Positions 1 through 64,000 of a DNA stretch of 64,000 nucleotides are shown here, one piece after another. A program made the translations under genes and the position numbers. Source of the DNA: Candidatus Woesearchaeota archaeon (GTDB lineage: Archaea; Nanobdellota; Nanobdellia; UBA10117; ARS21); NCBI GenBank assembly GCA_964344605.1, contig CAYFNR010000002.1, positions 2,140 to 66,139 on the forward strand, read 5' to 3'. The number at the start of each line of letters is the position of its first letter. Positions within the stretch are counted from its first letter, which is position 1. Below the pieces are notes generated by a model, which made no database searches, was not told the DNA's origin, and saw only the letters and a program-made list of their open reading frames with translations.

Positions 1-65
1 CATTTTAATCACTGCAATATATATGACGCAAGATATAAATAACTTTCTTCATAAGCGCCGTCTAG

Positions 66-527
66 CTATTTTTCGGTTTCACTGGCCGGTACGAACCTTC
101 CAGGCATCCTCATAGGTAGTGGTAGGTTCAAACCTTCAGATATTGGCACCGCTTTACCAAGTCCAACTACAAGTATTCTGTTTTTGATTAGAGCATCTAT
201 TTCTGGATCCATTTTCTTCTTTTTCCAATCTTTTATAATCTTTTTCAGCTCTTTTTCTTCCCCCATTGCTAGAATGGCTCCTTCTACACTTATAGATGAC
301 TTCCCACTGTAATCTGCCTTGAAAATAAAGTCGAAGGCTATGCCTGATTTTTTCTCTCCACCAGGGAAAAGTTCCCGGATCTCAGCGTTTTCAACCCTAA
401 CATCCATATTTATAGTTAAATTAGCGTCAATGTCTCCTTTACGCTCACCCAAAATTCTATCTAACCTGTGACCTACGATTTGCATTGTTTTGGCAATAAT
501 ACGAGTAAGGTTTTTAAAACTTGTCAA
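66..527 (-). CDS. hypothetical protein (153 aa), downstream of Cys-rich surface protein gene
   Basis: Intact ORF overlapping stop of upstream gene by 4 nt (operon-like); no recognisable motifs. Confidence 0.4.
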   Translation of the reverse strand: MTSFKNLTRIIAKTMQIVGHRLDRILGERKGDIDANLTINMDVRVENAEIRELFPGGEKKSGIAFDFIFKADYSGKSSISVEGAILAMGEEKELKKIIKDWKKKKMDPEIDALIKNRILVVGLGKAVPISEGLNLPLPMRMPGRFVPASETEK

Positions 528-1765
528 AATTCTTTCGCTTTTCTGGCGATTCTAATAATGGACCCAAGATAGATTACTACTCCAACTAAAAAGAAGACTA
601 GGATGGTTAAAGCAAGCCTCTGACTTTCCTTCTCTTTTAGCAATATTGTGGAAACACATTTTTTGTCGTCTCCACAAACTTCGCTTTTACATTCATAATC
701 ATTTCCACATACAGAACCTCCTGCTTTTATGGTTTTCCACCCCGAATCAGAACAGTAAAATGTTCCACCAAAACTTAGATTAGAACGCTCCCCAATATTT
801 TCACATACTCTGAACTCTTCCACGCACTCTCCAGCCGAGCAGGTCAGACCAGTTGTACAGCCACAGTCATTTACACAGCTTTCACAAGTTTCAGGATATT
901 CACATTTGTTATCTCCGCACACAACTTGATGTGGACAGTCATTGTCATTTATTTCTGTGCATCCTGGTGGACAGAAGCCATCGTTGAATTTACATTCTGT
1001 TATGTTTGAAAATATACAACTTCTTGGGTTTGCGTCAGTCCCATACCCTGAGCAAGCACCAACTATCCCTCGACTAGTATCGTCGCAGTCGTAGTCATAC
1101 GAGCAAGTGTTGTTTGCTGAACAATCTGAGTCTTTTCCTTCACCAGCCGTGCCGTACTCACAGCCAGATGGGCAGAAATCATCTGCATTTTTACATTCAG
1201 TATTTGGTACGTATTCACATTCTCCTGGATTCCTTGCATCTCCATTGCAAGAGTCAATTGTTCCGGGGTTGTCATCATCACAATCTCTGTCTTTGTAGCA
1301 TGGCTTGTAACAGTCACTATCCATCATCCAGTTACATGTGGTAGGACAACAACCGTCACTGTCAACACAAGCGGTAATGTTTTTGGAATGGTCTTCACAT
1401 GTTCTGGGCCGACCGGAGCATTTGTTAATAGTACATGCATTTCCGTCGTTACAATCTTCATCAGTAGTGCATAAATGCCGCCATTTAGCCGTCATTATTA
1501 TTGTGGCCATTCGCTCATTTGGATCTTGCGCGAAAAAAGTTTCATTTATCGTGACATTGACTCCATCTATTACAGATGAGTCTGAAACGACTCCAGTGGT
1601 ATTGTAATCTATACGGACTAGCACATTGCCGTTGCTAGCTACAGACAACAGCTCAAGAAATCTTGTGTCTGCTTCTATGGTTTCTCCGACTTTAATAGTC
1701 TCTTCAACTGGTGAGAAAGCTGCTACTGTAGGAATTATGAATAGTAGGAGTAGCAGGCGTCGCAT
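524..1765 (-). CDS. secreted cysteine-rich repeat protein with N-terminal signal peptide and C-terminal TM anchor
   Basis: N-term MRRLLLLLFIIPTVAAF hydrophobic signal; ~60 Cys in repeated D-x-D-C / C-x-x-G-C spacing with internal repeats (ECKNADDFCPSGCEY.. / ECKFNDGFCPPGCTE..); C-term hydrophobic helix LALTILVFFLVGVVIYLGSII followed by basic tail. Confidence 0.6.
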   Translation of the reverse strand: MRRLLLLLFIIPTVAAFSPVEETIKVGETIEADTRFLELLSVASNGNVLVRIDYNTTGVVSDSSVIDGVNVTINETFFAQDPNERMATIIMTAKWRHLCTTDEDCNDGNACTINKCSGRPRTCEDHSKNITACVDSDGCCPTTCNWMMDSDCYKPCYKDRDCDDDNPGTIDSCNGDARNPGECEYVPNTECKNADDFCPSGCEYGTAGEGKDSDCSANNTCSYDYDCDDTSRGIVGACSGYGTDANPRSCIFSNITECKFNDGFCPPGCTEINDNDCPHQVVCGDNKCEYPETCESCVNDCGCTTGLTCSAGECVEEFRVCENIGERSNLSFGGTFYCSDSGWKTIKAGGSVCGNDYECKSEVCGDDKKCVSTILLKEKESQRLALTILVFFLVGVVIYLGSIIRIARKAKEF

Positions 1766-1803
1766 ATTGAAAAATGACGTCAGAGATATAAATAGTTTAA
1801 GAA

Positions 1804-1876
1804 TAGCCCCGGCCGGATTCGAACCGACGTCACGAGGCCCAGAACCTCGTATGATTAACCACTACACCACAGGGCT
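1804..1876 (-). tRNA. tRNA-Gln (anticodon CTG)
   Basis: Cloverleaf read by hand on minus strand: acceptor AGCCCTG/CGGGGCT, anticodon stem CGAGG/CCTCG with loop TTCTGGG, T-arm GTCGG-TTCGAAT-CCGGC, discriminator A. Confidence 0.75.
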
Positions 1877-1919
1877 ATAACATAAGCGTTATAAACTTCA
1901 TTTTAAAAGGTTTCTCTAA

Positions 1920-1991
1920 GGGCCCGTAGTGTAGTGGATATCACGGAAGCTTGCGGAGCTTCAGACCTGAGTTCGATTCTCAGTGGGCCCG
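1920..1991 (+). tRNA. tRNA-Arg (anticodon GCG)
   Basis: Acceptor GGGCCCG/TGGGCCC, anticodon stem GAAGC/GCTTC loop TTGCGGA, T-arm CTGAG-TTCGATT-CTCAG, discriminator G; divergent from tRNA-Gln with 43-bp AT-rich spacer. Confidence 0.8.
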
Positions 1992-1992
1992 T

Positions 1993-2304
1993 TCATTTCA
2001 AAATTATGGAGAAGATGGCATGTGGAACGCCACTTATTTTCGTCACATTTTCTGGCTTAACTAAGCCCAAATCCAAACCACATCCTACGGCTTTTTCCCC
2101 AACCATATTGGCGTCAACGGAATTCAACAGTAGTTCTTTAATAGTTTTATCATCTCCAGAATCTTCTTGGTAGAAGCGTGGATTTACAAAGAATTCTATT
2201 TGTTTTTTATCATCTTTTAATTTTTTGCCTGCAAGGTTTTTGTCACAGACAGCCAAAAGTCTACCTTGGTTGCTTTTATGAATCTTATAGAAAAGATTTT
2301 TCAT
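1993..2304 (-). CDS. small conserved archaeal protein, DUF424-like, co-operonic with aIF2 beta
   Basis: 103-aa ORF from internal ATG (MKNLFYKIHKS..) giving ATGA overlap with aIF2-beta stop; LAVCD..LAGKK and GVPHA motifs recall DUF424/COG2412 family. Confidence 0.45.
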   Translation of the reverse strand: MKNLFYKIHKSNQGRLLAVCDKNLAGKKLKDDKKQIEFFVNPRFYQEDSGDDKTIKELLLNSVDANMVGEKAVGCGLDLGLVKPENVTKISGVPHAIFSIILK

Positions 2305-2726
2305 TTTATTGTTCTTACAGTACTCCTTGCTCCACAAGCTTCGCACTGCTTGAAAGTTACTCCCCTATCTTTTAGGAGCTTTGTATCGGGTTTATTACAT
2401 TGATCACAAAGGACAAATTCCTTAATGTATTTGTCTATTTTTTCATTCAGTGCCTTTGAGCTGAACTTTCCAATGAAAGTCACAGTTTCCTTGCCACTAC
2501 CTGTGGTGGCCAGTTCTCTCAGAAGAAATTTTAATAGGTGCTTTTGTGGCCGGCCAAGCTTGTTCGATATTTGAGAGAGATTTGTTACAATCGTCTTGTT
2601 ACCTTGAATACTTCCAGTTACTGAAGGTACTTCAAAACGGGTTGTCTTTTTGCTGACAGCTGGTAAGTTTTTGTAAGCCCTTTCTAACATCTTTTCGTAT
2701 GTGTGCTTCCAAGCCATGAAAAACAC
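2301..2726 (-). CDS. eif2b: translation initiation factor aIF2 beta subunit
   Basis: C-terminal zinc ribbon C-D-Q-C ... C-E-A-C, conserved central region (KKTTRFEVP, TIVTNL, LLKFLLRELATTG). Confidence 0.8.
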   Translation of the reverse strand: MFFMAWKHTYEKMLERAYKNLPAVSKKTTRFEVPSVTGSIQGNKTIVTNLSQISNKLGRPQKHLLKFLLRELATTGSGKETVTFIGKFSSKALNEKIDKYIKEFVLCDQCNKPDTKLLKDRGVTFKQCEACGARSTVRTIK

Positions 2727-2760
2727 TAAAAAGGGATATTTAATAGACTTTCGGTCTAAC

Positions 2761-3438
2761 TTACTCTAAAATTTTAAGAAAACCTTTCTTAGGTTCGAAG
2801 ATATCTCCTGATTTTAATAGGCCAACTATTACATTTTTAGCATCCTCTTCTTCTAATTTGGATTCTTCTATCACTTTTTTGATGTCCGCACCATTTTCTT
2901 TGTCAAGCCCTTTAATAATTTCAAGAACTTTCGTACTCAAATTTTCCTCAGATATCACTTCTACTTCCACACTTTCATCTATCTTTTTTTCTGAAGTTTT
3001 TTGTGCTTGCGGTTCTGCATCTAATTTATCTTGTATAATAGGTTTACCTAGCTCCAAACGTCGTACTAGGACCCAGTTGGGATCGTTAATGATTTTAACA
3101 ATTTCAGGTGATAGATGGATTTCCTCGTTGTATTCTCTAACTTTCCCAACAAACCGTACAACTCCACCTATTTTCACTTCTTTTATTTTGAAAACATCAG
3201 GACCAAATGCTTTGCATCGAATTGTATCTGAACCGTCATCTAGAGTAATAGTAGCATAATTCCCATCTTCAGAACTGAATTTACTGACAACTGTCGCTAA
3301 TAGATTAACACGAGATATCTGTTTTCCATTCACTTCAATGTAATTTGGGTTCCATCCTTCTTGTTTGATATAGGTACCACTAGTTAACGAGCTTATCCAT
3401 ATTTTATACGCAGTTTGTCTTTTGATTGGTGGTGCCAT
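2761..3438 (-). CDS. RPA32-like ssDNA-binding protein (OB fold + C-terminal winged helix), co-operonic with MCM
   Basis: OB-fold pattern (VNLLATVVS..ATITLDDGSDTIRCKAFG..GGVVRFVGKVREYNEEIHLSPEIVKIINDPNWVLVRRLEL) typical of RPA32/Stn1 including the DPNE..H.LE hinge; acidic linker; C-term LLKSGDIFEPKKGFLKILE wH-like motif; start/stop shares nt 3438 with MCM. Confidence 0.55.
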   Translation of the reverse strand: MAPPIKRQTAYKIWISSLTSGTYIKQEGWNPNYIEVNGKQISRVNLLATVVSKFSSEDGNYATITLDDGSDTIRCKAFGPDVFKIKEVKIGGVVRFVGKVREYNEEIHLSPEIVKIINDPNWVLVRRLELGKPIIQDKLDAEPQAQKTSEKKIDESVEVEVISEENLSTKVLEIIKGLDKENGADIKKVIEESKLEEEDAKNVIVGLLKSGDIFEPKKGFLKILE

Positions 3439-5468
3439 TAACTAATCTTTTGTATCATCCCCGCTCTGGGCTCGAAGATATCTCCCTTCTTTTTTAAGTT
3501 GTCTATGACTTCTTTAATCTTTTCTCTGTCGAAGCCGCTACTTTCTGCAGAGTTAATAACCTCTGAGATAGGTATGCTCTTTCCAAATTTATCCTCTAAA
3601 TCATCTATTATTTTCTTTACGGAAACAATTCTACTTCTCTGGGTTGCAGTGATTCCAGAGGCTATCCTATCTATATCAAATTTACCCGTTTCGGGATCTG
3701 TTCCCACCTCTGCCATAGAAGAGTTGACCAAATCTATTGCTCGTTTCGCATCCTCTTTGGAGACTTTGTTTGAAAGCCTTACTTTGGCAGATGCTTCAGC
3801 AAGTCTGACCAAGGCTTGTAGTTGTCTTGGAGATATAGGGATGGATTTTACATCTCCAGACTCACTCGCTGCAGAGGTTCTAAGTTTTACATAATAATTC
3901 CTAATAACTTCACTTGCTACTGCCGTAAGTTTCGGTTTACAGCTTTGCTTGGCATAGGCTATGTATTTTCTCATAAGTTCTATGTCTATATCTCCCTTTT
4001 TTGAATCCATATCACCCTGTAGTTCTAATATGTGCTGGGCCAAAGCTTCATCCACTTTTGCATTAGGTATATCTCTTATTGTGAATATCAAATCAAATCT
4101 GTTTAACAATGTTGAGGGCATATTTATTTGATTAGGTATTGGAGAGAAAGGATCAAATCTTCCGAACTTTGGATTTGCGGCCGCTAAAACAGAAGTCTCC
4201 GCTCTTAATGTTGCCTGTATGTTCGCCTTCGAAATTGTGACTGTCTGCTGCTCCAACGCTTCGTGCATTGCGGAACTGTCTTCCACACTCATCTTGTCCA
4301 ATTCATCAATACAGGCAATACCTTTATTTGCTAAGACTAACGTTCCAGCCTCTAAAGTCCAACCGCCAAGGAAGTCATCTTTAACTACAGAGGCAGTAAT
4401 ACCTGCTGCAGAAGTACCTTTACCGGCGATGTAACGAGACTTTGGGGCTAGATGATTGATATATCTTAGCATCAAGGATTTTCCTGCACCTGGATCTCCC
4501 ACTAAAAAGATATGGATGTCTCCCCTGAGCTCTGTGCCATCTGACTTAACTTTTCTTACTCCACCGAAAAGCTGCAATGCTATAGATTCCTTAACTTTTG
4601 GATATCCATATATGGATGGTGCGATGGAATTTACTATCTTTTCATATATGTCTGGTCTTCCAGCTAAGCTCTTAATTATTCTTTCATCCTCTTTACTAAT
4701 TTTAATTTCCCCAAATTCTTCTTCAACAGTCTCTATGTGATTAGAATCTATTAATATATCATATTTTGTTGATGTTCCTCCGCCTCTTATCGCAGCCGGA
4801 ACTTCCCTAAGAATACCAACTATTTTTATCTTGTTTCCTGGATACCGTTTTTTTTCAAGATTTGGATCTAATAAATCTTCTTCTAAATAACATCTTATCC
4901 TCTTTGGTTGCTCACCCCCATCTAAATTTTCTGGAGATTCTTCAATAACTAGCGTCTGAACATCTACTAGTTTGTCTTTTATCCTGCGAAATCTTGTTTT
5001 TCTTGAGCATTGGTTGCACTTCGTTGGCTCTCTTAACTTTGTGTCTATCTGTGGGACAAGAATTTTTCCATTACATTTAGGGCACTCAAAGGTTGACATC
5101 ACGGTCTTGGGTCTTATGTCTGAAGCTTGTCTAATCAACCCCTCCGTTACAATCATCTTATGTAAGTGCTTACTTCGTAAGTTCCTAATTCTCAAAAATT
5201 GACTTTTAGGTAGATTAAAGAATCTTATACAAATGTCTTTTTCGTATCCCAAAGTCTTCGCTTTCTCACTTGTGGCTTCTTCGAAATCTTCTACTGTTTT
5301 TTCTGGACTGGAGAGAAGGTCTTCGGCCAATGCCGTATCAAATCTGTTGAGCTTTGAGAAATCTATTTGTAAACTTATTCCTCCCCTCTTGACGACTTCA
5401 CTTAGGTCCTTCTGATAACGTAAATCTAAGAATTTTCTAAACTTCGCGGGCCGGTCTTCTACAACCAT
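3438..5468 (-). CDS. mcm: MCM replicative helicase
   Basis: C4 zinc finger (CPKCN..CNQCSRK), Walker A GDPGAGKS, Walker B IDELDKM, arginine finger region SVLAAANP, C-terminal winged helix; 676 aa, no intein. Confidence 0.95.
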   Translation of the reverse strand: MVVEDRPAKFRKFLDLRYQKDLSEVVKRGGISLQIDFSKLNRFDTALAEDLLSSPEKTVEDFEEATSEKAKTLGYEKDICIRFFNLPKSQFLRIRNLRSKHLHKMIVTEGLIRQASDIRPKTVMSTFECPKCNGKILVPQIDTKLREPTKCNQCSRKTRFRRIKDKLVDVQTLVIEESPENLDGGEQPKRIRCYLEEDLLDPNLEKKRYPGNKIKIVGILREVPAAIRGGGTSTKYDILIDSNHIETVEEEFGEIKISKEDERIIKSLAGRPDIYEKIVNSIAPSIYGYPKVKESIALQLFGGVRKVKSDGTELRGDIHIFLVGDPGAGKSLMLRYINHLAPKSRYIAGKGTSAAGITASVVKDDFLGGWTLEAGTLVLANKGIACIDELDKMSVEDSSAMHEALEQQTVTISKANIQATLRAETSVLAAANPKFGRFDPFSPIPNQINMPSTLLNRFDLIFTIRDIPNAKVDEALAQHILELQGDMDSKKGDIDIELMRKYIAYAKQSCKPKLTAVASEVIRNYYVKLRTSAASESGDVKSIPISPRQLQALVRLAEASAKVRLSNKVSKEDAKRAIDLVNSSMAEVGTDPETGKFDIDRIASGITATQRSRIVSVKKIIDDLEDKFGKSIPISEVINSAESSGFDREKIKEVIDNLKKKGDIFEPRAGMIQKIS

Positions 5469-5516
5469 ACCAGATATTATATTAATCTGATTAAAATGAT
5501 TTCTATAGAGAACCTA

Positions 5517-6095
5517 TTACTTTAGTTCCTTCACTTTTATGAGCTGCTTCCTTAGTAGTCTGACGGCTTCCTTTATCTGATTTTCAGACTTCGCGCCAGT
5601 GATGACTATCTTTCCAGTACCAAAAAGAAGAAAGGTTATGTTGCTTAGAACAGGAGAACCAGTAAGTTTGTAAACCAATCCAGGGAACTGTTCTGGTTCG
5701 TATTCTGTGTTGTCAAACTTGAACACGATTTCGTTAAGATTTAGAGCTCCACCAACAGATCCTGATGCAACCATATTCTGAACTTTGATATCTGGAGTGC
5801 CCTCAACTTTGATCCCAACTTTTCCAAGCTCTTCAACTAGTCTGCTGATTGCTTTCTTAGCTTCAGGTATGGATTTTGTTCCTGTACAAATGATTTTCCC
5901 TGAACTGAAAAGTAAAGAACTGGCTTTTGGATTTTCTATTTTGAATATCAAACCAGGAAACTGTTCTGGATTGTACTCCGCGTTGTCTAATTGTGTTGCT
6001 AGTTTTTCTAAAGGTAAATCGCGATGTATATCTGCAGATACGACAACATTTTCTGTCCTAGAATAGACTTTTTTTTCGACTTCAGGATGTGCCAT
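5517..6095 (-). CDS. tbp: TATA-box binding protein
   Basis: Two direct repeats each with EYxPEQFPGL(I/V)(F/Y)K; 192 aa. Confidence 0.95.
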   Translation of the reverse strand: MAHPEVEKKVYSRTENVVVSADIHRDLPLEKLATQLDNAEYNPEQFPGLIFKIENPKASSLLFSSGKIICTGTKSIPEAKKAISRLVEELGKVGIKVEGTPDIKVQNMVASGSVGGALNLNEIVFKFDNTEYEPEQFPGLVYKLTGSPVLSNITFLLFGTGKIVITGAKSENQIKEAVRLLRKQLIKVKELK

Positions 6096-6149
6096 AAGCT
6101 AACCTTAGAAAAGAAAACTATTTAAATGCTTTTTAAACTCCAACAGTGA

Positions 6150-9100
6150 TTAAGCCTTTTCTATAGCTATTTTGAATCCAACACCTTGAATCTCAACAGG
6201 TGTTTGGTTCTTCAAAGATATTTCTTTAACTAGGGAAACTTTTGCTGCATTAATCTTTGCTTTTATGTTATCTGAAGTGAGTCCAACATCACGTGAAGCG
6301 CTTACTTCAACATTGACTTTCTCAGATTTTCTAAGATTCAACTCCCTCCTCATCTCTTGTACTTTACGAGCTATTTCTCTGCTGTACCCAGAAGTGAGCA
6401 TATCTTTGGTTTGTTCAAGGTCCAGATATACAATGTATTCTCTTCTTGCAACACCCGTGATTCCTTTTGGTAAAGTCCTGCGGATTACAATATCGTCACC
6501 TTTAAGAAGAATCTGCTTCCCTTCAACTTTAAGCCTCACTCCTGTGTCAGTGGAGTCTTTTACAATTTTTGATACGGAAACTTTAGATAAAGCAGCACTT
6601 ATGTTGGAAGTTAGCTTACCATATTTTCCTCCAACCTTCTTGAAGTTCAATTTGGCATCGTATTTAACTCCACTGAGATCTTGCTTAAGGCTGACATTTT
6701 GACAGTTTGTCTGTTTCTTGATAACCCTAGAATGTTTCCTGGTGGCAGACAGCACAGTTCTGGAAGGACTTACGATTATAATTTTTTTAATTGGCCATCT
6801 TAAATTTCTCTTGATCCTATCTCTGAGTGCAAGGACATCAGATATGACACTTCCAACAAGCGCGAACTCCCTTTCCAAATGAGTATCTATCTGTGCTTTG
6901 TTTGCCGTCGGCAGCCTTTCTAAATGTACACTTTTCTCTTTTAATCCATATATTTTAAGATTTTGATATATCTTATCTGCAACGAAAGGACTTATTGGGG
7001 CCAACATTTTCAAGACCTCTGTTAGACATCGTAACAATACATATCCAACTTGTTCGTCTTTGTTTTCTATCCTTTCACGGACTAACTGTATGTATGTCCT
7101 GCTCAGATCATCCTTAATGAATTTGGACAGCCCTCGCCCCAATAAATGTATTTCAAAGCTCTCAGAAGCCTTTGGGTACAACTCTATCAATGAATTTAGT
7201 CTTGATATAATCCATTTATCTTCAGTTGCTGTAATCTTCTTTGGTTGGATATTCTTGAACTCACTTCTTAGATAATTATGCAAGTTCCAAAGAGTATTGA
7301 CAACTCCAAAAGTTTCTTTCTTTATTTCTTTTGGATTGAACTTTGCTAGTTCGTATGGTGCTACATTTGTAGCATAATATAAACGTATCAAATCGGCCCC
7401 CAAATCTCTTAGTCCTTCATCAGCCCATGTAACATTTCCAATGGACTTGGACATCTTTTCTCCTTTAGCATCAACCGTGAATGCAGGCATGGTGACAGTT
7501 TTGTAAGGTGCTTTGTTCCAGACGGAAACACCCAAATACATTTGTGAAAAGAACCAGCCTCTTATCTGGTCCGTCCCCTCACTTATCCTGGTAACTGGAT
7601 AATATTTCTTGAATAGTGCAAGATTTTTGTAAGGTGCTCCTATCCAACCCCAAGCCATAATTCCAGAGTCAAACCAAACATCCATTACATCAGGTAATTT
7701 TTTCATAGTTCCTTTACATTTTTTACATCTGAGATTTATCTGTGAAACATTGTGCAAGTCATAATTCTTAGGTAACTTTTTACCCATCAATTTTTCGAGT
7801 TCTTTTTTTGAACCAATAACGACTTTTTCCGTACAGCCCCCACATCGCCATAAAGGTATAGGTGTTCCCCAGAAACGCTGCCGTGATATGCCCCAGTCTT
7901 CATAATTTACTAACCAATTAGCCATCCTTTCTCTGGCAAATTCGGGCATCCAATTAACTTTGTTATTTTCAGACAGCATTTTTTTCCTTATTGGGTCTGT
8001 TTTGAAGAACCACTGTTTACTCATCCTAAATACTAAGGGTGTTTTGCTTCTCCAACATATTGGGAAACTGTGACTTATTCTTTCTTTATGTAATAGAAGA
8101 CCCTCTTTTTCTAAGTCCCTAATTATATCTTTGTCAGCGTCCTTAATAAATTTTCCAGCATATTTCCCAGCGTCCTTTGTAAAATTACAAGAATCATCTA
8201 AAGGACTCGGACTTGGATGGCCATAATATTTACCAACTTCGTTATCTGTTTTCCCGTGCCCTGGTGCGCTGTGGAGCAAGCCGGTCCCTTCTTCGACCGA
8301 GACGAAGTCCTCAAAGATATCTCTGGCTTTGACACCACGTTTTTCTGCGGCTTTTGGAGCCACCCTTTCCTTAAGAATTGGGATACTTCTTATGACGCGC
8401 CTGGATTCTTTAGGCAAGTTTCTTTGGACTGGAACGTCTAAAAGAGGTTCGTACTCAAGCCCAACGAGTTTTTCTCCTTTGAATTTTTCCAAAATTTTGT
8501 ATTTTATTTTGAGTCTGTCTAGAAGACCAATTCTTTTTTTGGCAAGAATTAGTTTACCTTTTGAAGTGCTAACTTTGACATACATCTCTTTGGGTGCTAC
8601 AGCTATAGACACATTTGAAGGTAAAGTCCAAGGCGTCGTTGTGAACACAAGTAAGTAAGCATCTTTAGTTTTTAGTTTGAATTTTACGTAGACAGCTGGA
8701 TCTGATAAGGTGGTCTGCTCAATTTCATTTCCTGCACAAGCAGTTTCGCATCGAGGACACCAATGAATAGGTTTTAGGCCTTCATACACTCTTCCTTGCT
8801 TCCAGATCTCTTTGAAAGTCCACCAACCACTTTCCAAATAAGAGTTGTTATATGTAAACTCGGGTTCTTTCCATGCCAACCAGTAACCAAATAACTCATA
8901 CAAGTCGGTCCAAAGCGATACATTGTCTTCAGTAAGTCTCCTGCATTCTTTCATGAACTTGTTCACACCAAATTTATAGACATCTTTTTTGCTTGTGAAG
9001 CCCAGTTTCTTTTCCACCATGTTCTCTATAGGTAGCCCATGCGTGTCAAATAGAACATTAATTGACACATTTCTGCCAGTCATGAAGGCATAACGCATGG

Positions 9101-9302
9101 CGAAGTCTTTCCATAAGAAATTCCTTAGGTGCCCAACGTGTGCCCTTGCATTTGCGTAGGGTGGGCCGTCAAGTATGATGTAAGGTTTACCAGATTTGTT
9201 TTTTTGTTGGAGAAGTTTAAGCAAGTTTATCTTTCTCCAATATATCCTCATTTCAGACTCAACTTTTTTAAAATTATAATTATCCATATCAACTAACCTC
9301 AC
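6150..9302 (-). CDS. ileS: isoleucyl-tRNA synthetase
   Basis: HIGH-type motif PPYANARAHVGH, KMSKS motif, CP1 editing domain, length 1050 aa. Confidence 0.95.
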   Translation of the reverse strand: MRLVDMDNYNFKKVESEMRIYWRKINLLKLLQQKNKSGKPYIILDGPPYANARAHVGHLRNFLWKDFAMRYAFMTGRNVSINVLFDTHGLPIENMVEKKLGFTSKKDVYKFGVNKFMKECRRLTEDNVSLWTDLYELFGYWLAWKEPEFTYNNSYLESGWWTFKEIWKQGRVYEGLKPIHWCPRCETACAGNEIEQTTLSDPAVYVKFKLKTKDAYLLVFTTTPWTLPSNVSIAVAPKEMYVKVSTSKGKLILAKKRIGLLDRLKIKYKILEKFKGEKLVGLEYEPLLDVPVQRNLPKESRRVIRSIPILKERVAPKAAEKRGVKARDIFEDFVSVEEGTGLLHSAPGHGKTDNEVGKYYGHPSPSPLDDSCNFTKDAGKYAGKFIKDADKDIIRDLEKEGLLLHKERISHSFPICWRSKTPLVFRMSKQWFFKTDPIRKKMLSENNKVNWMPEFARERMANWLVNYEDWGISRQRFWGTPIPLWRCGGCTEKVVIGSKKELEKLMGKKLPKNYDLHNVSQINLRCKKCKGTMKKLPDVMDVWFDSGIMAWGWIGAPYKNLALFKKYYPVTRISEGTDQIRGWFFSQMYLGVSVWNKAPYKTVTMPAFTVDAKGEKMSKSIGNVTWADEGLRDLGADLIRLYYATNVAPYELAKFNPKEIKKETFGVVNTLWNLHNYLRSEFKNIQPKKITATEDKWIISRLNSLIELYPKASESFEIHLLGRGLSKFIKDDLSRTYIQLVRERIENKDEQVGYVLLRCLTEVLKMLAPISPFVADKIYQNLKIYGLKEKSVHLERLPTANKAQIDTHLEREFALVGSVISDVLALRDRIKRNLRWPIKKIIIVSPSRTVLSATRKHSRVIKKQTNCQNVSLKQDLSGVKYDAKLNFKKVGGKYGKLTSNISAALSKVSVSKIVKDSTDTGVRLKVEGKQILLKGDDIVIRRTLPKGITGVARREYIVYLDLEQTKDMLTSGYSREIARKVQEMRRELNLRKSEKVNVEVSASRDVGLTSDNIKAKINAAKVSLVKEISLKNQTPVEIQGVGFKIAIEKA

Positions 9303-9464
9303 AAAAGTAATTTAAGAAACTTGTGATTAGCCCAGCATTCTTTTCATTATAGAATGGGATAACCACTTCGCATATTCTTTAATTGGAGATCAACCTTAAA
9401 AAACTTTTGATGCCGCTCTTTCAAACAAATCCTTTTATATCTAAAAGCAAAGTTAAGGACTGCA

Positions 9465-10433
9465 ATGACTTTTGAAATTTGGACTGAAAAATACCGTCCC
9501 AAAACACTAGACGAAGTTAAAGGACAGGATGATATTGTCAAGAGTTTGAAGTCCTTTGTCAAGGCCAAAAACATGCCCCATTTGCTCTTTGCTGGAATGC
9601 ATGGAACAGGCAAGACAACATGTTTCCTAGCTATGGCCCATGATTTCTATGGGGAAAACTGGAGAGATAATATTTTGGAACTCAATGCTTCGGATGATAG
9701 AGGTATATCTATAGTTAGGACAGAAATTAAGGACTTTGCCAGGACAAAACCGCTTGGAGAAATCCCTTTCAAAATGATTTTTTTAGACGAGGCCGACGCG
9801 TTGACCAAAGAAGCTCAGCAGGCACTTAGGCGTACAATGGAAGATTATACTAAAACAGTTCGTTTCTGCTTGTCATGTAATTACTCCTCAAAGATATTAG
9901 CTCCGATACAGAGCAGGTGTACAATATTCCGTTATAAACCGGTACCCAAAAAAGATGTACTAGAACTCCTTTCTGAAATTGCAAAGAAAGAGAAATTAAA
10001 AATTTCTGAAGATGCTCTAGAATTGATACAGCAGGCCTCAGAGGGCGACTGCCGCAAGGCGGAAAATATACTTCAGTCTTGTGCTGCGACTTCGTCAGAC
10101 ATTGGATTAAAAGAAGTAGAATCAGTCATTTCTTTTGCGGAACCAGAAGAAATAGCAACAGTCATATCAGCAGCCCTTTCAGGCAACTTTAATGCGGCAA
10201 AGAACGCGCTAGGAAATGTTCTGACTAAGTATGGTCTTTCAGGTATGGATGTTATTAGACAGATTCAAAAGCAGACCTGGAATATGGACAGTTTGGACGA
10301 AAAGATTAAAGTACAATTGATTAGGGCTTGTGGAGAGCATGAGTTTCGGCTTATAGAAGGAGCAAATGAATTTATACAATTGAATTCTCTGCTCGCCGAG
10401 TTCACACTTTTGGGGTCAAATGAAAAGTCATGA
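9465..10433 (+). CDS. rfcS: replication factor C small subunit
   Basis: Walker A GMHGTGKTT, DEAD box FLDEADAL, SRC-like LSCNYSSK, sensor-2 region; no intein. Confidence 0.9.
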   Translation: MTFEIWTEKYRPKTLDEVKGQDDIVKSLKSFVKAKNMPHLLFAGMHGTGKTTCFLAMAHDFYGENWRDNILELNASDDRGISIVRTEIKDFARTKPLGEIPFKMIFLDEADALTKEAQQALRRTMEDYTKTVRFCLSCNYSSKILAPIQSRCTIFRYKPVPKKDVLELLSEIAKKEKLKISEDALELIQQASEGDCRKAENILQSCAATSSDIGLKEVESVISFAEPEEIATVISAALSGNFNAAKNALGNVLTKYGLSGMDVIRQIQKQTWNMDSLDEKIKVQLIRACGEHEFRLIEGANEFIQLNSLLAEFTLLGSNEKS

Positions 10434-11580
10434 ACCTTTTTTTACAAAATATGCGCCTAAGAAGCTCATAGATATTTGTGGGCAGTCTAGAGGATTACAC
10501 AAATTAGTGTACTTTGTAGAAACCTTCCCAAATAAGAAGAGAGCAATATTAATTCACGGTCCACCTGGCTGTGGCAAGACCGCAGCAGTTTATGCTTTGG
10601 CGTACGAGAAGGATTACGAGGTGGTTGAGCTTAACTCCTCAGATTTCAGGAACAGCGAAAATATAAAAAATGTAATGGGGGCCGCCAGTAAGCAAGCAAG
10701 CCTGTTCAAGTCTAAGAAAGTAATTTTAATTGACGAGCTCGATGGAATATCTGGAACAGCTGATAAGGGTGGCGTGCAGTCTATTATAAAAATAATAAAA
10801 GAAACGAGCTTTCCAATAATATTAATAGTAAATGATCTATGGAATACTAAGTTCAGAACTTTGAGGCTTTACTGTGAACTTACGGAATTTGCTACATTAC
10901 AAAGCTCAGATATTGTTCAGAGGTTAAAGAAGATATGTCAAGTGGAAGGTATAAAACATGAAGATATTTCTTTGAGCAAATTGGCAGCAGCATCTAATGG
11001 GGACCTTAGGGCAGCCATAAATGATTTACAATTAATCGCGTCCGAAAATAAAGAGGTGAATCGTGAATCTGTAGCCGCCGGGGGCAGAGATTATGAAGAA
11101 AAAGTCTTCAATGCTTTGAGACTTATATTCAAGAGCTTCGACAGTAAGACTGCTTTAAGGGCTGTTGATGATTTGCCAATGGAACCTCAACAATTTATTT
11201 ATTGGTTAGACCAGAATATTCCAATGGAATATCGTCTGCCTAATGAGATACAAAAAGCCTATAAAGCATTGTGTGATGCAGACATTTTCCGGTTCCGTAT
11301 ATCACGGTATGTAAATTATTTCCTGTCCGCTGGTGTTCAACAAGCAAAAGAGCAAGCTAGAGGTGGCTTCTCAACTTATTCAAGACCAGAAACTCTGCAG
11401 AAAATATTTATTCGCGCCGCCAAGAATAGAAAATCCAAAAATATCGCAGCGTCTTTAAGTTCAGAGTTTCACGCCTCAGCCAAAACAATTCAGCAAAGTT
11501 TTTTACCATATTTTGACTACATTAGAGAGGTCAACCCAGAAATGGGCAAAGATGTTGACGCTCTTTTAGAGGGCAAATAA
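10420..11580 (+). CDS. rfcL: replication factor C large subunit
   Basis: Walker A HGPPGCGKT, ILIDELDG Walker B, overlaps rfcS by 14 nt (operon). Confidence 0.85.
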   Translation: MKSHEPFFTKYAPKKLIDICGQSRGLHKLVYFVETFPNKKRAILIHGPPGCGKTAAVYALAYEKDYEVVELNSSDFRNSENIKNVMGAASKQASLFKSKKVILIDELDGISGTADKGGVQSIIKIIKETSFPIILIVNDLWNTKFRTLRLYCELTEFATLQSSDIVQRLKKICQVEGIKHEDISLSKLAAASNGDLRAAINDLQLIASENKEVNRESVAAGGRDYEEKVFNALRLIFKSFDSKTALRAVDDLPMEPQQFIYWLDQNIPMEYRLPNEIQKAYKALCDADIFRFRISRYVNYFLSAGVQQAKEQARGGFSTYSRPETLQKIFIRAAKNRKSKNIAASLSSEFHASAKTIQQSFLPYFDYIREVNPEMGKDVDALLEGK

Positions 11581-11598
11581 AATAGTCTTTTTCTACTA

Positions 11599-11614
11599 CG
11601 AAACCTATTTAAAG
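11599..11614 (+). promoter_or_regulatory. putative BRE/TATA promoter for SRP RNA (gaaacctatttaaag)
   Basis: AT-rich TATA-like box ~22-30 nt upstream of the abrupt start of the GC-rich RNA segment. Confidence 0.35.
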
Positions 11615-11634
11615 CAATATTAAGCAGAATTCTT

Positions 11635-11900
11635 GGGCTAGGCTGGCGGTTTAGGGGTCCGCTTTTACTTGAAGTCCTCTAATGCAAGAGCCGAAGCTTT
11701 GGGGGCGGCATGCTTGTTTGGTGCTGTCTTGTGAAGTAGTGTCGAAGCGTTGCCTTTGGGGGCATCACTTTCATGTGAACCTGGTCAGGCGGGGAACCGA
11801 GCAGCCATAGCGTGGTTTTGATGTGCTCCAAAGTAGTGGCGTGGAGCTGTTTCTCAAGGTTAGCAGTACTGTGCTTATGTGTCCACCTCATTGCGTGCCC
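11635..11900 (+). ncRNA. ffs: signal recognition particle RNA (7S / SRP RNA); ends approximate
   Basis: GC-rich island in AT-rich genome with no credible ORF; 11780..11816 CCUGGUCAGGCGGGGAACCGAGCAGCCAUAGCGUGG closely matches the universally conserved SRP RNA domain IV / helix 8 (compare E. coli 4.5S CCAGGUCAGGUCCGGAAGGAAGCAGCCAAGGCAG) including GGAA tetraloop. Confidence 0.65.
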
Positions 11901-11904
11901 ACTT

Positions 11905-11988
11905 GCCGAGGTCGCATAATCTGGTATTGCGCTGGCTTGCTAAGCCAGTTTCCTTCGGGATGTGCGGGTTCAAATCCCGTCCTCGGCG
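11905..11988 (+). tRNA. tRNA-Ser (anticodon GCT) with long variable arm
   Basis: Acceptor GCCGAGG/CCTCGGC, anticodon stem CTGGC/GCCAG loop TTGCTAA, long variable arm TCC-TTCG-GGA, T-arm GCGGG-TTCAAAT-CCCGT, discriminator G. Confidence 0.8.
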
Positions 11989-12234
11989 TATTAATCATTG
12001 TATAACAAATTTAACTACTCACTCCATAAACGCAACCTTTAAAAACTACATATTACCGCTAGTAATTGGATATAAGTAGAAATAGAAGTCATCGTACCTC
12101 AAAAAAGGTACACAAAATATGCTCATTCTGTTTCATTTAAAATCAAGTAGATTTTAAGTTTAGAGCCCATTTGTGGGTTTTAGTGCGTTTCGTGTATTCA
12201 GTATACGATATAGTCCAAAGGAGAAATACACAAA

Positions 12235-13485
12235 ATGTCATTTCAAAAATTAGAAGTAAAAGAAGATGTAGTTAAAGCACTTTCTGAGTGCGGTATTAAT
12301 GAACCAACAGATGTACAACAAAAAGCAATACCACTTATTAAATCTGGAAGAGATGTTGTTGGAAAATCAAAAACCGGATCAGGTAAAACCGCAGCATTCG
12401 GAATTCCATTGGTTGACCAAATCTCTCCACGAGCTGGAGTGCAAGCATTAGTTCTTGCGCCAACTAGAGAGCTTGCCGTTCAGATCTCAAGAGAGTTGGA
12501 AAAATTTGGGAAGTATACAAATGTAAGAGTCGCAACTATCTTTGGTGGTGTGTCAATAAGCCATCAAATAAAAGATATTGCTCGTTCAGATATTGTAGTT
12601 GGAACGCCAGGAAGAATCCTTGATCACTTGCAACGAAGTACCCTTAATTTGTCAAAACTAACGCAGTTCGTCTTAGACGAAGCAGACAGAATGGTTGATA
12701 TGGGATTCATTAGAGATATTGAACGCATTCTATCTTATTCGCCAAAAAGAAAACAGATGTTGCTCTTTGGAGCAACTATATCTCAAGAAATTGAATATAT
12801 TAAAAGAGAACATATGGATAATCCTGTAGTTGCCGAGGCAGAGTGCCATGTTGAGGAAGAATATCTTGAACAATATTATTACAATGTTAAACAGCAAGAA
12901 AAATTTTCATTGCTTGTCCATTTGTTAAATACTGAGGAGACAGATAGAGTAATAGTCTTTTGTTCGGCCAGGCATACTGTCGAAAGAGTTTCTAGAAATC
13001 TGCGAGCCCAAGGTATAAAGATAGGGATGATACACGGCAAACTTGCTCAAAATAAACGACTCCGTATAATTGGAGAGTTCAACAAAGGTAGACCAAATGT
13101 TTTAGTAGCCTCACCGGTCGTAGCACGTGGACTTGATATTAAAGATGTGTCACACATAATTAATTTTGATCTTTCAAAAGATCCTCAAGAGTATGTGCAC
13201 CGTATTGGACGAACCGCCCGTGCGGGAGAGACTGGAAAGGCAATAACTTTGATAAGTCAAAAAGATCATGACACATTTAGACAAATTTTCAGGAGGTATG
13301 ATTTAAATATTCAAGAACTCCCTGAAGAGAGATTCCCAATACTTAAATTTGATTCAAGTCGAAATTCACGATATGGTGGAAGATTTGGTAGAAATAGATC
13401 TAACAGAGCAAGGTATGGAGGAAATAGAAACCGATACCATATAAGAAAATATAATAAGACAACTTTAAGCGGATATAACCGCTAG
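12235..13485 (+). CDS. DEAD-box ATP-dependent RNA helicase with C-terminal RGG/RNR-rich tail
   Basis: Q motif, Walker A GKSKTGSGKT, DEAD (VLDEADRM), HRIGRTAR motif VI; tail RYGGRFGRNRSNRARYGGNRNRY; GGAG Shine-Dalgarno-like element upstream. Confidence 0.9.
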   Translation: MSFQKLEVKEDVVKALSECGINEPTDVQQKAIPLIKSGRDVVGKSKTGSGKTAAFGIPLVDQISPRAGVQALVLAPTRELAVQISRELEKFGKYTNVRVATIFGGVSISHQIKDIARSDIVVGTPGRILDHLQRSTLNLSKLTQFVLDEADRMVDMGFIRDIERILSYSPKRKQMLLFGATISQEIEYIKREHMDNPVVAEAECHVEEEYLEQYYYNVKQQEKFSLLVHLLNTEETDRVIVFCSARHTVERVSRNLRAQGIKIGMIHGKLAQNKRLRIIGEFNKGRPNVLVASPVVARGLDIKDVSHIINFDLSKDPQEYVHRIGRTARAGETGKAITLISQKDHDTFRQIFRRYDLNIQELPEERFPILKFDSSRNSRYGGRFGRNRSNRARYGGNRNRYHIRKYNKTTLSGYNR

Positions 13486-13554
13486 TTTTATTGTGTCCTT
13501 TCTGATAGATTTAGTGATTTTAGTAGATACAAAATAGGAGGGAAGAGAATTAAT

Positions 13555-13941
13555 TTAGAGATCCTCATAATTGGGATAAGGTGGTCCAGACATATACTCT
13601 GGAAATCTGTCTAATATATGTAGAACTTTACCCAAATGTGGTTTAATGACACCTATAATTTCTTCGTATCTTAAGTAAGATTCCCATTCTCCGCTTTCTA
13701 AGGCCAGAGACAAAGAATCACGTGGTCCAATCCAATCAATCCTTTTGCGTAGGTCTCCATTAACACTTTTATATATTTCAATGCATACAGTTGAGTAGTC
13801 TGGGTCGTCCCCATCTAGAGGATAAAAATTGAGAAGGTAAGATCCTACTTCTGCAGCAGGTACTATTCCCCCTTCGACCATTTCAAATTTAACCATAGGT
13901 AACTTAAGCTCCGCACCTTTAAAATAGTTTTTGGGAATCAA
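13555..13941 (-). CDS. hypothetical protein (128 aa)
   Basis: Intact ORF between DEAD helicase and tRNA-Phe, no recognisable motifs. Confidence 0.4.
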   Translation of the reverse strand: MIPKNYFKGAELKLPMVKFEMVEGGIVPAAEVGSYLLNFYPLDGDDPDYSTVCIEIYKSVNGDLRKRIDWIGPRDSLSLALESGEWESYLRYEEIIGVIKPHLGKVLHILDRFPEYMSGPPYPNYEDL

Positions 13942-13978
13942 TAAGTTTAAAAATGGGACTTCAGATAGTTTCTTTATT

Positions 13979-14052
13979 GGGACCGTAGCTCAGCCTGGGA
14001 GAGCGCTCGACTGAAGATCGAGGTGTCATGGGTTCAAATCCCATCGGTCCCA
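13979..14052 (+). tRNA. tRNA-Phe (anticodon GAA)
   Basis: Acceptor GGGACCG/CGGTCCC, D-arm GCTC..GAGC, anticodon stem CTCGA/TCGAG loop CTGAAGA, T-arm ATGGG-TTCAAAT-CCCAT, discriminator A. Confidence 0.85.
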
Positions 14053-14086
14053 TTACATTTTTATAACTCCACTTACTTAATTTTGT

Positions 14087-16774
14087 ATGGCCACACAACC
14101 TTGGCATTCTATGAATATACAAGATGTATATTCTAAATTAGGGTCTTCTAAAGAAGGATTACATACCGTCGAAGCACATCGTAGACTAGCTAAATATGGA
14201 CCAAATGAGTTGGCTAAAAAGAAAGAAGTTTCTGCTTTGAAGATTTTCGTATCACAGTTCAAAAGTGTCTTGGTTCTACTTCTTGTCTTAGCCATAGGAA
14301 TTTCCATTGTTATTGGACATGTAGTGGACGCCGCTGTTATTGGTATTATTGTTGTCGTCAACGCTATACTTGGTTTTATACAAGAATACAGGGCCGAGCG
14401 TTCTATGGAAGCCCTTCAGAAACTTGCTGCACCGAAAGCCCATGTTCTTCGTGATGGAAAGGAAATAGAAGTGGAAGCATCTAAACTTGTTCCGGGAGAC
14501 ATCATCATATTATCTGAGGGAGATAAAGTTCCAGCTGATGCACGTCTTATAGAAGCTATTAATTTAGAAACTATTGAGGCGAGTCTCACTGGAGAATCGA
14601 CTCCTGTTTTGAAAGATATTGCTTTATTAAAAAAGGAAAAACTTACTGTTGGTGAGCGCAAGAATTCTGTTTTTATGAATACCATTATCACTAGGGGCCG
14701 TGGGATAGCTATAGTTACAGATACAGGGATGGAGTCTGAAGTTGGTGGCATAGCGAAGCTTCTTCAGGTTGTTGATAAAAAGCCGACCCCTCTCCAAATC
14801 AAACTTGCAGAGGTTGCCAAAAGTTTAGGTATAGCAATAATTGTGATTGCTGCAGCAGTTTTCGGAATAGGAGTTTTACGTGGAGAAGAAATTTTTGAAA
14901 TGTTCCTTACGGCTGTCAGTCTTGCCGTTGCTGCAGTGCCAGAAGGCCTACCTGCTGTAGTTACTATAACACTGGCGATTGGGCTGAATCGTATGGCTAA
15001 AGCTAAAGCGTATGTCAGAAAGTTGCCGGCTGTTGAGACCCTTGGTAGTGCAAGTATTATTTGCTCGGACAAGACAGGAACCTTGACAAAAAATGAAATG
15101 ACTGTGAAGAGGTTGTACACAAATCATAAAATAACCGATGTTTCTGGAGAAGGTTACGAACCAAAAGGAGAATTCACACAGTCAAACAAAAAGATAGATC
15201 CAATAAAGAACAAAAATGTTGAGATGCTTCTACGTGCAGCAACACTTTGCACAACATCAAGTTTGTATAAAGGGAAGTCCGGATGGTATGTTACTGGCGA
15301 TCCTACAGAAGGCGCTTTGGTTGTATCGGCCGATAAAGCCGGGCTCGATAAGGTAGAGCTTATCAAGAAAAAATTCAAACATATTGGTGAGATACCTTTC
15401 GACTCTAATCGAAAGATGATGTCTGTCATATATCAAGACCAAAGAGGCAAGAAAATAGCGTATATCAAAGGAGCACCAGAAATTATGTTGGATAAATGTG
15501 AATATATATTCTTAAATGGAACGGTTAAGAAGATAACAAAAGAAGATAAAAGGAAAATCAAGGCCGTCAATCAGAAGATGGCAAGTTCTGCCCTTAGAGT
15601 TCTGGGTGTAGGGTATAAGTATGTTTCGGAGAAGACTGACAAGTTTACTGTGCAAAACATCGAGAACAAGATTGTTTTTGTTGGCCTACAAGGAATGATA
15701 GACCCACCAAGAGAAGAAGTTAAGCCAGCGATAGAGAAGTGTAAAACTGCTGGAATAATGCCCATAATGATTACTGGAGATCACGCAATCACTGCGCAAG
15801 CCATTGCTATTGAACTGGGACTTGCGAAGGAGGGAGATAGAGTTGTTGTTGGCGATGAGTTGAATAAAATGTCTAGCCACGAGTTGTCTTCTATTGTGGA
15901 TAAAGTTAAGGTATATGCCAGGGTTTCTCCCGAACATAAAGTGAAGATAGTAGAGGCGTTGAAGCACAAGAAATACATTGTTGCCATGACAGGAGATGGA
16001 GTAAATGATGCTCCTGCGTTGAAACGAGCAGATATTGGCGTTGCTATGGGTGTCAAAGGCACAGACGTTGCTAAGGAAGCTTCAGATATGATTCTCGGCG
16101 ACGATAATTTCGCAACTATTGTGTCTTCAATTGAAGAAGGTCGTGGGATATATGATAATATACGGAACTTCATCCGCTACCTTCTCTCCAGTAATGTTGG
16201 TGAAGTTCTGACAATATTTGCCGCGGCGCTTGTAGGTCTCCCTCTCCCCCTTATAGCGGTCCAACTTCTTTGGATGAACCTTTTGACTGACGGGCTTCCC
16301 GCTTTGGCTCTTGGTGTTGACCCACCAGAGGAAGGGATAATGACTCGGCCCCCGAAGGACCCGAAAGACAAGGCAATATCAAAAGATACTTGGATATTTT
16401 CTGCTATTGTGGGGGTAATTATGATGATTGGAACATTATTACTGTTCCAGTTGAATTTAGATAGAGGCATAGAATCAGCAAGAACTATGGCCTTTAGTAC
16501 AATGGTCATGTTCCAAATGGTTAATGTGTTTAACTCCAGATCGGAAAAGTCGTTGTTTGAAGAGCGTAATATATTCAATAACACATATCTGCTACTTGCA
16601 ATTTCAATGTCCTTGATACTTCAGTTGGCTGTAGTATATCTGCCATTCATGCAACCGCTCTTCAGCACAGCCCCACTTAATATGGTCGACTGGGTTTGGA
16701 TAGTCGGAATAAGTCTGTTTGTAGTATTTGGAATTGAGATTAAGAAAAGATTATTTGTTAAAAAGTCCAAATAA
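14087..16774 (+). CDS. P-type cation-transporting ATPase, type IIA (Ca2+-ATPase-like)
   Basis: TGES actuator motif, phosphorylation site CSDKTGTLT, PEGLP in TM4, TGDGVNDAPAL hinge, 895 aa with ~10 TM segments. Confidence 0.9.
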   Translation: MATQPWHSMNIQDVYSKLGSSKEGLHTVEAHRRLAKYGPNELAKKKEVSALKIFVSQFKSVLVLLLVLAIGISIVIGHVVDAAVIGIIVVVNAILGFIQEYRAERSMEALQKLAAPKAHVLRDGKEIEVEASKLVPGDIIILSEGDKVPADARLIEAINLETIEASLTGESTPVLKDIALLKKEKLTVGERKNSVFMNTIITRGRGIAIVTDTGMESEVGGIAKLLQVVDKKPTPLQIKLAEVAKSLGIAIIVIAAAVFGIGVLRGEEIFEMFLTAVSLAVAAVPEGLPAVVTITLAIGLNRMAKAKAYVRKLPAVETLGSASIICSDKTGTLTKNEMTVKRLYTNHKITDVSGEGYEPKGEFTQSNKKIDPIKNKNVEMLLRAATLCTTSSLYKGKSGWYVTGDPTEGALVVSADKAGLDKVELIKKKFKHIGEIPFDSNRKMMSVIYQDQRGKKIAYIKGAPEIMLDKCEYIFLNGTVKKITKEDKRKIKAVNQKMASSALRVLGVGYKYVSEKTDKFTVQNIENKIVFVGLQGMIDPPREEVKPAIEKCKTAGIMPIMITGDHAITAQAIAIELGLAKEGDRVVVGDELNKMSSHELSSIVDKVKVYARVSPEHKVKIVEALKHKKYIVAMTGDGVNDAPALKRADIGVAMGVKGTDVAKEASDMILGDDNFATIVSSIEEGRGIYDNIRNFIRYLLSSNVGEVLTIFAAALVGLPLPLIAVQLLWMNLLTDGLPALALGVDPPEEGIMTRPPKDPKDKAISKDTWIFSAIVGVIMMIGTLLLFQLNLDRGIESARTMAFSTMVMFQMVNVFNSRSEKSLFEERNIFNNTYLLLAISMSLILQLAVVYLPFMQPLFSTAPLNMVDWVWIVGISLFVVFGIEIKKRLFVKKSK

Positions 16775-18457
16775 GTCCGATATAATTTTTGAAATCCATT
16801 CACCAATATTACGCTTTCTTACATCTACTTTAATTACTTGACTTTCTTCAATTCCATCTCCAGATAGAGTCAGAAACAACTTTTCTGTTCCCACAAAGTA
16901 AGCCTCTTTTGAGAATAATACGGTCTGATTGTCATTTATTCCTAAGTATATTTGTTCGCAGTCTTTTGAGGCATCTTCTAAACAAATGGAAAGATCTGAG
17001 ATTGGCGCATTTCCTGAGTTTGACAACTCCACTTCTATGCTAAAATTTTCATTTAAGTAAGCAACAGCCGGTACTTTCAAATTAACTTTTAGATTTGGAG
17101 CAAATCTACCTTGAGTCGGTACATCTTCTTGTACACCTAATATCTGTCGAGCCTCTTCAAGAGAAATTACATCATTTGATTGCGGGCTCACTTTGAAGCT
17201 CACGCTTTTCTCGTCTCCGAAGAGAGTAGCACCTCTTATTGTGTAAGTATATGCAAATCCAGTGTCTAAATCTTCGGGAGTTTGTATAATCCAGCCTACT
17301 TTCAGGGAGTTATGTGGTGGCAAAAGTACAGACTTTTGATTCTTCCCAACTATTTTAGGAGCGGCCGTCAGGAAGGCATCTGGTACCAAGTAAAAATCTT
17401 CCTTATTCTCTAAGGACATCCAAATTATATTATAACTACCAAATCCCACTTCTTCCTTTTCTACCCAAATTCTATTTGTCACAAATTTTGGGAGGTTTTC
17501 TTCTTTTCTGTTCAAATCTACAGAGGTTGATGGTTCATCAGTCGAAACATCTCCACCAATCCATGAAAATCTAAGAGATGGTGCCTCTGGACCTTCAGAT
17601 ATCTGTGTCTTGATATGTGTTGGATCTATCCAGCCAAATTCTCTAAAAGTAGGATCAAATGGTACCCACCCAACCTTAGGTAAGTAAATTTCTGTCCAAG
17701 CATGAGCGTTAAACTTCTCACCATAGACGTTACCATATGCATAACCAGATATATAACGTGCCGGAATACCTACACTTCTTGATAAAGCAATAAATAGATT
17801 AGAATATTCAACACAAACACCTGTTTTATCTTCTAAAACTGTGCTTGCTTGTTCTATTCGCCCAAGATAATCCAAATCATAAGATACTTCATTAGAGACA
17901 TACTTGGCCAACTTGTAGGCGGCGACATACCCGTCCGTTTCTCCAAGTACAATTTCATTCGCCTTTTGTTTTATAGCTAAATTATCACTATCTATTTTAG
18001 TTGTAGGTTCCAAGTACTTCCTATATCTATGTGGTATGTCTGAGAAAGGAAAGGGTTGAGAAGAGGTTAGTTTTTTGATATCAAACTCTGAATTTATACT
18101 GGATGAAAGAGTATAACCTTCTTCACCTGCTGGCAGGCTCCTCCAAGTAAATAAATAATAACCATCTTCAAGCGAGGCTGAAGGGTTAGTCTGCAAATTT
18201 GAGACTGAGATATAGTAATCGTCTTGGGGAAAAGAGTGTAATTCTAAGTTGAGCTCGTTTAGATAGGTTTGTGAGGGAACTATTTCAAAAATACCTCTTT
18301 CGTTAAACTCCAAATCAAGATAACTTACGACTTTTGGGTTTGTTATTCCTAGATTTTGTGGATTTTCAACGCCAAAGTTTATATTGGGGTTAACTTCCTC
18401 TTCTGCACCAGAAATAGTTAAAATAAATAATAGAAGGAAAAAAAGCAGTTTCCGCAT
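16751..18457 (-). CDS. secreted transglutaminase-like (Cys-His-Asp) domain protein
   Basis: Signal peptide MRKLLFFLLLFILTISG; core GVCVEYSNLFIALSRSVGIPARYISGY..HAWTEIYLP..GWVPFDPT matching transglutaminase-like cysteine protease fold. Confidence 0.7.
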   Translation of the reverse strand: MRKLLFFLLLFILTISGAEEEVNPNINFGVENPQNLGITNPKVVSYLDLEFNERGIFEIVPSQTYLNELNLELHSFPQDDYYISVSNLQTNPSASLEDGYYLFTWRSLPAGEEGYTLSSSINSEFDIKKLTSSQPFPFSDIPHRYRKYLEPTTKIDSDNLAIKQKANEIVLGETDGYVAAYKLAKYVSNEVSYDLDYLGRIEQASTVLEDKTGVCVEYSNLFIALSRSVGIPARYISGYAYGNVYGEKFNAHAWTEIYLPKVGWVPFDPTFREFGWIDPTHIKTQISEGPEAPSLRFSWIGGDVSTDEPSTSVDLNRKEENLPKFVTNRIWVEKEEVGFGSYNIIWMSLENKEDFYLVPDAFLTAAPKIVGKNQKSVLLPPHNSLKVGWIIQTPEDLDTGFAYTYTIRGATLFGDEKSVSFKVSPQSNDVISLEEARQILGVQEDVPTQGRFAPNLKVNLKVPAVAYLNENFSIEVELSNSGNAPISDLSICLEDASKDCEQIYLGINDNQTVLFSKEAYFVGTEKLFLTLSGDGIEESQVIKVDVRKRNIGEWISKIISDLFGLFNK

Positions 18458-18530
18458 ACAAATTTGACTGTGTGAAAGTTTAAATACATTCCCTCAAAAG
18501 AGTTTTATATATGACTTTTCACTATGTGCC

Positions 18531-19178
18531 ATGAAAATTAAGAAGGGAGACTTTGTAGAATTTGATTTTGTAGGTAGAGTAAAGATTACAAATCAAGTGT
18601 TCGACCTTTCGGTTGCAGACGTTGCTAAGAAAGAAAATATCTTCAGGGAAGGACACGAGTACAAGCCCTTAGCAATCTGCGCCGGAGCCGGACATATCAT
18701 ACCTGGCTTAGATAAGGCCTTGATAGGTAAGGAGTTTGGGAAAGAATATGAGTTTGATTTACCTCCAGAACAGGGATTTGGTAAAAGAAATCCAAAATTG
18801 ATTAGTTTGACATCATTATCAGTCTTTAGAAAGAAGAATATTAATCCTGTTCCAGGTATGCAGCTGGACTTAGATGGAAGGATTGCGACGGTACGCAGTG
18901 TTACTGGTGGCCGTGTCGTTCTAGATTACAATCCACCTCTTGCTGGTAAAGAGTTACATTACTGGATTAAACCAGTCAAAAAAATAAATGGGTCTGTGGA
19001 CAAAGCTAAAACGATATTCAGGACACTTGGCTTTTCTGCAGAAAATGTGAAATTCAAAAACAAAGAGTTGGTTCTCAATCTCAAAAACAAAGAGAAATTA
19101 GGTGAGAAGTTTTTAGGTTTGCTTGAAAAAGAGGTCAAAAAGCACATTCCAGAGATTAAGAAAGTAACATTCAAGTAA
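18531..19178 (+). CDS. FKBP-type peptidyl-prolyl cis-trans isomerase (archaeal long type, SlyD-like)
   Basis: IKKGDFVEFDFVGR..GHIIPGLDKALIGKEFG FKBP core with inserted flap and C-terminal domain. Confidence 0.7.
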   Translation: MKIKKGDFVEFDFVGRVKITNQVFDLSVADVAKKENIFREGHEYKPLAICAGAGHIIPGLDKALIGKEFGKEYEFDLPPEQGFGKRNPKLISLTSLSVFRKKNINPVPGMQLDLDGRIATVRSVTGGRVVLDYNPPLAGKELHYWIKPVKKINGSVDKAKTIFRTLGFSAENVKFKNKELVLNLKNKEKLGEKFLGLLEKEVKKHIPEIKKVTFK

Positions 19179-19256
19179 TTCTTATTTGTAATATCTTCTT
19201 GGTCATAACAATCTTTATAAAAATAGTAAGCGTGCCTTTATAATTGAGCCTGTCTG

Positions 19257-20498
19257 GTGATATTAATGGATTCAAACGATAATTTATCATTCCAACAACA
19301 AGACTTTGAAAGCGTCGAGGACGACACGACGGAGTCCTTTTCCGAACCGTCTCAGGAGACTGAACCTCAAACAGAGTTCGATTTTAATACTGGTGCGGAC
19401 TTACCAGTTCAACAACCTTCATATTCTGATGAGTCCGAATCTTCTTCACTAAACCCTGCAGATGAAGAGTTAGAGAAGATTTTATCCAAAAAGAGGGCAA
19501 GGATTAAAGTAATCGGGACAGGTGGTGCTGGAAACAATACTGTTTCTAGGATATCTGAAATTGGAGTTGTTGGAGCAGAGACAATAGTGGTAAATACAGA
19601 CGCTCAAGACCTTCTTAACGCCACTTCAGACAAGAAACTTCTTATTGGCAAGGACCTTACTGGTGGTCTTGGAGCGGGATCCGACCCAAAAATAGGTAAA
19701 GAAGCTGCAAAAGAGTCCGAGCAAGACATTAAAAAAATACTCAAAGATGCAAACATGTGCTTTATTACAGCTGGATTGGGAGGCGGAACTGGAACTGGAT
19801 CCATTCCTGTTATTGCGAACATAGCTAAGAAGATGGGTGTTCTTACCGTTGCAATCGTAACTCTTCCTTTTGCTATGGAAGGTAGATTGAGGCATGAAAA
19901 TGCAATAATAGGTCTAGAAGAGCTTGAGGGGGTCGTTGACACTTTGATCGTTATACCTAATGATAAATTGATAGAGCTTGCCCCAGATTTACCTTTACAT
20001 ACAGCCTTTAAAGTTGCAGATGAAATTCTCACAAACGCTGTTAAAGGTATAGCGGAGCTTATCACAAAACCAGGTCTAATCAATTTAGACTTTGCAGACA
20101 TAAAAGCCGTAATGTCCTCCGGCGGAATAGCTATGATTGGAGTTGGAGAATCTGACACCGAGAATCGTGCCGTAGAGTGTGTGGAAAAAGCTTTACAGAA
20201 TCCTCTTTTGGATGTTGAAGTAAGTGGTGCTACAGGTGCTTTGATTAATGTAGTTGGTGGGCCAAGTATGACTTTGGACGAAGCCAAGAAAGTTATAGAG
20301 ACAGTTACAGCTAGACTTGATGACTCTGCAAAGATTATATGGGGGGCTCAACTTTCACCCGATTTACAGAATTCTGTAAGAGCTATGTTGGTGATTGTTG
20401 GAGTTAAATCTTCCCAAATATTTGGACCAAAGCGTACTTTTTCTGACAAACGAAGGGAAGATTTGGCCGATGATTTAGGTATAGACTTCGTTGACTGA
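19257..20498 (+). CDS. ftsZ: cell division GTPase FtsZ with ~75-aa acidic N-terminal extension
   Basis: Tubulin signature GTGGAGNN, GLGGGTGTG, T7 loop; N-terminal D/E/S-rich segment. Confidence 0.9.
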   Translation: MILMDSNDNLSFQQQDFESVEDDTTESFSEPSQETEPQTEFDFNTGADLPVQQPSYSDESESSSLNPADEELEKILSKKRARIKVIGTGGAGNNTVSRISEIGVVGAETIVVNTDAQDLLNATSDKKLLIGKDLTGGLGAGSDPKIGKEAAKESEQDIKKILKDANMCFITAGLGGGTGTGSIPVIANIAKKMGVLTVAIVTLPFAMEGRLRHENAIIGLEELEGVVDTLIVIPNDKLIELAPDLPLHTAFKVADEILTNAVKGIAELITKPGLINLDFADIKAVMSSGGIAMIGVGESDTENRAVECVEKALQNPLLDVEVSGATGALINVVGGPSMTLDEAKKVIETVTARLDDSAKIIWGAQLSPDLQNSVRAMLVIVGVKSSQIFGPKRTFSDKRREDLADDLGIDFVD

Positions 20499-20543
20499 AT
20501 AGCTCACAAAACCTTTTTAAAGCCAGCATATTACCTTTTTTCT

Positions 20544-20765
20544 ATGGCTATAGACATAGAAGTTCCTGAGTTTAAACTCCCAAAGCCAAAGGAGTTACCA
20601 GGAATTACAAAGAAAAAATTGAAGGAGTACAAGAGAGTGCTAAGTATAACTAAGAAGCCGAGTGGCGATGAATTTAAGTCTATAAGTAAAGTGACTGGGA
20701 TAGGTATGGTAGTAATTGGTGTTGTGGGCTTTTTGGTGTTTATGGTAGCGCAGTTATTTGTTTAA
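20544..20765 (+). CDS. secE: protein translocase subunit SecE / Sec61 gamma
   Basis: 73 aa, single C-terminal TM (VTGIGMVVIGVVGFLVFMV), conserved position upstream of spt5-rpl11. Confidence 0.6.
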   Translation: MAIDIEVPEFKLPKPKELPGITKKKLKEYKRVLSITKKPSGDEFKSISKVTGIGMVVIGVVGFLVFMVAQLFV

Positions 20766-20766
20766 A

Positions 20767-21228
20767 ATGAGCAAGATTTTCATTGTCAAGACAGCAATAG
20801 GGAAAGAAGACCAAGTTATGGACTTCCTAGCCTCTAATGCTAAGAAATCTGAGGGAGTTTACACTTTGTTTTTCCCACACGGGATGACAGGATATATCTT
20901 AATAGAAGCTGAAGAGATTAACGCAGTTAGGCAGATAGCGTACCGTGTTCCTTATGTTCGTGGTGTTCTAACGAAACCAATAAAGATGGAAGATGTGGAG
21001 CATCTAATAGAGTTTAAGCCGGAAGAAATAGATATCAATATTGGAGATACTGTAAGTATTACTGCTGGTCCTTTCAAGGGAGAAAAAGCAAGAGTTACAC
21101 GTATTAATATTCAAAAATCAGAGGTTATTTTGGAGTTGCTTGAGGCAGCAGTTTCCATTCCGATAACCTTAAATCTTGATTCTGTAAAGGTCATCGGCCG
21201 CAAGGAAGAGAAAAAAGAGGAAGAATAA
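20767..21228 (+). CDS. spt5: transcription elongation factor Spt5 (NusG)
   Basis: NGN domain plus KOW motif GDTVSITAGPFKGEKARV; ATG at 20767 just after secE stop (ORF-track start 20758 is a TTG). Confidence 0.8.
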   Translation: MSKIFIVKTAIGKEDQVMDFLASNAKKSEGVYTLFFPHGMTGYILIEAEEINAVRQIAYRVPYVRGVLTKPIKMEDVEHLIEFKPEEIDINIGDTVSITAGPFKGEKARVTRINIQKSEVILELLEAAVSIPITLNLDSVKVIGRKEEKKEEE

Positions 21229-21873
21229 ATGGCAGAAACTGTTGAAATTTTGGTTAAAGGGGGACAGGCTACAGGAGGCCCGCCATTAGGTCCAGCTTTA
21301 GGTCCAACAGGAATCAAAGTTAACGAAGTAGTGGATGCTATTAACGAAAAAACATCTGATATGGCCGGAATGAACGTTCCAGTAAAAGTTATGATCAATC
21401 CTGAAGATAAATCTTTTGAGATTTCTATAGGTAGACCTCCCACATCAGCTCTTTTGAAGAAAGAGATTGGTTTGGAAAAGGCATCTCAAAATCCAGGCTC
21501 AGAGTATATTGCTGATCTCCCGATAGATAACATAATTCGTGTTGCAAGAGTGAAAGTAGAAGGTTTACTTGCTGGAGATATGAAGGCTGCGGTTAAAGAA
21601 GTTATTGGAAGTTGCCAATCTGCAGGCATAAAAATTGAAGGTCTTACTCCAAAAGAGATTATATTAAAAATTAATGAAGGTGAGTGGGATGATAAGATTT
21701 ATGGAAAAGTTCAGTTGGAGAAAGTTTCTGCTGAGGAGCTGGCTAAGAAAGCGGCTAAGATGCAGGCTGAAGTGGCTGAGAAAGCAGCCGCAGAGGCAGA
21801 GGAAGCTGCGGAGGCTGAGGCTCCGGCTGAAGAGGGTGCTGAAGAGAAACCTGCTGCTGAGGGAAAGGTGTAG
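21229..21873 (+). CDS. rpl11: ribosomal protein L11 with ~50-aa Ala/Glu/Pro-rich C-terminal extension
   Basis: GPPLGPALGPTGIKV L11 signature; tail [35 protein letters not shown]. Confidence 0.9.
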   Translation: MAETVEILVKGGQATGGPPLGPALGPTGIKVNEVVDAINEKTSDMAGMNVPVKVMINPEDKSFEISIGRPPTSALLKKEIGLEKASQNPGSEYIADLPIDNIIRVARVKVEGLLAGDMKAAVKEVIGSCQSAGIKIEGLTPKEIILKINEGEWDDKIYGKVQLEKVSAEELAKKAAKMQAEVAEKAAAEAEEAAEAEAPAEEGAEEKPAAEGKV

Positions 21874-21902
21874 TATACCAAACGGCTTTTAAAGGAACAT
21901 CC

Positions 21903-22139
21903 ATGTCAAGCAATTTGTCTCCAGAGTCTATTTGGAGATCTGGTGGGGAAGCAGAAGCAAGGATGGTGAAAGAATCCCTCGATTTAGGTATAATGGGTGA
22001 CGCAGAAGCACAGACTAAAATTATAGAGTTAGTTGTAAATCAAAGAGCACTAAGCAGAATCTATGAATTAACCCATGTTTTGCACTTGAATGGTCCAGAC
22101 CACAAGATAGGCTCTGTTGATGAACAAAGGTGGACTTAA
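21903..22139 (+). CDS. hypothetical small protein (78 aa)
   Basis: ORF following rpl11 on same strand; no motif support. Confidence 0.25.
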   Translation: MSSNLSPESIWRSGGEAEARMVKESLDLGIMGDAEAQTKIIELVVNQRALSRIYELTHVLHLNGPDHKIGSVDEQRWT

Positions 22140-22372
22140 TCTAGCTTATTATTATCTTCTAACTTTTTCAAATCGTCGCAACCACCAACAAATTCCCCAT
22201 TAAGAATTATTAGGGGTACAGTTTGATGGTTGTATTTATCTTTGACTTTCTGGAGCTCTTCGTCTTTACCATCCATAACATGCTCTGTGAATTCTATGTT
22301 GTGCCTCTTTAGAATTTCTTTTGCTTTTACGCAAAAAGGACAGTGGCTCCAAGTCCAGAGTTCTGCTTTCAT
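22136..22372 (-). CDS. glutaredoxin
   Basis: CPFC active site, TVP and GG-x-DD motifs; 78 aa; 4-nt overlap with alaS stop. Confidence 0.75.
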   Translation of the reverse strand: MKAELWTWSHCPFCVKAKEILKRHNIEFTEHVMDGKDEELQKVKDKYNHQTVPLIILNGEFVGGCDDLKKLEDNNKLD

Positions 22373-24894
22373 CTTTTTTTAACCATTCTCCTTTGAGTTT
22401 TCCAAGTTTTGAATAATTTGGAGCAGGCCCTTACAAGATTCAAACTAGCCATCTTGCCCAAGTTTGAAAAATAACTATCTACTTTGCTTTTTGAATATCC
22501 AAGAAGTTGCTGTTGCTTTCTAACATCTCCAACGAAGCGCTGAATTGTTCTTGGCAGGTCTTTTATCTGGACAGAAAAGACCTCTGCAGCGTCTTCAAGA
22601 TTTTCTTCTCTTACAGTTCCCCTTGCTTTGAATGCCGCCAGTGAATCTCTATAAATTAGTACACGTTCTTTTAGATACTCCTTGGCTGCGTCCCCACATA
22701 CATATTCTATTCTTATGACTCCATCTTGTATTCTTTTTGCTCCAGTTATTTTAATAAGTCCAATTTCAGAAGTGTTGTTTAGATGTGTCCCACCACAAGC
22801 TTGCACATCAAAGCCTTTGATGTTGATAACTCTAAGTTCTGCTCCAGGTATAAATCCCCCTTGGTAGAGAGAAAATCCAAACTTCTTTTCAGCCGGACCT
22901 TTCAGCATAAGTTCTTTTATCACAGGAAGTTTGCGTTTTATCGCGTCGTTCGCGACCTTTTCAATCTTTCTCAAATCTTTTTTTGTCAGAGATTTATAAT
23001 GTGTAACATCCAATCTCGCTTTTTCCGGCTTTACATCGGAACCTGCTTGCCATATGTGATTCCCGAGAACTCTGCGAGTAGCACCACCAACAACATGGGT
23101 CCCTGTATGATGTCTCATTAAGTTCCAGCGGCGATCCCAATCTATTCTTCCAATAGCAACGTCACGTTCTTTGAAGTTTATATCCTCGACTTCGTGTATA
23201 ATATGTTTTCCCCATTTCTGAACATCTACGACTTTAGCGCCATTAATTGTTCCAATGTCATGTGCTTGTCCACCACCTGTTGAATAGAATAATGTTTCGT
23301 TAAGGATAACATATCTTTTATCCAATATTTTCAGAATCTTTGCAGTAAACTCAACTGCACGTTCGTCAGAGTAGTAAAGAGGTTGTGTTATTGCTACATT
23401 TGGAACCTCTTTTTCTTCCTTTGTTAGTTCTTTGCGTTTATCGTGTCTTTCAGCAACTTTTGCATAAAAATTAGCAGGTACATTAACTTTGATACCATAT
23501 TTTTTTGCTTCTCTTTTGAGTAAGTCTGGACTAAGTCCTTTTGAGTCGTATAATTCGATCAGCTTCTTTTCACCGATCTTCTTTCCCCCCAAGGATTTGA
23601 GCACATTTCCTATGTTTTGCTTTGTCATCTTATACTTTTCAATTTCAACGTCGATTATTTTGTTTACATCTTTCAAGTTCTTTGACAATTCCGGATAAAT
23701 TGGTTTTAAATATTTAGCATGTAATTTTATTACATCTTTTAGGTTTATATCCCATCCATATTTCTCTGTAAAATCTATTGAACGCCTAAGCAAAATTCTG
23801 AGATTATGACCTCCTCCTGTGTTAGAAGGTAGCGCACCGTCAGAAATTGCGTACAAAAGAGTTCTTGTATGGTCTGCGATTGAGTATAAAGCCGCCAGAG
23901 GTAGGACGTGTTCCTTGAGTTCCTTCTTGCTAACGCCTATCTTCCTTGCTATACTGGACCAGACTTTTTCAGGATCGTCTATTTCGTCAATGTTTAACAT
24001 TCCAGAGAGAGGGAAGAATTTAGATAGTATCTTATCTTTGGGTTTTACTCCAGTTTTTTTGTACAAATATTTAGTTACTGTTGGCATGTTTGCATCGAAA
24101 GAACTAACTTTGCCATTAGTATACCAAGCGGGTCTCTCTTGTCCTAAGCCCATGTCTAAAACCTTCAATCTGAGTTCTTTTGGACCCCGTGGTGTTTGAT
24201 GGTATAGATGATAAACCTGGTTTGCTAGCTCTAGACCTCTGGAAAAGAATTCTATGCTAGGCCCAAAACTCCCGCCACCAGCCCAAGCATCTTCATGGAG
24301 CTGTAAGTCAGATTTTTTTATACCTAGGCTTTTAGTGAACCAATATAATAGGTCCAGGAAGTACTGGGATTGATCAAATTTTTCTGTAGATTCAAAAGCA
24401 TGTTGGCCAATCATTGTAAAACTCGTATTGTGCCTTCCAGTTATCCCTACATTATCCAAATCATTAAACCTTAGACAGACTTGTGGTACAACTAATGGAT
24501 TCGCAGGAGGATCAACCAAGCCAGTAACAACATATGGTTGAAAGTTGGCAATTGAGGCTATGTTGAAGTACATATCATCTCTCCAACGTGTGACTACGGG
24601 GTAACGTTTAATTGGAGTGTATCCGCGCTTATTGAAGAACTGAGAAAAATCTCTCCATACACCGACGAAATCCAGAGATTTTTTGGCTGGATTTCTGCCG
24701 AAGAAACTGTAGCCTCCAACACATTCAGTTTCACCACAGACTCTCCTAGACACTGTACTCCAGAAGTATCCACTGCATTTTCTACACCTATATCTAGAAA
24801 AACCCTCATTCTTAAGAGCCTCAACTGGAAAATACTTTTCAGGGTGTTTAGAAGCTTTGATTCTAAGCTGCGCTTTAAGTTTCTTATCACTCAT
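22369..24894 (-). CDS. alaS: alanyl-tRNA synthetase (archaeal type)
   Basis: Class II core, editing domain HxxxH (HTGTHV) and C-terminal region; 841 aa. Confidence 0.9.
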   Translation of the reverse strand: MSDKKLKAQLRIKASKHPEKYFPVEALKNEGFSRYRCRKCSGYFWSTVSRRVCGETECVGGYSFFGRNPAKKSLDFVGVWRDFSQFFNKRGYTPIKRYPVVTRWRDDMYFNIASIANFQPYVVTGLVDPPANPLVVPQVCLRFNDLDNVGITGRHNTSFTMIGQHAFESTEKFDQSQYFLDLLYWFTKSLGIKKSDLQLHEDAWAGGGSFGPSIEFFSRGLELANQVYHLYHQTPRGPKELRLKVLDMGLGQERPAWYTNGKVSSFDANMPTVTKYLYKKTGVKPKDKILSKFFPLSGMLNIDEIDDPEKVWSSIARKIGVSKKELKEHVLPLAALYSIADHTRTLLYAISDGALPSNTGGGHNLRILLRRSIDFTEKYGWDINLKDVIKLHAKYLKPIYPELSKNLKDVNKIIDVEIEKYKMTKQNIGNVLKSLGGKKIGEKKLIELYDSKGLSPDLLKREAKKYGIKVNVPANFYAKVAERHDKRKELTKEEKEVPNVAITQPLYYSDERAVEFTAKILKILDKRYVILNETLFYSTGGGQAHDIGTINGAKVVDVQKWGKHIIHEVEDINFKERDVAIGRIDWDRRWNLMRHHTGTHVVGGATRRVLGNHIWQAGSDVKPEKARLDVTHYKSLTKKDLRKIEKVANDAIKRKLPVIKELMLKGPAEKKFGFSLYQGGFIPGAELRVINIKGFDVQACGGTHLNNTSEIGLIKITGAKRIQDGVIRIEYVCGDAAKEYLKERVLIYRDSLAAFKARGTVREENLEDAAEVFSVQIKDLPRTIQRFVGDVRKQQQLLGYSKSKVDSYFSNLGKMASLNLVRACSKLFKTWKTQRRMVKKR

Positions 24895-24926
24895 TGATAT
24901 TAATTGTACAAAGAAATATTAAAAGG

Positions 24927-25802
24927 TTATTTCTTGCTCTTTTTTTCTTTTTTTATAGCTTCTTTCTGCAGAATAAAAATGTCTTCTTTGCTGAGCTTTT
25001 TCTTCTTCTTGAATTTATCCCTAACAGCTTCTGTTTGTTTTTGAAGAATTTCAGCGCCAGCTTTAGCTCCACCAAACATCACTCTTCCGGTAGCCATTGG
25101 TAGGCGTCCGAGACGGCTTAGATTTTTTGCCAGAAGTATGTTAAGTTGGTTAATCTGGGACTTCATAGATCTTAATGCTGCGCGTGTATTCGAACGTTCT
25201 TTCTTTATGTTAGATATTTCTTTAGATATTATTGTCAATTGATTAAAAATGTCTGTACTCTCTTTGGCCGAACCTTGTATTTTTCCATGGTACTCATCTG
25301 CAGATTGTTTGGCATTTGTTATTAAGCCCCTAATTTTCCTAAGCTCATGAAGTTCCCCTAGGCTGTTATTAATCTCTTTTAGGTCTTTCTTTAACTTGTT
25401 TATTTTGGACATGTGCTCCTTTTCTTTGGAGAAGTTAAGAACTTCTGTTTGAACTAAAAATTCAAGATTATTGATTTCTTTCTTGACTTTATTCCGCCTT
25501 TCAATTTTCTTTTTTGTACCAGAAAGAGTCTTCTTTACTTTATTTAGCTCCCCAATCAAATTTTGTACGGATTTATTCTTTTCTTCACGTAATCTCTTCA
25601 ACTCTTTGGTTCTTTTGTCAACATTATCTTTTTTCTCTTTGAGTTGGTTGGCTTTTATTATTAATTTATTCAGAGTTTCCTCTAGCTCATTTTTTTCTTT
25701 GTACTTTGATTCTTTTTTATCGCCGAGCTCTTTGAGAGATATGTTTAGCTTACGTACTTCACTCGTCACCTCATCGAGCTCACCGTTCTTTTTTTGTACC
25801 AC
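24927..25802 (-). CDS. Lys/Glu-rich coiled-coil protein (archaeal COG1340-like?)
   Basis: ~230 aa of heptad-like K/E/L-rich sequence, C-terminal basic tail; located between rpl12 and alaS in same transcription direction. Confidence 0.45.
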   Translation of the reverse strand: MVQKKNGELDEVTSEVRKLNISLKELGDKKESKYKEKNELEETLNKLIIKANQLKEKKDNVDKRTKELKRLREEKNKSVQNLIGELNKVKKTLSGTKKKIERRNKVKKEINNLEFLVQTEVLNFSKEKEHMSKINKLKKDLKEINNSLGELHELRKIRGLITNAKQSADEYHGKIQGSAKESTDIFNQLTIISKEISNIKKERSNTRAALRSMKSQINQLNILLAKNLSRLGRLPMATGRVMFGGAKAGAEILQKQTEAVRDKFKKKKKLSKEDIFILQKEAIKKEKKSKK

Positions 25803-25809
25803 TTAGCAC

Positions 25810-26139
25810 CTATCCGAAGAGTGCGCCCAATCCGGCTGCTGCTTCTTCACCGGAAGCTTCTTTTTTCTCTTCTTTCTTAGCTTCAGCTTTACTTTCTTCT
25901 GCCGGAGCTTCTGCTTCTGCTGGGGCAGTAGGGGCTGCACTAGCCGGAGCTGCTACCTGAGCAATACTGGCTTTGGATATTGATTCGTCTATGTTAACGT
26001 CTTTTAGTGCGCTAACAGTTGCTTTTACTCTACCATCATCAACTTTAACACCTGCAGAGCTGAGAACAGATTTCAAAGTGTCCTCATTAATATCTTTGCC
26101 AGCTTTATGAAGCAACATCGCTGCGTATATATATTCCAT
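25810..26139 (-). CDS. rpl12: ribosomal stalk protein P1 (L12)
   Basis: [12 protein letters not shown]-term dimerisation helix, Ala/Pro/Glu hinge and conserved C-terminus GLGALFG. Confidence 0.85.
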
Positions 26140-27011
26140 TATTCGCTTACCTCCTTTTTGTCTACCACTTCTTTGAGAGCCTGAGCTGATTTTTCGGCCT
26201 TGGCCAAAACTCCAGAGGCTGTTTTACTTGTGAGTATATCTTGCGAAGATGCCAAAATCAAAGCATCTCTTTCAGCTTGAATTACAAGCGCTTCAACGGT
26301 TTCTGTGGTTGGTATTGACTGTGAAACAGCTAATTTAAAGGCTTCTGAGTGAGCCAACTCCAACTTGTTAATATATTCTTCAACATTCACATCTAAAATG
26401 TTTCTTGTCATTAAACTACCACTTTCTAGGGCTACGACAAGATTCAAACCAATTTTCATCGGTTTTATGTCGAACCTGGAAAGAACACTCGCAACTTTCT
26501 CGGAAACGGGCTCACCTTTTTTTACCACAACAGCATCCTCTTTAATCACTACCTTCCCACCTTCTATTGCAGCTTTTAGTCCTACTTCTCCAAGTTCAGA
26601 TAATATTGGCCCGGGTGAAAAAGGTGTGGGACCAGCTTTTATAGAGATGTCAGACGGAGCGACTTGTCCAGCTCGTGCCGGAGATGCACTCATGTTTGCT
26701 TTGAGTAGTCTAAATAATTCAAATGAGTCCAAGTCTGAACATATTATAGCAGACATTCCTTCCATATTATCTACTAATTTTTCTATCCCCTTGATTTTAG
26801 ACTTTTCAAGAGCACGTTTTAGAAGCCTCTTTCTTGTAACACTTAATTTAATATCTTCCTTCACTTTTGCTCTTATGTCTTGAAGTTGTCTGCTTGGAAG
26901 ATTAACTAGATTTACAACGGCGACTGTGCGGGCACCTCTAATGTTATTAGATATCCTATCTACTGTTGGTTCTTTCCATTTAGTTACGCTTGGTCTTACT
27001 ACTTTAGCCAT
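26139..27011 (-). CDS. rpl10: ribosomal protein P0 (L10)
   Basis: 290 aa, N-terminal L10 rRNA-binding domain, start/stop sharing with rpl12. Confidence 0.85.
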
Positions 27012-27644
27012 CTACACCACCACCACTTTACCCATAGTTGTTTTAACAAAGACTTTTCCAATATTTTGCTTTCCACGAGGTAGCTTGTTCTCCAATAATC
27101 TTAATACGGAACCTGCATTTTCTGTTAGATCTTTCCCACTCATTTTTTCGTTGCCAATAGAACATTGAACAACAGGACTTTTGCTAATAATAATCTTTAC
27201 AGTATCTCTTAATTTTTCTGTTAAAGGTTTAAGGTTAACACTTGGGGGAACTACACAGCCGGCTTTGGGGTTTGGCATTTTACCCAAAGGTCCAAAATAT
27301 TTACCAAAAATCTGGGCAATTTGTGGCATTGCCGTTGCCTGTGCAACAAAAAAGTCAAAATTCCGTGCGAGTTTCTTAATTTCTCTAGTATCGGTCCACT
27401 TTGAAAGGTCACTAGAAAGTATTACTTTGTCAGTATATTCTTCTGCTTGTTTTTTTAATTCAGGGCCAACAATAGCACATATTTTGTTTTTCTTCCCCTT
27501 TTCATGAGGTAAACGGACGAATTCCTCTATCTTTTCCGCACGCTTAATGTCAAAATCTTTAAGTCCTACTATTAAATCCACTGATTGAGAAAAATTTCTT
27601 TTCTTTTCTTTTTTTGCTTCTTCTATTGCCTTTTGTAGATCCAT
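27012..27644 (-). CDS. rpl1: ribosomal protein L1
   Basis: 210 aa with conserved L1 core (KFDESV-like N-term, GKxxxxxP region ILSSDLSKW.., MPNPKAG). Confidence 0.9.
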   Translation of the reverse strand: MDLQKAIEEAKKEKKRNFSQSVDLIVGLKDFDIKRAEKIEEFVRLPHEKGKKNKICAIVGPELKKQAEEYTDKVILSSDLSKWTDTREIKKLARNFDFFVAQATAMPQIAQIFGKYFGPLGKMPNPKAGCVVPPSVNLKPLTEKLRDTVKIIISKSPVVQCSIGNEKMSGKDLTENAGSVLRLLENKLPRGKQNIGKVFVKTTMGKVVVV

Positions 27645-27756
27645 TTCATCCTCCTGCTAAAGCAGTATGCGGATAGTTCTGGGGAGAATCAAACGTTTAT
27701 ATACTTTTCTCTTTGCCTAGTTTCAATATCTTTAAATATATATGACTTAATATATT

Positions 27757-28308
27757 TTGATGGGTTTTAAGGGATTGCTAAGGGCTGTTCATCAAGCAAC
27801 GGGCTTAGTTTTCCGCAGAAGGACAAATATACTGACTGCAGCTCTTATTTCAGCAATGATTTTCTTCGTTTTTATTCTTGTAAATTACTTCGCAGAGTTC
27901 CGCTCAGCTTTAGCTGTAACTGGGAGTCCTTTGTTAATATTCAATGTGTTCTGGAGTAGCACAACGTTTCTCCTCTCGGCAGCTGGGTTGCTCAATTTTT
28001 CGGCGGTTGTATTAGTGTCTCTACTTTCAGGCATATCTCTCACCATGGTAATCTATAAATTCCGAAATGCTAAGTCTGCTAGCGGCAAAGGTGGATTTAT
28101 TAGCTCAGCAGGAGTTTTTACAGGAGCATTTGCAGCCTCATGTCCAGCATGCTCTGTTGCCTTAGTGTCAATATTTGGAGTTTCGGGAGGATTGGCGGTT
28201 TTTCCGTTGAAAGGTTTAGAATTTAGCTTACTTTCTTTGACTTTACTTTTATTTTCAATAGTTATGATATCTAAGAGTCTAATATCTTGTGAAGAGTGTA
28301 ACATCTAG
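27757..28308 (+). CDS. hypothetical polytopic membrane protein with C-terminal CxxC...CxxC
   Basis: 4-5 hydrophobic helices; SCPACS and CEEC motifs near C-terminus; stop overlaps herA-like gene stop (convergent). Confidence 0.45.
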   Translation: MMGFKGLLRAVHQATGLVFRRRTNILTAALISAMIFFVFILVNYFAEFRSALAVTGSPLLIFNVFWSSTTFLLSAAGLLNFSAVVLVSLLSGISLTMVIYKFRNAKSASGKGGFISSAGVFTGAFAASCPACSVALVSIFGVSGGLAVFPLKGLEFSLLSLTLLLFSIVMISKSLISCEECNI

Positions 28309-30377
28309 TTTCTTAATTTTAAAGAGTAGCTCATACCATCTATTATTTTTGTCCCCGACGAGCTTTTTATTTTGTAAAAAGGCATATACACAAGTCTCTT
28401 ACCCGTAACTTTGACACCCAAAGATTGTATAAAATTGATTACATTAATATCAGAGATCTTTTGTTTTAGAATGTCAACGTTAGGTAGGTGTAGGAATCTA
28501 GGTCTCTCCATGAAATTAAAGCTACCTAAATCTAGGCTTCCCATCACTGAAGAAACAGTTTTTCCATGTATAGAAATTAGGTTTTGTCTTACGAGTGTAT
28601 TGAGTACAGACTTGACTTCTCCAAATCCCAGCCCTGTTTTAACAAATATGTCTGAAACGCTCACTTGTCCTGTCCTATTCACCAAAACCAGAATCTTCTT
28701 TTGAATAGGAGATAGATTTGTAACAGTATTTGGAATCTTGATGGCCTCTAATTTATCATTTAGCTTGTATACACTAAGATTTACAGTATCTATTACTAGC
28801 TGAAAGACTTTTTCACCGTCCGAACAATTCAGACTTAGACAAGGTCTCAGAACTAAGTTTATATCTTTGACTCTGCTTGTTTCCAATTTTTCTATATCTT
28901 TTTTACTTAGACGTGGTTCAAATGTTAATAAGGTTTTTTCGGCCCGTTCCTTTGGTGTTTTAACTATAGTTGATCTTCTGGGTGTATCTGTTATTTCAAA
29001 AGTCTTAGAACGACCTCCATGCTGAGATCTTCTTACTCTAATATCCACAAAAACAGGGTGATCTGAAGCACCCATAACAAGAGCTTTTCCCGTAGGCAGA
29101 GACTTAATCTCGCGTTCTGTCTCACTAGTTATTCCTTCAAAAGAGTTTGATATAGCACTTAAATCATTTGGATTCGTAACTTGTAAAGCTACTTGACTTG
29201 TACACTGGCTTAGTACACTTTTATCAACCCTGGCTGGCCTTTGAGATATCATACACAAACCCAGTCCAAATTTTCTTCCTTCACTTGCAACAGTCCTAAT
29301 AATTTTAGAAGCTTTAGTTTCGCCAAAGCCCCGGTCTGGACAAAAATTATGTGCTTCTTCGATTATTAAAAAGAAGGGAGGTATATTCTCTCGTTTGCGT
29401 TGTTCGAATAGATTTGATATTATTGTTTGAGCAACAACTTCTTGATTTTCTACGTGGGCCCCCTTGAAATTTATAATAGTTAATTGGCCGGGACGTATTA
29501 AATCCGATACTGGAGTTGGGCTAAAAGAAAACATTCCACTTTTTTCTAAAGCCTGTAGACCTCCAATAAGTTTCCATTTTGCAGGTGATTCGGAGAATTC
29601 AATTTCTTTGATTAGCTCTTTAAAACTAAAATTCTCTTTTCTTTCTAGTATATCATTTACAATATTATACAGCAAGCCTTTTTGAGCAGGACTTACTTTA
29701 AAAGGTAAGGCATCGACTAAGCTAAATGCATTATTTGGAACCTTCAATTTTATTTGAATTGTTTCAGGATTAATTTCGGGATTTAGAGAATACTCACGGA
29801 CATTTTTGGCGAAACCCTTCGAAGTTACATCATAGGTTTTGAAGTATTTTTTGTCTTCGGAATGCTTATTTGGATATCTTATAGAACCATATTCTCCATG
29901 GGCGTCTAATATCACAACTGGAACACCTAATGAAATGAGCTCTTCGAGCAGCACACCAATTGCATAAGATTTTCCAGCACCAGATTTTGCTATTACTGCT
30001 AAATGCTTACTTAGGAGTCTCTTTGGATCAAGAAAGGCTTTAAGATCACTCTTCCCTTCCAATATACCTAAATAAAGTCCATTTGAAGTAAGCCCAAGTG
30101 TTGTTTTGATAGTATCGTTGCCTGCCGTTGAAACTGAAGTCCCAGGTTCAAAAGGTGTTCGAGGTTTTCTCAAAAATCCGCGTTCGGTTCTGTATCCAAT
30201 TATTATACAATCAGCCAAAGTTTCTCCCCCGCTTTTGGTGATTTCAGCAACCTGTGCTAGGACTAGTCCGCTATCTTGGTGCTCTATTGACACATAATCC
30301 CATTTACTAACTTTGCCAGTAACTTTAAATTTGAAAGAATGAGTAGATGTTTTCCCGAATATTTTACCTATAGACAT
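28305..30377 (-). CDS. HerA-family (FtsK/HerA superfamily, DUF87) ATPase with ~220-aa C-terminal extension
   Basis: N-terminal HAS-barrel-like region, Walker A AKSGAGKSYAIG, Walker B FFLIIEEAHNF, HerA-type RKFGLGLCMISQRPARVD..QCTSQVALQVTNPND; extra C-terminal region with wH-like segment. Confidence 0.8.
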   Translation of the reverse strand: MSIGKIFGKTSTHSFKFKVTGKVSKWDYVSIEHQDSGLVLAQVAEITKSGGETLADCIIIGYRTERGFLRKPRTPFEPGTSVSTAGNDTIKTTLGLTSNGLYLGILEGKSDLKAFLDPKRLLSKHLAVIAKSGAGKSYAIGVLLEELISLGVPVVILDAHGEYGSIRYPNKHSEDKKYFKTYDVTSKGFAKNVREYSLNPEINPETIQIKLKVPNNAFSLVDALPFKVSPAQKGLLYNIVNDILERKENFSFKELIKEIEFSESPAKWKLIGGLQALEKSGMFSFSPTPVSDLIRPGQLTIINFKGAHVENQEVVAQTIISNLFEQRKRENIPPFFLIIEEAHNFCPDRGFGETKASKIIRTVASEGRKFGLGLCMISQRPARVDKSVLSQCTSQVALQVTNPNDLSAISNSFEGITSETEREIKSLPTGKALVMGASDHPVFVDIRVRRSQHGGRSKTFEITDTPRRSTIVKTPKERAEKTLLTFEPRLSKKDIEKLETSRVKDINLVLRPCLSLNCSDGEKVFQLVIDTVNLSVYKLNDKLEAIKIPNTVTNLSPIQKKILVLVNRTGQVSVSDIFVKTGLGFGEVKSVLNTLVRQNLISIHGKTVSSVMGSLDLGSFNFMERPRFLHLPNVDILKQKISDINVINFIQSLGVKVTGKRLVYMPFYKIKSSSGTKIIDGMSYSLKLRN

Positions 30378-30433
30378 GCTTAAAAGAAAACTTGGTAGTT
30401 ATATAAAAGAATATAGATTAGAGAGTATAATTT

Positions 30434-31417
30434 CTAAAGCCAGTTTACTTCCACTTGGTCTGTTCTCCACTTACTATTAATTTCCGTATCTTTAACTTTG
30501 TGCTGAATTCCAGACCCATATTTTAATATACCTTGCCAGGCTATCATGGCTCCGTTGTCCATGGCTAGCGAAAATGGGCAGGCAGCAAATTTTATTCCCC
30601 TCTCTTTACACATTACTTTGAGCATTTTCTGGAGTCTTTTGTTCGCAGCTACACCTCCTGTCAAGAGTACTTCTTTTTTGTTGATGTGAGCCACGGCCCT
30701 TTCTGTAGCTTCAGTCATAACTGCAAATACAGTTTCCTGTGCCGAGTGACATAAATCTTCATCTGAATATTTTCCCGAGCGAGCCAGTTGCTCTAGTCTG
30801 GTTTGAATGCCTGAAAATGCAAAATCCATGCCTTTTATGGTGTAGGGAAGTTCAATATATTTTTTTCCCTTGGCCGCAAGTTTTTCGATTTTTGGACCGC
30901 CAGGGAATCCTAAATTAATTGAACGTCCGAAACTATCTAAAAGATTCCCGATCCCAATATCTAATGTTTCTCCAAATATTCTATATCTGCCTCCAGCATA
31001 GGCGATAATTTGGGTGTTGGCCCCAGATACATACAAAGTTACTGGATCTTTTAGCTCTGTTTTTAGTTTCCCAATCTCTATATGGGCAACGCAGTGGTTT
31101 ACGCCAACGAGTGGCTTGTTGACCACCCGGGAAATGGATCTGGCAGCCGCAGCTCCCACTCGAAGACACCCTCCCAAGCCGGGTCCCTGCGAGAAAGATA
31201 CTAAGTCTATGTCCTCTAAATCGATTTCTGCACTTTCTAAAGCGCGTTTTAGGACAAAATCATACATGAGTAGATGATGCTCAACAGCCTTGCGGGGATG
31301 AATCCCACCTTTTTCTGTTGTAAATGTGCTTTTCTCATTAGCCAGAATTTCACCTTTACTATCAACAATTCCTATGCTTAAAGTGTGCGCTGTGCTTTCT
31401 ATCCCTAAGCAGATCAT
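30434..31417 (-). CDS. kae1: tRNA N6-threonylcarbamoyladenosine synthase Kae1 (standalone, not fused to Bud32)
   Basis: MICLGIESTAHTLSIGIV.. ASKHA-fold with metal-binding H-x-x-H (VNHCVAHIE) and conserved C-terminal GGVAAN. Confidence 0.9.
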   Translation of the reverse strand: MICLGIESTAHTLSIGIVDSKGEILANEKSTFTTEKGGIHPRKAVEHHLLMYDFVLKRALESAEIDLEDIDLVSFSQGPGLGGCLRVGAAAARSISRVVNKPLVGVNHCVAHIEIGKLKTELKDPVTLYVSGANTQIIAYAGGRYRIFGETLDIGIGNLLDSFGRSINLGFPGGPKIEKLAAKGKKYIELPYTIKGMDFAFSGIQTRLEQLARSGKYSDEDLCHSAQETVFAVMTEATERAVAHINKKEVLLTGGVAANKRLQKMLKVMCKERGIKFAACPFSLAMDNGAMIAWQGILKYGSGIQHKVKDTEINSKWRTDQVEVNWL

Positions 31418-31558
31418 AATCTCCTCTTAGTTACATACTTTATAAAAGTAGTGAAAATAGTATTACTTCATGTACCACGTTTTTAGTAAAAAATAACCGA
31501 AAAGTTTATATAAGGCAAATCCATCTCAGAACGGATTTCACATCCAGGATATATTAAA

Positions 31559-31726
31559 ATGGGAAACAAAAAAGAAGAGAATGATTACACTACATCAATA
31601 GATGACATTGTAGCTAACAGTGAAAACGAAGTTGTGTTAATACTTCCAGAAGAGGCACAGACATACCAAAACTTTGCTTTACTGCCTTTTTATGAGATGT
31701 TTTATGGTAGAGTAATTATAGAATGA
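31559..31726 (+). CDS. possible small upstream ORF (55 aa) translationally coupled (ATGA) to 31723 gene
   Basis: ATG..TGA frame read by hand; acidic small peptide; not in ORF track (<60 aa). Confidence 0.2.
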   Translation: MGNKKEENDYTTSIDDIVANSENEVVLILPEEAQTYQNFALLPFYEMFYGRVIIE

Positions 31727-32493
31727 CTAAGTATGAGTTGATAGATTTGACTGAAGAAAGCTTTGTGGAAAGGGTAGGTACTTCCATTTCTATCGATATG
31801 GGATACTATGCGGAAGCCATACCAGTGAGAACACCCATAATAGAAATAGGATATGAGGAGCTTACTGACTTGTTGTTCAAACGTGATCCTATGCTTAAAG
31901 GGATTTTAGGTAGTGAGGGGGAATCCAGAAGAAGGATATCCCGTCACTTACAGGATCACCAAAATACTTGTTCCTACTCTCTGGGAAGATCTTTAGATTA
32001 TCTTGTTCCAAAAGATTGTGGTTTGCTTATATCTACTTTAACTGACGAACAGTGGGAGGAAGCCCGCAGTGTTTATATGGGTTCCTCTGGCAATGGGAGT
32101 CAGGACATAAGACGTACGAGAATAATTGAGACTCCACAGAGTCTTTTGAAGAATCTGGAAGCAATGCAGAAAATCCATGTGTGGAAGGGGCAAGAGATGG
32201 CACAATTTTATGGTCTTTTTGATGAACTTTTGGAAGAAGGCATAAAACAAGCGTACTCTGAAGGCGTTATGGATAAAGTAAGAGCTTATTTTAATCCTGA
32301 GTTGAAGGTACTGCGGGACGAAGGCGACATTCGTAAATTGATGACAAAGAGACGTGTAAGAAAGAATGGAAGAGTTTGGAAGAGGCCAGAAAACGACGAT
32401 TATGTCCATGCTTTGCTGATATCTCGTTACAACAGGCCGAGCAATAGTCGAAGAGTGAATAAATCCAGGAAAATTAAGATTAGAAAGAAATAA
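31723..32493 (+). CDS. hypothetical protein with basic C-terminal tail (256 aa)
   Basis: Intact ORF, no recognisable motif; Arg/Lys-rich C-terminus. Confidence 0.45.
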   Translation: MTKYELIDLTEESFVERVGTSISIDMGYYAEAIPVRTPIIEIGYEELTDLLFKRDPMLKGILGSEGESRRRISRHLQDHQNTCSYSLGRSLDYLVPKDCGLLISTLTDEQWEEARSVYMGSSGNGSQDIRRTRIIETPQSLLKNLEAMQKIHVWKGQEMAQFYGLFDELLEEGIKQAYSEGVMDKVRAYFNPELKVLRDEGDIRKLMTKRRVRKNGRVWKRPENDDYVHALLISRYNRPSNSRRVNKSRKIKIRKK

Positions 32494-32544
32494 CTTACGC
32501 AATTAGAGTTCTTTTCCTTAAAATTTTTAAATGTTACAATAATA

Positions 32545-33264
32545 TTGCTCTTAATGAAACCAAGTGACAATAAAGTTCCAAAGCATGTAGGTGTAATCCT
32601 TGATGGAAATCGTCGCTTAGCGAAGAAACTCATGCTTAAGCCTTGGAAGGGCCATGAATGGGGGGCTAAGAAAGTCGAGAAGTTATTTGACTGGGCAAAT
32701 GAGCTTGGCATTAAAGAGCTAACTCTTTATACACTTTCAATCGAAAATTTTAATCGTCCTAAAACGGAATTTGAATATTTAATGAATCTTTTCAAAAAAG
32801 AATTTACGCGTTTTCTTAACGACCCGAGAGTTTATGAGCGTGGTCTTAGAGTTAACTTCATTGGACGACTTTGGATGTTGGACAGCGAGCTTCAGGATTT
32901 GATGAAGAAAGTAGAATATAAAACAAAAGAGAACAACAATTTAATTGTTAACTTTGCGGTTGCATATGGTGGCAGACAGGAAGTAGTTGATGCAACGCGA
33001 AAAATAGCCGAAGACGTCAAGCTGGGAAAGTTAGATGTTAATCAGATTAACGAAGAAATATTTTCTAAAAAATTATGGAACAGTTCCGAACCAGATCTAA
33101 TAATAAGAACTGGTGGGGAAAGAAGAACTAGCAATTTTCTAAACTTTCAGGCAGCTTATAGTGAGTGGATATTTGTGGATAAGCATTGGCCTGAGTTTGA
33201 GAAAGAGGATTTGGTTGCAGCCGTCAAAGAATATAAGCAGCGAGAAATAAGAAGAGGTCGCTAG
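32545..33264 (+). CDS. uppS: cis-prenyltransferase (undecaprenyl/tritrans,polycis-polyprenyl diphosphate synthase)
   Basis: HVGVILDGNRR substrate-binding motif, RTGGERRTSNFL C-terminal motif. Confidence 0.85.
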   Translation: MLLMKPSDNKVPKHVGVILDGNRRLAKKLMLKPWKGHEWGAKKVEKLFDWANELGIKELTLYTLSIENFNRPKTEFEYLMNLFKKEFTRFLNDPRVYERGLRVNFIGRLWMLDSELQDLMKKVEYKTKENNNLIVNFAVAYGGRQEVVDATRKIAEDVKLGKLDVNQINEEIFSKKLWNSSEPDLIIRTGGERRTSNFLNFQAAYSEWIFVDKHWPEFEKEDLVAAVKEYKQREIRRGR

Positions 33265-34178
33265 GCCAAAACTAGTGGCAATAGGACAGTTACGTCACCT
33301 TCTACTGTGATGTGTGTCGCCTCTTCCTTGATTTTACCCCAAGAAATAGCCTCTCTTGTTTGGGCCCCGCTTAAAGATCCATCCCATTCAACTGCAGTAG
33401 ATATCTGAACAGCATAATCCAGTCCATTCCTAAATTGGTTCCACCAAATCACGTGATGTTTGGATATACCTCCTCCCAACATCAGAGCCCCAGTTTTTTT
33501 GGCGTCTGTAACTTTAATGAATAAATCTTGTTCGTCCTCAAATAAGTTTAGTTTGAAATCCCTGTTAGTTTGCCAAAAATTCCATAATTGTGAACCCCAT
33601 GCGCCGTCCAATGGTCCAGGTAAGTAAATTGGAATTTGGTTTTTCCATGCCCAATAAACTATTGTTTCTTTAGCCTTCTCTTCGTCTTTAATTGCTTCTC
33701 CAAAAGCCCAAACTATATCTTTTGTACTCCATTCTTTCTTTTCTTTGTGAAGCTTTTTGAGAATTGGCTGCATTTTGTTTTCAAGAACTTCTCCATAAGA
33801 TTCGTTTGGAACCAAAACATTTCCTAGCCTATTTATTCCTTGTTTGTATAACTCCTTGTCGTCCATCTTGAATGAACCTTGGTAGTAATCTCTCCATAAT
33901 CTTGCCAAATCATGATCGAGAGTTCCACAGGTTGTAATTATTGCCTGAACTTTCTTTTTCTTGACTAAATCTTTGATTACTCCCCGGATTCCAGTTGCTA
34001 TAATGCAAGCTGGAAAACTAAGAAAATTAAAACAGTCTGCGTCGGAAAGCATTTTTTTAACAATGTCCGAAGCTTGATGGACTTTTTTGGCTGAGAAGCC
34101 TCCGGCTTCTCCGAACTGAGTTATTAAGTCCGAAACTGTTTGCCCATCTTTTAACTGTATATCTTTTACAGGTTTCAT
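33261..34178 (-). CDS. dys: deoxyhypusine synthase
   Basis: IITTCGTLDHD and GGGISKHH motifs, 305 aa. Confidence 0.85.
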   Translation of the reverse strand: MKPVKDIQLKDGQTVSDLITQFGEAGGFSAKKVHQASDIVKKMLSDADCFNFLSFPACIIATGIRGVIKDLVKKKKVQAIITTCGTLDHDLARLWRDYYQGSFKMDDKELYKQGINRLGNVLVPNESYGEVLENKMQPILKKLHKEKKEWSTKDIVWAFGEAIKDEEKAKETIVYWAWKNQIPIYLPGPLDGAWGSQLWNFWQTNRDFKLNLFEDEQDLFIKVTDAKKTGALMLGGGISKHHVIWWNQFRNGLDYAVQISTAVEWDGSLSGAQTREAISWGKIKEEATHITVEGDVTVLLPLVLA

Positions 34179-34208
34179 AAAGTTGCCTTGTTTAAAGGGT
34201 TTAAAAAG

Positions 34209-34403
34209 TTAACTAGTTTGCTTGAACTCAGAAAAACCGCACTTACCACAGTGTGTTCTGTCTTTATGCTGAGCCATAAATACTCCAGGTCCACACTTTG
34301 GGCAGGACTTTCTTTGCCTAGATATAGAGCTTCCTTCTAATTTATAAAATGAAGATTTTTTTGGAGAAGATTTTCTCTCAACATCTTGTTTTCCTTCTGC
34401 CAT
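34209..34403 (-). CDS. rps27ae: ribosomal protein S27a (S27ae)
   Basis: C4 zinc ribbon CPKCG..CGKCG, 64 aa. Confidence 0.8.
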
Positions 34404-34405
34404 TT

Positions 34406-34795
34406 TTATTTACCTTCCTTTTCTTCGGATTTTTCTTCTTTTGGAGCTTCAGTAGATTCAGTAGGTGCTGCTTCTTCAGCTGGGGCCTCAGCAGGTGCTT
34501 CTTCTTTTGGAGTCTCCTTTTTTTGCCCTCGTTTTAATATGTGTTTAGGTTCATTCTCTTCCAATTCTTTTCTTTTCTTGTAGATATTTGCATGACATAC
34601 ACTTTTTGCCTGCCCGAAAACAGATCTAACTGATCTGATAGAAATTAAATCTTCATCCGCTCCAGAATTTGCTGAAACAAGAGATATTGCTTCTTGTCTA
34701 GAAGGAGTCTTACCTCCTCCATGATTTATCTCAAATCTTAATTCAGTCCTACTAAAATTAGGATTTTTCTTTTCTTCTAAAACAGAAATTTTCAT
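34406..34795 (-). CDS. rps24e: ribosomal protein S24e with Ala/Glu/Pro/Lys-rich C-terminal extension
   Basis: N-terminal S24e fold ([13 protein letters not shown].. HANIYKKR) then tail [36 protein letters not shown]. Confidence 0.8.
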
Positions 34796-34971
34796 CTTAC
34801 TGCATATTCTCCGGCGTCGCTGATGTCTACCTTTTTAGCCAAGTCTGATTTCGAAGGCTCTATTACTATGATTCTTCCTTTCCAAGTTTCAACTAACTTT
34901 GCGTCCTTGTGGACTGGACAAGTAGAAGTACTTAACAATCTTTTGCATTTTGGACACATTAACTTTGCCAT
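34792..34971 (-). CDS. spt4: transcription elongation factor Spt4 (RNA polymerase subunit E'')
   Basis: Hand-translated 59-aa ORF MAKLMCPKCKRLLSTSTCPVHKD.. with C-x-x-C..C-P-x-H zinc ribbon, ATGA overlap with rps24e, directly downstream of rpoE; missed by ORF track (<60 aa). Confidence 0.65.
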   Translation of the reverse strand: MAKLMCPKCKRLLSTSTCPVHKDAKLVETWKGRIIVIEPSKSDLAKKVDISDAGEYAVR

Positions 34972-34972
34972 T

Positions 34973-35551
34973 TTATTCTTTTGATGCTGCCGCAGCTGCC
35001 GCAGCTTTCATTTCCTCCGCTCTTGCTTCTTCTATCCATTCTATTTTACCTAAATAAGGTTGACGCATTGTCAGACCTATTTTTGGATTATCAATTTCTT
35101 TCATACTTATAGCAATTATTCTTGCTCTTACTCTGTCCCCAACTTTAAGGACTTTTTTGGAATCCTTTCCAAGCAGAGTTCCCTGTTTGCTCAGAGACAC
35201 AAAGTCATCCATTGTTTGAGATATATGCACCATGCCTTCAAATGCTCCAAAGTCTATGAAAGCACCGAATTTCGTTATATCTTTTACCTCACCTTCAATC
35301 AGTTCGTTTGGTTCAGGTAAGTAATGTACAACACTAAATTCGGCAGTGTAATAAGCAGCACCGTCTCCAGCCACAATCACACCTTCTCCGATTTTGTTGA
35401 CTTTGTTCACTGCAATAACTCTTCCAAGACCTTCAACAACCTTACTTAAAAAGTCGGTTTTCAGTTGGTTGAATATTGCATCTTCAAGCTTGTTTGCAAA
35501 GGATTTTGGATCAACCCTCACAACACCCTCAACAATTGATTTGTAATACAT
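34973..35551 (-). CDS. rpoE: RNA polymerase subunit E' (Rpb7 homologue) with S1 domain
   Basis: N-terminal Rpb7-like domain and S1 OB fold (GEVKDITKFGAFIDFGAFEGMVHISQ), conserved rpoE-spt4-S24e-S27ae order. Confidence 0.8.
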   Translation of the reverse strand: MYYKSIVEGVVRVDPKSFANKLEDAIFNQLKTDFLSKVVEGLGRVIAVNKVNKIGEGVIVAGDGAAYYTAEFSVVHYLPEPNELIEGEVKDITKFGAFIDFGAFEGMVHISQTMDDFVSLSKQGTLLGKDSKKVLKVGDRVRARIIAISMKEIDNPKIGLTMRQPYLGKIEWIEEARAEEMKAAAAAAASKE

Positions 35552-35592
35552 TGTAGCTTTCTTAGAAATTAGTAGCTTTTTAAACCTTGCGT

Positions 35593-35976
35593 CTATCTTT
35601 TAGAGAGGTACTTTTTCTGCCTTAGTGAGTATATTGGAACCCCAAGCTCTTTCAGTTTTAGTGAAAAGGCAGCATCACTAGTTATAACAGCAGCCTTGTT
35701 TGTCTGTGCCCAATTTGCTATGAGATAATCAGTGTGACCTTCTCCAAACTCTTCTATCTTAAATTTTGAGTGCTTAATAATTTGTAAGGCAAGATTTGCT
35801 GCAGTTTTGTCGGAACCGCGCTTCGCTTTTTCTTTTAGATTTTCTAACTCATTAATTACTGAATCCGGAATTATGATTTGAGGATTTGGGAGTGTCAATT
35901 TCCTCACGGCTTCTTTTAAGTCAATTTTTCTTTTTACAGCGTAAATAATTGTGTTTGTGTCAATGACTATTTTCAT
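35593..35976 (-). CDS. PIN-domain protein (Fcf1/Utp24-like candidate rRNA-processing nuclease)
   Basis: MKIVIDTNTIIYAV.. PIN N-terminal acidic D, conserved T/S-x-D near C-term (VITSDAAF), 127 aa upstream of rpoE as in many archaea. Confidence 0.55.
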   Translation of the reverse strand: MKIVIDTNTIIYAVKRKIDLKEAVRKLTLPNPQIIIPDSVINELENLKEKAKRGSDKTAANLALQIIKHSKFKIEEFGEGHTDYLIANWAQTNKAAVITSDAAFSLKLKELGVPIYSLRQKKYLSKR

Positions 35977-36017
35977 GTAAAGATAGGTTTTTAATCATTT
36001 AAAAAAATGTCTTAATC

Positions 36018-36503
36018 ATGCGCAAGTCCAAGAATATACAAAAAAAGTATGATAAAACAGCCGGTATATATAATTCTAGGTATGCAGAGATTCAACAAGA
36101 AAAATATCAAAAAGTACTTGGAGAGATGGATCTGAGAGGCAGGATTTTGGATTTAGGTAGTGGTACAGGCCTTTTAAGGGAGTTTCTCAAGATAGATGTT
36201 GTTGGTGCAGACATATCGATGGACATGTTGCTTAAAGGTTCTGGTGGCAGGATACAAGCGAATGCTGAGAAATTACCTTTTAAAGATAAAAGCTTTGATT
36301 ATGTTCTGAGTTTTTCAATGCTAATGAATTCCGAAAATCCTGAGAAAGTTATTAAGGAAGTAAGACGTATACTTGTAAAAAACGGAGTTTTCATCTGTAC
36401 TTTTTTGAAGAGCTTCGATTTTAGTAGAATTATAAAGAAACACTTCACTGTTCTAGAGAAAAAGGACTGTGGAGAAGATGTGTGTTATATTCTCAAACCT
36501 TAA
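36018..36503 (+). CDS. small class I SAM-dependent methyltransferase
   Basis: Motif I ILDLGSGTGLL, motif post-I VVGADIS, 161 aa. Confidence 0.6.
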   Translation: MRKSKNIQKKYDKTAGIYNSRYAEIQQEKYQKVLGEMDLRGRILDLGSGTGLLREFLKIDVVGADISMDMLLKGSGGRIQANAEKLPFKDKSFDYVLSFSMLMNSENPEKVIKEVRRILVKNGVFICTFLKSFDFSRIIKKHFTVLEKKDCGEDVCYILKP

Positions 36504-37066
36504 ACTCCAACAAATAATTTATACCTGTCTCCGTTGTCCAACTCTTTCAGTATTCTATCTATTATGAGTTTCTTTGGACTTGGAACAGATTTCACTCTTT
36601 TTCTTATGTCTTCAAAGTTTTTGAATGGCTCCTCTTCTCTAATTTTGAGTATCTCTGCAGCGTGCCTCTTCCCTACGCCAGGGAGTAGCTCTAACTGATG
36701 TGCTCTAAGAGAAACTGCTCCACACTTGTTGAAGAATTCTACAAACTTTTCTTCCTTGGCTTCGACTAACTTTTCTAGTATGAAAGGTAGTTCTGTTTTG
36801 GCCGTTTGAGTAAGCTTTTCAGGAATAAGTAGTCCTTTAATGTAAGATATTTGAGTCCTTTCTCCTTCTCCGATGTAAACCTCGTCGTGAGGCTTAAGTG
36901 TAACGTTTGGAGATGGAACCAACTCTAGAAGAACAAAGTGATTTTTACCAATAGCTTGGACAATGGGTTCTCGCTGATGGAACGAACGAGAGTCCTCCGA
37001 ATAGCCATGCTTTAAAAAATCCAGTACTATTGCGTACTCTTCTCTTGCTCGTCTTCTTTCTTGCAT
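36500..37066 (-). CDS. DUF655/COG1491-like nucleic-acid-binding protein (OB fold + helix-hairpin-helix)
   Basis: HhH motif ELLPGVGKRHAAEIL; conserved archaeal L21e-RpoF-DUF655 neighbourhood. Confidence 0.55.
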   Translation of the reverse strand: MQERRRAREEYAIVLDFLKHGYSEDSRSFHQREPIVQAIGKNHFVLLELVPSPNVTLKPHDEVYIGEGERTQISYIKGLLIPEKLTQTAKTELPFILEKLVEAKEEKFVEFFNKCGAVSLRAHQLELLPGVGKRHAAEILKIREEEPFKNFEDIRKRVKSVPSPKKLIIDRILKELDNGDRYKLFVGV

Positions 37067-37083
37067 TTCCTATTCGTTTTTCC

Positions 37084-37428
37084 TTACTTTTCATGTGCCT
37101 TGATCACTTCTTGTAGTCTGTTCAAGTTCTCTGCTGAGACAGTTGTCTTTGAACCTGCAAATATTGTTTGCAGTTCAGACAGAGTCTTTGGCATTAGGTT
37201 GATTATTTCAACCATGTGAGTATCAGTCAGCAAAGGTATTTCTAAGGCCTTTATTTCTTGGCCCAGTTTAGCCTCTACATCTTTATTAATTTTGCTAAAC
37301 CGTAGAGCATAGTCCTTTACTTTTTGCTGTATTGCTATTGGTTCTTTCTTATCTTCTGCTTTTTTAAGGTCGTCAGCTAATGTTGCATAGCAGAGGCCTT
37401 CTTTCTCTATGAATTTTATGTCTGTCAT
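37084..37428 (-). CDS. rpoF: RNA polymerase subunit F (Rpb4 homologue)
   Basis: 114-aa helical protein directly downstream of rpl21e, conserved archaeal gene order; weak sequence signal. Confidence 0.5.
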   Translation of the reverse strand: MTDIKFIEKEGLCYATLADDLKKAEDKKEPIAIQQKVKDYALRFSKINKDVEAKLGQEIKALEIPLLTDTHMVEIINLMPKTLSELQTIFAGSKTTVSAENLNRLQEVIKAHEK

Positions 37429-37429
37429 T

Positions 37430-37717
37430 TTACAGTTTCTCCAAGTGAATTGCGGCAGAGATTACTTTCTTTCTCTTTCCCAAATCACTTATTTCCACAA
37501 CATATGAATTACCTTGTTTTCTTTTAACCGAACCCGTTCTGTTCTTGAAGCGTGGATGAGGCATTCCTCTTTGAATTGCAGAGTCTTGAAGTATCCTTAC
37601 TTTATCTCCGACTTCGAACTTCTGCAAGAGTTTGTTGATGTTAACCTTTCCTCTATCGCGCTTCCTTTTCTGAAGTTTGTATCTGGTTCTTGATCTTGAT
37701 CCACCTGTTGCTTTCAT
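37430..37717 (-). CDS. rpl21e: ribosomal protein L21e
   Basis: MKATGGSRSRTRYKLQKRKRDRGK..FEVGDKVRI SH3-like L21e signature. Confidence 0.85.
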   Translation of the reverse strand: MKATGGSRSRTRYKLQKRKRDRGKVNINKLLQKFEVGDKVRILQDSAIQRGMPHPRFKNRTGSVKRKQGNSYVVEISDLGKRKKVISAAIHLEKL

Positions 37718-37752
37718 AATTCTCTCTAAAAATATCGCTTTTTAAAGGTTTC

Positions 37753-39117
37753 TTAACCTAATCCTAGCGGCAAGTCTGGCATGTTCCCTCCAAACCTTTT
37801 CATCATCTTTTTCATCTTTCCGCCACCTTTTCCCGAGAACATTTTGAGCATTTGCTTCATTTGTTTGTGTTGTTTTAGAAGGTCACGGACTTCTGATTCT
37901 TCCCTGCCACTGCCAGACGATATACGTTTAATTCTTGAATGATTAATAAGTTCAGGATTTTCTTTTTCTTCTGGAGTCATTGAATCCATTAAGAATTTCC
38001 AGACTTTCATTTTATCCTCTTGGTCTTTCATGGCGCCTTCTGGGATTTTCATTCCACCCATTCCAGGGATAAGGTTTGCAATCTGTCCAAAAGAACCCAT
38101 TTTGTTAAGAGCTTCCATTTGTTCGTAAAGATCTTGTAGGCTCAGTTCTCCTTTCATGACTTTCTTGCCCATCTTTGCGGCTTGCTCTTTGTCAATTGCA
38201 GTTTCTGCTTTTTTCAGCAAAGTTTCTAAATCTCCCATTCCTAAAAGTCTTGAAACAAAATTCTTCGGCTTGAAGTCTTCTAAGTCGTCTAACTTTTCAC
38301 CAACTCCAATAAGTTTGACATTTGCGTTTGTGGCTGAGCAAGCAGACAAAGCTCCACCACCTTTTGCTGTTCCATCCAACTTTGTAACTATAATTCCAGT
38401 AACTCCAGCAGTTTCATGAAACTTGCTCGCCTGTGTTTCAGCAGTTTGACCAATGTCAGCTGGAAGAACCAGTAGACTTTCATCTGGATTTACTGCGGCA
38501 GTTACTTTCTTGATTTCATCAATAAGTTCATTGTTTAGAGCGTCTCTACCTGCTGTATCAATGATTACGACGTCAAACTTCTCAAATTTATTTTGGTTTG
38601 CTTTGACTATTTTTACTGGATTCCGTTCTTCGGCATCTCCAAAAAAGTCTACGTGTGTTTTTTCTGCAAGTTGCTTCAGTTGGTCGTATGCCGCAGGTCT
38701 CCAAGTATCTGTTTGTACAACAGCAACTTTCTTTCCCTGCTTTTTGAACATTTTGGCAAGCTTGCCGGCCGTAGTTGTTTTACCAGAACCAAAAAGTCCA
38801 ACAAGCATTATTTTAGTTGGCTTTTTGTCAACTTTGATTTCTTCATAGTTCTTTCCGAGAAGATTAGTTATTTCATTGTAAACAATATTAACTGTGTGTT
38901 CGCGAGCAGTTAGACCTTTTGCTGGTTTTTCCTTCAGAGCTCGTTTTTCTATTTTTTCAGAGACTTCTTTGGCGAGTTTAATATTAACATCTGCTGATAT
39001 GAGTGTCTTTTTGATATCTTCAGATAACTCTTTAACTGCAGCTTTATCTACCAAACCTACTTTCGTTATCTTCTGCAGCGCGTTTTTCAGTCCAGAGCTT
39101 AATTTGTCTAATACCAT
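37753..39117 (-). CDS. srp54: signal recognition particle protein SRP54
   Basis: N domain, G domain GLFGSGKTTT / DTAGR / TKLDG, Met-rich M domain (KMMKRFGGNMPD). Confidence 0.95.
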   Translation of the reverse strand: MVLDKLSSGLKNALQKITKVGLVDKAAVKELSEDIKKTLISADVNIKLAKEVSEKIEKRALKEKPAKGLTAREHTVNIVYNEITNLLGKNYEEIKVDKKPTKIMLVGLFGSGKTTTAGKLAKMFKKQGKKVAVVQTDTWRPAAYDQLKQLAEKTHVDFFGDAEERNPVKIVKANQNKFEKFDVVIIDTAGRDALNNELIDEIKKVTAAVNPDESLLVLPADIGQTAETQASKFHETAGVTGIIVTKLDGTAKGGGALSACSATNANVKLIGVGEKLDDLEDFKPKNFVSRLLGMGDLETLLKKAETAIDKEQAAKMGKKVMKGELSLQDLYEQMEALNKMGSFGQIANLIPGMGGMKIPEGAMKDQEDKMKVWKFLMDSMTPEEKENPELINHSRIKRISSGSGREESEVRDLLKQHKQMKQMLKMFSGKGGGKMKKMMKRFGGNMPDLPLGLG

Positions 39118-39141
39118 ATTTCTACCGTGTTTTTTGGGTTT

Positions 39142-40038
39142 TTAAAGTATTTGTTTTATGATTTTTCCTGAATCAAACATTTCCAAGTCTTTATATTCTT
39201 GGCCTGTACCTAGGAACAGGATCGGTTTACTACTTTCAAAACCAACTGAGATTATTGCTCCTCCACGTTCGTCAGCATCTGTTTTTGTGAGTATTGAACT
39301 ATCTACTCCAATTTTTTCATTGAAAATTTTAGCTTGCTCGACAGCATCGTTCCCCGTTAGAGAATCAACCACCAAGACCGTTAGATCTGGATTGGAGACC
39401 CTCTTCACTTTTGCAAGTTCGTCCATTAAATCTTGGTTTGCATGACTTCTACCTGCGCTGTCTATAAGCACAAAATCTAGCCCCTTCGCTTTTGCGTGCT
39501 CAATTGCGTCGTATGCAACTGCGGCTGCGTCTGACCCATATTTGTGCTTAATTAATTTAATACCTACCTTGTCCGCGTGAGTCTGTAGTTGTTCAATGGC
39601 TGCAGCCCGGAATGTATCGCTGGCCGCCAAGACTACCGTCTTTTTTTGTTTTTTTAGCCAGTGTGCAACTTTTGCCAGAGTGGTCGTTTTTCCAGCACCG
39701 TTAACTCCTACAAAGAGTATTACGAATGGTTTCTTGTTTTCTGAAATCTCTAACAAATTAATTTCTTTTGGTTTGTTTAGAATATCTGAAAGAGTTTTTT
39801 CCAGATTTTTCTTAAGGTCTTTTTTTGTCTTACTCTTTCTTAATTCCCTGCACACTTCCTGCGCAATGTCGTAAGCTATATTATTTTGGAGAAGACCTTC
39901 TTCTAATTCTTTAACAGAAGACTCAAATCTTTTTTCCGAAACTTTTTTTATAACGCTTTTTTTCTCTTTTTTAGTGATCTCTTCTTTGGTACTCTTTTTA
40001 TTAAACTTTGAGAATACACCTTTTAATTTTTTGAACAT
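39142..40038 (-). CDS. ftsY: SRP receptor FtsY
   Basis: FVGVNGAGKTTT, DSAGR, TKTDA G-domain motifs; likely start MFKKLKG at 40038 avoiding overlap with pfdA. Confidence 0.9.
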   Translation of the reverse strand: MFKKLKGVFSKFNKKSTKEEITKKEKKSVIKKVSEKRFESSVKELEEGLLQNNIAYDIAQEVCRELRKSKTKKDLKKNLEKTLSDILNKPKEINLLEISENKKPFVILFVGVNGAGKTTTLAKVAHWLKKQKKTVVLAASDTFRAAAIEQLQTHADKVGIKLIKHKYGSDAAAVAYDAIEHAKAKGLDFVLIDSAGRSHANQDLMDELAKVKRVSNPDLTVLVVDSLTGNDAVEQAKIFNEKIGVDSSILTKTDADERGGAIISVGFESSKPILFLGTGQEYKDLEMFDSGKIIKQIL

Positions 40039-40039
40039 T

Positions 40040-40453
40040 TTATTGTCCTGACTCTTTATGTAGCTGTGCTTGAAGTGCCTGGGCTTGAACTGCAAGCATT
40101 TGATAATTTTGAGTTAGATTTCTAGAAAGTTCTTCGAACTGTTTGATTTGTTTTTTAATTGATTTGCTTATTTCTGCGGGCTTTTTTTCAGCAAAGATAT
40201 CTGCACCGACATTGACAAGCAAATTTTTAGTGTCTAGGACTTTTGATTTTACATAAACTCCTAATCCTAAAGGAGAAAAAGAATTAACATTGGATTTATT
40301 ATTATCCAATTCCCCTAAGCTTTTATTCATGTTCAGAAGCTCTTGCTTCTTGTTTTCAACATGTACAACTTGCTCCTGTAAGTCATTTAGTTGATTTTCT
40401 ATAAGCTGCAGTTGCAAATATGCTTGCTGAAGTCCTTCTTTATCTTTTCCCAT
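40040..40453 (-). CDS. pfdA: prefoldin alpha subunit
   Basis: coiled coil - beta hairpins - coiled coil architecture, 137 aa, conserved L31e-eIF6-LX-pfdA-ftsY order. Confidence 0.6.
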   Translation of the reverse strand: MGKDKEGLQQAYLQLQLIENQLNDLQEQVVHVENKKQELLNMNKSLGELDNNKSNVNSFSPLGLGVYVKSKVLDTKNLLVNVGADIFAEKKPAEISKSIKKQIKQFEELSRNLTQNYQMLAVQAQALQAQLHKESGQ

Positions 40454-40454
40454 T

Positions 40455-40664
40455 TTACTCAGATTCGTCCAAAACGACGCTTACGTCGCTTGTTTCAGCT
40501 ATGTTGAGTATATTTATAAGTCTTCTGGGAGTGCCGTGTTTGCTTCCAAGCAAACACATGATAAGTTCTTTAGCATGATCCTCATCTCTCGCAGTAATAT
40601 CTTTGTTGAGGGTTGCATGTTGCTTGCCCATCTTAAACTTTGCAGAAACCTTGAATTTTTTCAT
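40455..40664 (-). CDS. rplX: ribosomal protein LX (L18Ae/L20A)
   Basis: 69 aa MKKFKVSAKFKMGKQ.. typical LX start, conserved cluster position. Confidence 0.65.
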   Translation of the reverse strand: MKKFKVSAKFKMGKQHATLNKDITARDEDHAKELIMCLLGSKHGTPRRLINILNIAETSDVSVVLDESE

Positions 40665-40703
40665 TATTGTTCAAAGTCCCGAAAATATAAAACAATTATG
40701 AAA

Positions 40704-41393
40704 CTACTTGTTGAGGAAACCTAAGCTTTCGTCTGCCCTGGCTATCTCATATCCGCTACTTAATGTGCTTACTACAAGCCCAAATGAATTCGCTACTACT
40801 CCAGACCCAACCATCTTTCCACCCATACTTATGGTTCCGAGGCCAATTTCAAATCCAAGAAGCTTCTCCAGTTGAGTTATATCTGATTCAGACAAGTCTG
40901 TTGGGAAAATTGCACCTTTATTTGTAAGAGTGCCAGCTGATCCAGGCAACAAAGAAAGTGTACCCATTTTCAATCCGCGTTTTACTTTGACACCCAAAAC
41001 TTTTCCTATTTCTTTCGCTTTTGCTGCTGAAAACTCTTCATTGACTACAGCCACTTTGTCATTTGTAAGAATATTATTCCCAAGAGCATTTAATTCAGTT
41101 TTAACGACTTTTACTTCAGCTAGACCCTTGACTTTTTCTTTAATTTCTTTTAACTCATCTTTGAAAATTACTTCAGGCACTAAAATGGTATTTGAGTTTG
41201 CACATATGAACAATCCAATTAGATTTGTGTTGTAGATATTTATTTGAATTGGTGGAACTTTGAAGATTTTTTCTAGTTTTTTTAATTGCGTAGAACTAAC
41301 ATCTTTGCCAACCAGAAAGAATTTGTCAGTTGCGACACAGTAAAGTCCAACGTTGGGGTCACCCTTAAAACTAAATTTGTCGATATGAACCAT
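40704..41393 (-). CDS. eif6: translation initiation factor 6 (aIF6)
   Basis: Pentein repeats with G-x-x-x-V/L pattern (VGLYCVATDKFFLVG, IGLFICANSNTILVP, LGNNILTNDKVAVVN), 229 aa. Confidence 0.85.
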   Translation of the reverse strand: MVHIDKFSFKGDPNVGLYCVATDKFFLVGKDVSSTQLKKLEKIFKVPPIQINIYNTNLIGLFICANSNTILVPEVIFKDELKEIKEKVKGLAEVKVVKTELNALGNNILTNDKVAVVNEEFSAAKAKEIGKVLGVKVKRGLKMGTLSLLPGSAGTLTNKGAIFPTDLSESDITQLEKLLGFEIGLGTISMGGKMVGSGVVANSFGLVVSTLSSGYEIARADESLGFLNK

Positions 41394-41395
41394 AT

Positions 41396-41926
41396 CTATT
41401 TTTTACTCATCTTTAATTCTTGCTGTCTTGTTGGAGTAGTTTTGCTTTTCTTAGTTTTCCTTTTTTCTTCAGCAGCCTTTGCTTCCTCAAGTTCCTTCTG
41501 GAGGTCTTTCCTAGAAGCCTTCTTTTCTTCCTTTGCTTTCTTAGATGGTGCTTTTTTCTTGGTTGGCTTTTCTTCAGCTTTCTTCTCAGGAAGTTCAGCT
41601 TTTTTATCTTCAGCTTCTTTCTTTGCTTCAGCTTCCATCAAACGCTTTGCGCGCGGTGAAAGTTCAACAAGTTCAGCAGTTACAAAATCTTTCTCTTTTT
41701 TTATTTCGACTTTGACTTTTCCAGGAGGGTTCTTGCCTCCGTGCTTCCAAATTTCTTCATTTAGCCATCGTCCTATTTTGATGTCTTCAGTCTTGGTATG
41801 TTTTATTAGAAAATTCCTGACTTCTGAAACGGCTCTTTTGCTCCTCCGCCATTTCGGAGCTTTAAGAAAACCTTTTCTAAGTGGAATAGTATAAGTTCTT
41901 GTGGAGCCCTCTTTTAGTCGTGCCAT
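41396..41926 (-). CDS. rpl31e: ribosomal protein L31e with ~85-aa Lys/Glu/Ala-rich C-terminal extension
   Basis: N-terminal L31e core (TYTIPLRKGFLKAPKWRRSKRAVSEVRNFL), tail KKEAEDKKAELPEKKAEEKPTKKKAPSKKAKEEKK.. Confidence 0.7.
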   Translation of the reverse strand: MARLKEGSTRTYTIPLRKGFLKAPKWRRSKRAVSEVRNFLIKHTKTEDIKIGRWLNEEIWKHGGKNPPGKVKVEIKKEKDFVTAELVELSPRAKRLMEAEAKKEAEDKKAELPEKKAEEKPTKKKAPSKKAKEEKKASRKDLQKELEEAKAAEEKRKTKKSKTTPTRQQELKMSKK

Positions 41927-41927
41927 T

Positions 41928-42101
41928 TTAAGGTCTTATACTTCTTCTCCTCCAAGTCCTTTTAATTCTGTTTAATCTTGAAGGATGAACTTTTCTGCCT
42001 GGACCAAATACTTTGGGGATCAACCAAACTGGTGCCCATCTAGTCTGCCTCCTAGCCCTAGCGAGCCTGTTCTTTTTCCCCGAATGTTTTCTTGAACTCA
42101 T
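41928..42101 (-). CDS. rpl39e: ribosomal protein L39e
   Basis: Hand-translated 57 aa MSSRKHSGKKNRLARARRQTRWAPVWLIPK.. matches L39e; ATGA overlap with rps19e stop; missed by ORF track. Confidence 0.7.
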   Translation of the reverse strand: MSSRKHSGKKNRLARARRQTRWAPVWLIPKVFGPGRKVHPSRLNRIKRTWRRRSIRP

Positions 42102-42532
42102 TTTGCCACCTTAGAGGCTTTCATAATTTTAACTGCAGTCTTATCTAATAAAGCCTGTCCTGATGCTGTAATTACTCTACCTTTTCGATCCCCCTCACTT
42201 TTTTTGATTAATTTGGCTTCTTCAAGTTGCTGAAGAATCTTTCTGATTATATTTCCAGAGGCTTTTGCCATTCTTCCTGGCTTTGTTCCTCTGTTTTGAC
42301 GGCCACCATATTTTGTACGAAGCTTTGAAACTCCGACAGGTCCGTTCTTATAAATTTGCTTTAGAACAGAAGCTGCTCTTATACTCCACCAGTTTTCTTG
42401 GGTTGGAGGTCTCTCTTTATGTATGCCAGTTTTTACGAAATTGTGCCACTCTGGTGCCTTTAGTTTACCTTCTAATTCTCTGGCTAGCTCTTCTGTGAGC
42501 TTCTGTTGATTGACGTCATGTATTGAAGCCAT
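42098..42532 (-). CDS. rps19e: ribosomal protein S19e
   Basis: 144 aa, conserved EWHNFVKTG, RKILQQLE motifs. Confidence 0.85.
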   Translation of the reverse strand: MASIHDVNQQKLTEELARELEGKLKAPEWHNFVKTGIHKERPPTQENWWSIRAASVLKQIYKNGPVGVSKLRTKYGGRQNRGTKPGRMAKASGNIIRKILQQLEEAKLIKKSEGDRKGRVITASGQALLDKTAVKIMKASKVAK

Positions 42533-42568
42533 GGTCTAAGCTAATCTCAGCCCAATTTAAAAGCTTTC

Positions 42569-42883
42569 TTATTTCAGGAAAATTACAACAAGAAATAATA
42601 ATAGGAAGATAAAGGCATGATTTCTCTTTCCGTTTAGGCTTGTCTGTGCTAGAATCAATCCAAATATTACTAAAGCCACACTTGCTTCATATTCGAGTCT
42701 CCAGGCGAGGCCAAGAATCAATCCATATATTACTGCGAGCAAGGCGCCAAATTTTCCAAGCGCTTTGGCAAAAGCCGATTTTCTTAACTTTTTACCTTCA
42801 TCTTTTGTCCATTTCCCGAGTAAAGGACCAAGTATGTAAGCGAAAGATACTGTTAGACCAAGCAGGAGCTTCTGAATCATATT
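42569..42883 (-). CDS. small hypothetical membrane protein (3 TM)
   Basis: Hydrophobic helices; start placed at internal Met MIQKLLLG. Confidence 0.35.
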   Translation of the reverse strand, partial: NMIQKLLLGLTVSFAYILGPLLGKWTKDEGKKLRKSAFAKALGKFGALLAVIYGLILGLAWRLEYEASVALVIFGLILAQTSLNGKRNHAFIFLLLFLVVIFLK

Positions 42884-42911
42884 ATATTTAATACAACATG
42901 ATTTTAAATGC

Positions 42912-43454
42912 TTGCTGTCAACCAAATTTATGAAAATTCATACTGCCAAAGGAGTTTATGTACCAAGAGAGGACTCTTTTTTGCTTGAGAAAGTCGTTAG
43001 AAAATTCTGCAAAGAAAACAAACCAAAGGCCGTTTTGGACGTCGGAACGGGAACTGGGATACAGGCAATTGCGGCAAAGCTTTCTGGAGCGCAAGAAGTC
43101 ACGGCTGTTGATATTAATCCCTCAGCTGTTAAACTTGTAAAGAAAAATGCTGAACGGAATGGAGTTGAAGTTAGAGCTTTTCAGTCTGATCTGTTTTCAA
43201 ATGTGAAAGAGTCTTTTGACTTGATAATATTCAATGCTCCTTATCTTCCATTAGATCCACCGATAGATCCCCAATGGAGTGGCGGCCGGAAGCTTATAGA
43301 AAAGTTCGTTGAGAATGCGAAGAGGCATGTCAACTCCGGTGGAAAATTGCTGTTTGTTTATTCTTCAAAATCTCCAATCAAAACAAAGCACAAAATACTT
43401 GCAGAGAATACAATGTCCGACGGAGAAATCGTTTATGTGGCAACTCTGAAATAA
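42912..43454 (+). CDS. HemK/Mtq2-family N5-glutamine (protein) methyltransferase
   Basis: Motif I VLDVGTGTGIQA, NPPY-like IIFNAPYLP substrate motif, 180 aa. Confidence 0.65.
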   Translation: MLSTKFMKIHTAKGVYVPREDSFLLEKVVRKFCKENKPKAVLDVGTGTGIQAIAAKLSGAQEVTAVDINPSAVKLVKKNAERNGVEVRAFQSDLFSNVKESFDLIIFNAPYLPLDPPIDPQWSGGRKLIEKFVENAKRHVNSGGKLLFVYSSKSPIKTKHKILAENTMSDGEIVYVATLK

Positions 43455-43461
43455 CAACCAC

Positions 43462-43476
43462 AAGTTTTTATGTAAG
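43462..43476 (+). promoter_or_regulatory. putative TATA box for structured ncRNA (tttttatgtaag)
   Basis: AT-rich TATA-like element ~25 nt upstream of onset of GC-rich segment. Confidence 0.3.
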
Positions 43477-43492
43477 CAATTACTATGCTTTA

Positions 43493-43769
43493 GAAGCAGT
43501 GGGCATACCGCATAGATTGTTGCGTTAAGATTCGTCTCTTCGCGAACGAATGGTTGTGGCAATTAGGTGTTGAGGGCAACTGCCAGTGACTTAGAGTGAC
43601 TAGTAAGGCTTTAGGCCGCGAAAGCGAACCTTATTAGACTCACTTAATCCGGCTGGCATCTCTTGTTATCTGGATTGGCTACGAACTGCAATATTTAAGT
43701 CGCCCCCATGGGCTGGAAAGTGTTGTAGGAGCAGACCTCTCCTGTGCGGGCCTAAGCTGCTACTTTTTC
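43493..43769 (+). ncRNA. unidentified structured ncRNA (~275 nt); RNase P RNA is a candidate
   Basis: GC-rich island without ORF in any frame; multiple perfect hairpins (AGGAG-CAGACCT-CTCCT, CGC-GAAA-GCG, CCCAUGGG); 5' AGAAGCAGU can pair with 3' GCUGCUACU (P1-like closure); ends in oligo-T (ctacttttt); weak resemblance to RNase P CR-I/P5-P7 (GUGGGCAUACCGCAUAG, GGGCAACUGCCAG). Confidence 0.4.
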
Positions 43770-44314
43770 TTAACAACTAAATTCTTAACAAAGAAACTAT
43801 TTGGAATCATTATGTCATGACCATTCTTAGTTCTAATATGTGTATCAATTAGATCAATCTTCTTAATCTTGCCTTCGACGTCTTTGACTTTTATTGTCTG
43901 GCCAACTTTCAACCTTTTTTTGTAGATTATATATGCCCCTGCAACTGCATTCGGAACAAAATCCTTTATACTTAAGAAAAGGCCAACAGCAACTATTACT
44001 AATAATATTGTTAAAATTTGATTGAGGAAATTCAAAGCAACTCCAATTTGATTAAGGGCCAGAATCAGGGCAAGGATATAAATTAGATACTTAATTGTGG
44101 ACCCAACGACCATATCCACACGACGCTTTTTCTTACCTTTGCCATTAAGCTTTAATCTTTGTATGGCATTTGATGCTAAATTGCCAGCGGCCCGTCCCGC
44201 CATAAATCCGACTATTATTATCAGAATAGCAATTATGAATCTTGAGAACGTTGATAGGATAGGTAAGGCCTCTTCTATTCTTACTCCAAAGAAGCTCAAT
44301 GCGCCAATTAACAT
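43760..44314 (-). CDS. mini MscS-like mechanosensitive channel
   Basis: 3 TM helices then beta domain with VGQTIKV..G.I..I....T.IRT.NGHDIMIPNS signature; lacks the usual C-terminal alpha-beta domain (184 aa). Confidence 0.55.
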   Translation of the reverse strand: MLIGALSFFGVRIEEALPILSTFSRFIIAILIIIVGFMAGRAAGNLASNAIQRLKLNGKGKKKRRVDMVVGSTIKYLIYILALILALNQIGVALNFLNQILTILLVIVAVGLFLSIKDFVPNAVAGAYIIYKKRLKVGQTIKVKDVEGKIKKIDLIDTHIRTKNGHDIMIPNSFFVKNLVVKKK

Positions 44315-44364
44315 GTCTTGGAGAGAACGAAAAGGCTATTAAAAGCTTTTTGCTAGCAGTAATT

Positions 44365-45252
44365 ATGCCAACAAACGTGACTCATGAATATTTGACGGCC
44401 GAAGCTGAATTTCACGAGGCGCAGACAACCTCTGATAAGATTAAAGCTCTCAGAAAAATGTTAGCAACTGCTCCAACTCACAAAGGAGCGGAGAAGATGA
44501 GGGGCCAGATCAAAAAGCAGATTTCTAAATATAGAGATATTGCCGAGAAGGAGAAAAAAACTGGGAAAGGTAAGTCCTATGCCATATCTAAGGAAGGTGC
44601 GGCTCAAATTGTTATTATAGGTCTCCCAAATTCTGGAAAATCTACTTTGCTTTCCAAACTATCTGGGAAGGATGTAAAAGTTGCAGAGTACGAATTTACA
44701 ACAAAAGAACCTGAAATGAGAATGATTCCTTTTGAAAATGTATGGATACAAGCAATAGAATTGCCAGCAATCTATCCAAGATATCACGAATCTAAACAAG
44801 GCAGGCAAATGCTTTCTTTGCTGAGGAATTCTGATTTTGTTTTGGTGGTCTTGAAGAAGTTGAAAGATTTGAAGATGATAGAGTCAGAGCTCAAGTCAGC
44901 AGGCATAGAACTCAAGGCGAAGCGTAAGTACAGGGAAGACTTAACAGAACACATGCCATCCATGAATATAGGTTGGAAAGATTTTGACAGCAAGGGATTG
45001 CTGTTGAAGATTTGGAAAAGCCAGAACAAAATTAGAGTCCAGACTAAAACAGCCGGTAAGGTAGCTAAAAAGCCAATAGTTCTAAAAAAGGGAGCAACTG
45101 TTGGTGAGGCCGCAAAACATATACATAAGGACTTTGTAAAGAATTTTAGACATGCTAAAATCTGGGGGCCTTCAGCTAAATTTAATGGGCAGCAAGTAGG
45201 TCTAGAGCATGTTCTTAAAGATAAGGATGTTGTGGAGATATTCACTAAATGA
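44365..45252 (+). CDS. DRG/Obg-family GTPase-like protein with TGS domain and degenerate G3/G4 motifs
   Basis: G1 GLPNSGKST, G2 YEFTTKEP, but ELPA in place of DxPG and no NKxD; C-terminal TGS-like domain (KKPIVLKKGATVGEAAKHIHKDF..); start at internal ATG 44365. Confidence 0.6.
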   Translation: MPTNVTHEYLTAEAEFHEAQTTSDKIKALRKMLATAPTHKGAEKMRGQIKKQISKYRDIAEKEKKTGKGKSYAISKEGAAQIVIIGLPNSGKSTLLSKLSGKDVKVAEYEFTTKEPEMRMIPFENVWIQAIELPAIYPRYHESKQGRQMLSLLRNSDFVLVVLKKLKDLKMIESELKSAGIELKAKRKYREDLTEHMPSMNIGWKDFDSKGLLLKIWKSQNKIRVQTKTAGKVAKKPIVLKKGATVGEAAKHIHKDFVKNFRHAKIWGPSAKFNGQQVGLEHVLKDKDVVEIFTK

Positions 45253-45629
45253 AAGTTAAAGGTTCAAACGCCGAACGTGAGCTTGTAGCAATGTTTTGGG
45301 AGATGGGATTCGCAGCTTTGCGAATTGCTGGTTCTGGAAGAATGAATTTCCCTTGCTCTGACGTCCTGGCTTCAGACGGTGAGAGGATATTTTCTATAGA
45401 ATGCAAGTCAACGAAGAAAAAGCACCAATACATAACAAACGCTCAGATTGGTGATTTGCACAAGTTTTCTGCTATGTTTAGTGCCCAGCCGGTCGTAGGT
45501 GTAAAGTTTGGTTCAGAGTGGCGTTTCTATAATCCTGAAGGATTAAAAAGAACTCCTTCCGGACAAGTCGTAATTAACAAGAAGGATAATTTTAGGACGT
45601 TTGCTGAGTTGATAAGTGAAGGTATTTAG
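45249..45629 (+). CDS. hjc: Holliday junction resolvase Hjc
   Basis: KGSNAERELV..GFAALRIAGSG..SDVLA..IFSIECKSTKK Hjc/PD-(D/E)xK signature, 126 aa, ATGA overlap with upstream gene. Confidence 0.75.
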   Translation: MKVKGSNAERELVAMFWEMGFAALRIAGSGRMNFPCSDVLASDGERIFSIECKSTKKKHQYITNAQIGDLHKFSAMFSAQPVVGVKFGSEWRFYNPEGLKRTPSGQVVINKKDNFRTFAELISEGI

Positions 45630-45886
45630 CTCTTCTTTAAGAACTCTGCAATTTCATTTGCTGCTGCTTTTTTGCCTGTAAGTAAAAGCATAGACAAAAG
45701 GATAATTGCAATTAGGATTGGCAGGGCTATTATAATTGTGAACTTTTGGGCAGAAGTTCCCTGCATCACATTGTAGAAATACCAAGACATATAAGAAAAC
45801 AAAGCTGCAATGAAAATGCAGACTCCTAGTAAAGCGTAGTATGCTTTCTCAGCGAATATGTAAACTTTTTCGTTTTCAAGAGCCAT
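45626..45886 (-). CDS. small hypothetical membrane protein (2 TM)
   Basis: Two hydrophobic helices, start/stop coupling with downstream transporter gene. Confidence 0.3.
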   Translation of the reverse strand: MALENEKVYIFAEKAYYALLGVCIFIAALFSYMSWYFYNVMQGTSAQKFTIIIALPILIAIILLSMLLLTGKKAAANEIAEFLKKS

Positions 45887-46857
45887 TATTTAATTCCATA
45901 CAAATGAATGTCTTTTATGAAAGTCATAGCGACGGACAGTATTATTGGACCCACTACAATCCCAAGTAGACCCAAGACATGTATTCCCCCAAAGATCCCT
46001 AAAAATACGACTAGCGGATGTGTTTTTGCTCTCTTGCTCATGAGATAAGGACGTGCCGCATAATCAAGGATACTTCCAGCAATTAAACCATAAAGTAGAA
46101 TTCCGACTGCGACGCCTGCCAACCCCTTATAGAACATAAAAAGTGCTATACTTACATAAAGTAGGTAGGGACCTAGCACAGGTATCATAGATAAAGCCGC
46201 TGCTGCGACCGCCGCAAGGAAGGGGTAGCTCAGACCAAATATTAGGAATCCAATTGCTGCAATTAGACCTTGTACTAATCCAATAGCAAATGTCACAAAT
46301 ACAAAAGCGTCAACATTCGCACGTACATCTTTAAGCAATATTTCTCTCTTGCTTGGGGGCAGAGGGATTGCTCTCCAAGCCGTACCAAATATCTGCTTCC
46401 CTTGCTTTAGGAAGTAGAAAAGCGCGATGAAGAAAAGAAACGTTGAGACTATTAATGAAGGAATAACGCTTGCCTGTTCAGATATATAAGCAATTGATTT
46501 TGTCATGATAAGTCTGAATATATCATTGAAAGTTGGTCCAAGTACTGCGGTTTGTGCCTTGGATAGGAAGAGGTATATGGAGCCCATTTCATTTAGAATA
46601 AACGAGACACCATAATTTACTATAGATGCCAATATTGCAAGAAGAGCTATACAGACAGTGAAAGCAGCTAATGTATCTGGGAGCTTCTTCTTGATCTTAA
46701 GGTAGAGTGGATGAGTAAGATAAGCTAAAACTGCAGCGAAAAGCAGGGTTGATAAGAATGGCATGACGAACAATATGCCTAGAAAAATAACGGCAAGTAT
46801 AGTGAATGTTTGGAAGTGGCTCATGGTTAGCTGGACCATAAAATTAAGTGTAGCCAA
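45886..46857 (-). CDS. AI-2E/UPF0118 (PerM-like) family membrane transporter
   Basis: ~8 TM, 323 aa, hydrophobic profile and conserved Pro/Gly-rich TM pattern. Confidence 0.5.
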   Translation of the reverse strand: MATLNFMVQLTMSHFQTFTILAVIFLGILFVMPFLSTLLFAAVLAYLTHPLYLKIKKKLPDTLAAFTVCIALLAILASIVNYGVSFILNEMGSIYLFLSKAQTAVLGPTFNDIFRLIMTKSIAYISEQASVIPSLIVSTFLFFIALFYFLKQGKQIFGTAWRAIPLPPSKREILLKDVRANVDAFVFVTFAIGLVQGLIAAIGFLIFGLSYPFLAAVAAAALSMIPVLGPYLLYVSIALFMFYKGLAGVAVGILLYGLIAGSILDYAARPYLMSKRAKTHPLVVFLGIFGGIHVLGLLGIVVGPIILSVAMTFIKDIHLYGIK

Positions 46858-47003
46858 TAGTATTTATGGGTTTTGGCTACTTCAGGGAAAAGTATATTAA
46901 GGAACAAAATCTAATTATAATATGGTTTTTGTTTTTAAGTTGCCACAGTTTTTAAGGAAAGCTTCAGCCGCCGCTGGGCAGGTAACAAGCATCGCTGCTG
47001 GAA

Positions 47004-47537
47004 GTGAATATTGCTAAGGAAGACATGCGATTTATCAATGGCATGCACAAAACAATTACCGCGGCTTTGACCCAGGACGAGCAGGAGCTTGCTGAGCTTG
47101 GGAATGCCAAAAAAGTCCTTGCAGAGACAGAAAAACTAGTGAGAATGCTTATTGCAGACACCACACAAATAGAGCAATTAGAAGCTGCACATGGATTACA
47201 TGGCCAGATGGCCGGGTACCAGAAGCAAAACCAGCAGACGTTCAAAATGATAAAGTCTGACATCTACAGCGCCCATGAACTAATAGAGAGAATTTCCAAG
47301 AATGTGAAGTATCTTAGGAAAGTTTCGGGCAATGTTTCTTCGACGAAATTAAAAGAAGCCACCCGCATCAGAACAGAGCTGAATGCCTTCGCAAACAAAA
47401 CACTTATGGCGACCAAAGAGTACAGTGCGAGACTTCAGGGATTGTTCAAAGACTCTCAGTATGAAGAAACTTTAGCTACTGCCACAATGGGTCTTCCGAA
47501 CCAAGGAAGAATCCCGAAGGAAGAATCCCGTAATTAA
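47004..47537 (+). CDS. hypothetical helical protein (177 aa)
   Basis: Intact ORF; no recognisable motif. Confidence 0.35.
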   Translation: MNIAKEDMRFINGMHKTITAALTQDEQELAELGNAKKVLAETEKLVRMLIADTTQIEQLEAAHGLHGQMAGYQKQNQQTFKMIKSDIYSAHELIERISKNVKYLRKVSGNVSSTKLKEATRIRTELNAFANKTLMATKEYSARLQGLFKDSQYEETLATATMGLPNQGRIPKEESRN

Positions 47538-48148
47538 GCCTGCATTTCTGGATAAAGAATATCATTTATGCCTGTTTCTTTTAATTCATTGAATTTGCGT
47601 TTTAGCTTTCTGTTCCCACACCTTTCCAAAGCTTTTTCCAATCGCTTTCTCAGCATTCCGGGACCGATTAGCTCGGCAAATTCTTCGTCATAAACATCCA
47701 ATGCCAATTCATTTTTAGTCAGCGCTGCTTCAAGAACACTTTGCATCGTTAGGTAAGCTATGGACGCTATTTTAGTCCGATGAGTGAATTCGTCAATGAT
47801 TTCTTCTGGGTAAGGAGAATCTTCGTATATTATCTCACCTGCTCTAAGGTACATCTCTCCAGCTAGATAATATCCGTGCCTAGCCGAAGCTAAGCGCAGA
47901 ACCACAGAACCTTTCTTTGCTCTGATTGCTAAATCCAGGTCAGACGCAATTTCTTCGAGGGGCAGTCCCAACTCTTCCGGAACATCCCCTTCCAAATCCA
48001 CTTCTGTGTCCCCCAAGGATGATGCTAATGTGAGATTCTTTATTAACTGGTAAACATATCCTGCTTTGTGTGTTAGTTCTTCTTCCCCCAAGTCCTTCGT
48101 TATGAAAGCAAGATAATCATACTCAGCCATACTCTCCCTTGAAACCAA
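47534..48148 (-). CDS. hypothetical acidic protein (204 aa)
   Basis: Intact ORF convergent with 47004 gene (stop codons overlap). Confidence 0.4.
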   Translation of the reverse strand: MVSRESMAEYDYLAFITKDLGEEELTHKAGYVYQLIKNLTLASSLGDTEVDLEGDVPEELGLPLEEIASDLDLAIRAKKGSVVLRLASARHGYYLAGEMYLRAGEIIYEDSPYPEEIIDEFTHRTKIASIAYLTMQSVLEAALTKNELALDVYDEEFAELIGPGMLRKRLEKALERCGNRKLKRKFNELKETGINDILYPEMQA

Positions 48149-48180
48149 AATCTTAAAAACCTTCTCTTCAGCTCTAAAGC

Positions 48181-48927
48181 ATGCTAAGATTAGTAGGCTT
48201 GGGACTGAGTTGGAAAGATTTATCTTTACAGGGCCTAGAAGAAATCCATGATTCTGAAATTGTTTATTTAGAAGGCTACACTTCAGTCTCAGATTTCTCA
48301 GTACAAAAGCTAGAAAGACTGCTTGGCAAGAAGATTAACATATTAAACAGAAAGGATGTGGAAGAGGAACAGAAATTCCTAAAGGAAGCCAAGACAAAAG
48401 AAGTTACGTTGTTGGTCTATGGAGACCCTCTTTCTGCAACAACCCACTACGAGATTTTGCAAGAGGCTAGAAAGCGTAAAATCAAAACTAAAATAGTTCA
48501 TGCTCCTTCTGTTTTTAGTGCGGTTGCGGAGACAGGATTGTCATTGTACAGATTTGGCAAGACGGCATCCATCCCTTTCAAGCAGAAAGGCTTTGAGCCA
48601 GCATCATTCTTCAACATTTTGAAAGAAAATCTTTCACAAAATGCCCACACACTTTTCCTTCTCGATTTGGACCCAGAGAAAAAGAAATTTCTTACAATTA
48701 AGAACGCATTAGACAGATTACTTGCTCTTTCGGGTGGGGACAACATAATCGACAAAAAAACAACTTTTGTTGGCTGCGCAAGATTGGGGTCGGAGACACA
48801 AATTATAAAAGAAGGCAACGCTTCAGAATTAAAGAAGCAAAACTTTGGAAAACCACCATACTGTCTCATAGTGCCTGCAAAGCTTAACTTCAAAGAGAAA
48901 GAATATTTACATGGTAAGAGAAACTGA
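48181..48927 (+). CDS. dphB: diphthine synthase (DphB/Dph5)
   Basis: Tetrapyrrole-methylase fold start MLRLVGLGL, 248 aa, conserved YGDPL motif (VYGDPLSATTH). Confidence 0.8.
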   Translation: MLRLVGLGLSWKDLSLQGLEEIHDSEIVYLEGYTSVSDFSVQKLERLLGKKINILNRKDVEEEQKFLKEAKTKEVTLLVYGDPLSATTHYEILQEARKRKIKTKIVHAPSVFSAVAETGLSLYRFGKTASIPFKQKGFEPASFFNILKENLSQNAHTLFLLDLDPEKKKFLTIKNALDRLLALSGGDNIIDKKTTFVGCARLGSETQIIKEGNASELKKQNFGKPPYCLIVPAKLNFKEKEYLHGKRN

Positions 48928-49270
48928 GCACCAAAAAATTTCTAGAAAAAGGCATAGATATTCTGAATTGTACCATTACTTAAACAAGGCGGCACACCAA
49001 GCCCTGGCAGTAGAGCATGAACTCCGCAGTGCAGAGACTTACAGTAGGGAGATGGTCAATTTAGAGGCTGAATTACACGATTTAAAATCGAGACTTCGAA
49101 GTGCCAAAGGGTACGAGAAAAGAGACATCCTAAATAGAATCACTGCAAAGCGTACTCGTTATAGTAGGTTAAGTAAAGGTATACACTGGGCAAGGATAGG
49201 TAGGCTGCTTAAAAGGATGAAGGATATGCTGCGAGATGTTTCTAGAGCTGCCAGACTTGCTAGGCGCTAA
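48911..49270 (+). CDS. hypothetical Arg-rich basic protein (119 aa), locally GC-enriched
   Basis: ORF overlapping dphB 3' end by 17 nt and pelota 3' end by 11 nt; composition differs from neighbours. Confidence 0.3.
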   Translation: MVRETEHQKISRKRHRYSELYHYLNKAAHQALAVEHELRSAETYSREMVNLEAELHDLKSRLRSAKGYEKRDILNRITAKRTRYSRLSKGIHWARIGRLLKRMKDMLRDVSRAARLARR

Positions 49271-50306
49271 ATCTTAGCAGTGCTCCAATTCCACTGAGGC
49301 CATTAAGTTTTTGTCCAGCATCGCCTTTCGAGTTGATTATGTGGACTACGCCCCCTAACTTCTCAACTTCGTCAATTATTGGTAGAATTTCTTCTTTAAG
49401 GTCGGCCAGTTTGGAGTCAGTGATTAACAAAGTTTCAACAGAACCTGTTGGAGCATACTTTGAGACTTTAGCTTTCTTGTAAGCTACTAGATCACTATCT
49501 TTTGCTATTTCTTTAAGTAAGGTTTCCACTATCTTTGACTCTTTGGCTGCCTGAGTCTGCTTGGTTATCTTATCTAGGGCGCCACCATTAACTAATTCTT
49601 GGACGCCCTTTTCATCTCCTGAAGTGGTGTTTTCCAAATGAATCTTCTTGCTGAATTTAGGATAAAGTTCCTTGCACCTCTTGAAGACAATTTCTTTCCA
49701 GAATAGAGGGCTACCAATAATTACAACTTCAATATCTTCCCTTGCTTTTTCATTTATATTCTCTACCAGTCTATCAATATCTTGTTGGGGCTTCCTTTGC
49801 TTTTCTTCATAGAGCTTCCTACTTAAGCGTAGACTCATTTCTCCTTGAAGAGTATACCCCGCAGCTGTAAGAAATGCAAATGTGGCACGCTCATCATCTA
49901 AAACACAAACCAGGGCTTTTGGAGCAGCTGAAGCTTCCTCTGCTTCCTCCAACCTTTTAATCTGAAATTCTCTCCACTGTTCTTTGTAGATTTCGAATGT
50001 AGTACCTAATTGAATATCTAAAGAATGCGCAGAATGGAGTGGAACAGCTTCAATTTCATTTTCTACAGTTCCGTGGATTTTAAGATGTGCTCCCAAATCT
50101 ACATCCTCTACTTTAATTTGGACGTATATCCCTCGCTTTACTGCTTTCTGCCTTTCGCCTTCTCCTGCAAGCTTGACTTTCCTTGAACTTTGGCCTGAAA
50201 CCAGATCTCCTGCTTCGATGACCTTACTCAAGTGCCATAGATCATCTAGACTATCAATTTTGATTTTAGCAATCCCTAACTTGCGTTTGAAGCCAAGTAT
50301 TTTCAT
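49260..50306 (-). CDS. pelA: Pelota / Dom34 (mRNA surveillance, aRF1 paralogue)
   Basis: N-terminal Sm-like domain MKILGFKRK..LDDLWHLSKVIEAGDLV, central and eRF1-like C-terminal domains, 348 aa. Confidence 0.85.
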   Translation of the reverse strand: MKILGFKRKLGIAKIKIDSLDDLWHLSKVIEAGDLVSGQSSRKVKLAGEGERQKAVKRGIYVQIKVEDVDLGAHLKIHGTVENEIEAVPLHSAHSLDIQLGTTFEIYKEQWREFQIKRLEEAEEASAAPKALVCVLDDERATFAFLTAAGYTLQGEMSLRLSRKLYEEKQRKPQQDIDRLVENINEKAREDIEVVIIGSPLFWKEIVFKRCKELYPKFSKKIHLENTTSGDEKGVQELVNGGALDKITKQTQAAKESKIVETLLKEIAKDSDLVAYKKAKVSKYAPTGSVETLLITDSKLADLKEEILPIIDEVEKLGGVVHIINSKGDAGQKLNGLSGIGALLRFSA

Positions 50307-50382
50307 ACGGGATTTATCTATTACAACCTATTAAATCTTTGCTAGAGGAACTTTTATTAATGTCCATAAACTAAGATAAGCA

Positions 50383-51540
50383 ATGACCAAAAATTATAGA
50401 CATGACCCTGTTGCAGCAGTAATTCTTCTTACAATACTTGCTGCCTTATTCTTCTACATATTTTCGGTTCCGACCGAAGTGAGAGAAGAGCTCTTGCCAT
50501 CAACGGTAACTTACGAAAATACATGGCTCACATCTTCTCCAGGGGGAGTCCCAATCCAAAAAGCCGAAATTGATTTTAAGCTCGTAACTTTTCCAACAAC
50601 TACTGTAGACAACACTCTAAAAGCGGAACCCACTCTACTCTCAAACCAATTTTCAGTTTCATCTGGAGTATATAGTGCTGTACCACAAGCTTTCAGCTTT
50701 AACATTGATGATACTGCTGCTGTGTATGATGTCAGAGTGCCCTTGACCGTAGCCGGCAAAAGCGGCTCAGGAAGGCTGGAGGCTTCTTTAAACGGACAGA
50801 AAATATATTCCGCAAGCAATGTCATTGGAGAGCAAGCGGTAATCATAATCCCAACACATTTGTTGCAAACTGGGGCAAATTCCTTAACCTTTTCAGCAAG
50901 TTCACCAGGATTTAAGTTTTGGCAGAGCAATTCCTATGTGTTATCTAGCGCCACAATAGAGATAAGTAGATACAGTTCCAATCAGGCTTCTGTAGCGAGA
51001 CCATTTTCCTTGTCGAGCGATGAGGCAGCAAATATTGAAAGCTCCGAGCTTACTATGTTCGTCCGTAGATTGTCGACTGTGTCCACTAATTTAGAAGTAG
51101 GGTTGAATGGAGCTACTTTGTTTAGCGGAATCCCTCCTTCAACATTCTCCGTTGATGTTCCAACAAATTTGCTCAAATCTGGGCAGAATGATATAACTTT
51201 CAGTGTCGACGAGGAAGGCAAATACGAGATGAATTTCATTGTAATCCGAATACAAACTGAAACAATTAAAGGAGGGTTAGATTATTTCTTCACTATAAGC
51301 TCCTCTGATTGGAGAAGGGTACAGGGCGGAGCCTATACTTGTGAAATGCTTATTAGAAAAACCACGGGGGCCAATAGCGTAGTTGTCCAGCTAAATTCCC
51401 ATACAGGAGAGTACCATTTTTCTGCAGGAGAAGTTAAAGTTGATGTCTGCGAACAGCTCAGAGAAGGATCAAACAAGATAAGCATAACTTCTGATGAAGC
51501 GCTTGATTTGGCAGATATTAGTGTTGGAATAAAACCTTAG
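50383..51540 (+). CDS. hypothetical N-terminally anchored extracellular protein with two internal repeats
   Basis: N-term TM VAAVILLTILAALFFYIFSV; Ser/Thr-rich beta-like ectodomain; repeats LNGQKIYSASNVIGEQAVIIIPTHLLQTGANSLTFSASS / LNGATLFSGIPPSTFSVDVPTNLLKSGQNDITFSVDEEG. Confidence 0.55.
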   Translation: MTKNYRHDPVAAVILLTILAALFFYIFSVPTEVREELLPSTVTYENTWLTSSPGGVPIQKAEIDFKLVTFPTTTVDNTLKAEPTLLSNQFSVSSGVYSAVPQAFSFNIDDTAAVYDVRVPLTVAGKSGSGRLEASLNGQKIYSASNVIGEQAVIIIPTHLLQTGANSLTFSASSPGFKFWQSNSYVLSSATIEISRYSSNQASVARPFSLSSDEAANIESSELTMFVRRLSTVSTNLEVGLNGATLFSGIPPSTFSVDVPTNLLKSGQNDITFSVDEEGKYEMNFIVIRIQTETIKGGLDYFFTISSSDWRRVQGGAYTCEMLIRKTTGANSVVVQLNSHTGEYHFSAGEVKVDVCEQLREGSNKISITSDEALDLADISVGIKP

Positions 51541-51541
51541 A

Positions 51542-53296
51542 ATGGTTGATTATAGCCACCTAGGGGGAGTTGGTACAAAAACAAATGCTCTCTTAGAAGG
51601 CCACAGTCATGAAGATATACATGAAGGAGGACATGATTTTCTTAGAGATTTAGGTATTAATCATGGACCGAGGAGGGAGGCAATTCTCACGGAGGCTGAG
51701 AGAAATGTGGTAGCGGGACCAGCAGCACCTGCTGAGCCACCAGCTCAACCTCCAGCAGTGCCAGCAGGATCAGCACCTCCCCCAATAAGGATGCCACCGC
51801 CAGCAAGATCGCCACTTGGCCCAATACCTGCAGACTTAGACGCTGAGGGAGAAGGGAAAAATAAAGTTATAAAGTTCTTTGGAATGGTTGTCACCTTGGT
51901 GCTTATTTTCTTAGTTTCTAGTTTTGTATTAGGTCCAGGATGGGCTGTATTGATTGTTGGCATAGTAGCTTTCATTTTTATTTTTATATATTTTTTAGGT
52001 AAAAAGAAAGGCAAGGTTGACTGGGCAATATTTATTATTTTGCTTATTATCTTAGTTGTTGGTGGGTTGTGGGTAGGAAATAATATTGCTAAGTCCACTA
52101 CTGGCAAAGGCCTCTGGGAGTTGGGCTCTGAGGCTTTGTTTGCTATTGAATTGGGCCGTGAAGAAACAAGTCCGCAGCGCAATACCCTAGCTGCCCTTTT
52201 TAAAGGTGAGTGGGATCTAGATCAGCAAAAATGGGAGTCCAGACAGGTCCAAGATAGTTATGTCGTTCCTGAAGATGCAGGGGTTGTGTTTGAGGATATC
52301 GCTCCTTCACAGAGCAACTTTTTCTCCGACGAGATTCTTGAAGTTACGGGAGATGTTACTATAGTGAGTCTTTTTGAAGATGGGCAAGATATAGAAATAA
52401 CCACTCCCTTAGAGATTGACGTTGAGATTCAAAGATGCAAAAGTGCCTTGAGCGAAGGACTTATTGGGCGAGCATTTGATGAATTTTCAGAACTTTTCGG
52501 TGGAAGGATAGCTATGACTGACTGGTGTGGAAAGTCCTGGACATGCGAGATACCTGGAGAAGACCCAGTTAGTGACAACAAATTTGAGGTCGACAAGGCA
52601 TATAACAGGTTCTTTGCGTGTGAGCATTCAGGAATAACTACGTCAGAAAATATTATTGATTTAAATGCTAAAGTTGTTTGGGATTATACTACACAGGCTG
52701 TTTCAGGCAAGCAGGTATTTGTGGCGAGCCCAGACGCGCTGGCTCGCATAGAGGACCTTAGGACCCATTATAATATACCAAGTACAGCATTTGACCCTTG
52801 GTCTATTAGTGATGGTACAGTGAATTTTGGTGTAGGTTTTGATAAAAAATGGGAATTTTTGAGGGCAGGTTCAAAGTACCGGCTAGGAGTTAGTGTTGTT
52901 AATGATGGCAGAGGTGATGTTGTGGAGATAAATGATTTAGAAGTTAGCATACCTCACGATGAAGATATCATCATGATTTCAAGTGATAAGGAAGAGATTA
53001 GGAATAAGGCTGATATAGGAAAGGAGTCAGGACAGTTCGTTTTTGACAGGATAGATGAAGTAAATGGTACAGTCCCCGTTAAAGTCTTTAAACTCAAAGG
53101 TCTACCTCTTAATCTTAAGGATGGAAAAGAAGAGATAGAACCAGGTTTCTCCAATACTTATTATCTCAAACTAACTATAAATGAAGATTACTTGCAAGGA
53201 TCAAATTATCAAAGCTTCTTTACGAAGGCCAAGATTTCTTACGACTATGAACAAGGTAAAAGGACAAGAATAAAGATCAAACCAGAACCTTTTTGA
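51542..53296 (+). CDS. hypothetical membrane protein: His/Pro-rich cytoplasmic N-terminus, 3 TM, large extracellular domain
   Basis: HSHEDIHEGGHDF then PAAPAEPPAQPPAVPAGSAPPPIRMPPPARSPLGP; three hydrophobic helices; ~370-aa C-terminal domain with paired Cys. Confidence 0.55.
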   Translation: MVDYSHLGGVGTKTNALLEGHSHEDIHEGGHDFLRDLGINHGPRREAILTEAERNVVAGPAAPAEPPAQPPAVPAGSAPPPIRMPPPARSPLGPIPADLDAEGEGKNKVIKFFGMVVTLVLIFLVSSFVLGPGWAVLIVGIVAFIFIFIYFLGKKKGKVDWAIFIILLIILVVGGLWVGNNIAKSTTGKGLWELGSEALFAIELGREETSPQRNTLAALFKGEWDLDQQKWESRQVQDSYVVPEDAGVVFEDIAPSQSNFFSDEILEVTGDVTIVSLFEDGQDIEITTPLEIDVEIQRCKSALSEGLIGRAFDEFSELFGGRIAMTDWCGKSWTCEIPGEDPVSDNKFEVDKAYNRFFACEHSGITTSENIIDLNAKVVWDYTTQAVSGKQVFVASPDALARIEDLRTHYNIPSTAFDPWSISDGTVNFGVGFDKKWEFLRAGSKYRLGVSVVNDGRGDVVEINDLEVSIPHDEDIIMISSDKEEIRNKADIGKESGQFVFDRIDEVNGTVPVKVFKLKGLPLNLKDGKEEIEPGFSNTYYLKLTINEDYLQGSNYQSFFTKAKISYDYEQGKRTRIKIKPEPF

Positions 53297-53343
53297 CCAA
53301 AGCATAAAGTATAAAAACGAGCAACTGCTTTTCATACTTAAAC

Positions 53344-54342
53344 ATGCTGTCGTTTGATAGATTAAAATCTACTTTACTCCCTTTTTTAATTGTAGCCGTT
53401 GTTTTAGTTAGTGGATGTGTAAATCAAACGGCTGACGAAGGAGTAGTTCCTACAGGGATGGAGGGAATAGTTGTGACTTTTTTTCAAGGAGCACCGCCCT
53501 CTGTTTTGGGGGAAGGTGAGACTTTTGACGCTGGAGTGACCATTGAGAATAAAGGTGATCATGAAGTGGTTGTTGGAGATGCGGAGATATATCTTAGAGG
53601 GGTCAATCCTACAAACTTCGGATATGGGGGTGTTGGTCAGATACCAGCTAATCAGCAAGTACTTTCTAATCTAGTGGGAGCACAGTTGTTGGATAATCAA
53701 CTTATTGGTGGACAGGATGCTTTGACTTGGCCAGACCTGTGTTATCGTGTTGATTTAAATACAGATCAAGTTGTCGATTTCATAGCGCAGAGCTGCTACA
53801 AATATAAAAGTAAAGCTCGTTTTGACGGTTGCTTCAACGAAAATGCGTACAGACAAACAACGGGCACCGAGCTCTGTTCGGTTTTAGGTGATAAATTAAT
53901 TTCAAATAGTAGGGCGCCAGTCCAAATTACAAGCGTGTCCGAAAGCCCGGCCGGAGAAGGAAAGTTTAGGTTTATAGTGAAAGTTGGGAACCTAGGTACA
54001 GGTCAAGTCTATACTGAAGATTTAGGAACAGCTTGTGTTGACGCGGCAATTAGAGAACTAAATGTGGTGCACATAGATGGAATTAAAATTGGTGCAACTT
54101 CTCTTGATTTGGGAGACACAGCCACAGTTACATCTGCCACGTGGCTTGGGACGCAGAAGCCATATTTTAAGCTTGTAAATGGAGAGGGACAGTTCATGTT
54201 TACATATGCTCCATCATTTACAGCTGTGCCTATTTACATAGATCCTGTGGAAATAACTCTGAGTTATGGGTACTCTGACCAGGTAATTACCTCAACTCAG
54301 ATTTCATCTATACCTGGAGTGAACCCCCAATCTGTATGTTAA
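53344..54342 (+). CDS. hypothetical secreted protein, putative lipoprotein (lipobox LVSGC)
   Basis: Signal-like N-term ending VVLVSGCVNQT; paralogue of next gene. Confidence 0.55.
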   Translation: MLSFDRLKSTLLPFLIVAVVLVSGCVNQTADEGVVPTGMEGIVVTFFQGAPPSVLGEGETFDAGVTIENKGDHEVVVGDAEIYLRGVNPTNFGYGGVGQIPANQQVLSNLVGAQLLDNQLIGGQDALTWPDLCYRVDLNTDQVVDFIAQSCYKYKSKARFDGCFNENAYRQTTGTELCSVLGDKLISNSRAPVQITSVSESPAGEGKFRFIVKVGNLGTGQVYTEDLGTACVDAAIRELNVVHIDGIKIGATSLDLGDTATVTSATWLGTQKPYFKLVNGEGQFMFTYAPSFTAVPIYIDPVEITLSYGYSDQVITSTQISSIPGVNPQSVC

Positions 54343-54380
54343 TCCAATAAATATATATTCTAACTACGTGTACGTTCTGT

Positions 54381-55331
54381 ATGAGATTTAGGTCTTTGCT
54401 CATATTTTCTTTGATTGTCTTAGTTAGCGGATGCTTAGGACAGACTCCTGAAGAAACACTATCAACTGGACAGTTTATTGGAGGAGATAAGGGTCTTGAG
54501 CTTTCTTATGTTGAACTCCCTCCCAGAGTTTTTCAAAATACTCCATTTGAAATAGATGTAATGGCCGTTAATGAAGGTGAGACAGACATTCCTGTAGGTG
54601 TAGCTACATTCAAACTTAGCAATTCTAGAGTTTTTGGTCTGACTGAAGAAGAAGCTGTTAAGATAAATGAAGAGTCTCTTGCAAAGGCGGCTGAGTTTGG
54701 TGGCTTTGGAGGACAGACTTTCATAACCTTCGAAGTTCCAGGATATTCGGGAGGTGTTTTAAGTACGGAGTCTCCAGTTCCAATATCTATAGATGCTTGT
54801 TATCCTTATGAAACTAATGCGGTTGTAGATATATGTATTGCGCGCAGCGATTTTTCTGAAGTTTGTACTCCTTCCGAAATAAAAAATACACAAAATAGCG
54901 GATCTCCAATACATGTTTCTGAGGTTGAGCAAGTTCTTAGTTTACTAATACTCGAAAAAGTTAGAATTGGAATTATTATAAGAGTGGAAATTAAAGGGGA
55001 ACTAACAGACAGAATCTATAGCACAGCAGTAGAGGGAGTCGCTGAGGGTACTACTTGTGGTGAAAGAAACTCTCAATTTGAAAATCAGATTTCTATCCAA
55101 GATATTAGAATAGGAAGTGCAACCCCTTACACAGCTCAGGAAATAGAAAGTTCATGTGGTTCAAGTATTATAGGTTTGAATGCTGAAGGTAAGGGAAGAG
55201 TCCAGTGTAATTTCGAGATTAAAGATTATGTTTCAGGTGCAGGAGATTATGTCGAAAGAATGACAATAAAACTTGGATATCTTCACTCAACCTTGGCAAA
55301 CACAAACATAAATATAATACCTGTTGAGTAA
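54381..55331 (+). CDS. hypothetical secreted protein, putative lipoprotein (lipobox LVSGC), paralogue of 53344 gene
   Basis: N-term LIFSLIVLVSGCLGQT; shared blocks with upstream protein (..DICIARSDFSEVC vs ..FIAQSCYKYK; GSPIHVSEVEQ vs RAPVQITSVSE; KVRIGIIIRVEIKG vs KFRFIVKVGNLG). Confidence 0.55.
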   Translation: MRFRSLLIFSLIVLVSGCLGQTPEETLSTGQFIGGDKGLELSYVELPPRVFQNTPFEIDVMAVNEGETDIPVGVATFKLSNSRVFGLTEEEAVKINEESLAKAAEFGGFGGQTFITFEVPGYSGGVLSTESPVPISIDACYPYETNAVVDICIARSDFSEVCTPSEIKNTQNSGSPIHVSEVEQVLSLLILEKVRIGIIIRVEIKGELTDRIYSTAVEGVAEGTTCGERNSQFENQISIQDIRIGSATPYTAQEIESSCGSSIIGLNAEGKGRVQCNFEIKDYVSGAGDYVERMTIKLGYLHSTLANTNINIIPVE

Positions 55332-55370
55332 TTTAGCTAATGTTTTAAACTTGAGTTTTCTCAAAGTTTT

Positions 55371-55910
55371 ATGGACAAAACTGTAGTTTCTGGCGAAGGT
55401 TCAAATAATCCAAAAGTTGTTTTTGTTGGAGAAGCCCCCGGACGCAACGAGGAAGTCCAAGGTAGGCCTTTTGTTGGACGGGCAGGACAAGTTCTTAGAA
55501 GCACAATCAAAGAGATTGAATTGGAAGAAAAGGATTATTATATTACAAATTTGGTTAAAATCAGACCTCCGGGCAATCGTGATCCCACTTTAGATGAAGT
55601 TAAAGAGTGGTTTCCTAAACTTAAGTCGGAGCTTGTAAGACTTAACCCCAAAATAATATGTTCTTTGGGAGCCCATTCAACTAAGTATTTAATATCTAAT
55701 GGGAATTTTGAAAATATTGATGGCGAGAGTATATCCAAGCACCGTGGAAATTTTAAAGAAATAAAATTAGGAAGTAAAAATTATATTTTGTTCCCAACAT
55801 ACCATCCAGCAGCAACAATATACAGGAAAGAGTTGAAGAGTATATTCGTTGAAGATTTAAAGAAACTCAAAAACTCATTGTCTGCAGATACAACTTTGGA
55901 CCAGTCCTAA
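55371..55910 (+). CDS. udg: uracil-DNA glycosylase, family 4
   Basis: GEAPG-x-x-E motif (GEAPGRNEE), FVGRAGQ-L motif, C-terminal HP-A/S motif (HPAAT); 179 aa. Confidence 0.85.
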   Translation: MDKTVVSGEGSNNPKVVFVGEAPGRNEEVQGRPFVGRAGQVLRSTIKEIELEEKDYYITNLVKIRPPGNRDPTLDEVKEWFPKLKSELVRLNPKIICSLGAHSTKYLISNGNFENIDGESISKHRGNFKEIKLGSKNYILFPTYHPAATIYRKELKSIFVEDLKKLKNSLSADTTLDQS

Positions 55911-56755
55911 CCAATATAGCTTGGATCTGCTACTTCCCCACTACCACCAAGACGCTTCAGACTTTTGAATAAGGCAGGTTCTCCTTCCTCTTCTTCGCCC
56001 CCTTCTTCTTGCTTCTTTTCTGCTTTGATTATCTCTTTATCTAACGCCTTTAAATCCATGTCTAGAGAAAATATGTTGTTAATATTTTTAATCAGCTCTT
56101 TCGCTTCTCTTAGTCCCAAATGGTATCTGTGTCCAATAGTTTCGACAAGTAGAGATACTCCTTTCCATCCTCTCAAGCTTGCTAGACCAATAAGTAATCC
56201 AGCAGCCCCAACAATTGTTGCGGCTTTGCTTTTGTTAAAAATAATTTTACCATCAAGCTCTTGATATTTTTTAATCATATCTTCTTCCGTCACAGCCCCA
56301 AAAACTTTCGGATTTTTTGGGCCAGCGTGCAACCCTATACCGCCAAGAGTGATGACTTCTTTACATCCAAACTCTTTTACAAGATCGAGTATTTTGTTGC
56401 AGAACTTGTAGCTTGATTCCTCATCTATTGGTTGTACATCTCCAGACAGCAAGAGTATATCTCGTCCACTTTTGGATTTGTAAGCATAAAGGCAAACTAT
56501 TGGCAGTTCAACTACATTTTTATCGTTTATGAAGACTGAATTTGGGAAAAGATGAGAATGTATTTCATAAAGTAGTTGCGGCTTAATCTCATCTATCATG
56601 AAATCCACAGAAAGCTTTCCAACATTTCCTATGCCGGGAAGACCCTCAATAAGAACGGGGTCGTTTAGGTCTATTTTACCTGTGAAACACTTCTTTATTA
56701 TCCACTCTGATCCATGACCTTCAATTATTTTACCTTTTCCGTTAGTTTCAGACAT
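55907..56755 (-). CDS. PAC2-family (proteasome assembly chaperone-like, COG1938) protein
   Basis: LIEGLPGIGNVG motif characteristic of PAC2 family; acidic C-terminal tail; conserved position after aIF2 alpha. Confidence 0.6.
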   Translation of the reverse strand: MSETNGKGKIIEGHGSEWIIKKCFTGKIDLNDPVLIEGLPGIGNVGKLSVDFMIDEIKPQLLYEIHSHLFPNSVFINDKNVVELPIVCLYAYKSKSGRDILLLSGDVQPIDEESSYKFCNKILDLVKEFGCKEVITLGGIGLHAGPKNPKVFGAVTEEDMIKKYQELDGKIIFNKSKAATIVGAAGLLIGLASLRGWKGVSLLVETIGHRYHLGLREAKELIKNINNIFSLDMDLKALDKEIIKAEKKQEEGGEEEEGEPALFKSLKRLGGSGEVADPSYIG

Positions 56756-57547
56756 CTAAGCCACCACCTTTTGAAATCTCAGTGAACCTTTATTCTTTTC
56801 AATATATTTCCCAGCTTCTTTTAATGCCTCATTTAAATCGCTTTCTCCTCTCTTGAGGTTAGTTGATTCAAAGACAATTTGATATTTTGGAGCACCCAAG
56901 TATTTAATCTCAACTTCAGCATCAGCTTTCTTAACAACTGATTGAAGCATTTGTAGAGTTTTTTTAACAACTTCAAGACCGTTGGAATCCTGAGATTGAA
57001 GGTTCAAAATACCTCTGACTCGCGCTTTCTTCAATTTGATTCTTGCTTTTACTGCATCAACCAGTTGCGAGGAAAGTTTTTTGTCTAAATTGAGTTCTTT
57101 GATTATACTATCATTTATTACAATCTGCTCCAAGAAAGGATATATTGAACCATATTTGTCCAATATTGGATCTCCGATTTTTTTGAAAATAATCTCGTAT
57201 TTGACTTTGGAGGATTTAGATAAAGTAATTAGAAAGTCATTTGCTCGTTTCTCTTTACTCCAATTATCTTGTTTAGTTTTTGCTTGTGAAGCTCCAACTC
57301 TTCGTGTTGAAAGATTGATGTATCCTGAATTTTTATCAACGTCCAAAACTTTACAGACTGTTTTTCTGCCAGGTTTTAGAAAAGTTCTGATGTTTCGTGC
57401 CCATTTTCTGTTCATTTCAGAAGAGGTTACAGTTCCATCTATGTTTTGGAACTCATCTAACTCAAATTTCGCTGCGTGCTGCGAGACGTTTTTAACTGTA
57501 CAAATGACAAAATCATCAACTTCTGGGAAACCTTTCTTTTTATACAT
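56756..57547 (-). CDS. eif2a: translation initiation factor aIF2 alpha subunit
   Basis: N-terminal S1 domain (VICTVKNVSQHAAKFELDEF..GTVTSSEM), helical and C-terminal alpha-beta domains, 263 aa. Confidence 0.85.
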   Translation of the reverse strand: MYKKKGFPEVDDFVICTVKNVSQHAAKFELDEFQNIDGTVTSSEMNRKWARNIRTFLKPGRKTVCKVLDVDKNSGYINLSTRRVGASQAKTKQDNWSKEKRANDFLITLSKSSKVKYEIIFKKIGDPILDKYGSIYPFLEQIVINDSIIKELNLDKKLSSQLVDAVKARIKLKKARVRGILNLQSQDSNGLEVVKKTLQMLQSVVKKADAEVEIKYLGAPKYQIVFESTNLKRGESDLNEALKEAGKYIEKNKGSLRFQKVVA

Positions 57548-57723
57548 TAACCAAGGACCTCCAAGATCTTACCTTTAATCTTGATTTTTCCACCAGTTGG
57601 TTCAGCAACAACTTTACTACATACAAGGCATTTTATTGCTGTTGAAGATTTTCCAAAAATTATTTGCTCGTTTTTGCATCCTTCACACTTAACTTTGACA
57701 AATTTTGATTTTGGATTTTCCAT
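57547..57723 (-). CDS. rps27e: ribosomal protein S27e
   Basis: Hand-translated 58 aa MENPKSKFVKVKCEGCKNEQIIFGKSSTAIKCLVCSKVVAEPTGGK.. with C4 zinc finger; TAATG stop/start overlap with eif2a; missed by ORF track. Confidence 0.7.
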   Translation of the reverse strand: MENPKSKFVKVKCEGCKNEQIIFGKSSTAIKCLVCSKVVAEPTGGKIKIKGKILEVLG

Positions 57724-57724
57724 T

Positions 57725-58015
57725 TTATACTTGAGTTACTTTCTTTAGTCTGCCGTAACTTTTGACAGTAGATTTTTTACATGTGCTGCAAGTGAAAAGC
57801 AAAGTTGGGTGTGTGCTGGTTTTATATTTGTCTCCGGCTTTGGGTCTTGGAGAACCCCCATAACCTTTAGATATGCGAAACATCTGCCGAACTCCGTGCT
57901 TCAACCCGCCTTTTTTAGTTTTAGGCCTGGATTTGGTCTTCACTTGTTTGATTTGCTGGAGTGTGTGTTTCTTGCACTTCTGGCAATATGTCTTCGCTTG
58001 TTTTGGAAATTTCAT
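57725..58015 (-). CDS. rpl44e: ribosomal protein L44e
   Basis: MKFPKQAKTYCQKCKKHT.. C4 zinc ribbon (CQKC..CSTC), 96 aa. Confidence 0.8.
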   Translation of the reverse strand: MKFPKQAKTYCQKCKKHTLQQIKQVKTKSRPKTKKGGLKHGVRQMFRISKGYGGSPRPKAGDKYKTSTHPTLLFTCSTCKKSTVKSYGRLKKVTQV

Positions 58016-58685
58016 CTTTTTCTTCGTTGCTATCCTCTGATTTTACTAATTCGACTTTATTTTTGCTCATTAAAAGGTTTGCGATTCCTTCCGGAAGCTC
58101 TGCTTCCTCACTGACGGAATATGGACCATAGCTTTTTAAGTCTTCGGCTACGAAGGACTCGACTCCTTCCAAGAATCTGACTTTTACTGTCTTAATTGGT
58201 TCAGCAACGTCATCTGGTTCCAAACTCTCAACTGGTGTTGGTTCTTCTTCCTCAATTTTTGGGTCGGCGATGGAATCTTGCCCAGGTTCCAAAAGTTTGA
58301 AAAATGCGTCTCGATTTTGAGGTATTATTTGTGTTAACAGATTATAAAATTCTATTTCGTGAGTAAGCATATTTGTAGTGTCTTTAACCAAAGTTCCCCC
58401 ACGAACACTGAAAACTGCTCTGCTTATTATCTTCTTTTCACGAAATTCATATAAATCTTTGAGTGCTCTTAAGGCATTATCTATCTCTATTTGAATAACT
58501 ACTCTCTTTTGGGAGCTAAAAATCTGTGTAGACTCTTCCTGCTTGTCTAGAAGTCTTTGCTTATCTTGTAGGTATTTGCTTATCTTGCTTAAATCTTCGT
58601 TGCTTATACTCTGAAGCTCTGAGTTGAATTTTTCAGAGTGCAGCATATCATAAATATTGTCATATGTGAAGACTTCATCTGTCAT
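57921..58685 (-). CDS. GINS subunit Gins15 (Gins51)-like protein with acidic C-terminal tail
   Basis: Helical A-domain followed by B-domain motif VKVRFLEGVESFVAEDLKSYGPYSVSEEAELPEGIANLLMSKNKVELV; adjacent to primase gene as in many archaea; 3' 95 nt overlap rpl44e in another frame. Confidence 0.5.
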   Translation of the reverse strand: MTDEVFTYDNIYDMLHSEKFNSELQSISNEDLSKISKYLQDKQRLLDKQEESTQIFSSQKRVVIQIEIDNALRALKDLYEFREKKIISRAVFSVRGGTLVKDTTNMLTHEIEFYNLLTQIIPQNRDAFFKLLEPGQDSIADPKIEEEEPTPVESLEPDDVAEPIKTVKVRFLEGVESFVAEDLKSYGPYSVSEEAELPEGIANLLMSKNKVELVKSEDSNEEKDEISKTSEDILPEVQETHTPANQTSEDQIQA

Positions 58686-58741
58686 AAATCTTATCTGTAT
58701 AATCTGTTTTAAGTATATTTATAGAATTTAAGATATAGCTT

Positions 58742-59995
58742 CTACTGCTTACTTCTAACTTTCCTTACTGCATAAGAAACAGGATTCTTATGGTCTTTAC
58801 AAGTTCCTCCAGATAGTCCGATGCTATAATAGAAGTCTCCGCAATTTGGTGGCGGGAACTTCTTATGTTGGCGTCTTTGCCAACTTAATTGGCTTCTTAC
58901 ATATCCTTCTTTAAGTGGTGGAGAATTTGTTGAGTTCCACTCTCTGACTTTTTCCTCTATTTCATCCATGGACCAGTTCATCATCCTCAAAAAGTTGATC
59001 AGAGCAAATAGGGCTCGTTTTCTTCCGTCGGGCATCCCTCCTTTTAGTATGAAATTAATACATGGCGGAAAGAACTTCTCTGATATTCTGCCCTCGATCT
59101 CCTCATACTCTTTTTTGCCAGTCTTCTCTGGACCGGTTTCGCTCCAATCCAATGACTGGATTAGTAATTGACGTCCATCATCGTCACCGATTAAATCTGA
59201 ATTAAAGAATATGTCTTTTACATCTTTTATTTTGCTTACATGCGCATCCTCTTTTTTAAATTTCAGAATTTTATCTGGCTTAATGGGTAAAGAAACAAGC
59301 CAGGTCTTTTCATGTAAACTGTATGGTGCACGTATCAAATGTCTTACAGAACTTAGCTGAATATCGACTCCACTAAGTGCAGAAAAATCAACTTCTGAGT
59401 TTTTGGAGTTCTCTTTTCCAAGTGTCTTTAATATGTTTTTAACGTCACCTTCATATCTTAACACTCTTTCTTTTATTTGCTCCTGCGTAAAATCCTTTAG
59501 ATAAGATATAATTGCTGCTGCTGCAACAGGGAACAGATCTTTGAAATCTTTTTTACCGACTTTAGATGGAAAAACTTCTCCAAGCACACCTATATGCCAT
59601 CCTCTATTCCCAGAAAATTTGACACTAGGATTTTTTATTCCGTGGAACTTGAGGGCCTCAACTATGACATCTGCGGCAATCCGTGAGTAATCAAATATAG
59701 GACAGTCGATGTCTATAACTAAGTCCCAATTATTTCGGAGGTCAGTAATCTCTCTATCAGTAATATCTGACTTCAAACTCATCGGGTTGCTCCACCTTTC
59801 TTCAGATATGTGGAAAGAGGTCGCACCTTGTCTTGCAAGAGATTTTACATCAGTAGGAAATTGAAGTATTGCCGGTCTTTTACCATATCCCCCTTGCCTA
59901 TATATATGGGCCACCTCTCTGTCTTGCCCAACTCTAACTAATTCTGTGGCGACATCTCGTCTAGAATACCAAGTAATTACTTCAGACTGCCTCAT
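58742..59995 (-). CDS. priS: DNA primase: catalytic small subunit PriS fused to PriL-like C-terminal Fe-S domain
   Basis: Catalytic motifs LVIDIDCP (DxD) and FSGNRGWHI; C-terminal region with FPPCINFIL (PriL PPC motif) and additional Cys (NCGD..TCKDH); 417 aa. Confidence 0.75.
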   Translation of the reverse strand: MRQSEVITWYSRRDVATELVRVGQDREVAHIYRQGGYGKRPAILQFPTDVKSLARQGATSFHISEERWSNPMSLKSDITDREITDLRNNWDLVIDIDCPIFDYSRIAADVIVEALKFHGIKNPSVKFSGNRGWHIGVLGEVFPSKVGKKDFKDLFPVAAAAIISYLKDFTQEQIKERVLRYEGDVKNILKTLGKENSKNSEVDFSALSGVDIQLSSVRHLIRAPYSLHEKTWLVSLPIKPDKILKFKKEDAHVSKIKDVKDIFFNSDLIGDDDGRQLLIQSLDWSETGPEKTGKKEYEEIEGRISEKFFPPCINFILKGGMPDGRKRALFALINFLRMMNWSMDEIEEKVREWNSTNSPPLKEGYVRSQLSWQRRQHKKFPPPNCGDFYYSIGLSGGTCKDHKNPVSYAVRKVRSKQ

Positions 59996-60027
59996 ACTTG
60001 GCCTATATTGCTAAAAGTTATAAGGGT

Positions 60028-61752
60028 TTATTTGATGTTCCAGTACTTTCTGAGCTGAGTCAAGGTCATGGTGTTGATAATGTCTTTTTTTTCAGCCCAC
60101 CCTCTTCTGGCTTGGGATACTCCAAAACGCATTTGATTAAGCTGTTCTGCTGTATGTGCGTCTGTCCCAAGTGTAAGTTTTACTCCACGTTCCACAGCTT
60201 TTTTAATGTGTACATCTTTTAAATCTAGCCTGTGCATGGATGAGTTTATTTCCAAGGCTGTCTTTGTATCTTTTGCCAGTTGACATAAATAATCTATATC
60301 TACAGCATAAGGTTTGCGTTCGTGTATAATTCTTCCAGTTGGATGCCCAAGAATTTTTACATGTTTGTTTTCCAAAGCAGATTCAATTCTTTTCATTATC
60401 TTGCTTTGGGACTGCTTGAAACCAGAGTGTATGGAAACCAAAACGATGTCTAGTTTTTTTAGAAGTTCGTCATGATAATCAAGTGACCCATTGGCAAGTA
60501 TGTCAACTTCAGCACTTTTGAATATTTTAATTCCACTGACTTTTTTATTTACTTTACTGATTTCTTTTATCTGTTTAAGAATGCGTTTTTCGTCCATTCC
60601 ATTTGCAATCCTTGTTGATTTTGAGTGGTCCGTAATTGATATATATTTGTACCTAAGTTTTTTTGCAGCCAGAGCCATACCTTCTATTGTGTTTCTTCCA
60701 TCGCTCCATTTTGTGTGCATTTGAAAATCTCCTTTAATATCTTTGAGATTCACAAGTTTAGGCAATTTACCTTTTAGAGCAGCTTCAATTTCTCCAGAGT
60801 TAGTACGTATTTCTGGAGGTATGTACGGCATCCCGAGCCTTTTGTATATATCTTCTTCTGTCCTCGCTGCAACTAATCTGTTTGTTTTTCTATTGACTAA
60901 ACCATATTCTGAGAGTTTGTATCCTTTTTTAATTGCAATTTTTCTAGTTTCTACATTGTGTATTTTGTCCCCCGTAAAATATTGCAGGGCCGCTCCAAAA
61001 CTTTTATCTTCCAAAACTCTTAGATCACATTGTATTCCATTTTTTAGAACTATTGCACTTTTTGTTGGACCTTTTACTAGAACTTTTCTGACTTCTGGCA
61101 TTGAAGTAAAGGCAGCCACAACTTTCTCAGCGTTATTAGAAGTTGCAAGAATGTCTATGTCTCCAATGGTTTCTTTCCATCTTCGGATAGATCCTGCAAT
61201 CTCAACTCTCTTAACTCCTGGAACTTTTTTTAGACGCTCTGCTATCTCTTCGGCGACCGGTCTTACATGGCCAACAAGAGTGCGTTTCCCAGCCAAATGA
61301 AACATCCCTATCCCAGATAGGATTTCCTGCTCGGACTTTGGTCCGAAACCTGGGAGCTTTTGGACCTTGCCCGCTTTTGCCGCGCGTTCTAAACTACGAA
61401 TGTTCTTTATTTTTAATTTATTATACAGCACCTTGACTTTCTTAGGACCCAAAGATTGTATTCTTATCATATCCATTAGGCCCGAAGGTATCTTCTTTTT
61501 CAGAACTTCGTAGTCTTTAATCTTTCCAGTTTCTAGAAATTCAATTATTTTTAAGGCTGTAGATTGGCCCACACCAGAAATTTTGCGTATGCCGACTATC
61601 CCTTGATCCCTGTATATATCTCCAACATCCTCTGGCAGAGCCTCAATTGCTCGAGCAGCGGTTTGGAGCGCTCTGGGCTTCCACTGAACATCAAGTATCT
61701 CCAATATGTCGGCCATTTCATAAAATATGGCTGCAATAACTTGGTTATTCAT
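60028..61752 (-). CDS. polX: family X DNA polymerase (Pol beta-like) with C-terminal PHP domain
   Basis: N-terminal HhH lyase domain, nucleotidyltransferase GS/DID motif (GSIRRWKETIGDIDIL), PHP domain HMHTKWSDG..ITDH. Confidence 0.85.
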   Translation of the reverse strand: MNNQVIAAIFYEMADILEILDVQWKPRALQTAARAIEALPEDVGDIYRDQGIVGIRKISGVGQSTALKIIEFLETGKIKDYEVLKKKIPSGLMDMIRIQSLGPKKVKVLYNKLKIKNIRSLERAAKAGKVQKLPGFGPKSEQEILSGIGMFHLAGKRTLVGHVRPVAEEIAERLKKVPGVKRVEIAGSIRRWKETIGDIDILATSNNAEKVVAAFTSMPEVRKVLVKGPTKSAIVLKNGIQCDLRVLEDKSFGAALQYFTGDKIHNVETRKIAIKKGYKLSEYGLVNRKTNRLVAARTEEDIYKRLGMPYIPPEIRTNSGEIEAALKGKLPKLVNLKDIKGDFQMHTKWSDGRNTIEGMALAAKKLRYKYISITDHSKSTRIANGMDEKRILKQIKEISKVNKKVSGIKIFKSAEVDILANGSLDYHDELLKKLDIVLVSIHSGFKQSQSKIMKRIESALENKHVKILGHPTGRIIHERKPYAVDIDYLCQLAKDTKTALEINSSMHRLDLKDVHIKKAVERGVKLTLGTDAHTAEQLNQMRFGVSQARRGWAEKKDIINTMTLTQLRKYWNIK

Positions 61753-61834
61753 GGTAAAAATATAATGGTCTGCTTAATTAAGTTTTTGTTGAGTTTGTCG
61801 AAAGCAATTTAAGTTTACCTTACTAAATTTAGAC

Positions 61835-62809
61835 ATGGGACAGGAGCAAACTGAAGATATTGCTGGTACTAATGCTAGACGTATACGCTCGAGAGACATA
61901 CCTATTGATGAGTGGGAAGTTGAAAGAAGTAGTATAGAATTTGTTAGGCAGAGGTACAGGACGAAAGATGCTGTTTTTAAATTACAAGGTGAGACAGAAG
62001 CATTCGCGTTGAGATTATACTCTCCACAAAAAGAACTAGATGCAGTTCTTTATGAGCATAAAGTTATGGAGGAATATAATAATATAATACCTTTAGCGAA
62101 ACCTATTCTTACAAAGACTGGTGAGACTCTTGCTGAAGACAATAGGGGAAGGTACTGGTCGTTATCTCCTTGGATAAAAGGAGTGCACCCTGAAAATGAA
62201 GATAGGGAAGTAATTGGACGTTGTGCTAGCATACTAGCTAGAATTCATAAAGGACCAGTGATAACACCACCCGAAGGTTACGTAACTAGTGTTGCTGGAG
62301 AAATAGGGAAAGCTTGTCCTGGAATGGGTTTAGAACAAGCACTTAATGTACTAAACTCCTATATTAAACCTAGACACACACATTTACTAGATAAATTTAC
62401 TTCTTCAGATTTCACTTTGGACGAGCCAACCGTTCAGATACATGGGGACTTTCAAAATATGAATATTATATTTGGCAAGCGGACGGAAACGGTAATTGAT
62501 TGGGAACGTTCACGTCCCGGAGAAGCCAGTTATGACGTCGCGTGGGGAGCTTTCCATATAAGCAAACTTCCTAAATACCGCAATCTATTCATTGAAACAT
62601 ATGCCGAAGAGATGGACATCTCAGTTGATGACTTACGTTATTCTACCCAAGAATCCATAAAAGCAAGATTGATTAGAAGCATATTGAATAAAGCTGATCA
62701 CTTAAACTGTAATCCTAAGAACCAAAACGCTATTAACCATATTTTGAGATATGTAGCCAAGTTAGAAAATTTGGAAGATGGAAAGGAGATTTGGGTACAA
62801 GATTTTTAG
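61835..62809 (+). CDS. protein-kinase-like fold phosphotransferase (APH/CotS/choline-kinase family)
   Basis: Catalytic HGD motif (IHGDFQNMNII) and D-x-E metal site (IDWERS), 324 aa. Confidence 0.55.
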   Translation: MGQEQTEDIAGTNARRIRSRDIPIDEWEVERSSIEFVRQRYRTKDAVFKLQGETEAFALRLYSPQKELDAVLYEHKVMEEYNNIIPLAKPILTKTGETLAEDNRGRYWSLSPWIKGVHPENEDREVIGRCASILARIHKGPVITPPEGYVTSVAGEIGKACPGMGLEQALNVLNSYIKPRHTHLLDKFTSSDFTLDEPTVQIHGDFQNMNIIFGKRTETVIDWERSRPGEASYDVAWGAFHISKLPKYRNLFIETYAEEMDISVDDLRYSTQESIKARLIRSILNKADHLNCNPKNQNAINHILRYVAKLENLEDGKEIWVQDF

Positions 62810-62943
62810 CGCAACATTTAAAAACTCTACATTACGAGGCTAAGTATGGCAAGACAAGGTGATTATCCCCATCTATAGAATAGATATGTCTAGCCAGTTC
62901 TCTCGTGATTTAGGTGGTTATCCCCATAACGAGAGTTAAATGT

Positions 62944-63019
62944 GGCGAGGGTGGGGTAGTTTGGTTTATCCTCTCCGACTGTGGCTCGGAGGACCCGAGT
63001 TCAAATCTCGGCTCTCGCC
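62944..63019 (+). tRNA. tRNA-His (anticodon GTG) with genomically encoded G-1
   Basis: G-1 then acceptor GCGAGGG/CTCTCGC, anticodon stem TCCGA/TCGGA loop CTGTGGC, T-arm CCGAG-TTCAAAT-CTCGG, discriminator C (His identity). Confidence 0.65.
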
Positions 63020-63055
63020 CTTTATTTTCAGTATACTTTTATAGGAGGTTGAACT

Positions 63056-64000
63056 ATGAAAACTATGGCTGGCGCGCCTAAAGGTATGAAGGATTTTCTT
63101 CCCGAAGAACAGATTATAAGAGAAGAATTGTTTGGAGTACTTAAGGAAGTGTTTGAGAGATATGGATTTTCTCCCCTTGAAACTCCTGCTATGGAGAACC
63201 TGGGTGTCCTTACTGCTAAAGGAGCCGGTGGTACTGAGATTGGAAAGGAAATTTACACTCTCAAAGATAGAGGAGGTCGAAAATTGGGTCTGAAGTTCGA
63301 TCTTACGGTGCCCTTGGCTAGAGTTTTGGCTTCTAATACAAATATTCCTATACCTTTTAAACGATATCAAATAGATCGCGTCTGGAGGCAAGAGTTCGGA
63401 ACTAGGACAAGAGAATTCTGGCAGTGTGATGCAGATACAGTGGGTGCCAGTTCCTCCAGGGCAGACGCAGAAATGCTTGCAATAGCACGAGATATTTTCA
63501 AAGAGCTTGGACTCAAAATCACAATTAAATATAATAGCCGCAAATTGATAGAAAACATTTTGACAAAAGTTGGTATCTCAAAAAGCAAGCAAATATCTAT
63601 GATTACAGAAATAGACAAGCTCGAAAAAGGTAAGGGTAAAGTTCCATTGAAAGTTTTGAAAGCAATTAAATCTGCAAAAGTTTCTGATGATCCTGATTTG
63701 GCAGAATTGGCAAAAACCCTTAGAAAGTTTGGTGTAAAGGCTGAGTTTGACCCTACATTAGCCAGAGGATTGGAGTACTACACTGGAGCAATATTTGAAG
63801 TAGTTTCCAAAGATTACAAATACTCTCTTGCGGGAGGAGGTAGATATGATAATCTACTGAAAGTTTTGGGGGGCAGAGACTTGCCAGCAACAGGAATCAG
63901 CTTTGGACTTACCAGAATTTATGAATTAATTGTTAATCTAAAGAAAACAAAGCCAAGAAAGACTTTGACGAAAGTATATGTTGTTCCAATTGGTGCTGAA
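63056..64000 (+). CDS. hisS: histidyl-tRNA synthetase (5' partial, continues beyond window)
   Basis: N-terminal KGMKDFLPEE, motif 1 GFSPLETPAMENL, LKFDLTVPLAR, motif 3 GGGRYDNL; GGAGG Shine-Dalgarno 7 nt upstream; no stop before window end so absent from ORF track. Confidence 0.8.
   Translation, partial: MKTMAGAPKGMKDFLPEEQIIREELFGVLKEVFERYGFSPLETPAMENLGVLTAKGAGGTEIGKEIYTLKDRGGRKLGLKFDLTVPLARVLASNTNIPIPFKRYQIDRVWRQEFGTRTREFWQCDADTVGASSSRADAEMLAIARDIFKELGLKITIKYNSRKLIENILTKVGISKSKQISMITEIDKLEKGKGKVPLKVLKAIKSAKVSDDPDLAELAKTLRKFGVKAEFDPTLARGLEYYTGAIFEVVSKDYKYSLAGGGRYDNLLKVLGGRDLPATGISFGLTRIYELIVNLKKTKPRKTLTKVYVVPIGAE

What the first reader, a model, noticed from the sequence alone, without database searches (positions are those of the whole stretch)
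50383..55331. Four-gene same-strand cluster of membrane-anchored and lipobox-bearing proteins with no enzymatic component
Four large ORFs (385, 584, 332 and 316 aa) are packed head to tail with gaps of 1 to 48 nt, so they are probably one operon. None has a recognisable catalytic or ATPase motif. The first has an N-terminal anchor and an internally duplicated beta-rich ectodomain. The second has a His-rich and proline-rich cytoplasmic head, three TM helices and a large Cys-containing ectodomain. The third and fourth are paralogues that both begin with an L-V-S-G-C lipobox-like signal. In a reduced, probably symbiotic or episymbiotic archaeon, such a module is a good candidate for a cell-surface, adhesion or host-contact apparatus.
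Basis: partly seen in the sequence, partly recalled or inferred. Interest (0 to 1): 0.75.

Follow-up and report, generated by a model that had tools for sequence, protein, structure and literature searches.

The report
Conserved DPANN archaeal surface-protein gene module
These four genes are a slimmed-down copy of an unnamed five-gene set found at the same chromosomal spot in many Woesearchaeota/Nanoarchaeota, and they encode membrane-tethered outer-surface proteins that probably form a complex used for contact with outside surfaces, though its function is untested.

Summary
Four same-strand ORFs of 385, 584, 332 and 316 aa lie at 50383-55331 with gaps of 1, 47 and 38 nt. None matches an enzyme family.

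- g1 has an N-terminal membrane helix and three (not two) galactose-binding-like jelly-roll repeats.
- g2 has a His/Pro-rich cytoplasmic head, three TM helices and an ectodomain with four Cys.
- g3 and g4 are paralogues (25% identity, E 7e-13), both with an L-V-S-G-C lipobox.

New findings:

- The cluster is a reduced form of a module, Pelota(-) | g1 | g2 | three lipoproteins | RFC-S(-). I found it in 80 species-level Woesearchaeota/Nanoarchaeota genomes.
- The lipoprotein family has 3,682 clusters at 50% identity, no Pfam model and no solved relative. Its model is two beta-sandwich domains.
- The C-terminal part of the g2 ectodomain is homologous to the lipoproteins (hhalign 92.7%).
- In one relative, an AliA/AliB lipoprotein-biogenesis gene sits inside the cluster.
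- 64 of 78 g1 orthologues carry a prepilin-type K-[G/A/S]-Q signal. The window's lineage has lost it.
- 3 of 56 g2 orthologues carry a lytic-transglycosylase domain. The window's g2 does not.

Surface location and co-conservation are well supported. An adhesion or host-contact role remains an inference; a structural envelope role is the main rival.

The parts
50352..50360 (+). TATA-like element (TTTTATTAA) 31 nt upstream of the g1 start codon; candidate promoter for g1-g2
   Evidence: One search gives the position. Similar TTTATTAA/TTTATATA elements lie upstream of g1 in L002, L003, L014, L010 and L005. Inferred, not tested.
50383..51540 (+). g1: 385-aa protein with an N-terminal membrane helix (aa 9-29, nt 50407-50469) and three galactose-binding-like jelly-roll repeats (about aa 84-176, 190-279, 296-385)
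   Evidence: ORF. Hydrophobic segment. Repeat E 1e-6. PF14683 CBM-like 28.4 bits against cut-off 27, plus weaker BetaGal_ABD2 and rhamnosidase jelly-roll hits. Orthologues in L002, L003, L005, L008, L010 and L014 and in 80 genomes. The single-sequence AF2 model is poor (pLDDT 43) and shows only the N-terminal helix and beta strands.
51542..53296 (+). g2: 584-aa polytopic membrane protein. His/Pro-rich, probably disordered cytoplasmic head (aa 1-105, nt 51542-51856); three TM helices (aa 106-184, nt 51857-52093); ectodomain (aa 185-584), whose C-terminal part (about aa 425-584, nt 52814-53293) is homologous to g3/g4
   Evidence: composition, topology. hhalign of nine g2 ectodomains against the g3 family gives probability 92.7%, E 4e-7 over 115 columns; controls with g1 give 0.9% and 0.2%. 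The earlier six-sequence profile gave 72%. Orthologues vary from 353 to 1264 aa with an estimated 1 to about 11 hydrophobic (TM-like) segments.
53309..53317 (+). TATA-like element (GTATAAAAA) 35 nt upstream of g3; candidate internal promoter
   Evidence: The same TATAAAAAC motif is found at the same place in L002 and L003.
53344..54342 (+). g3: 332-aa lipobox lipoprotein. Signal peptide aa 1-24, lipobox L-V-S-G-C with Cys25 (nt 53416-53418). Two beta-sandwich domains and six further Cys.
54346..54357 (+). TATA-like element (AATAAATATATA) 35 nt upstream of g4; candidate internal promoter
   Evidence: ATAAATATTTAA is in the L002 gap, and TTTATATA elements precede the 2nd and 3rd lipoprotein genes in L014 and L010.
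54381..55331 (+). g4: 316-aa lipobox lipoprotein, paralogue of g3. Lipobox L-V-S-G-C with Cys18 (nt 54432-54434); six further Cys.
   Evidence: Both g3 and g4 best-match the third lipoprotein of three-paralogue loci.
49260..50306 (-). Pelota gene, divergent left neighbour. Not a functional part, but the conserved positional anchor of the module.
   Evidence: Pelota lies divergently within 2.5 kb in 51 of 59 loci that have upstream DNA.

Best explanation
The four genes encode a membrane-tethered complex on the outer face of the cell membrane of a Woesearchaeota/Nanoarchaeota-type (DPANN) archaeon. It is the reduced local version of a five-gene module (g1, g2, three lipoproteins) that sits between Pelota and RFC-S in this lineage.

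Proposed working:
- g3 and g4 are exported by Sec, lipid-modified on the lipobox cysteine by the archaeal AliA/AliB pathway, and held close to the membrane by a linker of about 15 residues.
- g2 is anchored by three TM helices and shows a homologous C-terminal beta-sandwich domain on the outside. The three paralogous ectodomains would pack side by side into a hetero-oligomeric base, while the disordered head of g2 reaches into the cytoplasm.
- g1 is held by a conserved N-terminal helix and a flexible linker of about 50 residues. It projects three carbohydrate-binding-like jelly rolls outward and binds glycans on an external surface, most plausibly a host or partner cell wall.
- In relatives, extra host-facing domains are bolted onto the same chassis: SLT lytic transglycosylase, Ig-like repeats and Cys-rich modules.

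Shown: the genes, the anchoring signals, paralogy, the fold class of g3, and deep co-conservation.

Inferred: lipidation, complex formation, glycan binding, and any role in cell-to-cell contact.
For: - Anchors and topology.
- The lipobox Cys is invariant in the family alignments. A lipobox-like motif is present in 145 of 152 family ORFs from the genome census and in about 22 of the 24 N-termini printed for nine loci.
- An AliA_AliB (PF01889) gene is embedded between g2 and the lipoprotein genes in L012. AliA/AliB are the archaeal lipoprotein lipidation factors, and lipoproteins are prevalent in DPANN (PMC12462473).
- g2 ectodomain is homologous to the g3 family at 92.7% probability, E 4e-7; g1 controls are below 1%.
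- The g3 model is all-beta with two sandwich domains, pLDDT 79.
- g1 CBM-like or galactose-binding-like hits pass Pfam's cut-off in the window and in L003.
- Co-conservation: the same order in L002, L003, L005, L008, L010, L012, L014 and L016. Census of 80 species genomes: Pelota 51/59; g2 41/46 (four more have a large ORF in that slot); exactly three lipoprotein genes 39/46; RFC-S 35/46.
- Outward-facing add-ons: an SLT domain in 3 of 56 g2 orthologues. Castelle et al. 2021 proposed that such large SLT proteins of Woese-/Pacearchaeota bind bacterial cell walls (PMC8204110).
- A prepilin-type K-[G/A/S]-Q signal in 64 of 78 g1 orthologues. Class III signal-peptide proteins with a galactose-binding domain are noted in archaeal Epd-type pilus loci as likely adhesion factors (bioRxiv 10.64898/2026.04.22.720090).
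Against: - There is no experimental or expression data for any member.
- The window's own g1 lacks the prepilin-type motif (YRHD-PVAAV) and its g2 lacks SLT. The two most adhesion-like features are therefore borrowed from orthologues.
- The proteins evolve only a little faster than housekeeping neighbours. The module sits at a fixed locus among information-processing genes. Both fit a constitutive structural role as well as, or better than, a host-specific one.
- The CBM-like Pfam match in the window covers only 24 residues, and no sugar-binding residues were tested.
- Complex formation could not be modelled.
Confidence: 0.45

Rival explanations
1. Structural envelope layer. The lipoproteins, g2 and g1 form a constitutive membrane-proximal protein coat (an S-layer substitute or S-layer anchor). 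It would stabilise the membrane of these small cells and have no specific role in host contact.
For: - The module is nearly universal, single-copy and position-fixed among housekeeping genes in 80 genomes.
- Sequence divergence is moderate, similar to neighbouring genes.
- The linkers between the lipid anchor and the first domain are short (sequence).
- Three conserved disulfide-capable Cys pairs suggest rigid extracellular domains.
- Separate TATA-like promoters before each lipoprotein gene would allow high expression.
- The family is very large and almost uniform in length, 290-330 aa.
Against: - There is no similarity to any known S-layer protein.
- Four or five different subunits is unusual for a lattice.
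- N-glycosylation sequons are almost absent (0, 1, 1, 0), unlike most archaeal S-layer glycoproteins.
- Carbohydrate-binding-like repeats and SLT or Ig add-ons point outward, to ligands.
Confidence: 0.3
2. Accessory or adhesin set of a type IV filament (Epd/system-1-like) machine encoded elsewhere. g1 would be a pilin-like subunit with a large glycan-binding head, either incorporated into or presented by a pilus-like stalk (compare minor pilins and the Sulfolobus bindosome). g2 and the lipoproteins would form the envelope base.
For: - 64 of 78 g1 orthologues start M-(K/R)-K-[G/A/S]-Q followed by small residues and a conserved hydrophobic helix. This matches the positively charged short leader, small -1 residue and +1 Gln of EppA-type class III signal peptides (PMC3875500; PMC6098224).
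- In L005 a Peptidase_A24 prepilin peptidase gene is the divergent neighbour of g1.
Against: - The window's g1, and those of L002 and L003, lack the motif.
- A strict FlaFind-type pattern, written from memory, matches only 6 of 78.
- The usual +5 Glu of EppA substrates is absent; the orthologues typically read Q-G-G-L-N.
- No ATPase or platform gene was seen next to the module in the loci with called-gene tables. In the 80-genome census the flanks are Pelota and RFC-S, and an A24 peptidase query hit only L005. The census did not search for ATPase or platform proteins.
- No homology test against the M. maripaludis Epd proteins was possible.
Confidence: 0.15
3. Nutrient capture. The lipoproteins are substrate-binding proteins feeding a transporter, as many archaeal and bacterial lipoproteins are.
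For: Lipobox lipoproteins are often solute-binding proteins (general knowledge). A CBM-like protein could capture glycans.
Against: - The g3 model is all-beta with two sandwich domains, not the alpha/beta periplasmic-binding fold.
- No SBP family was found in Pfam or NCBIfam.
- No ABC permease or ATPase appears next to the module in the loci inspected. The 80-genome census was not searched for such genes.
Confidence: 0.03
4. Mobile, viral or defence island, or a chance run of unrelated ORFs.
For: None beyond the absence of annotation.
Against: - No PHROG or PADLOC hits and no meaningful viral structural match.
- Composition is like the rest of the window.
- The flanks are housekeeping genes.
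- The chromosomal position is fixed across 80 genomes.
Confidence: 0.01

Closest known systems
Archaeal lipobox lipoproteins (AliA/AliB-dependent; Haloferax volcanii model, PMC12462473)
   Same: g3 and g4 and their family have an N-terminal signal peptide ending in [L/V/I][A/S/T/V/I][G/A/S]-C with an invariant Cys. One relative has an AliA_AliB gene inside the cluster. Lipoproteins are reported as prevalent in DPANN.
   Different: The mature domains belong to no characterised lipoprotein family. There is no Pfam model, no solved relative and an all-beta two-domain fold. Lipidation is not shown. No AliA/AliB gene was seen within the 64-kb window among the ORFs scanned.
[quoted passage not shown]
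   Same: Most g1 orthologues combine a prepilin-type N-terminus (K-[G/A/S]-Q plus a hydrophobic helix) with a large non-pilin, carbohydrate-binding-like head.
   Different: The window's g1 has lost the cleavage motif. No ATPase, platform or peptidase gene was found linked to the module except the A24 peptidase in L005; ATPase and platform were checked only in the loci with called-gene tables. Partner genes (g2, lipoproteins) are not known TFF components. Homology to the Methanococcus or Sulfolobus proteins was not tested.
[quoted passage not shown] 2021, PMC8204110)
   Same: Same lineages. g2 orthologues in L008/L083, L082 and L086 carry PF01464 SLT C-terminal to the conserved g2 ectodomain, so at least some of those proteins are built on the g2 chassis. 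Like the other Module 98 families, the module is lineage-specific and unannotated.
   Different: The window's g2 has no SLT domain and is about half the median length (584 vs 1008 aa). Only 3 of 56 g2 orthologues have SLT. Mapping to fam00969 itself was not checked.
CARDB / macroglobulin-type Ig-like beta-sandwich surface domains
   Different: The similarity is at fold level only, at 9-13% identity. Whole-protein TM-scores are at most 0.24. The window's g3 and g4 do not hit the CARDB model.

Membership tests
Lipobox lipoproteins (archaeal, AliA/AliB pathway) | N-terminal signal peptide with a hydrophobic core ending in the lipobox [L/V/I][A/S/T/V/I][G/A/S]-C | tested here: met
   g3 reads ...VVLVSGC25 and g4 ...IVLVSGC18. 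The motif definition is from PMC12462473.
Lipobox lipoproteins (archaeal, AliA/AliB pathway) | The lipobox Cys is conserved across homologues | tested here: met
   The Cys is invariant in alignments of 12, 17, 62 and 15 sequences. A lipobox-like motif is present in 145 of 152 family ORFs in 80 genomes.
Lipobox lipoproteins (archaeal, AliA/AliB pathway) | The genome encodes AliA/AliB | not testable with these tools
   Only 64 kb of this genome is available. phmmer with the L012 AliA-like protein found no hit among window ORFs of at least 120 aa. In L012, PF01889 lies inside the cluster.
Lipobox lipoproteins (archaeal, AliA/AliB pathway) | Thioether-linked lipid on the Cys and signal-peptide removal | not testable with these tools
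   Needs mass spectrometry or mobility-shift assays.
Class III signal peptide / type IV pilin-like proteins (g1) | A short basic leader ending in G/A immediately before a hydrophobic helix (EppA type: +1 Gln) | tested here: not met
   The window g1 reads MTKNYRHD-PVAAVILL with no [KR][GAS]Q. 64 of 78 orthologues do have it. Feature description from PMC3875500.
Class III signal peptide / type IV pilin-like proteins (g1) | A prepilin peptidase (Peptidase_A24) and a TFF ATPase plus platform protein, in the locus or genome | tested here: not met
   There is no A24 hit among window ORFs. A24 is adjacent only in L005. In the 80-genome census the flanks are Pelota and RFC-S; ATPase and platform genes were not searched for there. 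The rest of the genome is unavailable.
Galactose-binding-like / CBM jelly-roll domains (g1) | A significant match to a family of the galactose-binding-domain-like clan | tested here: inconclusive
   PF14683 scores 28.4 bits (cut-off 27), but the best stretch covers 24 residues. L003 scores 33.1 bits over 84 residues and L002 26.1. The distant orthologues L005, L014 and L012 give nothing. The structural model is unusable.
Lytic-transglycosylase surface proteins of Woese-/Pacearchaeota (fam00969) | An SLT (PF01464) domain | tested here: not met
   No SLT in the window g2. It is present in the L008 g2 (E 3e-10) and in 3 of 56 g2 orthologues.
ABC-type substrate-binding lipoproteins | An alpha/beta periplasmic-binding fold and a linked permease/ATPase | tested here: not met
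   The g3 model is all-beta. No SBP family was hit. No transporter genes flank the module in the loci inspected.
Class II fusogens / fusexins (HAP2, Fsx1) | A three-domain elongated beta architecture with fusion loops and a C-terminal TM anchor | tested here: not met
Archaeal S-layer proteins | Homology to a known S-layer family, or demonstrated lattice formation and high abundance | tested here: inconclusive
   No sequence or fold relative was found among solved structures. Lattice formation and abundance are not testable here.

The most novel reading that the evidence does not exclude
The module is a previously undescribed, lineage-defining envelope machine of Woesearchaeota/Nanoarchaeota. 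It would be a hetero-oligomer of one polytopic and two or three lipid-anchored paralogous subunits plus a pilin-type-anchored glycan-binding arm. It would link the cytoplasm, through the variable g2 head (coiled coil, Zn ribbons, His/Pro-rich), to the cell surface, and serve as the physical docking or bridge structure of these episymbionts. Lineage-specific effectors such as SLT would be mounted on it.
Probability: 0.25. Interest if true: 0.85.

Novelty: new variant of a known kind. Interest (0 to 1): 0.62.

Why it matters
Woesearchaeota and Pacearchaeota are among the most abundant uncultured archaea. They are assumed to live attached to other cells, but no attachment or envelope structure has been identified for them.

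This analysis turns four hypothetical proteins into a defined target: a five-gene module of surface proteins, conserved in content, order and chromosomal position. It uses three different membrane-anchoring routes: a prepilin-type signal, a polytopic anchor and lipobox lipidation.

- It gives a large, unnamed protein family (more than 3,600 clusters at 50% identity) a genomic context.
- It links the recently discovered archaeal lipoprotein pathway (AliA/AliB) to specific conserved substrates in DPANN.
- It suggests that the large lytic-transglycosylase proteins noted earlier in these lineages are elaborations of one member of the module.
- If the complex is the contact structure, it offers handles for enrichment, imaging and host identification, such as antibodies or tagged ectodomains.
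- If it is a structural coat, it defines the envelope of a major archaeal lineage.

Tried and rejected
- Pfam, NCBIfam, PHROGs and PADLOC on all four proteins gave nothing beyond the weak jelly-roll hits in g1.
- PDB sequence searches with single proteins and with family profiles gave no relatives.
- The afdb50 library was unavailable.
- The search for related loci failed three times with divergent alignments. It worked with a three-sequence g1 alignment.
- Word-indexed homologue searches found only 8-19 relatives. The exhaustive profile search found 3,682.
The single-sequence model was too poor to search with (pLDDT 43). g2 was not modelled.
- Pairwise BLAST did not link g2 to g3/g4 or to the L005 g2. 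Only profile-profile comparison did.
- Pfam on the long TM domains of g2 orthologues gave nothing. A D-[FY]-x-G-Y-G membrane motif turned out to be confined to 15-20 of 64 orthologues.
- A strict FlaFind-like regular expression, written from memory, matched only 6 of 78 g1 N-termini, although the K-[G/A/S]-Q motif is in 64 of 78.
- C-terminal extensions of long family members carry only further beta-sandwich modules and no enzymes.
- Literature searches found no description of this gene cluster.

Full report
**1. The observation**

The window carries four consecutive + strand ORFs exactly as described:

| Gene | Coordinates | Length |
|---|---|---|
| g1 | 50383-51540 | 385 aa |
| g2 | 51542-53296 | 584 aa |
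| g3 | 53344-54342 | 332 aa |
| g4 | 54381-55331 | 316 aa |

The gaps between them are 1, 47 and 38 nt. GC content does not differ from the rest of the window.

The flanks are archaeal housekeeping genes: diphthine synthase, Pelota, uracil-DNA glycosylase, PAC2, aIF2-alpha, GINS and primase. Further out lie IleRS, MCM, AlaRS, FtsZ, SRP54, FtsY, both RFC subunits and Kae1.

No catalytic or ATPase family matches any of the four proteins in Pfam, NCBIfam, PHROGs or PADLOC.

**2. The individual proteins**

*g1.*
- It has a single N-terminal hydrophobic helix.
- It has an internal repeat, aa 98-176 against aa 202-279, at 30% identity and E 1e-6.
- Reading the sequence and the orthologue alignment shows three copies of an 'L-N-G ... 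G-x-N-x-[IL]-[ST]-[FI]' module, not two.
- Pfam's CBM-like family (PF14683) passes its cut-off in the window (28.4 vs 27 bits) and in L003 (33.1 bits). Weaker hits go to other galactose-binding-like jelly rolls.

*g2.*
- It has 6 His in its first 45 residues and 16 Pro in residues 55-100.
- Three TM helices follow, with a KKKGK loop between TM2 and TM3. This places the 400-residue, four-Cys C-terminal part outside the cell.

*g3 and g4.*
- They are paralogues over their whole length (25% identity, E 7e-13).
- Both carry L-V-S-G-C at the end of a signal peptide.

**3. The lipoprotein family**

Word-indexed searches found only a handful of relatives. An exhaustive HMMER profile search found 3,682 cluster representatives at E ≤ 1e-3 and 2,571 at E ≤ 1e-10. 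Nearly all of the 150 best listed are 290-330 aa long.

The family has no Pfam model. Only 9 of 62 members touch CARDB. No relative appears among PDB sequences. The few members that carry a name are 'hypothetical protein' from Woesearchaeota or Nanoarchaeota MAGs.

The lipobox Cys is invariant in every alignment, and six further Cys are nearly invariant.

**4. g2 is a paralogue too**

Pairwise BLAST sees nothing between g2 and g3/g4. A profile of nine g2 ectodomains aligns to the lipoprotein family profile with 92.7% probability, E 4e-7, over 115 columns. A six-sequence profile had given 72%.

The aligned region covers the second domain, including the 'N-x-G-x-G' strand and the terminal 'Y-x-Y' strand. 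Control comparisons with g1 give 0.9% and 0.2%.

The cluster therefore encodes three versions of one ectodomain. One is anchored by TM helices and two by lipid. The unrelated jelly-roll protein g1 completes the set.

**5. Co-conservation**

Close relatives (L002, L003) share the whole neighbourhood. More telling are distant relatives in different contexts:

| Locus | Source | Gene order |
|---|---|---|
| L005/L006 | Nanoarchaeota MAG | prepilin peptidase(-), g1, g2, 2 lipoproteins, aIF2-alpha |
| L008 | metagenome | Pelota(-), g1, g2 with SLT, 3 lipoproteins |
| L010 | Woesearchaeota | Pelota(-), Na/H exchanger, g1, g2, 3 lipoproteins, RFC-S(-) |
| L014 | metagenome | Pelota(-), g1, g2, 3 lipoproteins, RFC-S(-) |
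| L016 | metagenome | g2, 3 lipoproteins, RFC-S(-) |
| L012 | MAG | g1, g2, AliA_AliB(-), 3 lipoproteins |

I then fetched 80 loci from distinct species-level genomes using a g1 alignment. I scored their ORFs with my own HMMs and phmmer queries:

- A divergent Pelota lies within 2.5 kb in 51 of 59 loci that have upstream DNA.
- Of 46 loci with at least 7.5 kb downstream, 41 hit the g2 profile. Four of the remaining five have a 645-896-aa ORF in that slot.
- 39 of those 46 have exactly three lipoprotein genes. Two have two, two have four and one has five.
- 35 of 46 end at RFC-S.
- A lipobox-like motif is present in 145 of 152 lipoprotein ORFs.

The window's cluster is thus a derived, reduced form. 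It has two lipoproteins, both closest to the third paralogue of other genomes. Its g2 is 584 aa against a median of 1008. UDG lies downstream instead of RFC-S, which sits 40 kb away at 9465-10433.

**6. Anchoring signals**

*Lipoproteins.* The AliA_AliB gene embedded in the L012 cluster is guilt-by-association support that the family is truly lipid-modified. AliA/AliB are the only known archaeal lipoprotein lipidation factors, and lipoproteins are reported as prevalent in DPANN (PMC12462473).

*g1.* 64 of 78 orthologues begin M-(K/R)-K-[G/A/S]-Q. Small residues and a highly conserved hydrophobic helix follow; the consensus is QGG(L/M)NAAILVAIIAGLIILYILF. This has the layout of an archaeal class III (prepilin-type) signal peptide with the +1 Gln of EppA substrates (PMC3875500; PMC6098224).
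- It lacks the +5 Glu.
- It fails a strict FlaFind-style pattern, which I wrote from memory (6 of 78).
- The window's lineage (window, L002, L003) has replaced the motif by Y-R-[HS]-D-P. Its g1 is more likely an uncleaved signal anchor.

[quoted passage not shown] That is the closest described analogue of g1. Against membership: the module's flanks are Pelota and RFC-S, an A24 peptidase query hit only L005, and no ATPase or platform gene appears in the loci with called-gene tables. I could not test homology to the Methanococcus protein.

**7. Variable parts**

The cytoplasmic head of g2 is not conserved. It is His/Pro-rich in the window, Glu/Lys/Arg-rich and probably coiled-coil in many orthologues, and contains Zn ribbons in L012. 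The number of hydrophobic segments ranges from 1 to about 11. No Pfam family matches the TM domain.

C-terminal add-ons occur in some lineages. SLT lytic transglycosylase is present in 3 of 56 g2 orthologues. Ig-like, NPCBM-associated or Cys-rich modules occur in g2, g1 and some lipoproteins.

Castelle et al. 2021 described a set of 51 families ('Module 98') specific to Woese- and Pacearchaeota. Most are of unknown function. One comprises large extracellular SLT-domain proteins that the authors proposed bind or degrade bacterial cell walls (PMC8204110). The SLT-bearing g2 orthologues fit that description, so some of those proteins appear to be elaborations of g2. I did not map the families directly.

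**8. Transcription**

TATA-like elements lie 31, 35 and 35 nt upstream of the start codons of g1, g3 and g4. They are conserved in L002 and L003. Similar TTTATATA elements precede lipoprotein genes in L014 and L010.

g1 and g2 are separated by 0-6 nt in the window's clade and in L005, and look translationally coupled. 'One operon' is therefore uncertain. A g1-g2 unit plus separately promoted lipoprotein genes is at least as likely. This is an inference from sequence only.

**9. What it most likely is and does**

Shown:
- Four real, purifying-selected genes. They are 41-57% identical to the L002 orthologues, against 53-69% for the neighbours.
- All four products are predicted to face outward and to be membrane-tethered.
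- Three of them share a domain.
- All are co-inherited with fixed order and position across a large archaeal lineage.

Inferred: they assemble into one hetero-oligomeric surface complex. In this model the g2, g3 and g4 ectodomains form a membrane-proximal base, and g1 sits on a linker of about 50 residues and presents carbohydrate-binding-like modules outward.

I commit, at about 0.45, to a role in binding external glycan surfaces, that is, contact with a partner cell or substrate. The reasons are the CBM-like repeats, the pilin-type signal in most orthologues, and the SLT and Ig add-ons on the same chassis.

The main rival, at about 0.3, is a constitutive structural coat. It is favoured by near-universality, fixed position, moderate evolutionary rate and separate promoters. 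A type IV filament accessory role (about 0.15) overlaps with the adhesion reading. Nutrient-binding lipoproteins and mobile or defence islands are effectively excluded.

**10. Novelty**

Every part is of a familiar kind: lipobox lipoproteins, a pilin-type or signal anchor, and Ig-like and jelly-roll domains. The system as a whole is not described in any paper I could find.

It consists of four unnamed families in a position-fixed five-gene module with three anchoring modes. It has no family model and no solved relative. I rate it a new variant of a known kind, namely archaeal cell-surface or adhesion protein sets. There is a real chance, about 0.25, that it is a distinct envelope machine of these archaea.

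**11. Limits**

- There are no expression, localisation or interaction data.
- g1 and g2 could not be modelled usefully.
- The census rests on small home-made profiles and on 80 loci selected through one g1 subgroup. It shows breadth within Woesearchaeota/Nanoarchaeota but not the outer limits of the distribution.
- Several record titles ('uncultured Methanosarcinales archaeon') are probably placeholder labels.

Noticed in passing
window 50352-50360, 53309-53317, 54346-54357: TATA-like elements lie 31-35 nt upstream of the start codons of g1, g3 and g4. They are conserved in L002 and L003, and TTTATATA elements precede lipoprotein genes in L014 and L010. This suggests leaderless or short-leader transcripts and internal promoters.
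   Followed up: partly
L012:4891-5829 (-), record CAYUBD010000026.1: An AliA_AliB (PF01889) archaeal lipoprotein-biogenesis gene is inserted, on the opposite strand, between g2 and the three lipoprotein genes of a divergent copy of the module. The g2 of that locus has several Zn-ribbon-like CxxC pairs in a 570-residue cytoplasmic head.
   Followed up: partly
L005:1414-2202 (-), record JAHJTO010000060.1: A Peptidase_A24 (prepilin peptidase) gene is the divergent neighbour of g1 in a Nanoarchaeota MAG. Its g1 starts MDKRG-YAVSAP.
   Followed up: partly
L017-L096 (record titles): About 30 TPA MAG records titled 'uncultured Methanosarcinales archaeon' carry the Woesearchaeota-type Pelota-g1-g2-lipoprotein-RFC block. 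The organism label is probably a placeholder or an error.
   Followed up: no
L034, L037, L047, L065, L070 and others (g2 TM domain): Long g2 forms of one subgroup share a strongly conserved membrane motif (...FSFFW-x-N-x-GW...RA..H... and D-[FY]-[FYV]-G-Y-G). It is found in 15-20 of 64 g2 orthologues and is absent from the window's g2. No Pfam family matches the TM domain.
   Followed up: partly
window 50383-55331: N-glycosylation sequons (N-x-S/T) are almost absent from the four surface proteins (0, 1, 1, 0). This is unusual for archaeal surface proteins.
   Followed up: no
window 16751-18457 (-): A 568-aa protein with a transglutaminase-like core domain (PF01841, E 3e-29) is encoded convergent with, and overlapping the 3' end of, a P-type cation ATPase gene (14087-16774).
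   Followed up: no
window 24927-25802 (-); 47004-47537 (+); 47534-48148 (-); 524-1765 (-): Further unannotated or DUF-only proteins in the window. 24927-25802 matches DUF7121. 524-1765 (413 aa) has no Pfam hit. Two small acidic or coiled-coil-like ORFs lie upstream of diphthine synthase.
   Followed up: no
L005:10817-15259 and 16482-end; L008:12204-14777: Inteins (Intein_splicing plus LAGLIDADG) are present in ribonucleotide reductase and SRP54 of the L005 genome, and in RFC of the L008 genome.
   Followed up: no
window 9465-10433 and 10420-11580 (+): RFC small and large subunit genes lie 40 kb from the module. In most relatives RFC-S is the immediate right-hand neighbour, so the ancestral block was broken in this lineage.
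   Followed up: yes

What the first reader, a model, noticed from the sequence alone, without database searches (positions are those of the whole stretch)
58742..59995. Single-polypeptide primase: PriS catalytic domain fused to a PriL-like Fe-S C-terminal domain
The DxD (LVIDIDCP) and SGxRGxH (FSGNRGWHI) catalytic motifs are followed in the same ORF by a region with the PriL hallmark PPC motif (FPPCINFIL) and further Cys residues. A fused compact primase is a hallmark of Nanoarchaeota-like lineages. It points to the taxonomic affiliation of the contig and implies that no separate priL gene is needed.
Basis: partly seen in the sequence, partly recalled or inferred. Interest (0 to 1): 0.55.

Follow-up and report, generated by a model that had tools for sequence, protein, structure and literature searches.

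The report
Single-chain DPANN archaeal DNA primase
This gene encodes the already known one-piece DNA primase of small DPANN archaea, in which the catalytic subunit is fused to the iron-sulfur domain of the helper subunit; it is an ordinary member, except that one of the four cysteines that normally hold the iron-sulfur cluster has been deleted.

Summary
The ORF (58742-59995, minus strand, 417 aa) and all three quoted motifs are real. The N-terminal part is an archaeo-eukaryotic primase (PriS) catalytic domain. The C-terminal 110 or so residues are an archaeal-type PriL C-terminal domain: a family profile hits Pyrococcus abyssi PriL at E=1.6e-8, with the cluster cysteines aligned one to one. 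The protein belongs to a large family (2695 database hits; at least 593 GTDB species genomes, nearly all labelled Woesearchaeota, Pacearchaeota, Nanoarchaeota or another DPANN group). The fusion is well known: Iyer 2005, Raymann 2014 and Dombrowski 2020 describe it, and the N. equitans enzyme NEQ395 was characterised biochemically in 2023. The gene lies in a PolX-primase-Gins51-L44e-S27e-aIF2alpha cluster, the usual chromosomal priS neighbourhood, so it is the cell's replicative primase. One detail differs. The family consensus has four cluster cysteines, but this protein and its four closest relatives have three. A 2-residue deletion removes the third (NEQ395 C376), and a clade-specific His402 sits three residues after the fourth. 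In other lineages that lack the third Cys, that position holds Cys. About 17% of family representatives have lost nearly all four cysteines. Whether this protein still binds a cluster was not determined.

The parts
58742..59995 (-). Complete gene for the 417-aa monomeric (PriS-PriL-CTD fusion) primase, stop codon included
   Evidence: ORF; 100% identical protein P0001 found on 6 public contigs; full-length family alignment
59231..59995 (-). N-terminal AEP/PriS catalytic domain, about residues 1-255. It contains H62, D95/D97 (DxD), S128-G129-x-x-G132-x-H134, D211 and R218-H219-x-x-R222. No zinc-binding motif is present.
   Evidence: Pfam PF01896 on residues 107-239; invariant columns; Foldseek hits to human, Pyrococcus and yeast PriS and to LigD/Prim-PolC polymerase domains, E about 1e-8; pLDDT above 90; residue roles taken from the NEQ395 mutants in PMC10250227
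59081..59230 (-). Inter-domain linker, about residues 256-305: helix 275-287 followed by a flexible stretch (291-296, pLDDT below 50)
   Evidence: AlphaFold2 model. It corresponds to the NEQ395 linker helix plus protease-sensitive loop, whose length sets primer length (PMC10250227).
58745..59080 (-). PriL-type C-terminal helical domain, about residues 306-417. It contains FPPC312, D323-G-R325-K-R327, F330, W353-N354, PPPNC385, C399 and H402-K-N-P.
   Evidence: Profile hit to P. abyssi PriL 9f26_B, E=1.6e-8, two stretches; NCBIfam PriL models; PF04104 just below cutoff here but above it in relatives P0056 and P0132 and precomputed for many others; all-helical model, pLDDT 83.5
58787..58816 (-). 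Site of the 2-residue deletion that removes the third cluster cysteine, followed by C399 and the clade-specific H402 (residues 394-403, LSGGTCKDHK)
   Evidence: Family alignments
57921..58685 (-). Gins51 gene 56 nt downstream, same strand; probable operon partner
   Evidence: Pfam PF22090 Gins51_C, E=5e-9; Gins51 lies downstream on the same strand in 18 of 80 related genomes, immediately downstream in 13 of the 73 loci with enough flank, and in L086 and L088
60028..61752 (-). PolX-PHP DNA polymerase gene 32 nt upstream, same strand
   Evidence: Pfam HHH_8, DNA_pol_B_palm, DNA_pol_B_thumb and PHP; upstream neighbour in some relatives
56756..58015 (-). L44e, S27e and aIF2-alpha genes, which complete the conserved replication-translation cluster
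   Evidence: Pfam Ribosomal_L44; S27e and EIF_2_alpha from the precomputed gene calls; cluster described in PMC2643942

Best explanation
This is the replicative DNA primase of a DPANN archaeon of the Woesearchaeota/Pacearchaeota type. It is a single 417-aa chain orthologous to Nanoarchaeum equitans NEQ395. Shown here: the domain make-up, family membership, conserved residues and gene neighbourhood. Inferred from NEQ395 biochemistry and general knowledge of archaeo-eukaryotic primases: the N-terminal PriS domain binds the catalytic metal through D95, D97 and D211, and the elongating NTP through H62, S128, H134, H219 and R222. The C-terminal PriL-type helical domain is tethered by a helix and a flexible loop. 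It folds back over the active site and holds the initiating nucleotide or the 5'-triphosphate end of the primer with R325 and R327, and the primer-template junction with F330. That makes dinucleotide formation possible, and the tether length limits primer length. No PriL N-terminal domain or separate PriL is needed, because the covalent link replaces the PriS-PriL interface. Co-transcription with Gins51 suggests coupling to the MCM-GINS helicase. Cofactor status is inferred and uncertain. The canonical [4Fe-4S] site has lost its third cysteine through a 2-residue deletion. C312, C385 and C399 remain, and H402 (a C399-x-x-H402 motif) is the likeliest replacement ligand. My estimate is about 0.55 that some cluster is retained and about 0.45 that His402 is the fourth ligand. 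Priming should work either way, because the equivalent NEQ395 mutant C376A lost its cluster and still primed.
For: Identity and architecture; CTD profile to P. abyssi PriL, E=1.6e-8, with the Cys motifs aligned; catalytic-domain fold hits; confident two-domain model with a flexible linker. Family: 2695 hits; at least 593 GTDB genomes, nearly all labelled as DPANN lineages; both domains in one ORF in 80 of 80; 401 representatives at E<=1e-30. Invariant residues H62, D95, D97, S128, G129, G132, H134, D211, R218, H219, R222, D323, G324, K326 and R327 correspond by motif and spacing to NEQ395 H58, D87/D89, S119, H125, H202, R205, R301, R303 and F306, which mutagenesis showed are needed for polymerisation or for initiation (PMC10250227). 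Chromosomal replicative role: the PolX-primase-Gins51-L44e-S27e-aIF2alpha order matches the PriS-Gins15-LSIN supercluster of PMC2643942 and recurs in 18 of 80 related genomes. Cluster site: four Cys in 183 of 200 members, but three in the query and in P0002-P0005. His at position 402 occurs only in this Cys3-less clade (5 of 5), and 3 of the other 5 Cys3-less sequences have Cys there. Two other representatives have His in place of Cys4. C312, C385, C399 and H402 are all kept across five proteins that are only 64-70% identical.
Against: No biochemical data exist for this protein. In NEQ395, mutating any single Cys, including C376, abolished the cluster in vitro (PMC10250227), so a three-Cys site may simply be empty. 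The tools do not expose model coordinates, so I could not measure whether His402 lies within ligand distance of the three Cys. Two Cys3-less relatives (P0051, L065) have neither His nor Cys at position 402. Foldseek with the CTD alone gave no significant PDB hit: yeast PriL Fe-S domain ranked first at E=2.8 and PriX had TMt 0.54. The fold assignment of the CTD therefore rests on sequence profiles. PF04104 is just below its Pfam cutoff for this sequence. Absence of a separate priL was checked in 64 kb only.
Confidence: 0.9

Rival explanations
1. Same enzyme, but the C-terminal domain no longer binds any iron-sulfur cluster. The clade would be an intermediate on the path to the fully cysteine-free state seen in other lineages, and His402 would be incidental.
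For: NEQ395 C376A, the equivalent of the missing Cys, is colourless yet fully active (PMC10250227). 25 of 150 family representatives have at most one of the four Cys. P0022 has lost all four and still sits in the same syntenic slot as the query. So the cluster is dispensable in this family. Partial states exist (P0074 and P0085 with two Cys, P0146 with one).
Against: The three remaining Cys and His402 are strictly conserved across five proteins only 64-70% identical, whereas most cluster-less lineages have replaced all four Cys. The same position 402 carries Cys in three other Cys3-less sequences, which looks like ligand replacement and not decay.
Confidence: 0.4
2. A primase-polymerase from a mobile element (PolpTN2-like, pRN1-like or PriCT-containing) that happens to lie in the chromosome, and not the cell's replicative primase.
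For: Fused PriS-PriL-like enzymes exist on archaeal plasmids (PMC3973330). There are weak Pfam matches to PriCT_1 (E=0.08) and LigD_Prim-Pol (E=0.008). A 2026 preprint proposes that the whole DPANN family originally came from a mobile element.
Against: The surroundings are housekeeping genes: RFC-S, RFC-L, FtsZ, SRP54, FtsY, Kae1, tRNAs, ribosomal proteins. I saw no integrase or other mobile-element gene among the ORFs examined. The gene occupies the conserved priS position next to Gins51 and L44e/S27e/aIF2alpha. The family is present in at least 593 DPANN species genomes. Raymann 2014 found no sequence similarity between PolpTN2 and the DPANN primases.
Confidence: 0.03
3. An ordinary PriS whose C-terminal extension is PriS's own C-terminal domain, with a separate PriL encoded elsewhere.
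For: Only 64 kb of the genome is visible, and PF04104 is below its cutoff for this sequence.
Against: The CTD profile matches P. abyssi PriL residues 218-255 and 334-370, the Fe-S domain, and not any PriS chain. NCBIfam PriL models align to residues 296-415. Relatives score above the PF04104 cutoff. The literature reports only the fused form in these lineages (PMC7414124).
Confidence: 0.02

Closest known systems
NEQ395, the monomeric primase of Nanoarchaeum equitans (Iyer et al. 2005; biochemistry in PMC10250227, 2023)
   Same: Single chain of about 400 aa; PriS catalytic domain, then a helical linker, then a PriL-CTD; no PriL N-terminal domain. The catalytic and initiation residues are the same by motif and spacing: H58/H62, D87-D89/D95-D97, S119/S128, H125/H134, H202/H219, R205/R222, R301/R325, R303/R327, F306/F330. 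The Cys spacing is of the same type (C-x74-C-x11-C-x7-C in NEQ395).
   Different: The query lacks the equivalent of C376, removed by a 2-residue deletion, and has His402 three residues after the last Cys. I did not retrieve the NEQ395 sequence, so the residue mapping uses the paper's numbering and was not aligned directly. The query comes from a mesophile-like Woese/Pacearchaeota lineage at 38% GC, not from a hyperthermophile.
Monomeric primases of DPANN cluster 2 / 'Nanostetteria' (Raymann 2014 PMC3914693; Dombrowski 2020 PMC7414124; preprint 10.64898/2026.06.17.729505)
   Same: Full-length homology, with 41-67% identity to the 119 other listed hits; same domain order in 80 of 80 genomes.
   Different: The closest GTDB species representative is only about 50% identical. 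The query's own five-member clade (64-70% identity) has the three-Cys plus His pattern, against four Cys in about 90% of the 200 sampled members.
Canonical heterodimeric archaeal primase PriS/PriL (for example P. abyssi 9f26, P. furiosus 1g71, S. solfataricus 1zt2)
   Same: AEP catalytic fold and motifs. The CTD motifs FPPC, PPNC and C-x-PD-xx-C-xx-h-KNP are shared with P. abyssi PriL.
   Different: There is no PriL N-terminal (PriS-binding) domain. There is no zinc-binding motif in the catalytic domain, whose only Cys is C98. One polypeptide replaces two.
Cluster-free PriL-CTD relatives: PriX of Sulfolobus (4wyh; PMC5700102), and the helix-bundle domains of pRN1 and PolpTN2 primases
   Same: A helical initiation domain that works without a [4Fe-4S] cluster. 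PriX ranks fourth in the Foldseek search with the CTD model, though not significantly (TMt 0.54).
   Different: The query keeps three of the four ligand Cys and the PriL sequence motifs. Those proteins lack them altogether, and some are encoded on mobile elements.

Membership tests
DPANN monomeric primase (NEQ395 family) | PriS catalytic domain and PriL C-terminal domain in one ORF, in that order, without a PriL N-terminal domain | tested here: met
   two-domain model
DPANN monomeric primase (NEQ395 family) | Full-length sequence homology to the family in DPANN genomes | tested here: met
   E down to 1e-193; at least 593 genomes
DPANN monomeric primase (NEQ395 family) | AEP catalytic residues (DxD, SGxxGxH, hD, plus the His/Arg that bind the elongating NTP) | tested here: met
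   D95, D97, S128, G129, G132, H134, D211, H62, H219 and R222 are invariant in A1; roles from PMC10250227
DPANN monomeric primase (NEQ395 family) | Initiation residues of the PriL domain (NEQ395 R301, R303, F306) | tested here: met
   R325, R327 and F330 lie in the DGRKRxLF motif; K326 and R327 invariant, F330 at 90% or more. Mapping is by motif and spacing, not by direct alignment to NEQ395.
DPANN monomeric primase (NEQ395 family) | Four cysteine ligands of the [4Fe-4S] cluster (NEQ395 C289, C364, C376, C384) | tested here: not met
   Only C312, C385 and C399 are present; the C376 equivalent is deleted. About 10% of 200 sampled members and 21% of 150 representatives also deviate, so this feature is typical of the family but not universal.
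DPANN monomeric primase (NEQ395 family) | Active as a monomer; no separate PriS or PriL in the genome | tested here: inconclusive
   No second PriS or PriL-CTD in any frame of the 64-kb window or among the 20 ORFs scanned with Pfam. The whole genome is not available, and activity cannot be tested here.
Canonical PriL (PF04104) | Pfam gathering score reached; N-terminal PriS-binding domain present | tested here: not met
   19.0 bits against a cutoff of 22.4, and only model positions 86-188 of 266 are matched. The region before residue 286 is PriS plus linker.
Canonical archaeal PriS | Zinc-binding motif in the catalytic subunit | tested here: not met
   The only Cys in residues 1-300 is C98. 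Some relatives carry a Zn-ribbon insert (P0056), but the query does not.
Mobile-element primase-polymerases with PriCT or helix-bundle domains | PriCT-1/PriCT-2 domain, or a mobile-element gene context | tested here: not met
   PriCT_1 E=0.08, 13 bits against a cutoff of 21.1; housekeeping context

The most novel reading that the evidence does not exclude
In this clade the primase [4Fe-4S] cluster is held by three cysteines and His402, a natural ligand swap (Cys3 deleted, Ile to His at Cys4+3). This would be one instance of a wider, apparently undescribed pattern in DPANN monomeric primases. Ligands are swapped repeatedly: Cys at position 402 with or without Cys3, and His in place of Cys4. In about one in six family representatives the cluster ligands are lost altogether, including in an orthologue at the same chromosomal position. 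That would be a natural experiment showing that the primase cluster is dispensable and possibly tunable in living cells.
Probability: 0.4. Interest if true: 0.55.

Novelty: new member of a known kind. Interest (0 to 1): 0.3.

Why it matters
It is useful for placing the contig among the DPANN lineages that carry the fused primase (DPANN cluster 2 plus Undinarchaeota, called 'Nanostetteria' in a 2026 preprint), but it is not new. The part that might matter is the cofactor site. The role of the [4Fe-4S] cluster in archaeal and eukaryotic primases is a long-running dispute between a structural role and a redox switch. In vitro work on NEQ395 and on Sulfolobus PriSLX showed that priming does not need the cluster. 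The sequences gathered here suggest that nature has run the same experiment many times in DPANN. Some chromosomal, syntenic primases have no ligand cysteines at all, and others, including this one, have altered ligand sets. I found no paper describing this in the library searched, though that does not prove it is unreported. These proteins are small monomers and would be easy to express and compare.

Tried and rejected
1. Foldseek of the full-length model against the PDB returned only catalytic-domain hits. It says nothing about the CTD.
2. Foldseek of a CTD-only model against the PDB gave no significant hit: best was 6du0, the yeast PriL Fe-S domain, at E=2.8, and PriX had TMt 0.54. I treat this as suggestive only.
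4. Model coordinates are not exposed, so the Cys-to-His402 distances could not be measured.
5. phmmer of the single protein against PDB sequences gave only marginal PriS hits (E=0.02). The profile search was needed.
6. NEQ395 itself was not among the 267 proteins retrieved, so there is no direct pairwise alignment.
7. The listing of cluster members returned no lineage names for the query clade or for the Cys-less variants.
8. Iterated profiles did not extend Gins51 detection beyond 18 of 80 loci. The synteny is therefore a feature of a subclade, or Gins is too divergent to detect elsewhere.
9. The ideas that the gene is mobile-element-borne, or that the CTD is PriS's own C-terminal domain, were considered and rejected (see the rival explanations).
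10. A sequencing artefact as the cause of the missing Cys was rejected. The identical protein occurs on 6 contigs from several assemblies, and four relatives at 64-70% identity share the deletion.

Full report
OBSERVATION. The window contains an ATG-started ORF at 58742..59995 on the minus strand, 417 aa. Pfam places a DNA_primase_S domain on residues 107-239 at 29.3 bits, above its 26.8 cutoff. It gives a sub-threshold DNA_primase_lrg match on residues 286-385 (19.0 bits against 22.4). NCBIfam PriL models align residues 296-415 to the last third of PriL. The one correction is that the C-terminal domain holds three cysteines (C312, C385, C399), not four.

WHAT IT IS. A search of the 5.8-billion-protein collection found 2695 relatives. 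The best 120 are mostly full-length proteins of about 415-450 aa, and the few that carry a source name are Woesearchaeota, DPANN or Nanoarchaeia; many have precomputed PF01896 plus PF04104 hits. A scan of GTDB species genomes found at least 593 genomes encoding a relative. The 80 loci kept are almost all labelled Woesearchaeota, Pacearchaeota, Nanoarchaeota, Nanoarchaeia, Parvarchaeota or Aenigmatarchaeota, with a few evident mislabels such as 'Methanosarcinales' and 'Omnitrophica'. In all 80, both domains lie in one reading frame. The closest species representative is only about 50% identical, so the window comes from a lineage without a close reference genome. A profile search of 1.84 billion 50%-identity representatives found 401 at E<=1e-30.

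A profile of the C-terminal 148 residues (alignment A2) hits Pyrococcus abyssi PriL (9f26_B) at E=1.6e-8 in two stretches. FPPCiK..lkG matches FPPCVKNALKG. vPPpNC..(x)..vCkPDelCkkiKNPvsY matches [31 protein letters not shown]. The four family-conserved cysteines therefore align one to one with the cysteines of an archaeal PriL Fe-S domain.

AlphaFold2 with 60 homologues gives a confident model (mean pLDDT 90.5). It shows an alpha/beta N-terminal domain, a helix at 275-287, a disordered stretch at 291-296 and an all-helical C-terminal domain. Foldseek of the whole model recovers human, yeast and Pyrococcus PriS and bacterial LigD/Prim-PolC polymerase domains at E about 1e-8. A CTD-only model (pLDDT 83.5) gave no significant PDB match, although the yeast PriL Fe-S domain ranks first and PriX fourth. 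The more sensitive libraries were unavailable.

CONTEXT. On the minus strand the order is PolX-PHP (61752-60028), primase (59995-58742), Gins51 (58685-57921), L44e (58015-57725), S27e, aIF2-alpha and PAC2, with gaps of 32 and 56 nt around the primase. This is the PriS-Gins15 plus L44E-S27E-aIF2alpha part of the PPsG-LSIN supercluster described across Archaea (PMC2643942). The same arrangement occurs in 18 of the 80 related genomes, always downstream and on the same strand, and on contigs of the relatives P0005 and P0022. The rest of the window is housekeeping: RFC small and large subunits, a DEAD-box helicase, FtsZ, SRP54, FtsY, Kae1, deoxyhypusine synthase, a TGS-domain GTPase, an archaeal SRP RNA and five tRNAs. 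No second PriS-like or PriL-CTD-like sequence exists in any frame of the window. The gene is therefore the chromosomal replicative primase and not a mobile-element enzyme.

HOW IT WORKS (inferred from NEQ395). The N. equitans orthologue NEQ395 (393 aa) has been characterised (PMC10250227).
- It is a monomer that is brown from a [4Fe-4S] cluster.
- It needs its PriL domain for de novo priming but not for extension: the 1-281 truncation extends but does not prime.
- H58, D87/D89, S119, H125, H202 and R205 are needed for polymerisation.
- R301, R303 and F306 are needed for initiation.
- The two domains do not complement each other in trans.
- Shortening the linker gives aborted short primers.

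By motif and spacing the query has all the equivalent residues: H62, D95/D97, S128, H134, H219, R222, R325, R327 and F330. Most of these are invariant in the family alignment. The likely mechanism is that the tethered PriL-type domain delivers the initiating nucleotide to the PriS active site, and the linker sets the primer length.

THE CLUSTER SITE. NEQ395 ligates its cluster with C289, C364, C376 and C384. In 200 family members (120 database hits plus 80 genome loci), 183 have the four equivalent cysteines. The query and its four nearest relatives (P0002-P0005, 64-70% identical to one another) read IG[LV]-[SP]xGTC-K[DN]-H-[KN]NP where the consensus reads IGVCxPDxxCxKIKNP. A 2-residue deletion has removed the third Cys (the C376 equivalent), and the hydrophobic residue three positions after the fourth Cys has become His402.

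His at that position occurs only in this clade. Cys occurs there in 10 of the 200 members. Seven of those also keep Cys3. The other three have lost Cys3 (P0092, L032, L057), so they again have four potential ligands. Among the 150 best 50%-identity representatives, two (P0138, P0163) have His in place of the fourth Cys, and 25 have at most one of the four Cys, 21 of them none (PPC to PPA/S/T, PPNC to PPNY/F). One all-Cys-lost protein, P0022, lies in the same CorA-HisRS...primase-Gins51-L44e-aIF2alpha-PAC2 neighbourhood as the query. It is therefore an orthologous chromosomal primase without cluster ligands.

In NEQ395, each single Cys-to-Ala mutant lost the cluster yet primed normally, and C376A primed somewhat better. 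The query enzyme is therefore expected to prime whether or not it binds a cluster. The strict conservation of C312, C385, C399 and H402 across a 64-70%-identical clade, together with the recurrent use of position 402 for a ligand-type residue, makes a three-Cys plus one-His cluster a reasonable hypothesis. I put it at about 0.45. The alternative of an empty site is about equally likely.

COMPARISON WITH WHAT IS KNOWN. The fusion was noted in N. equitans by Iyer et al. 2005 (as cited in PMC3914693). Raymann et al. 2014 extended it to Parvarchaeota and Nanohaloarchaeota. Dombrowski et al. 2020 showed it to be a shared derived trait of Undinarchaeota plus DPANN cluster 2. A 2026 preprint uses it to define a clade named 'Nanostetteria'. 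The window's gene is a new, fairly divergent member of this known kind. None of the papers I retrieved mentions natural loss or swapping of the cluster ligands in this family, though the library is not exhaustive. The 2026 preprint proposes that the family derives from a mobile-element primase. The position of the gene in the ancestral priS slot in this clade fits at least as well with in-situ evolution from the resident priS, but the synteny is seen in only about a quarter of the sampled genomes.

VERDICT. The fusion itself is already known, so interest is low to moderate (0.3). The residual interest lies in the altered cluster-ligand set and in the family-wide pattern of ligand loss.

Noticed in passing
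Relatives P0006, P0022, P0026; 25 of the 150 representatives (e.g. P0189, P0230, P0172, P0248); locus L086 6001-7263: About 17% of the 50%-identity representatives of the DPANN monomeric primase family have lost all or nearly all four [4Fe-4S] ligand cysteines (PPC to PPA/S/T, PPNC to PPNY/F). One such protein (P0022) is in the same chromosomal neighbourhood as the query, so it is the orthologous replicative primase. I found no paper describing this.
   Followed up: partly
Relatives P0127, P0132, P0135, P0224, P0263, P0264 (880-1019 aa): Insertions of 390-520 aa interrupt the primase at three sites next to catalytic motifs (profile positions about 92, 126 and 230). P0132 matches Pfam Intein_splicing and LAGLIDADG_3, so these are probably inteins. 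The site after DID precedes the conserved Cys98, which could act as the +1 nucleophile.
   Followed up: partly
window 57725-58015 (-) versus 57921-58685 (-): The L44e ORF (96 aa, Pfam Ribosomal_L44, E=2.7e-13) overlaps the 3' end of the Gins51 ORF by 95 nt in another frame. It was not called in the public gene calls for the identical contig. Either the acidic tail of Gins51 truly overlaps it, or L44e starts further downstream.
   Followed up: partly
window 11631-11904 (+) and 11904-11989 (+): The archaeal SRP RNA (Rfam RF01857, 128 bits) is directly followed, with no spacer, by tRNA-Ser(GCT). This suggests a shared transcript processed at the tRNA 5' end.
   Followed up: no
window 50383-55331 (+): Four consecutive same-strand ORFs (385, 584, 332 and 316 aa) have essentially no Pfam match; the only hit is a short CBM-like stretch in the first. 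They are conserved next to the UDG gene on the contig of relative P0005 (L088).
   Followed up: no
L086 4711-6004: In the genome with the Cys-less primase P0022, the PolX gene upstream of the primase appears broken into small ORFs of 135, 159 and 114 aa, with only a DNA_pol_B_thumb hit. This may be a decaying PolX.
   Followed up: no
Relatives P0056, P0224 and other members of about 490-550 aa: Many family members carry an insert of about 60-80 aa before catalytic motif III (profile position about 200). In P0056 it matches a zinc-ribbon model, and the P0224 insert contains two CxxC pairs. The query has no such insert and no zinc motif.
   Followed up: partly
L016, L018, L019, L045 and other loci: Several public MAGs that carry this DPANN-specific primase are labelled 'uncultured Methanosarcinales' or 'Candidatus Omnitrophica bacterium'. 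These are probably mislabelled or contaminated bins, as the 2026 preprint also remarks.
   Followed up: no
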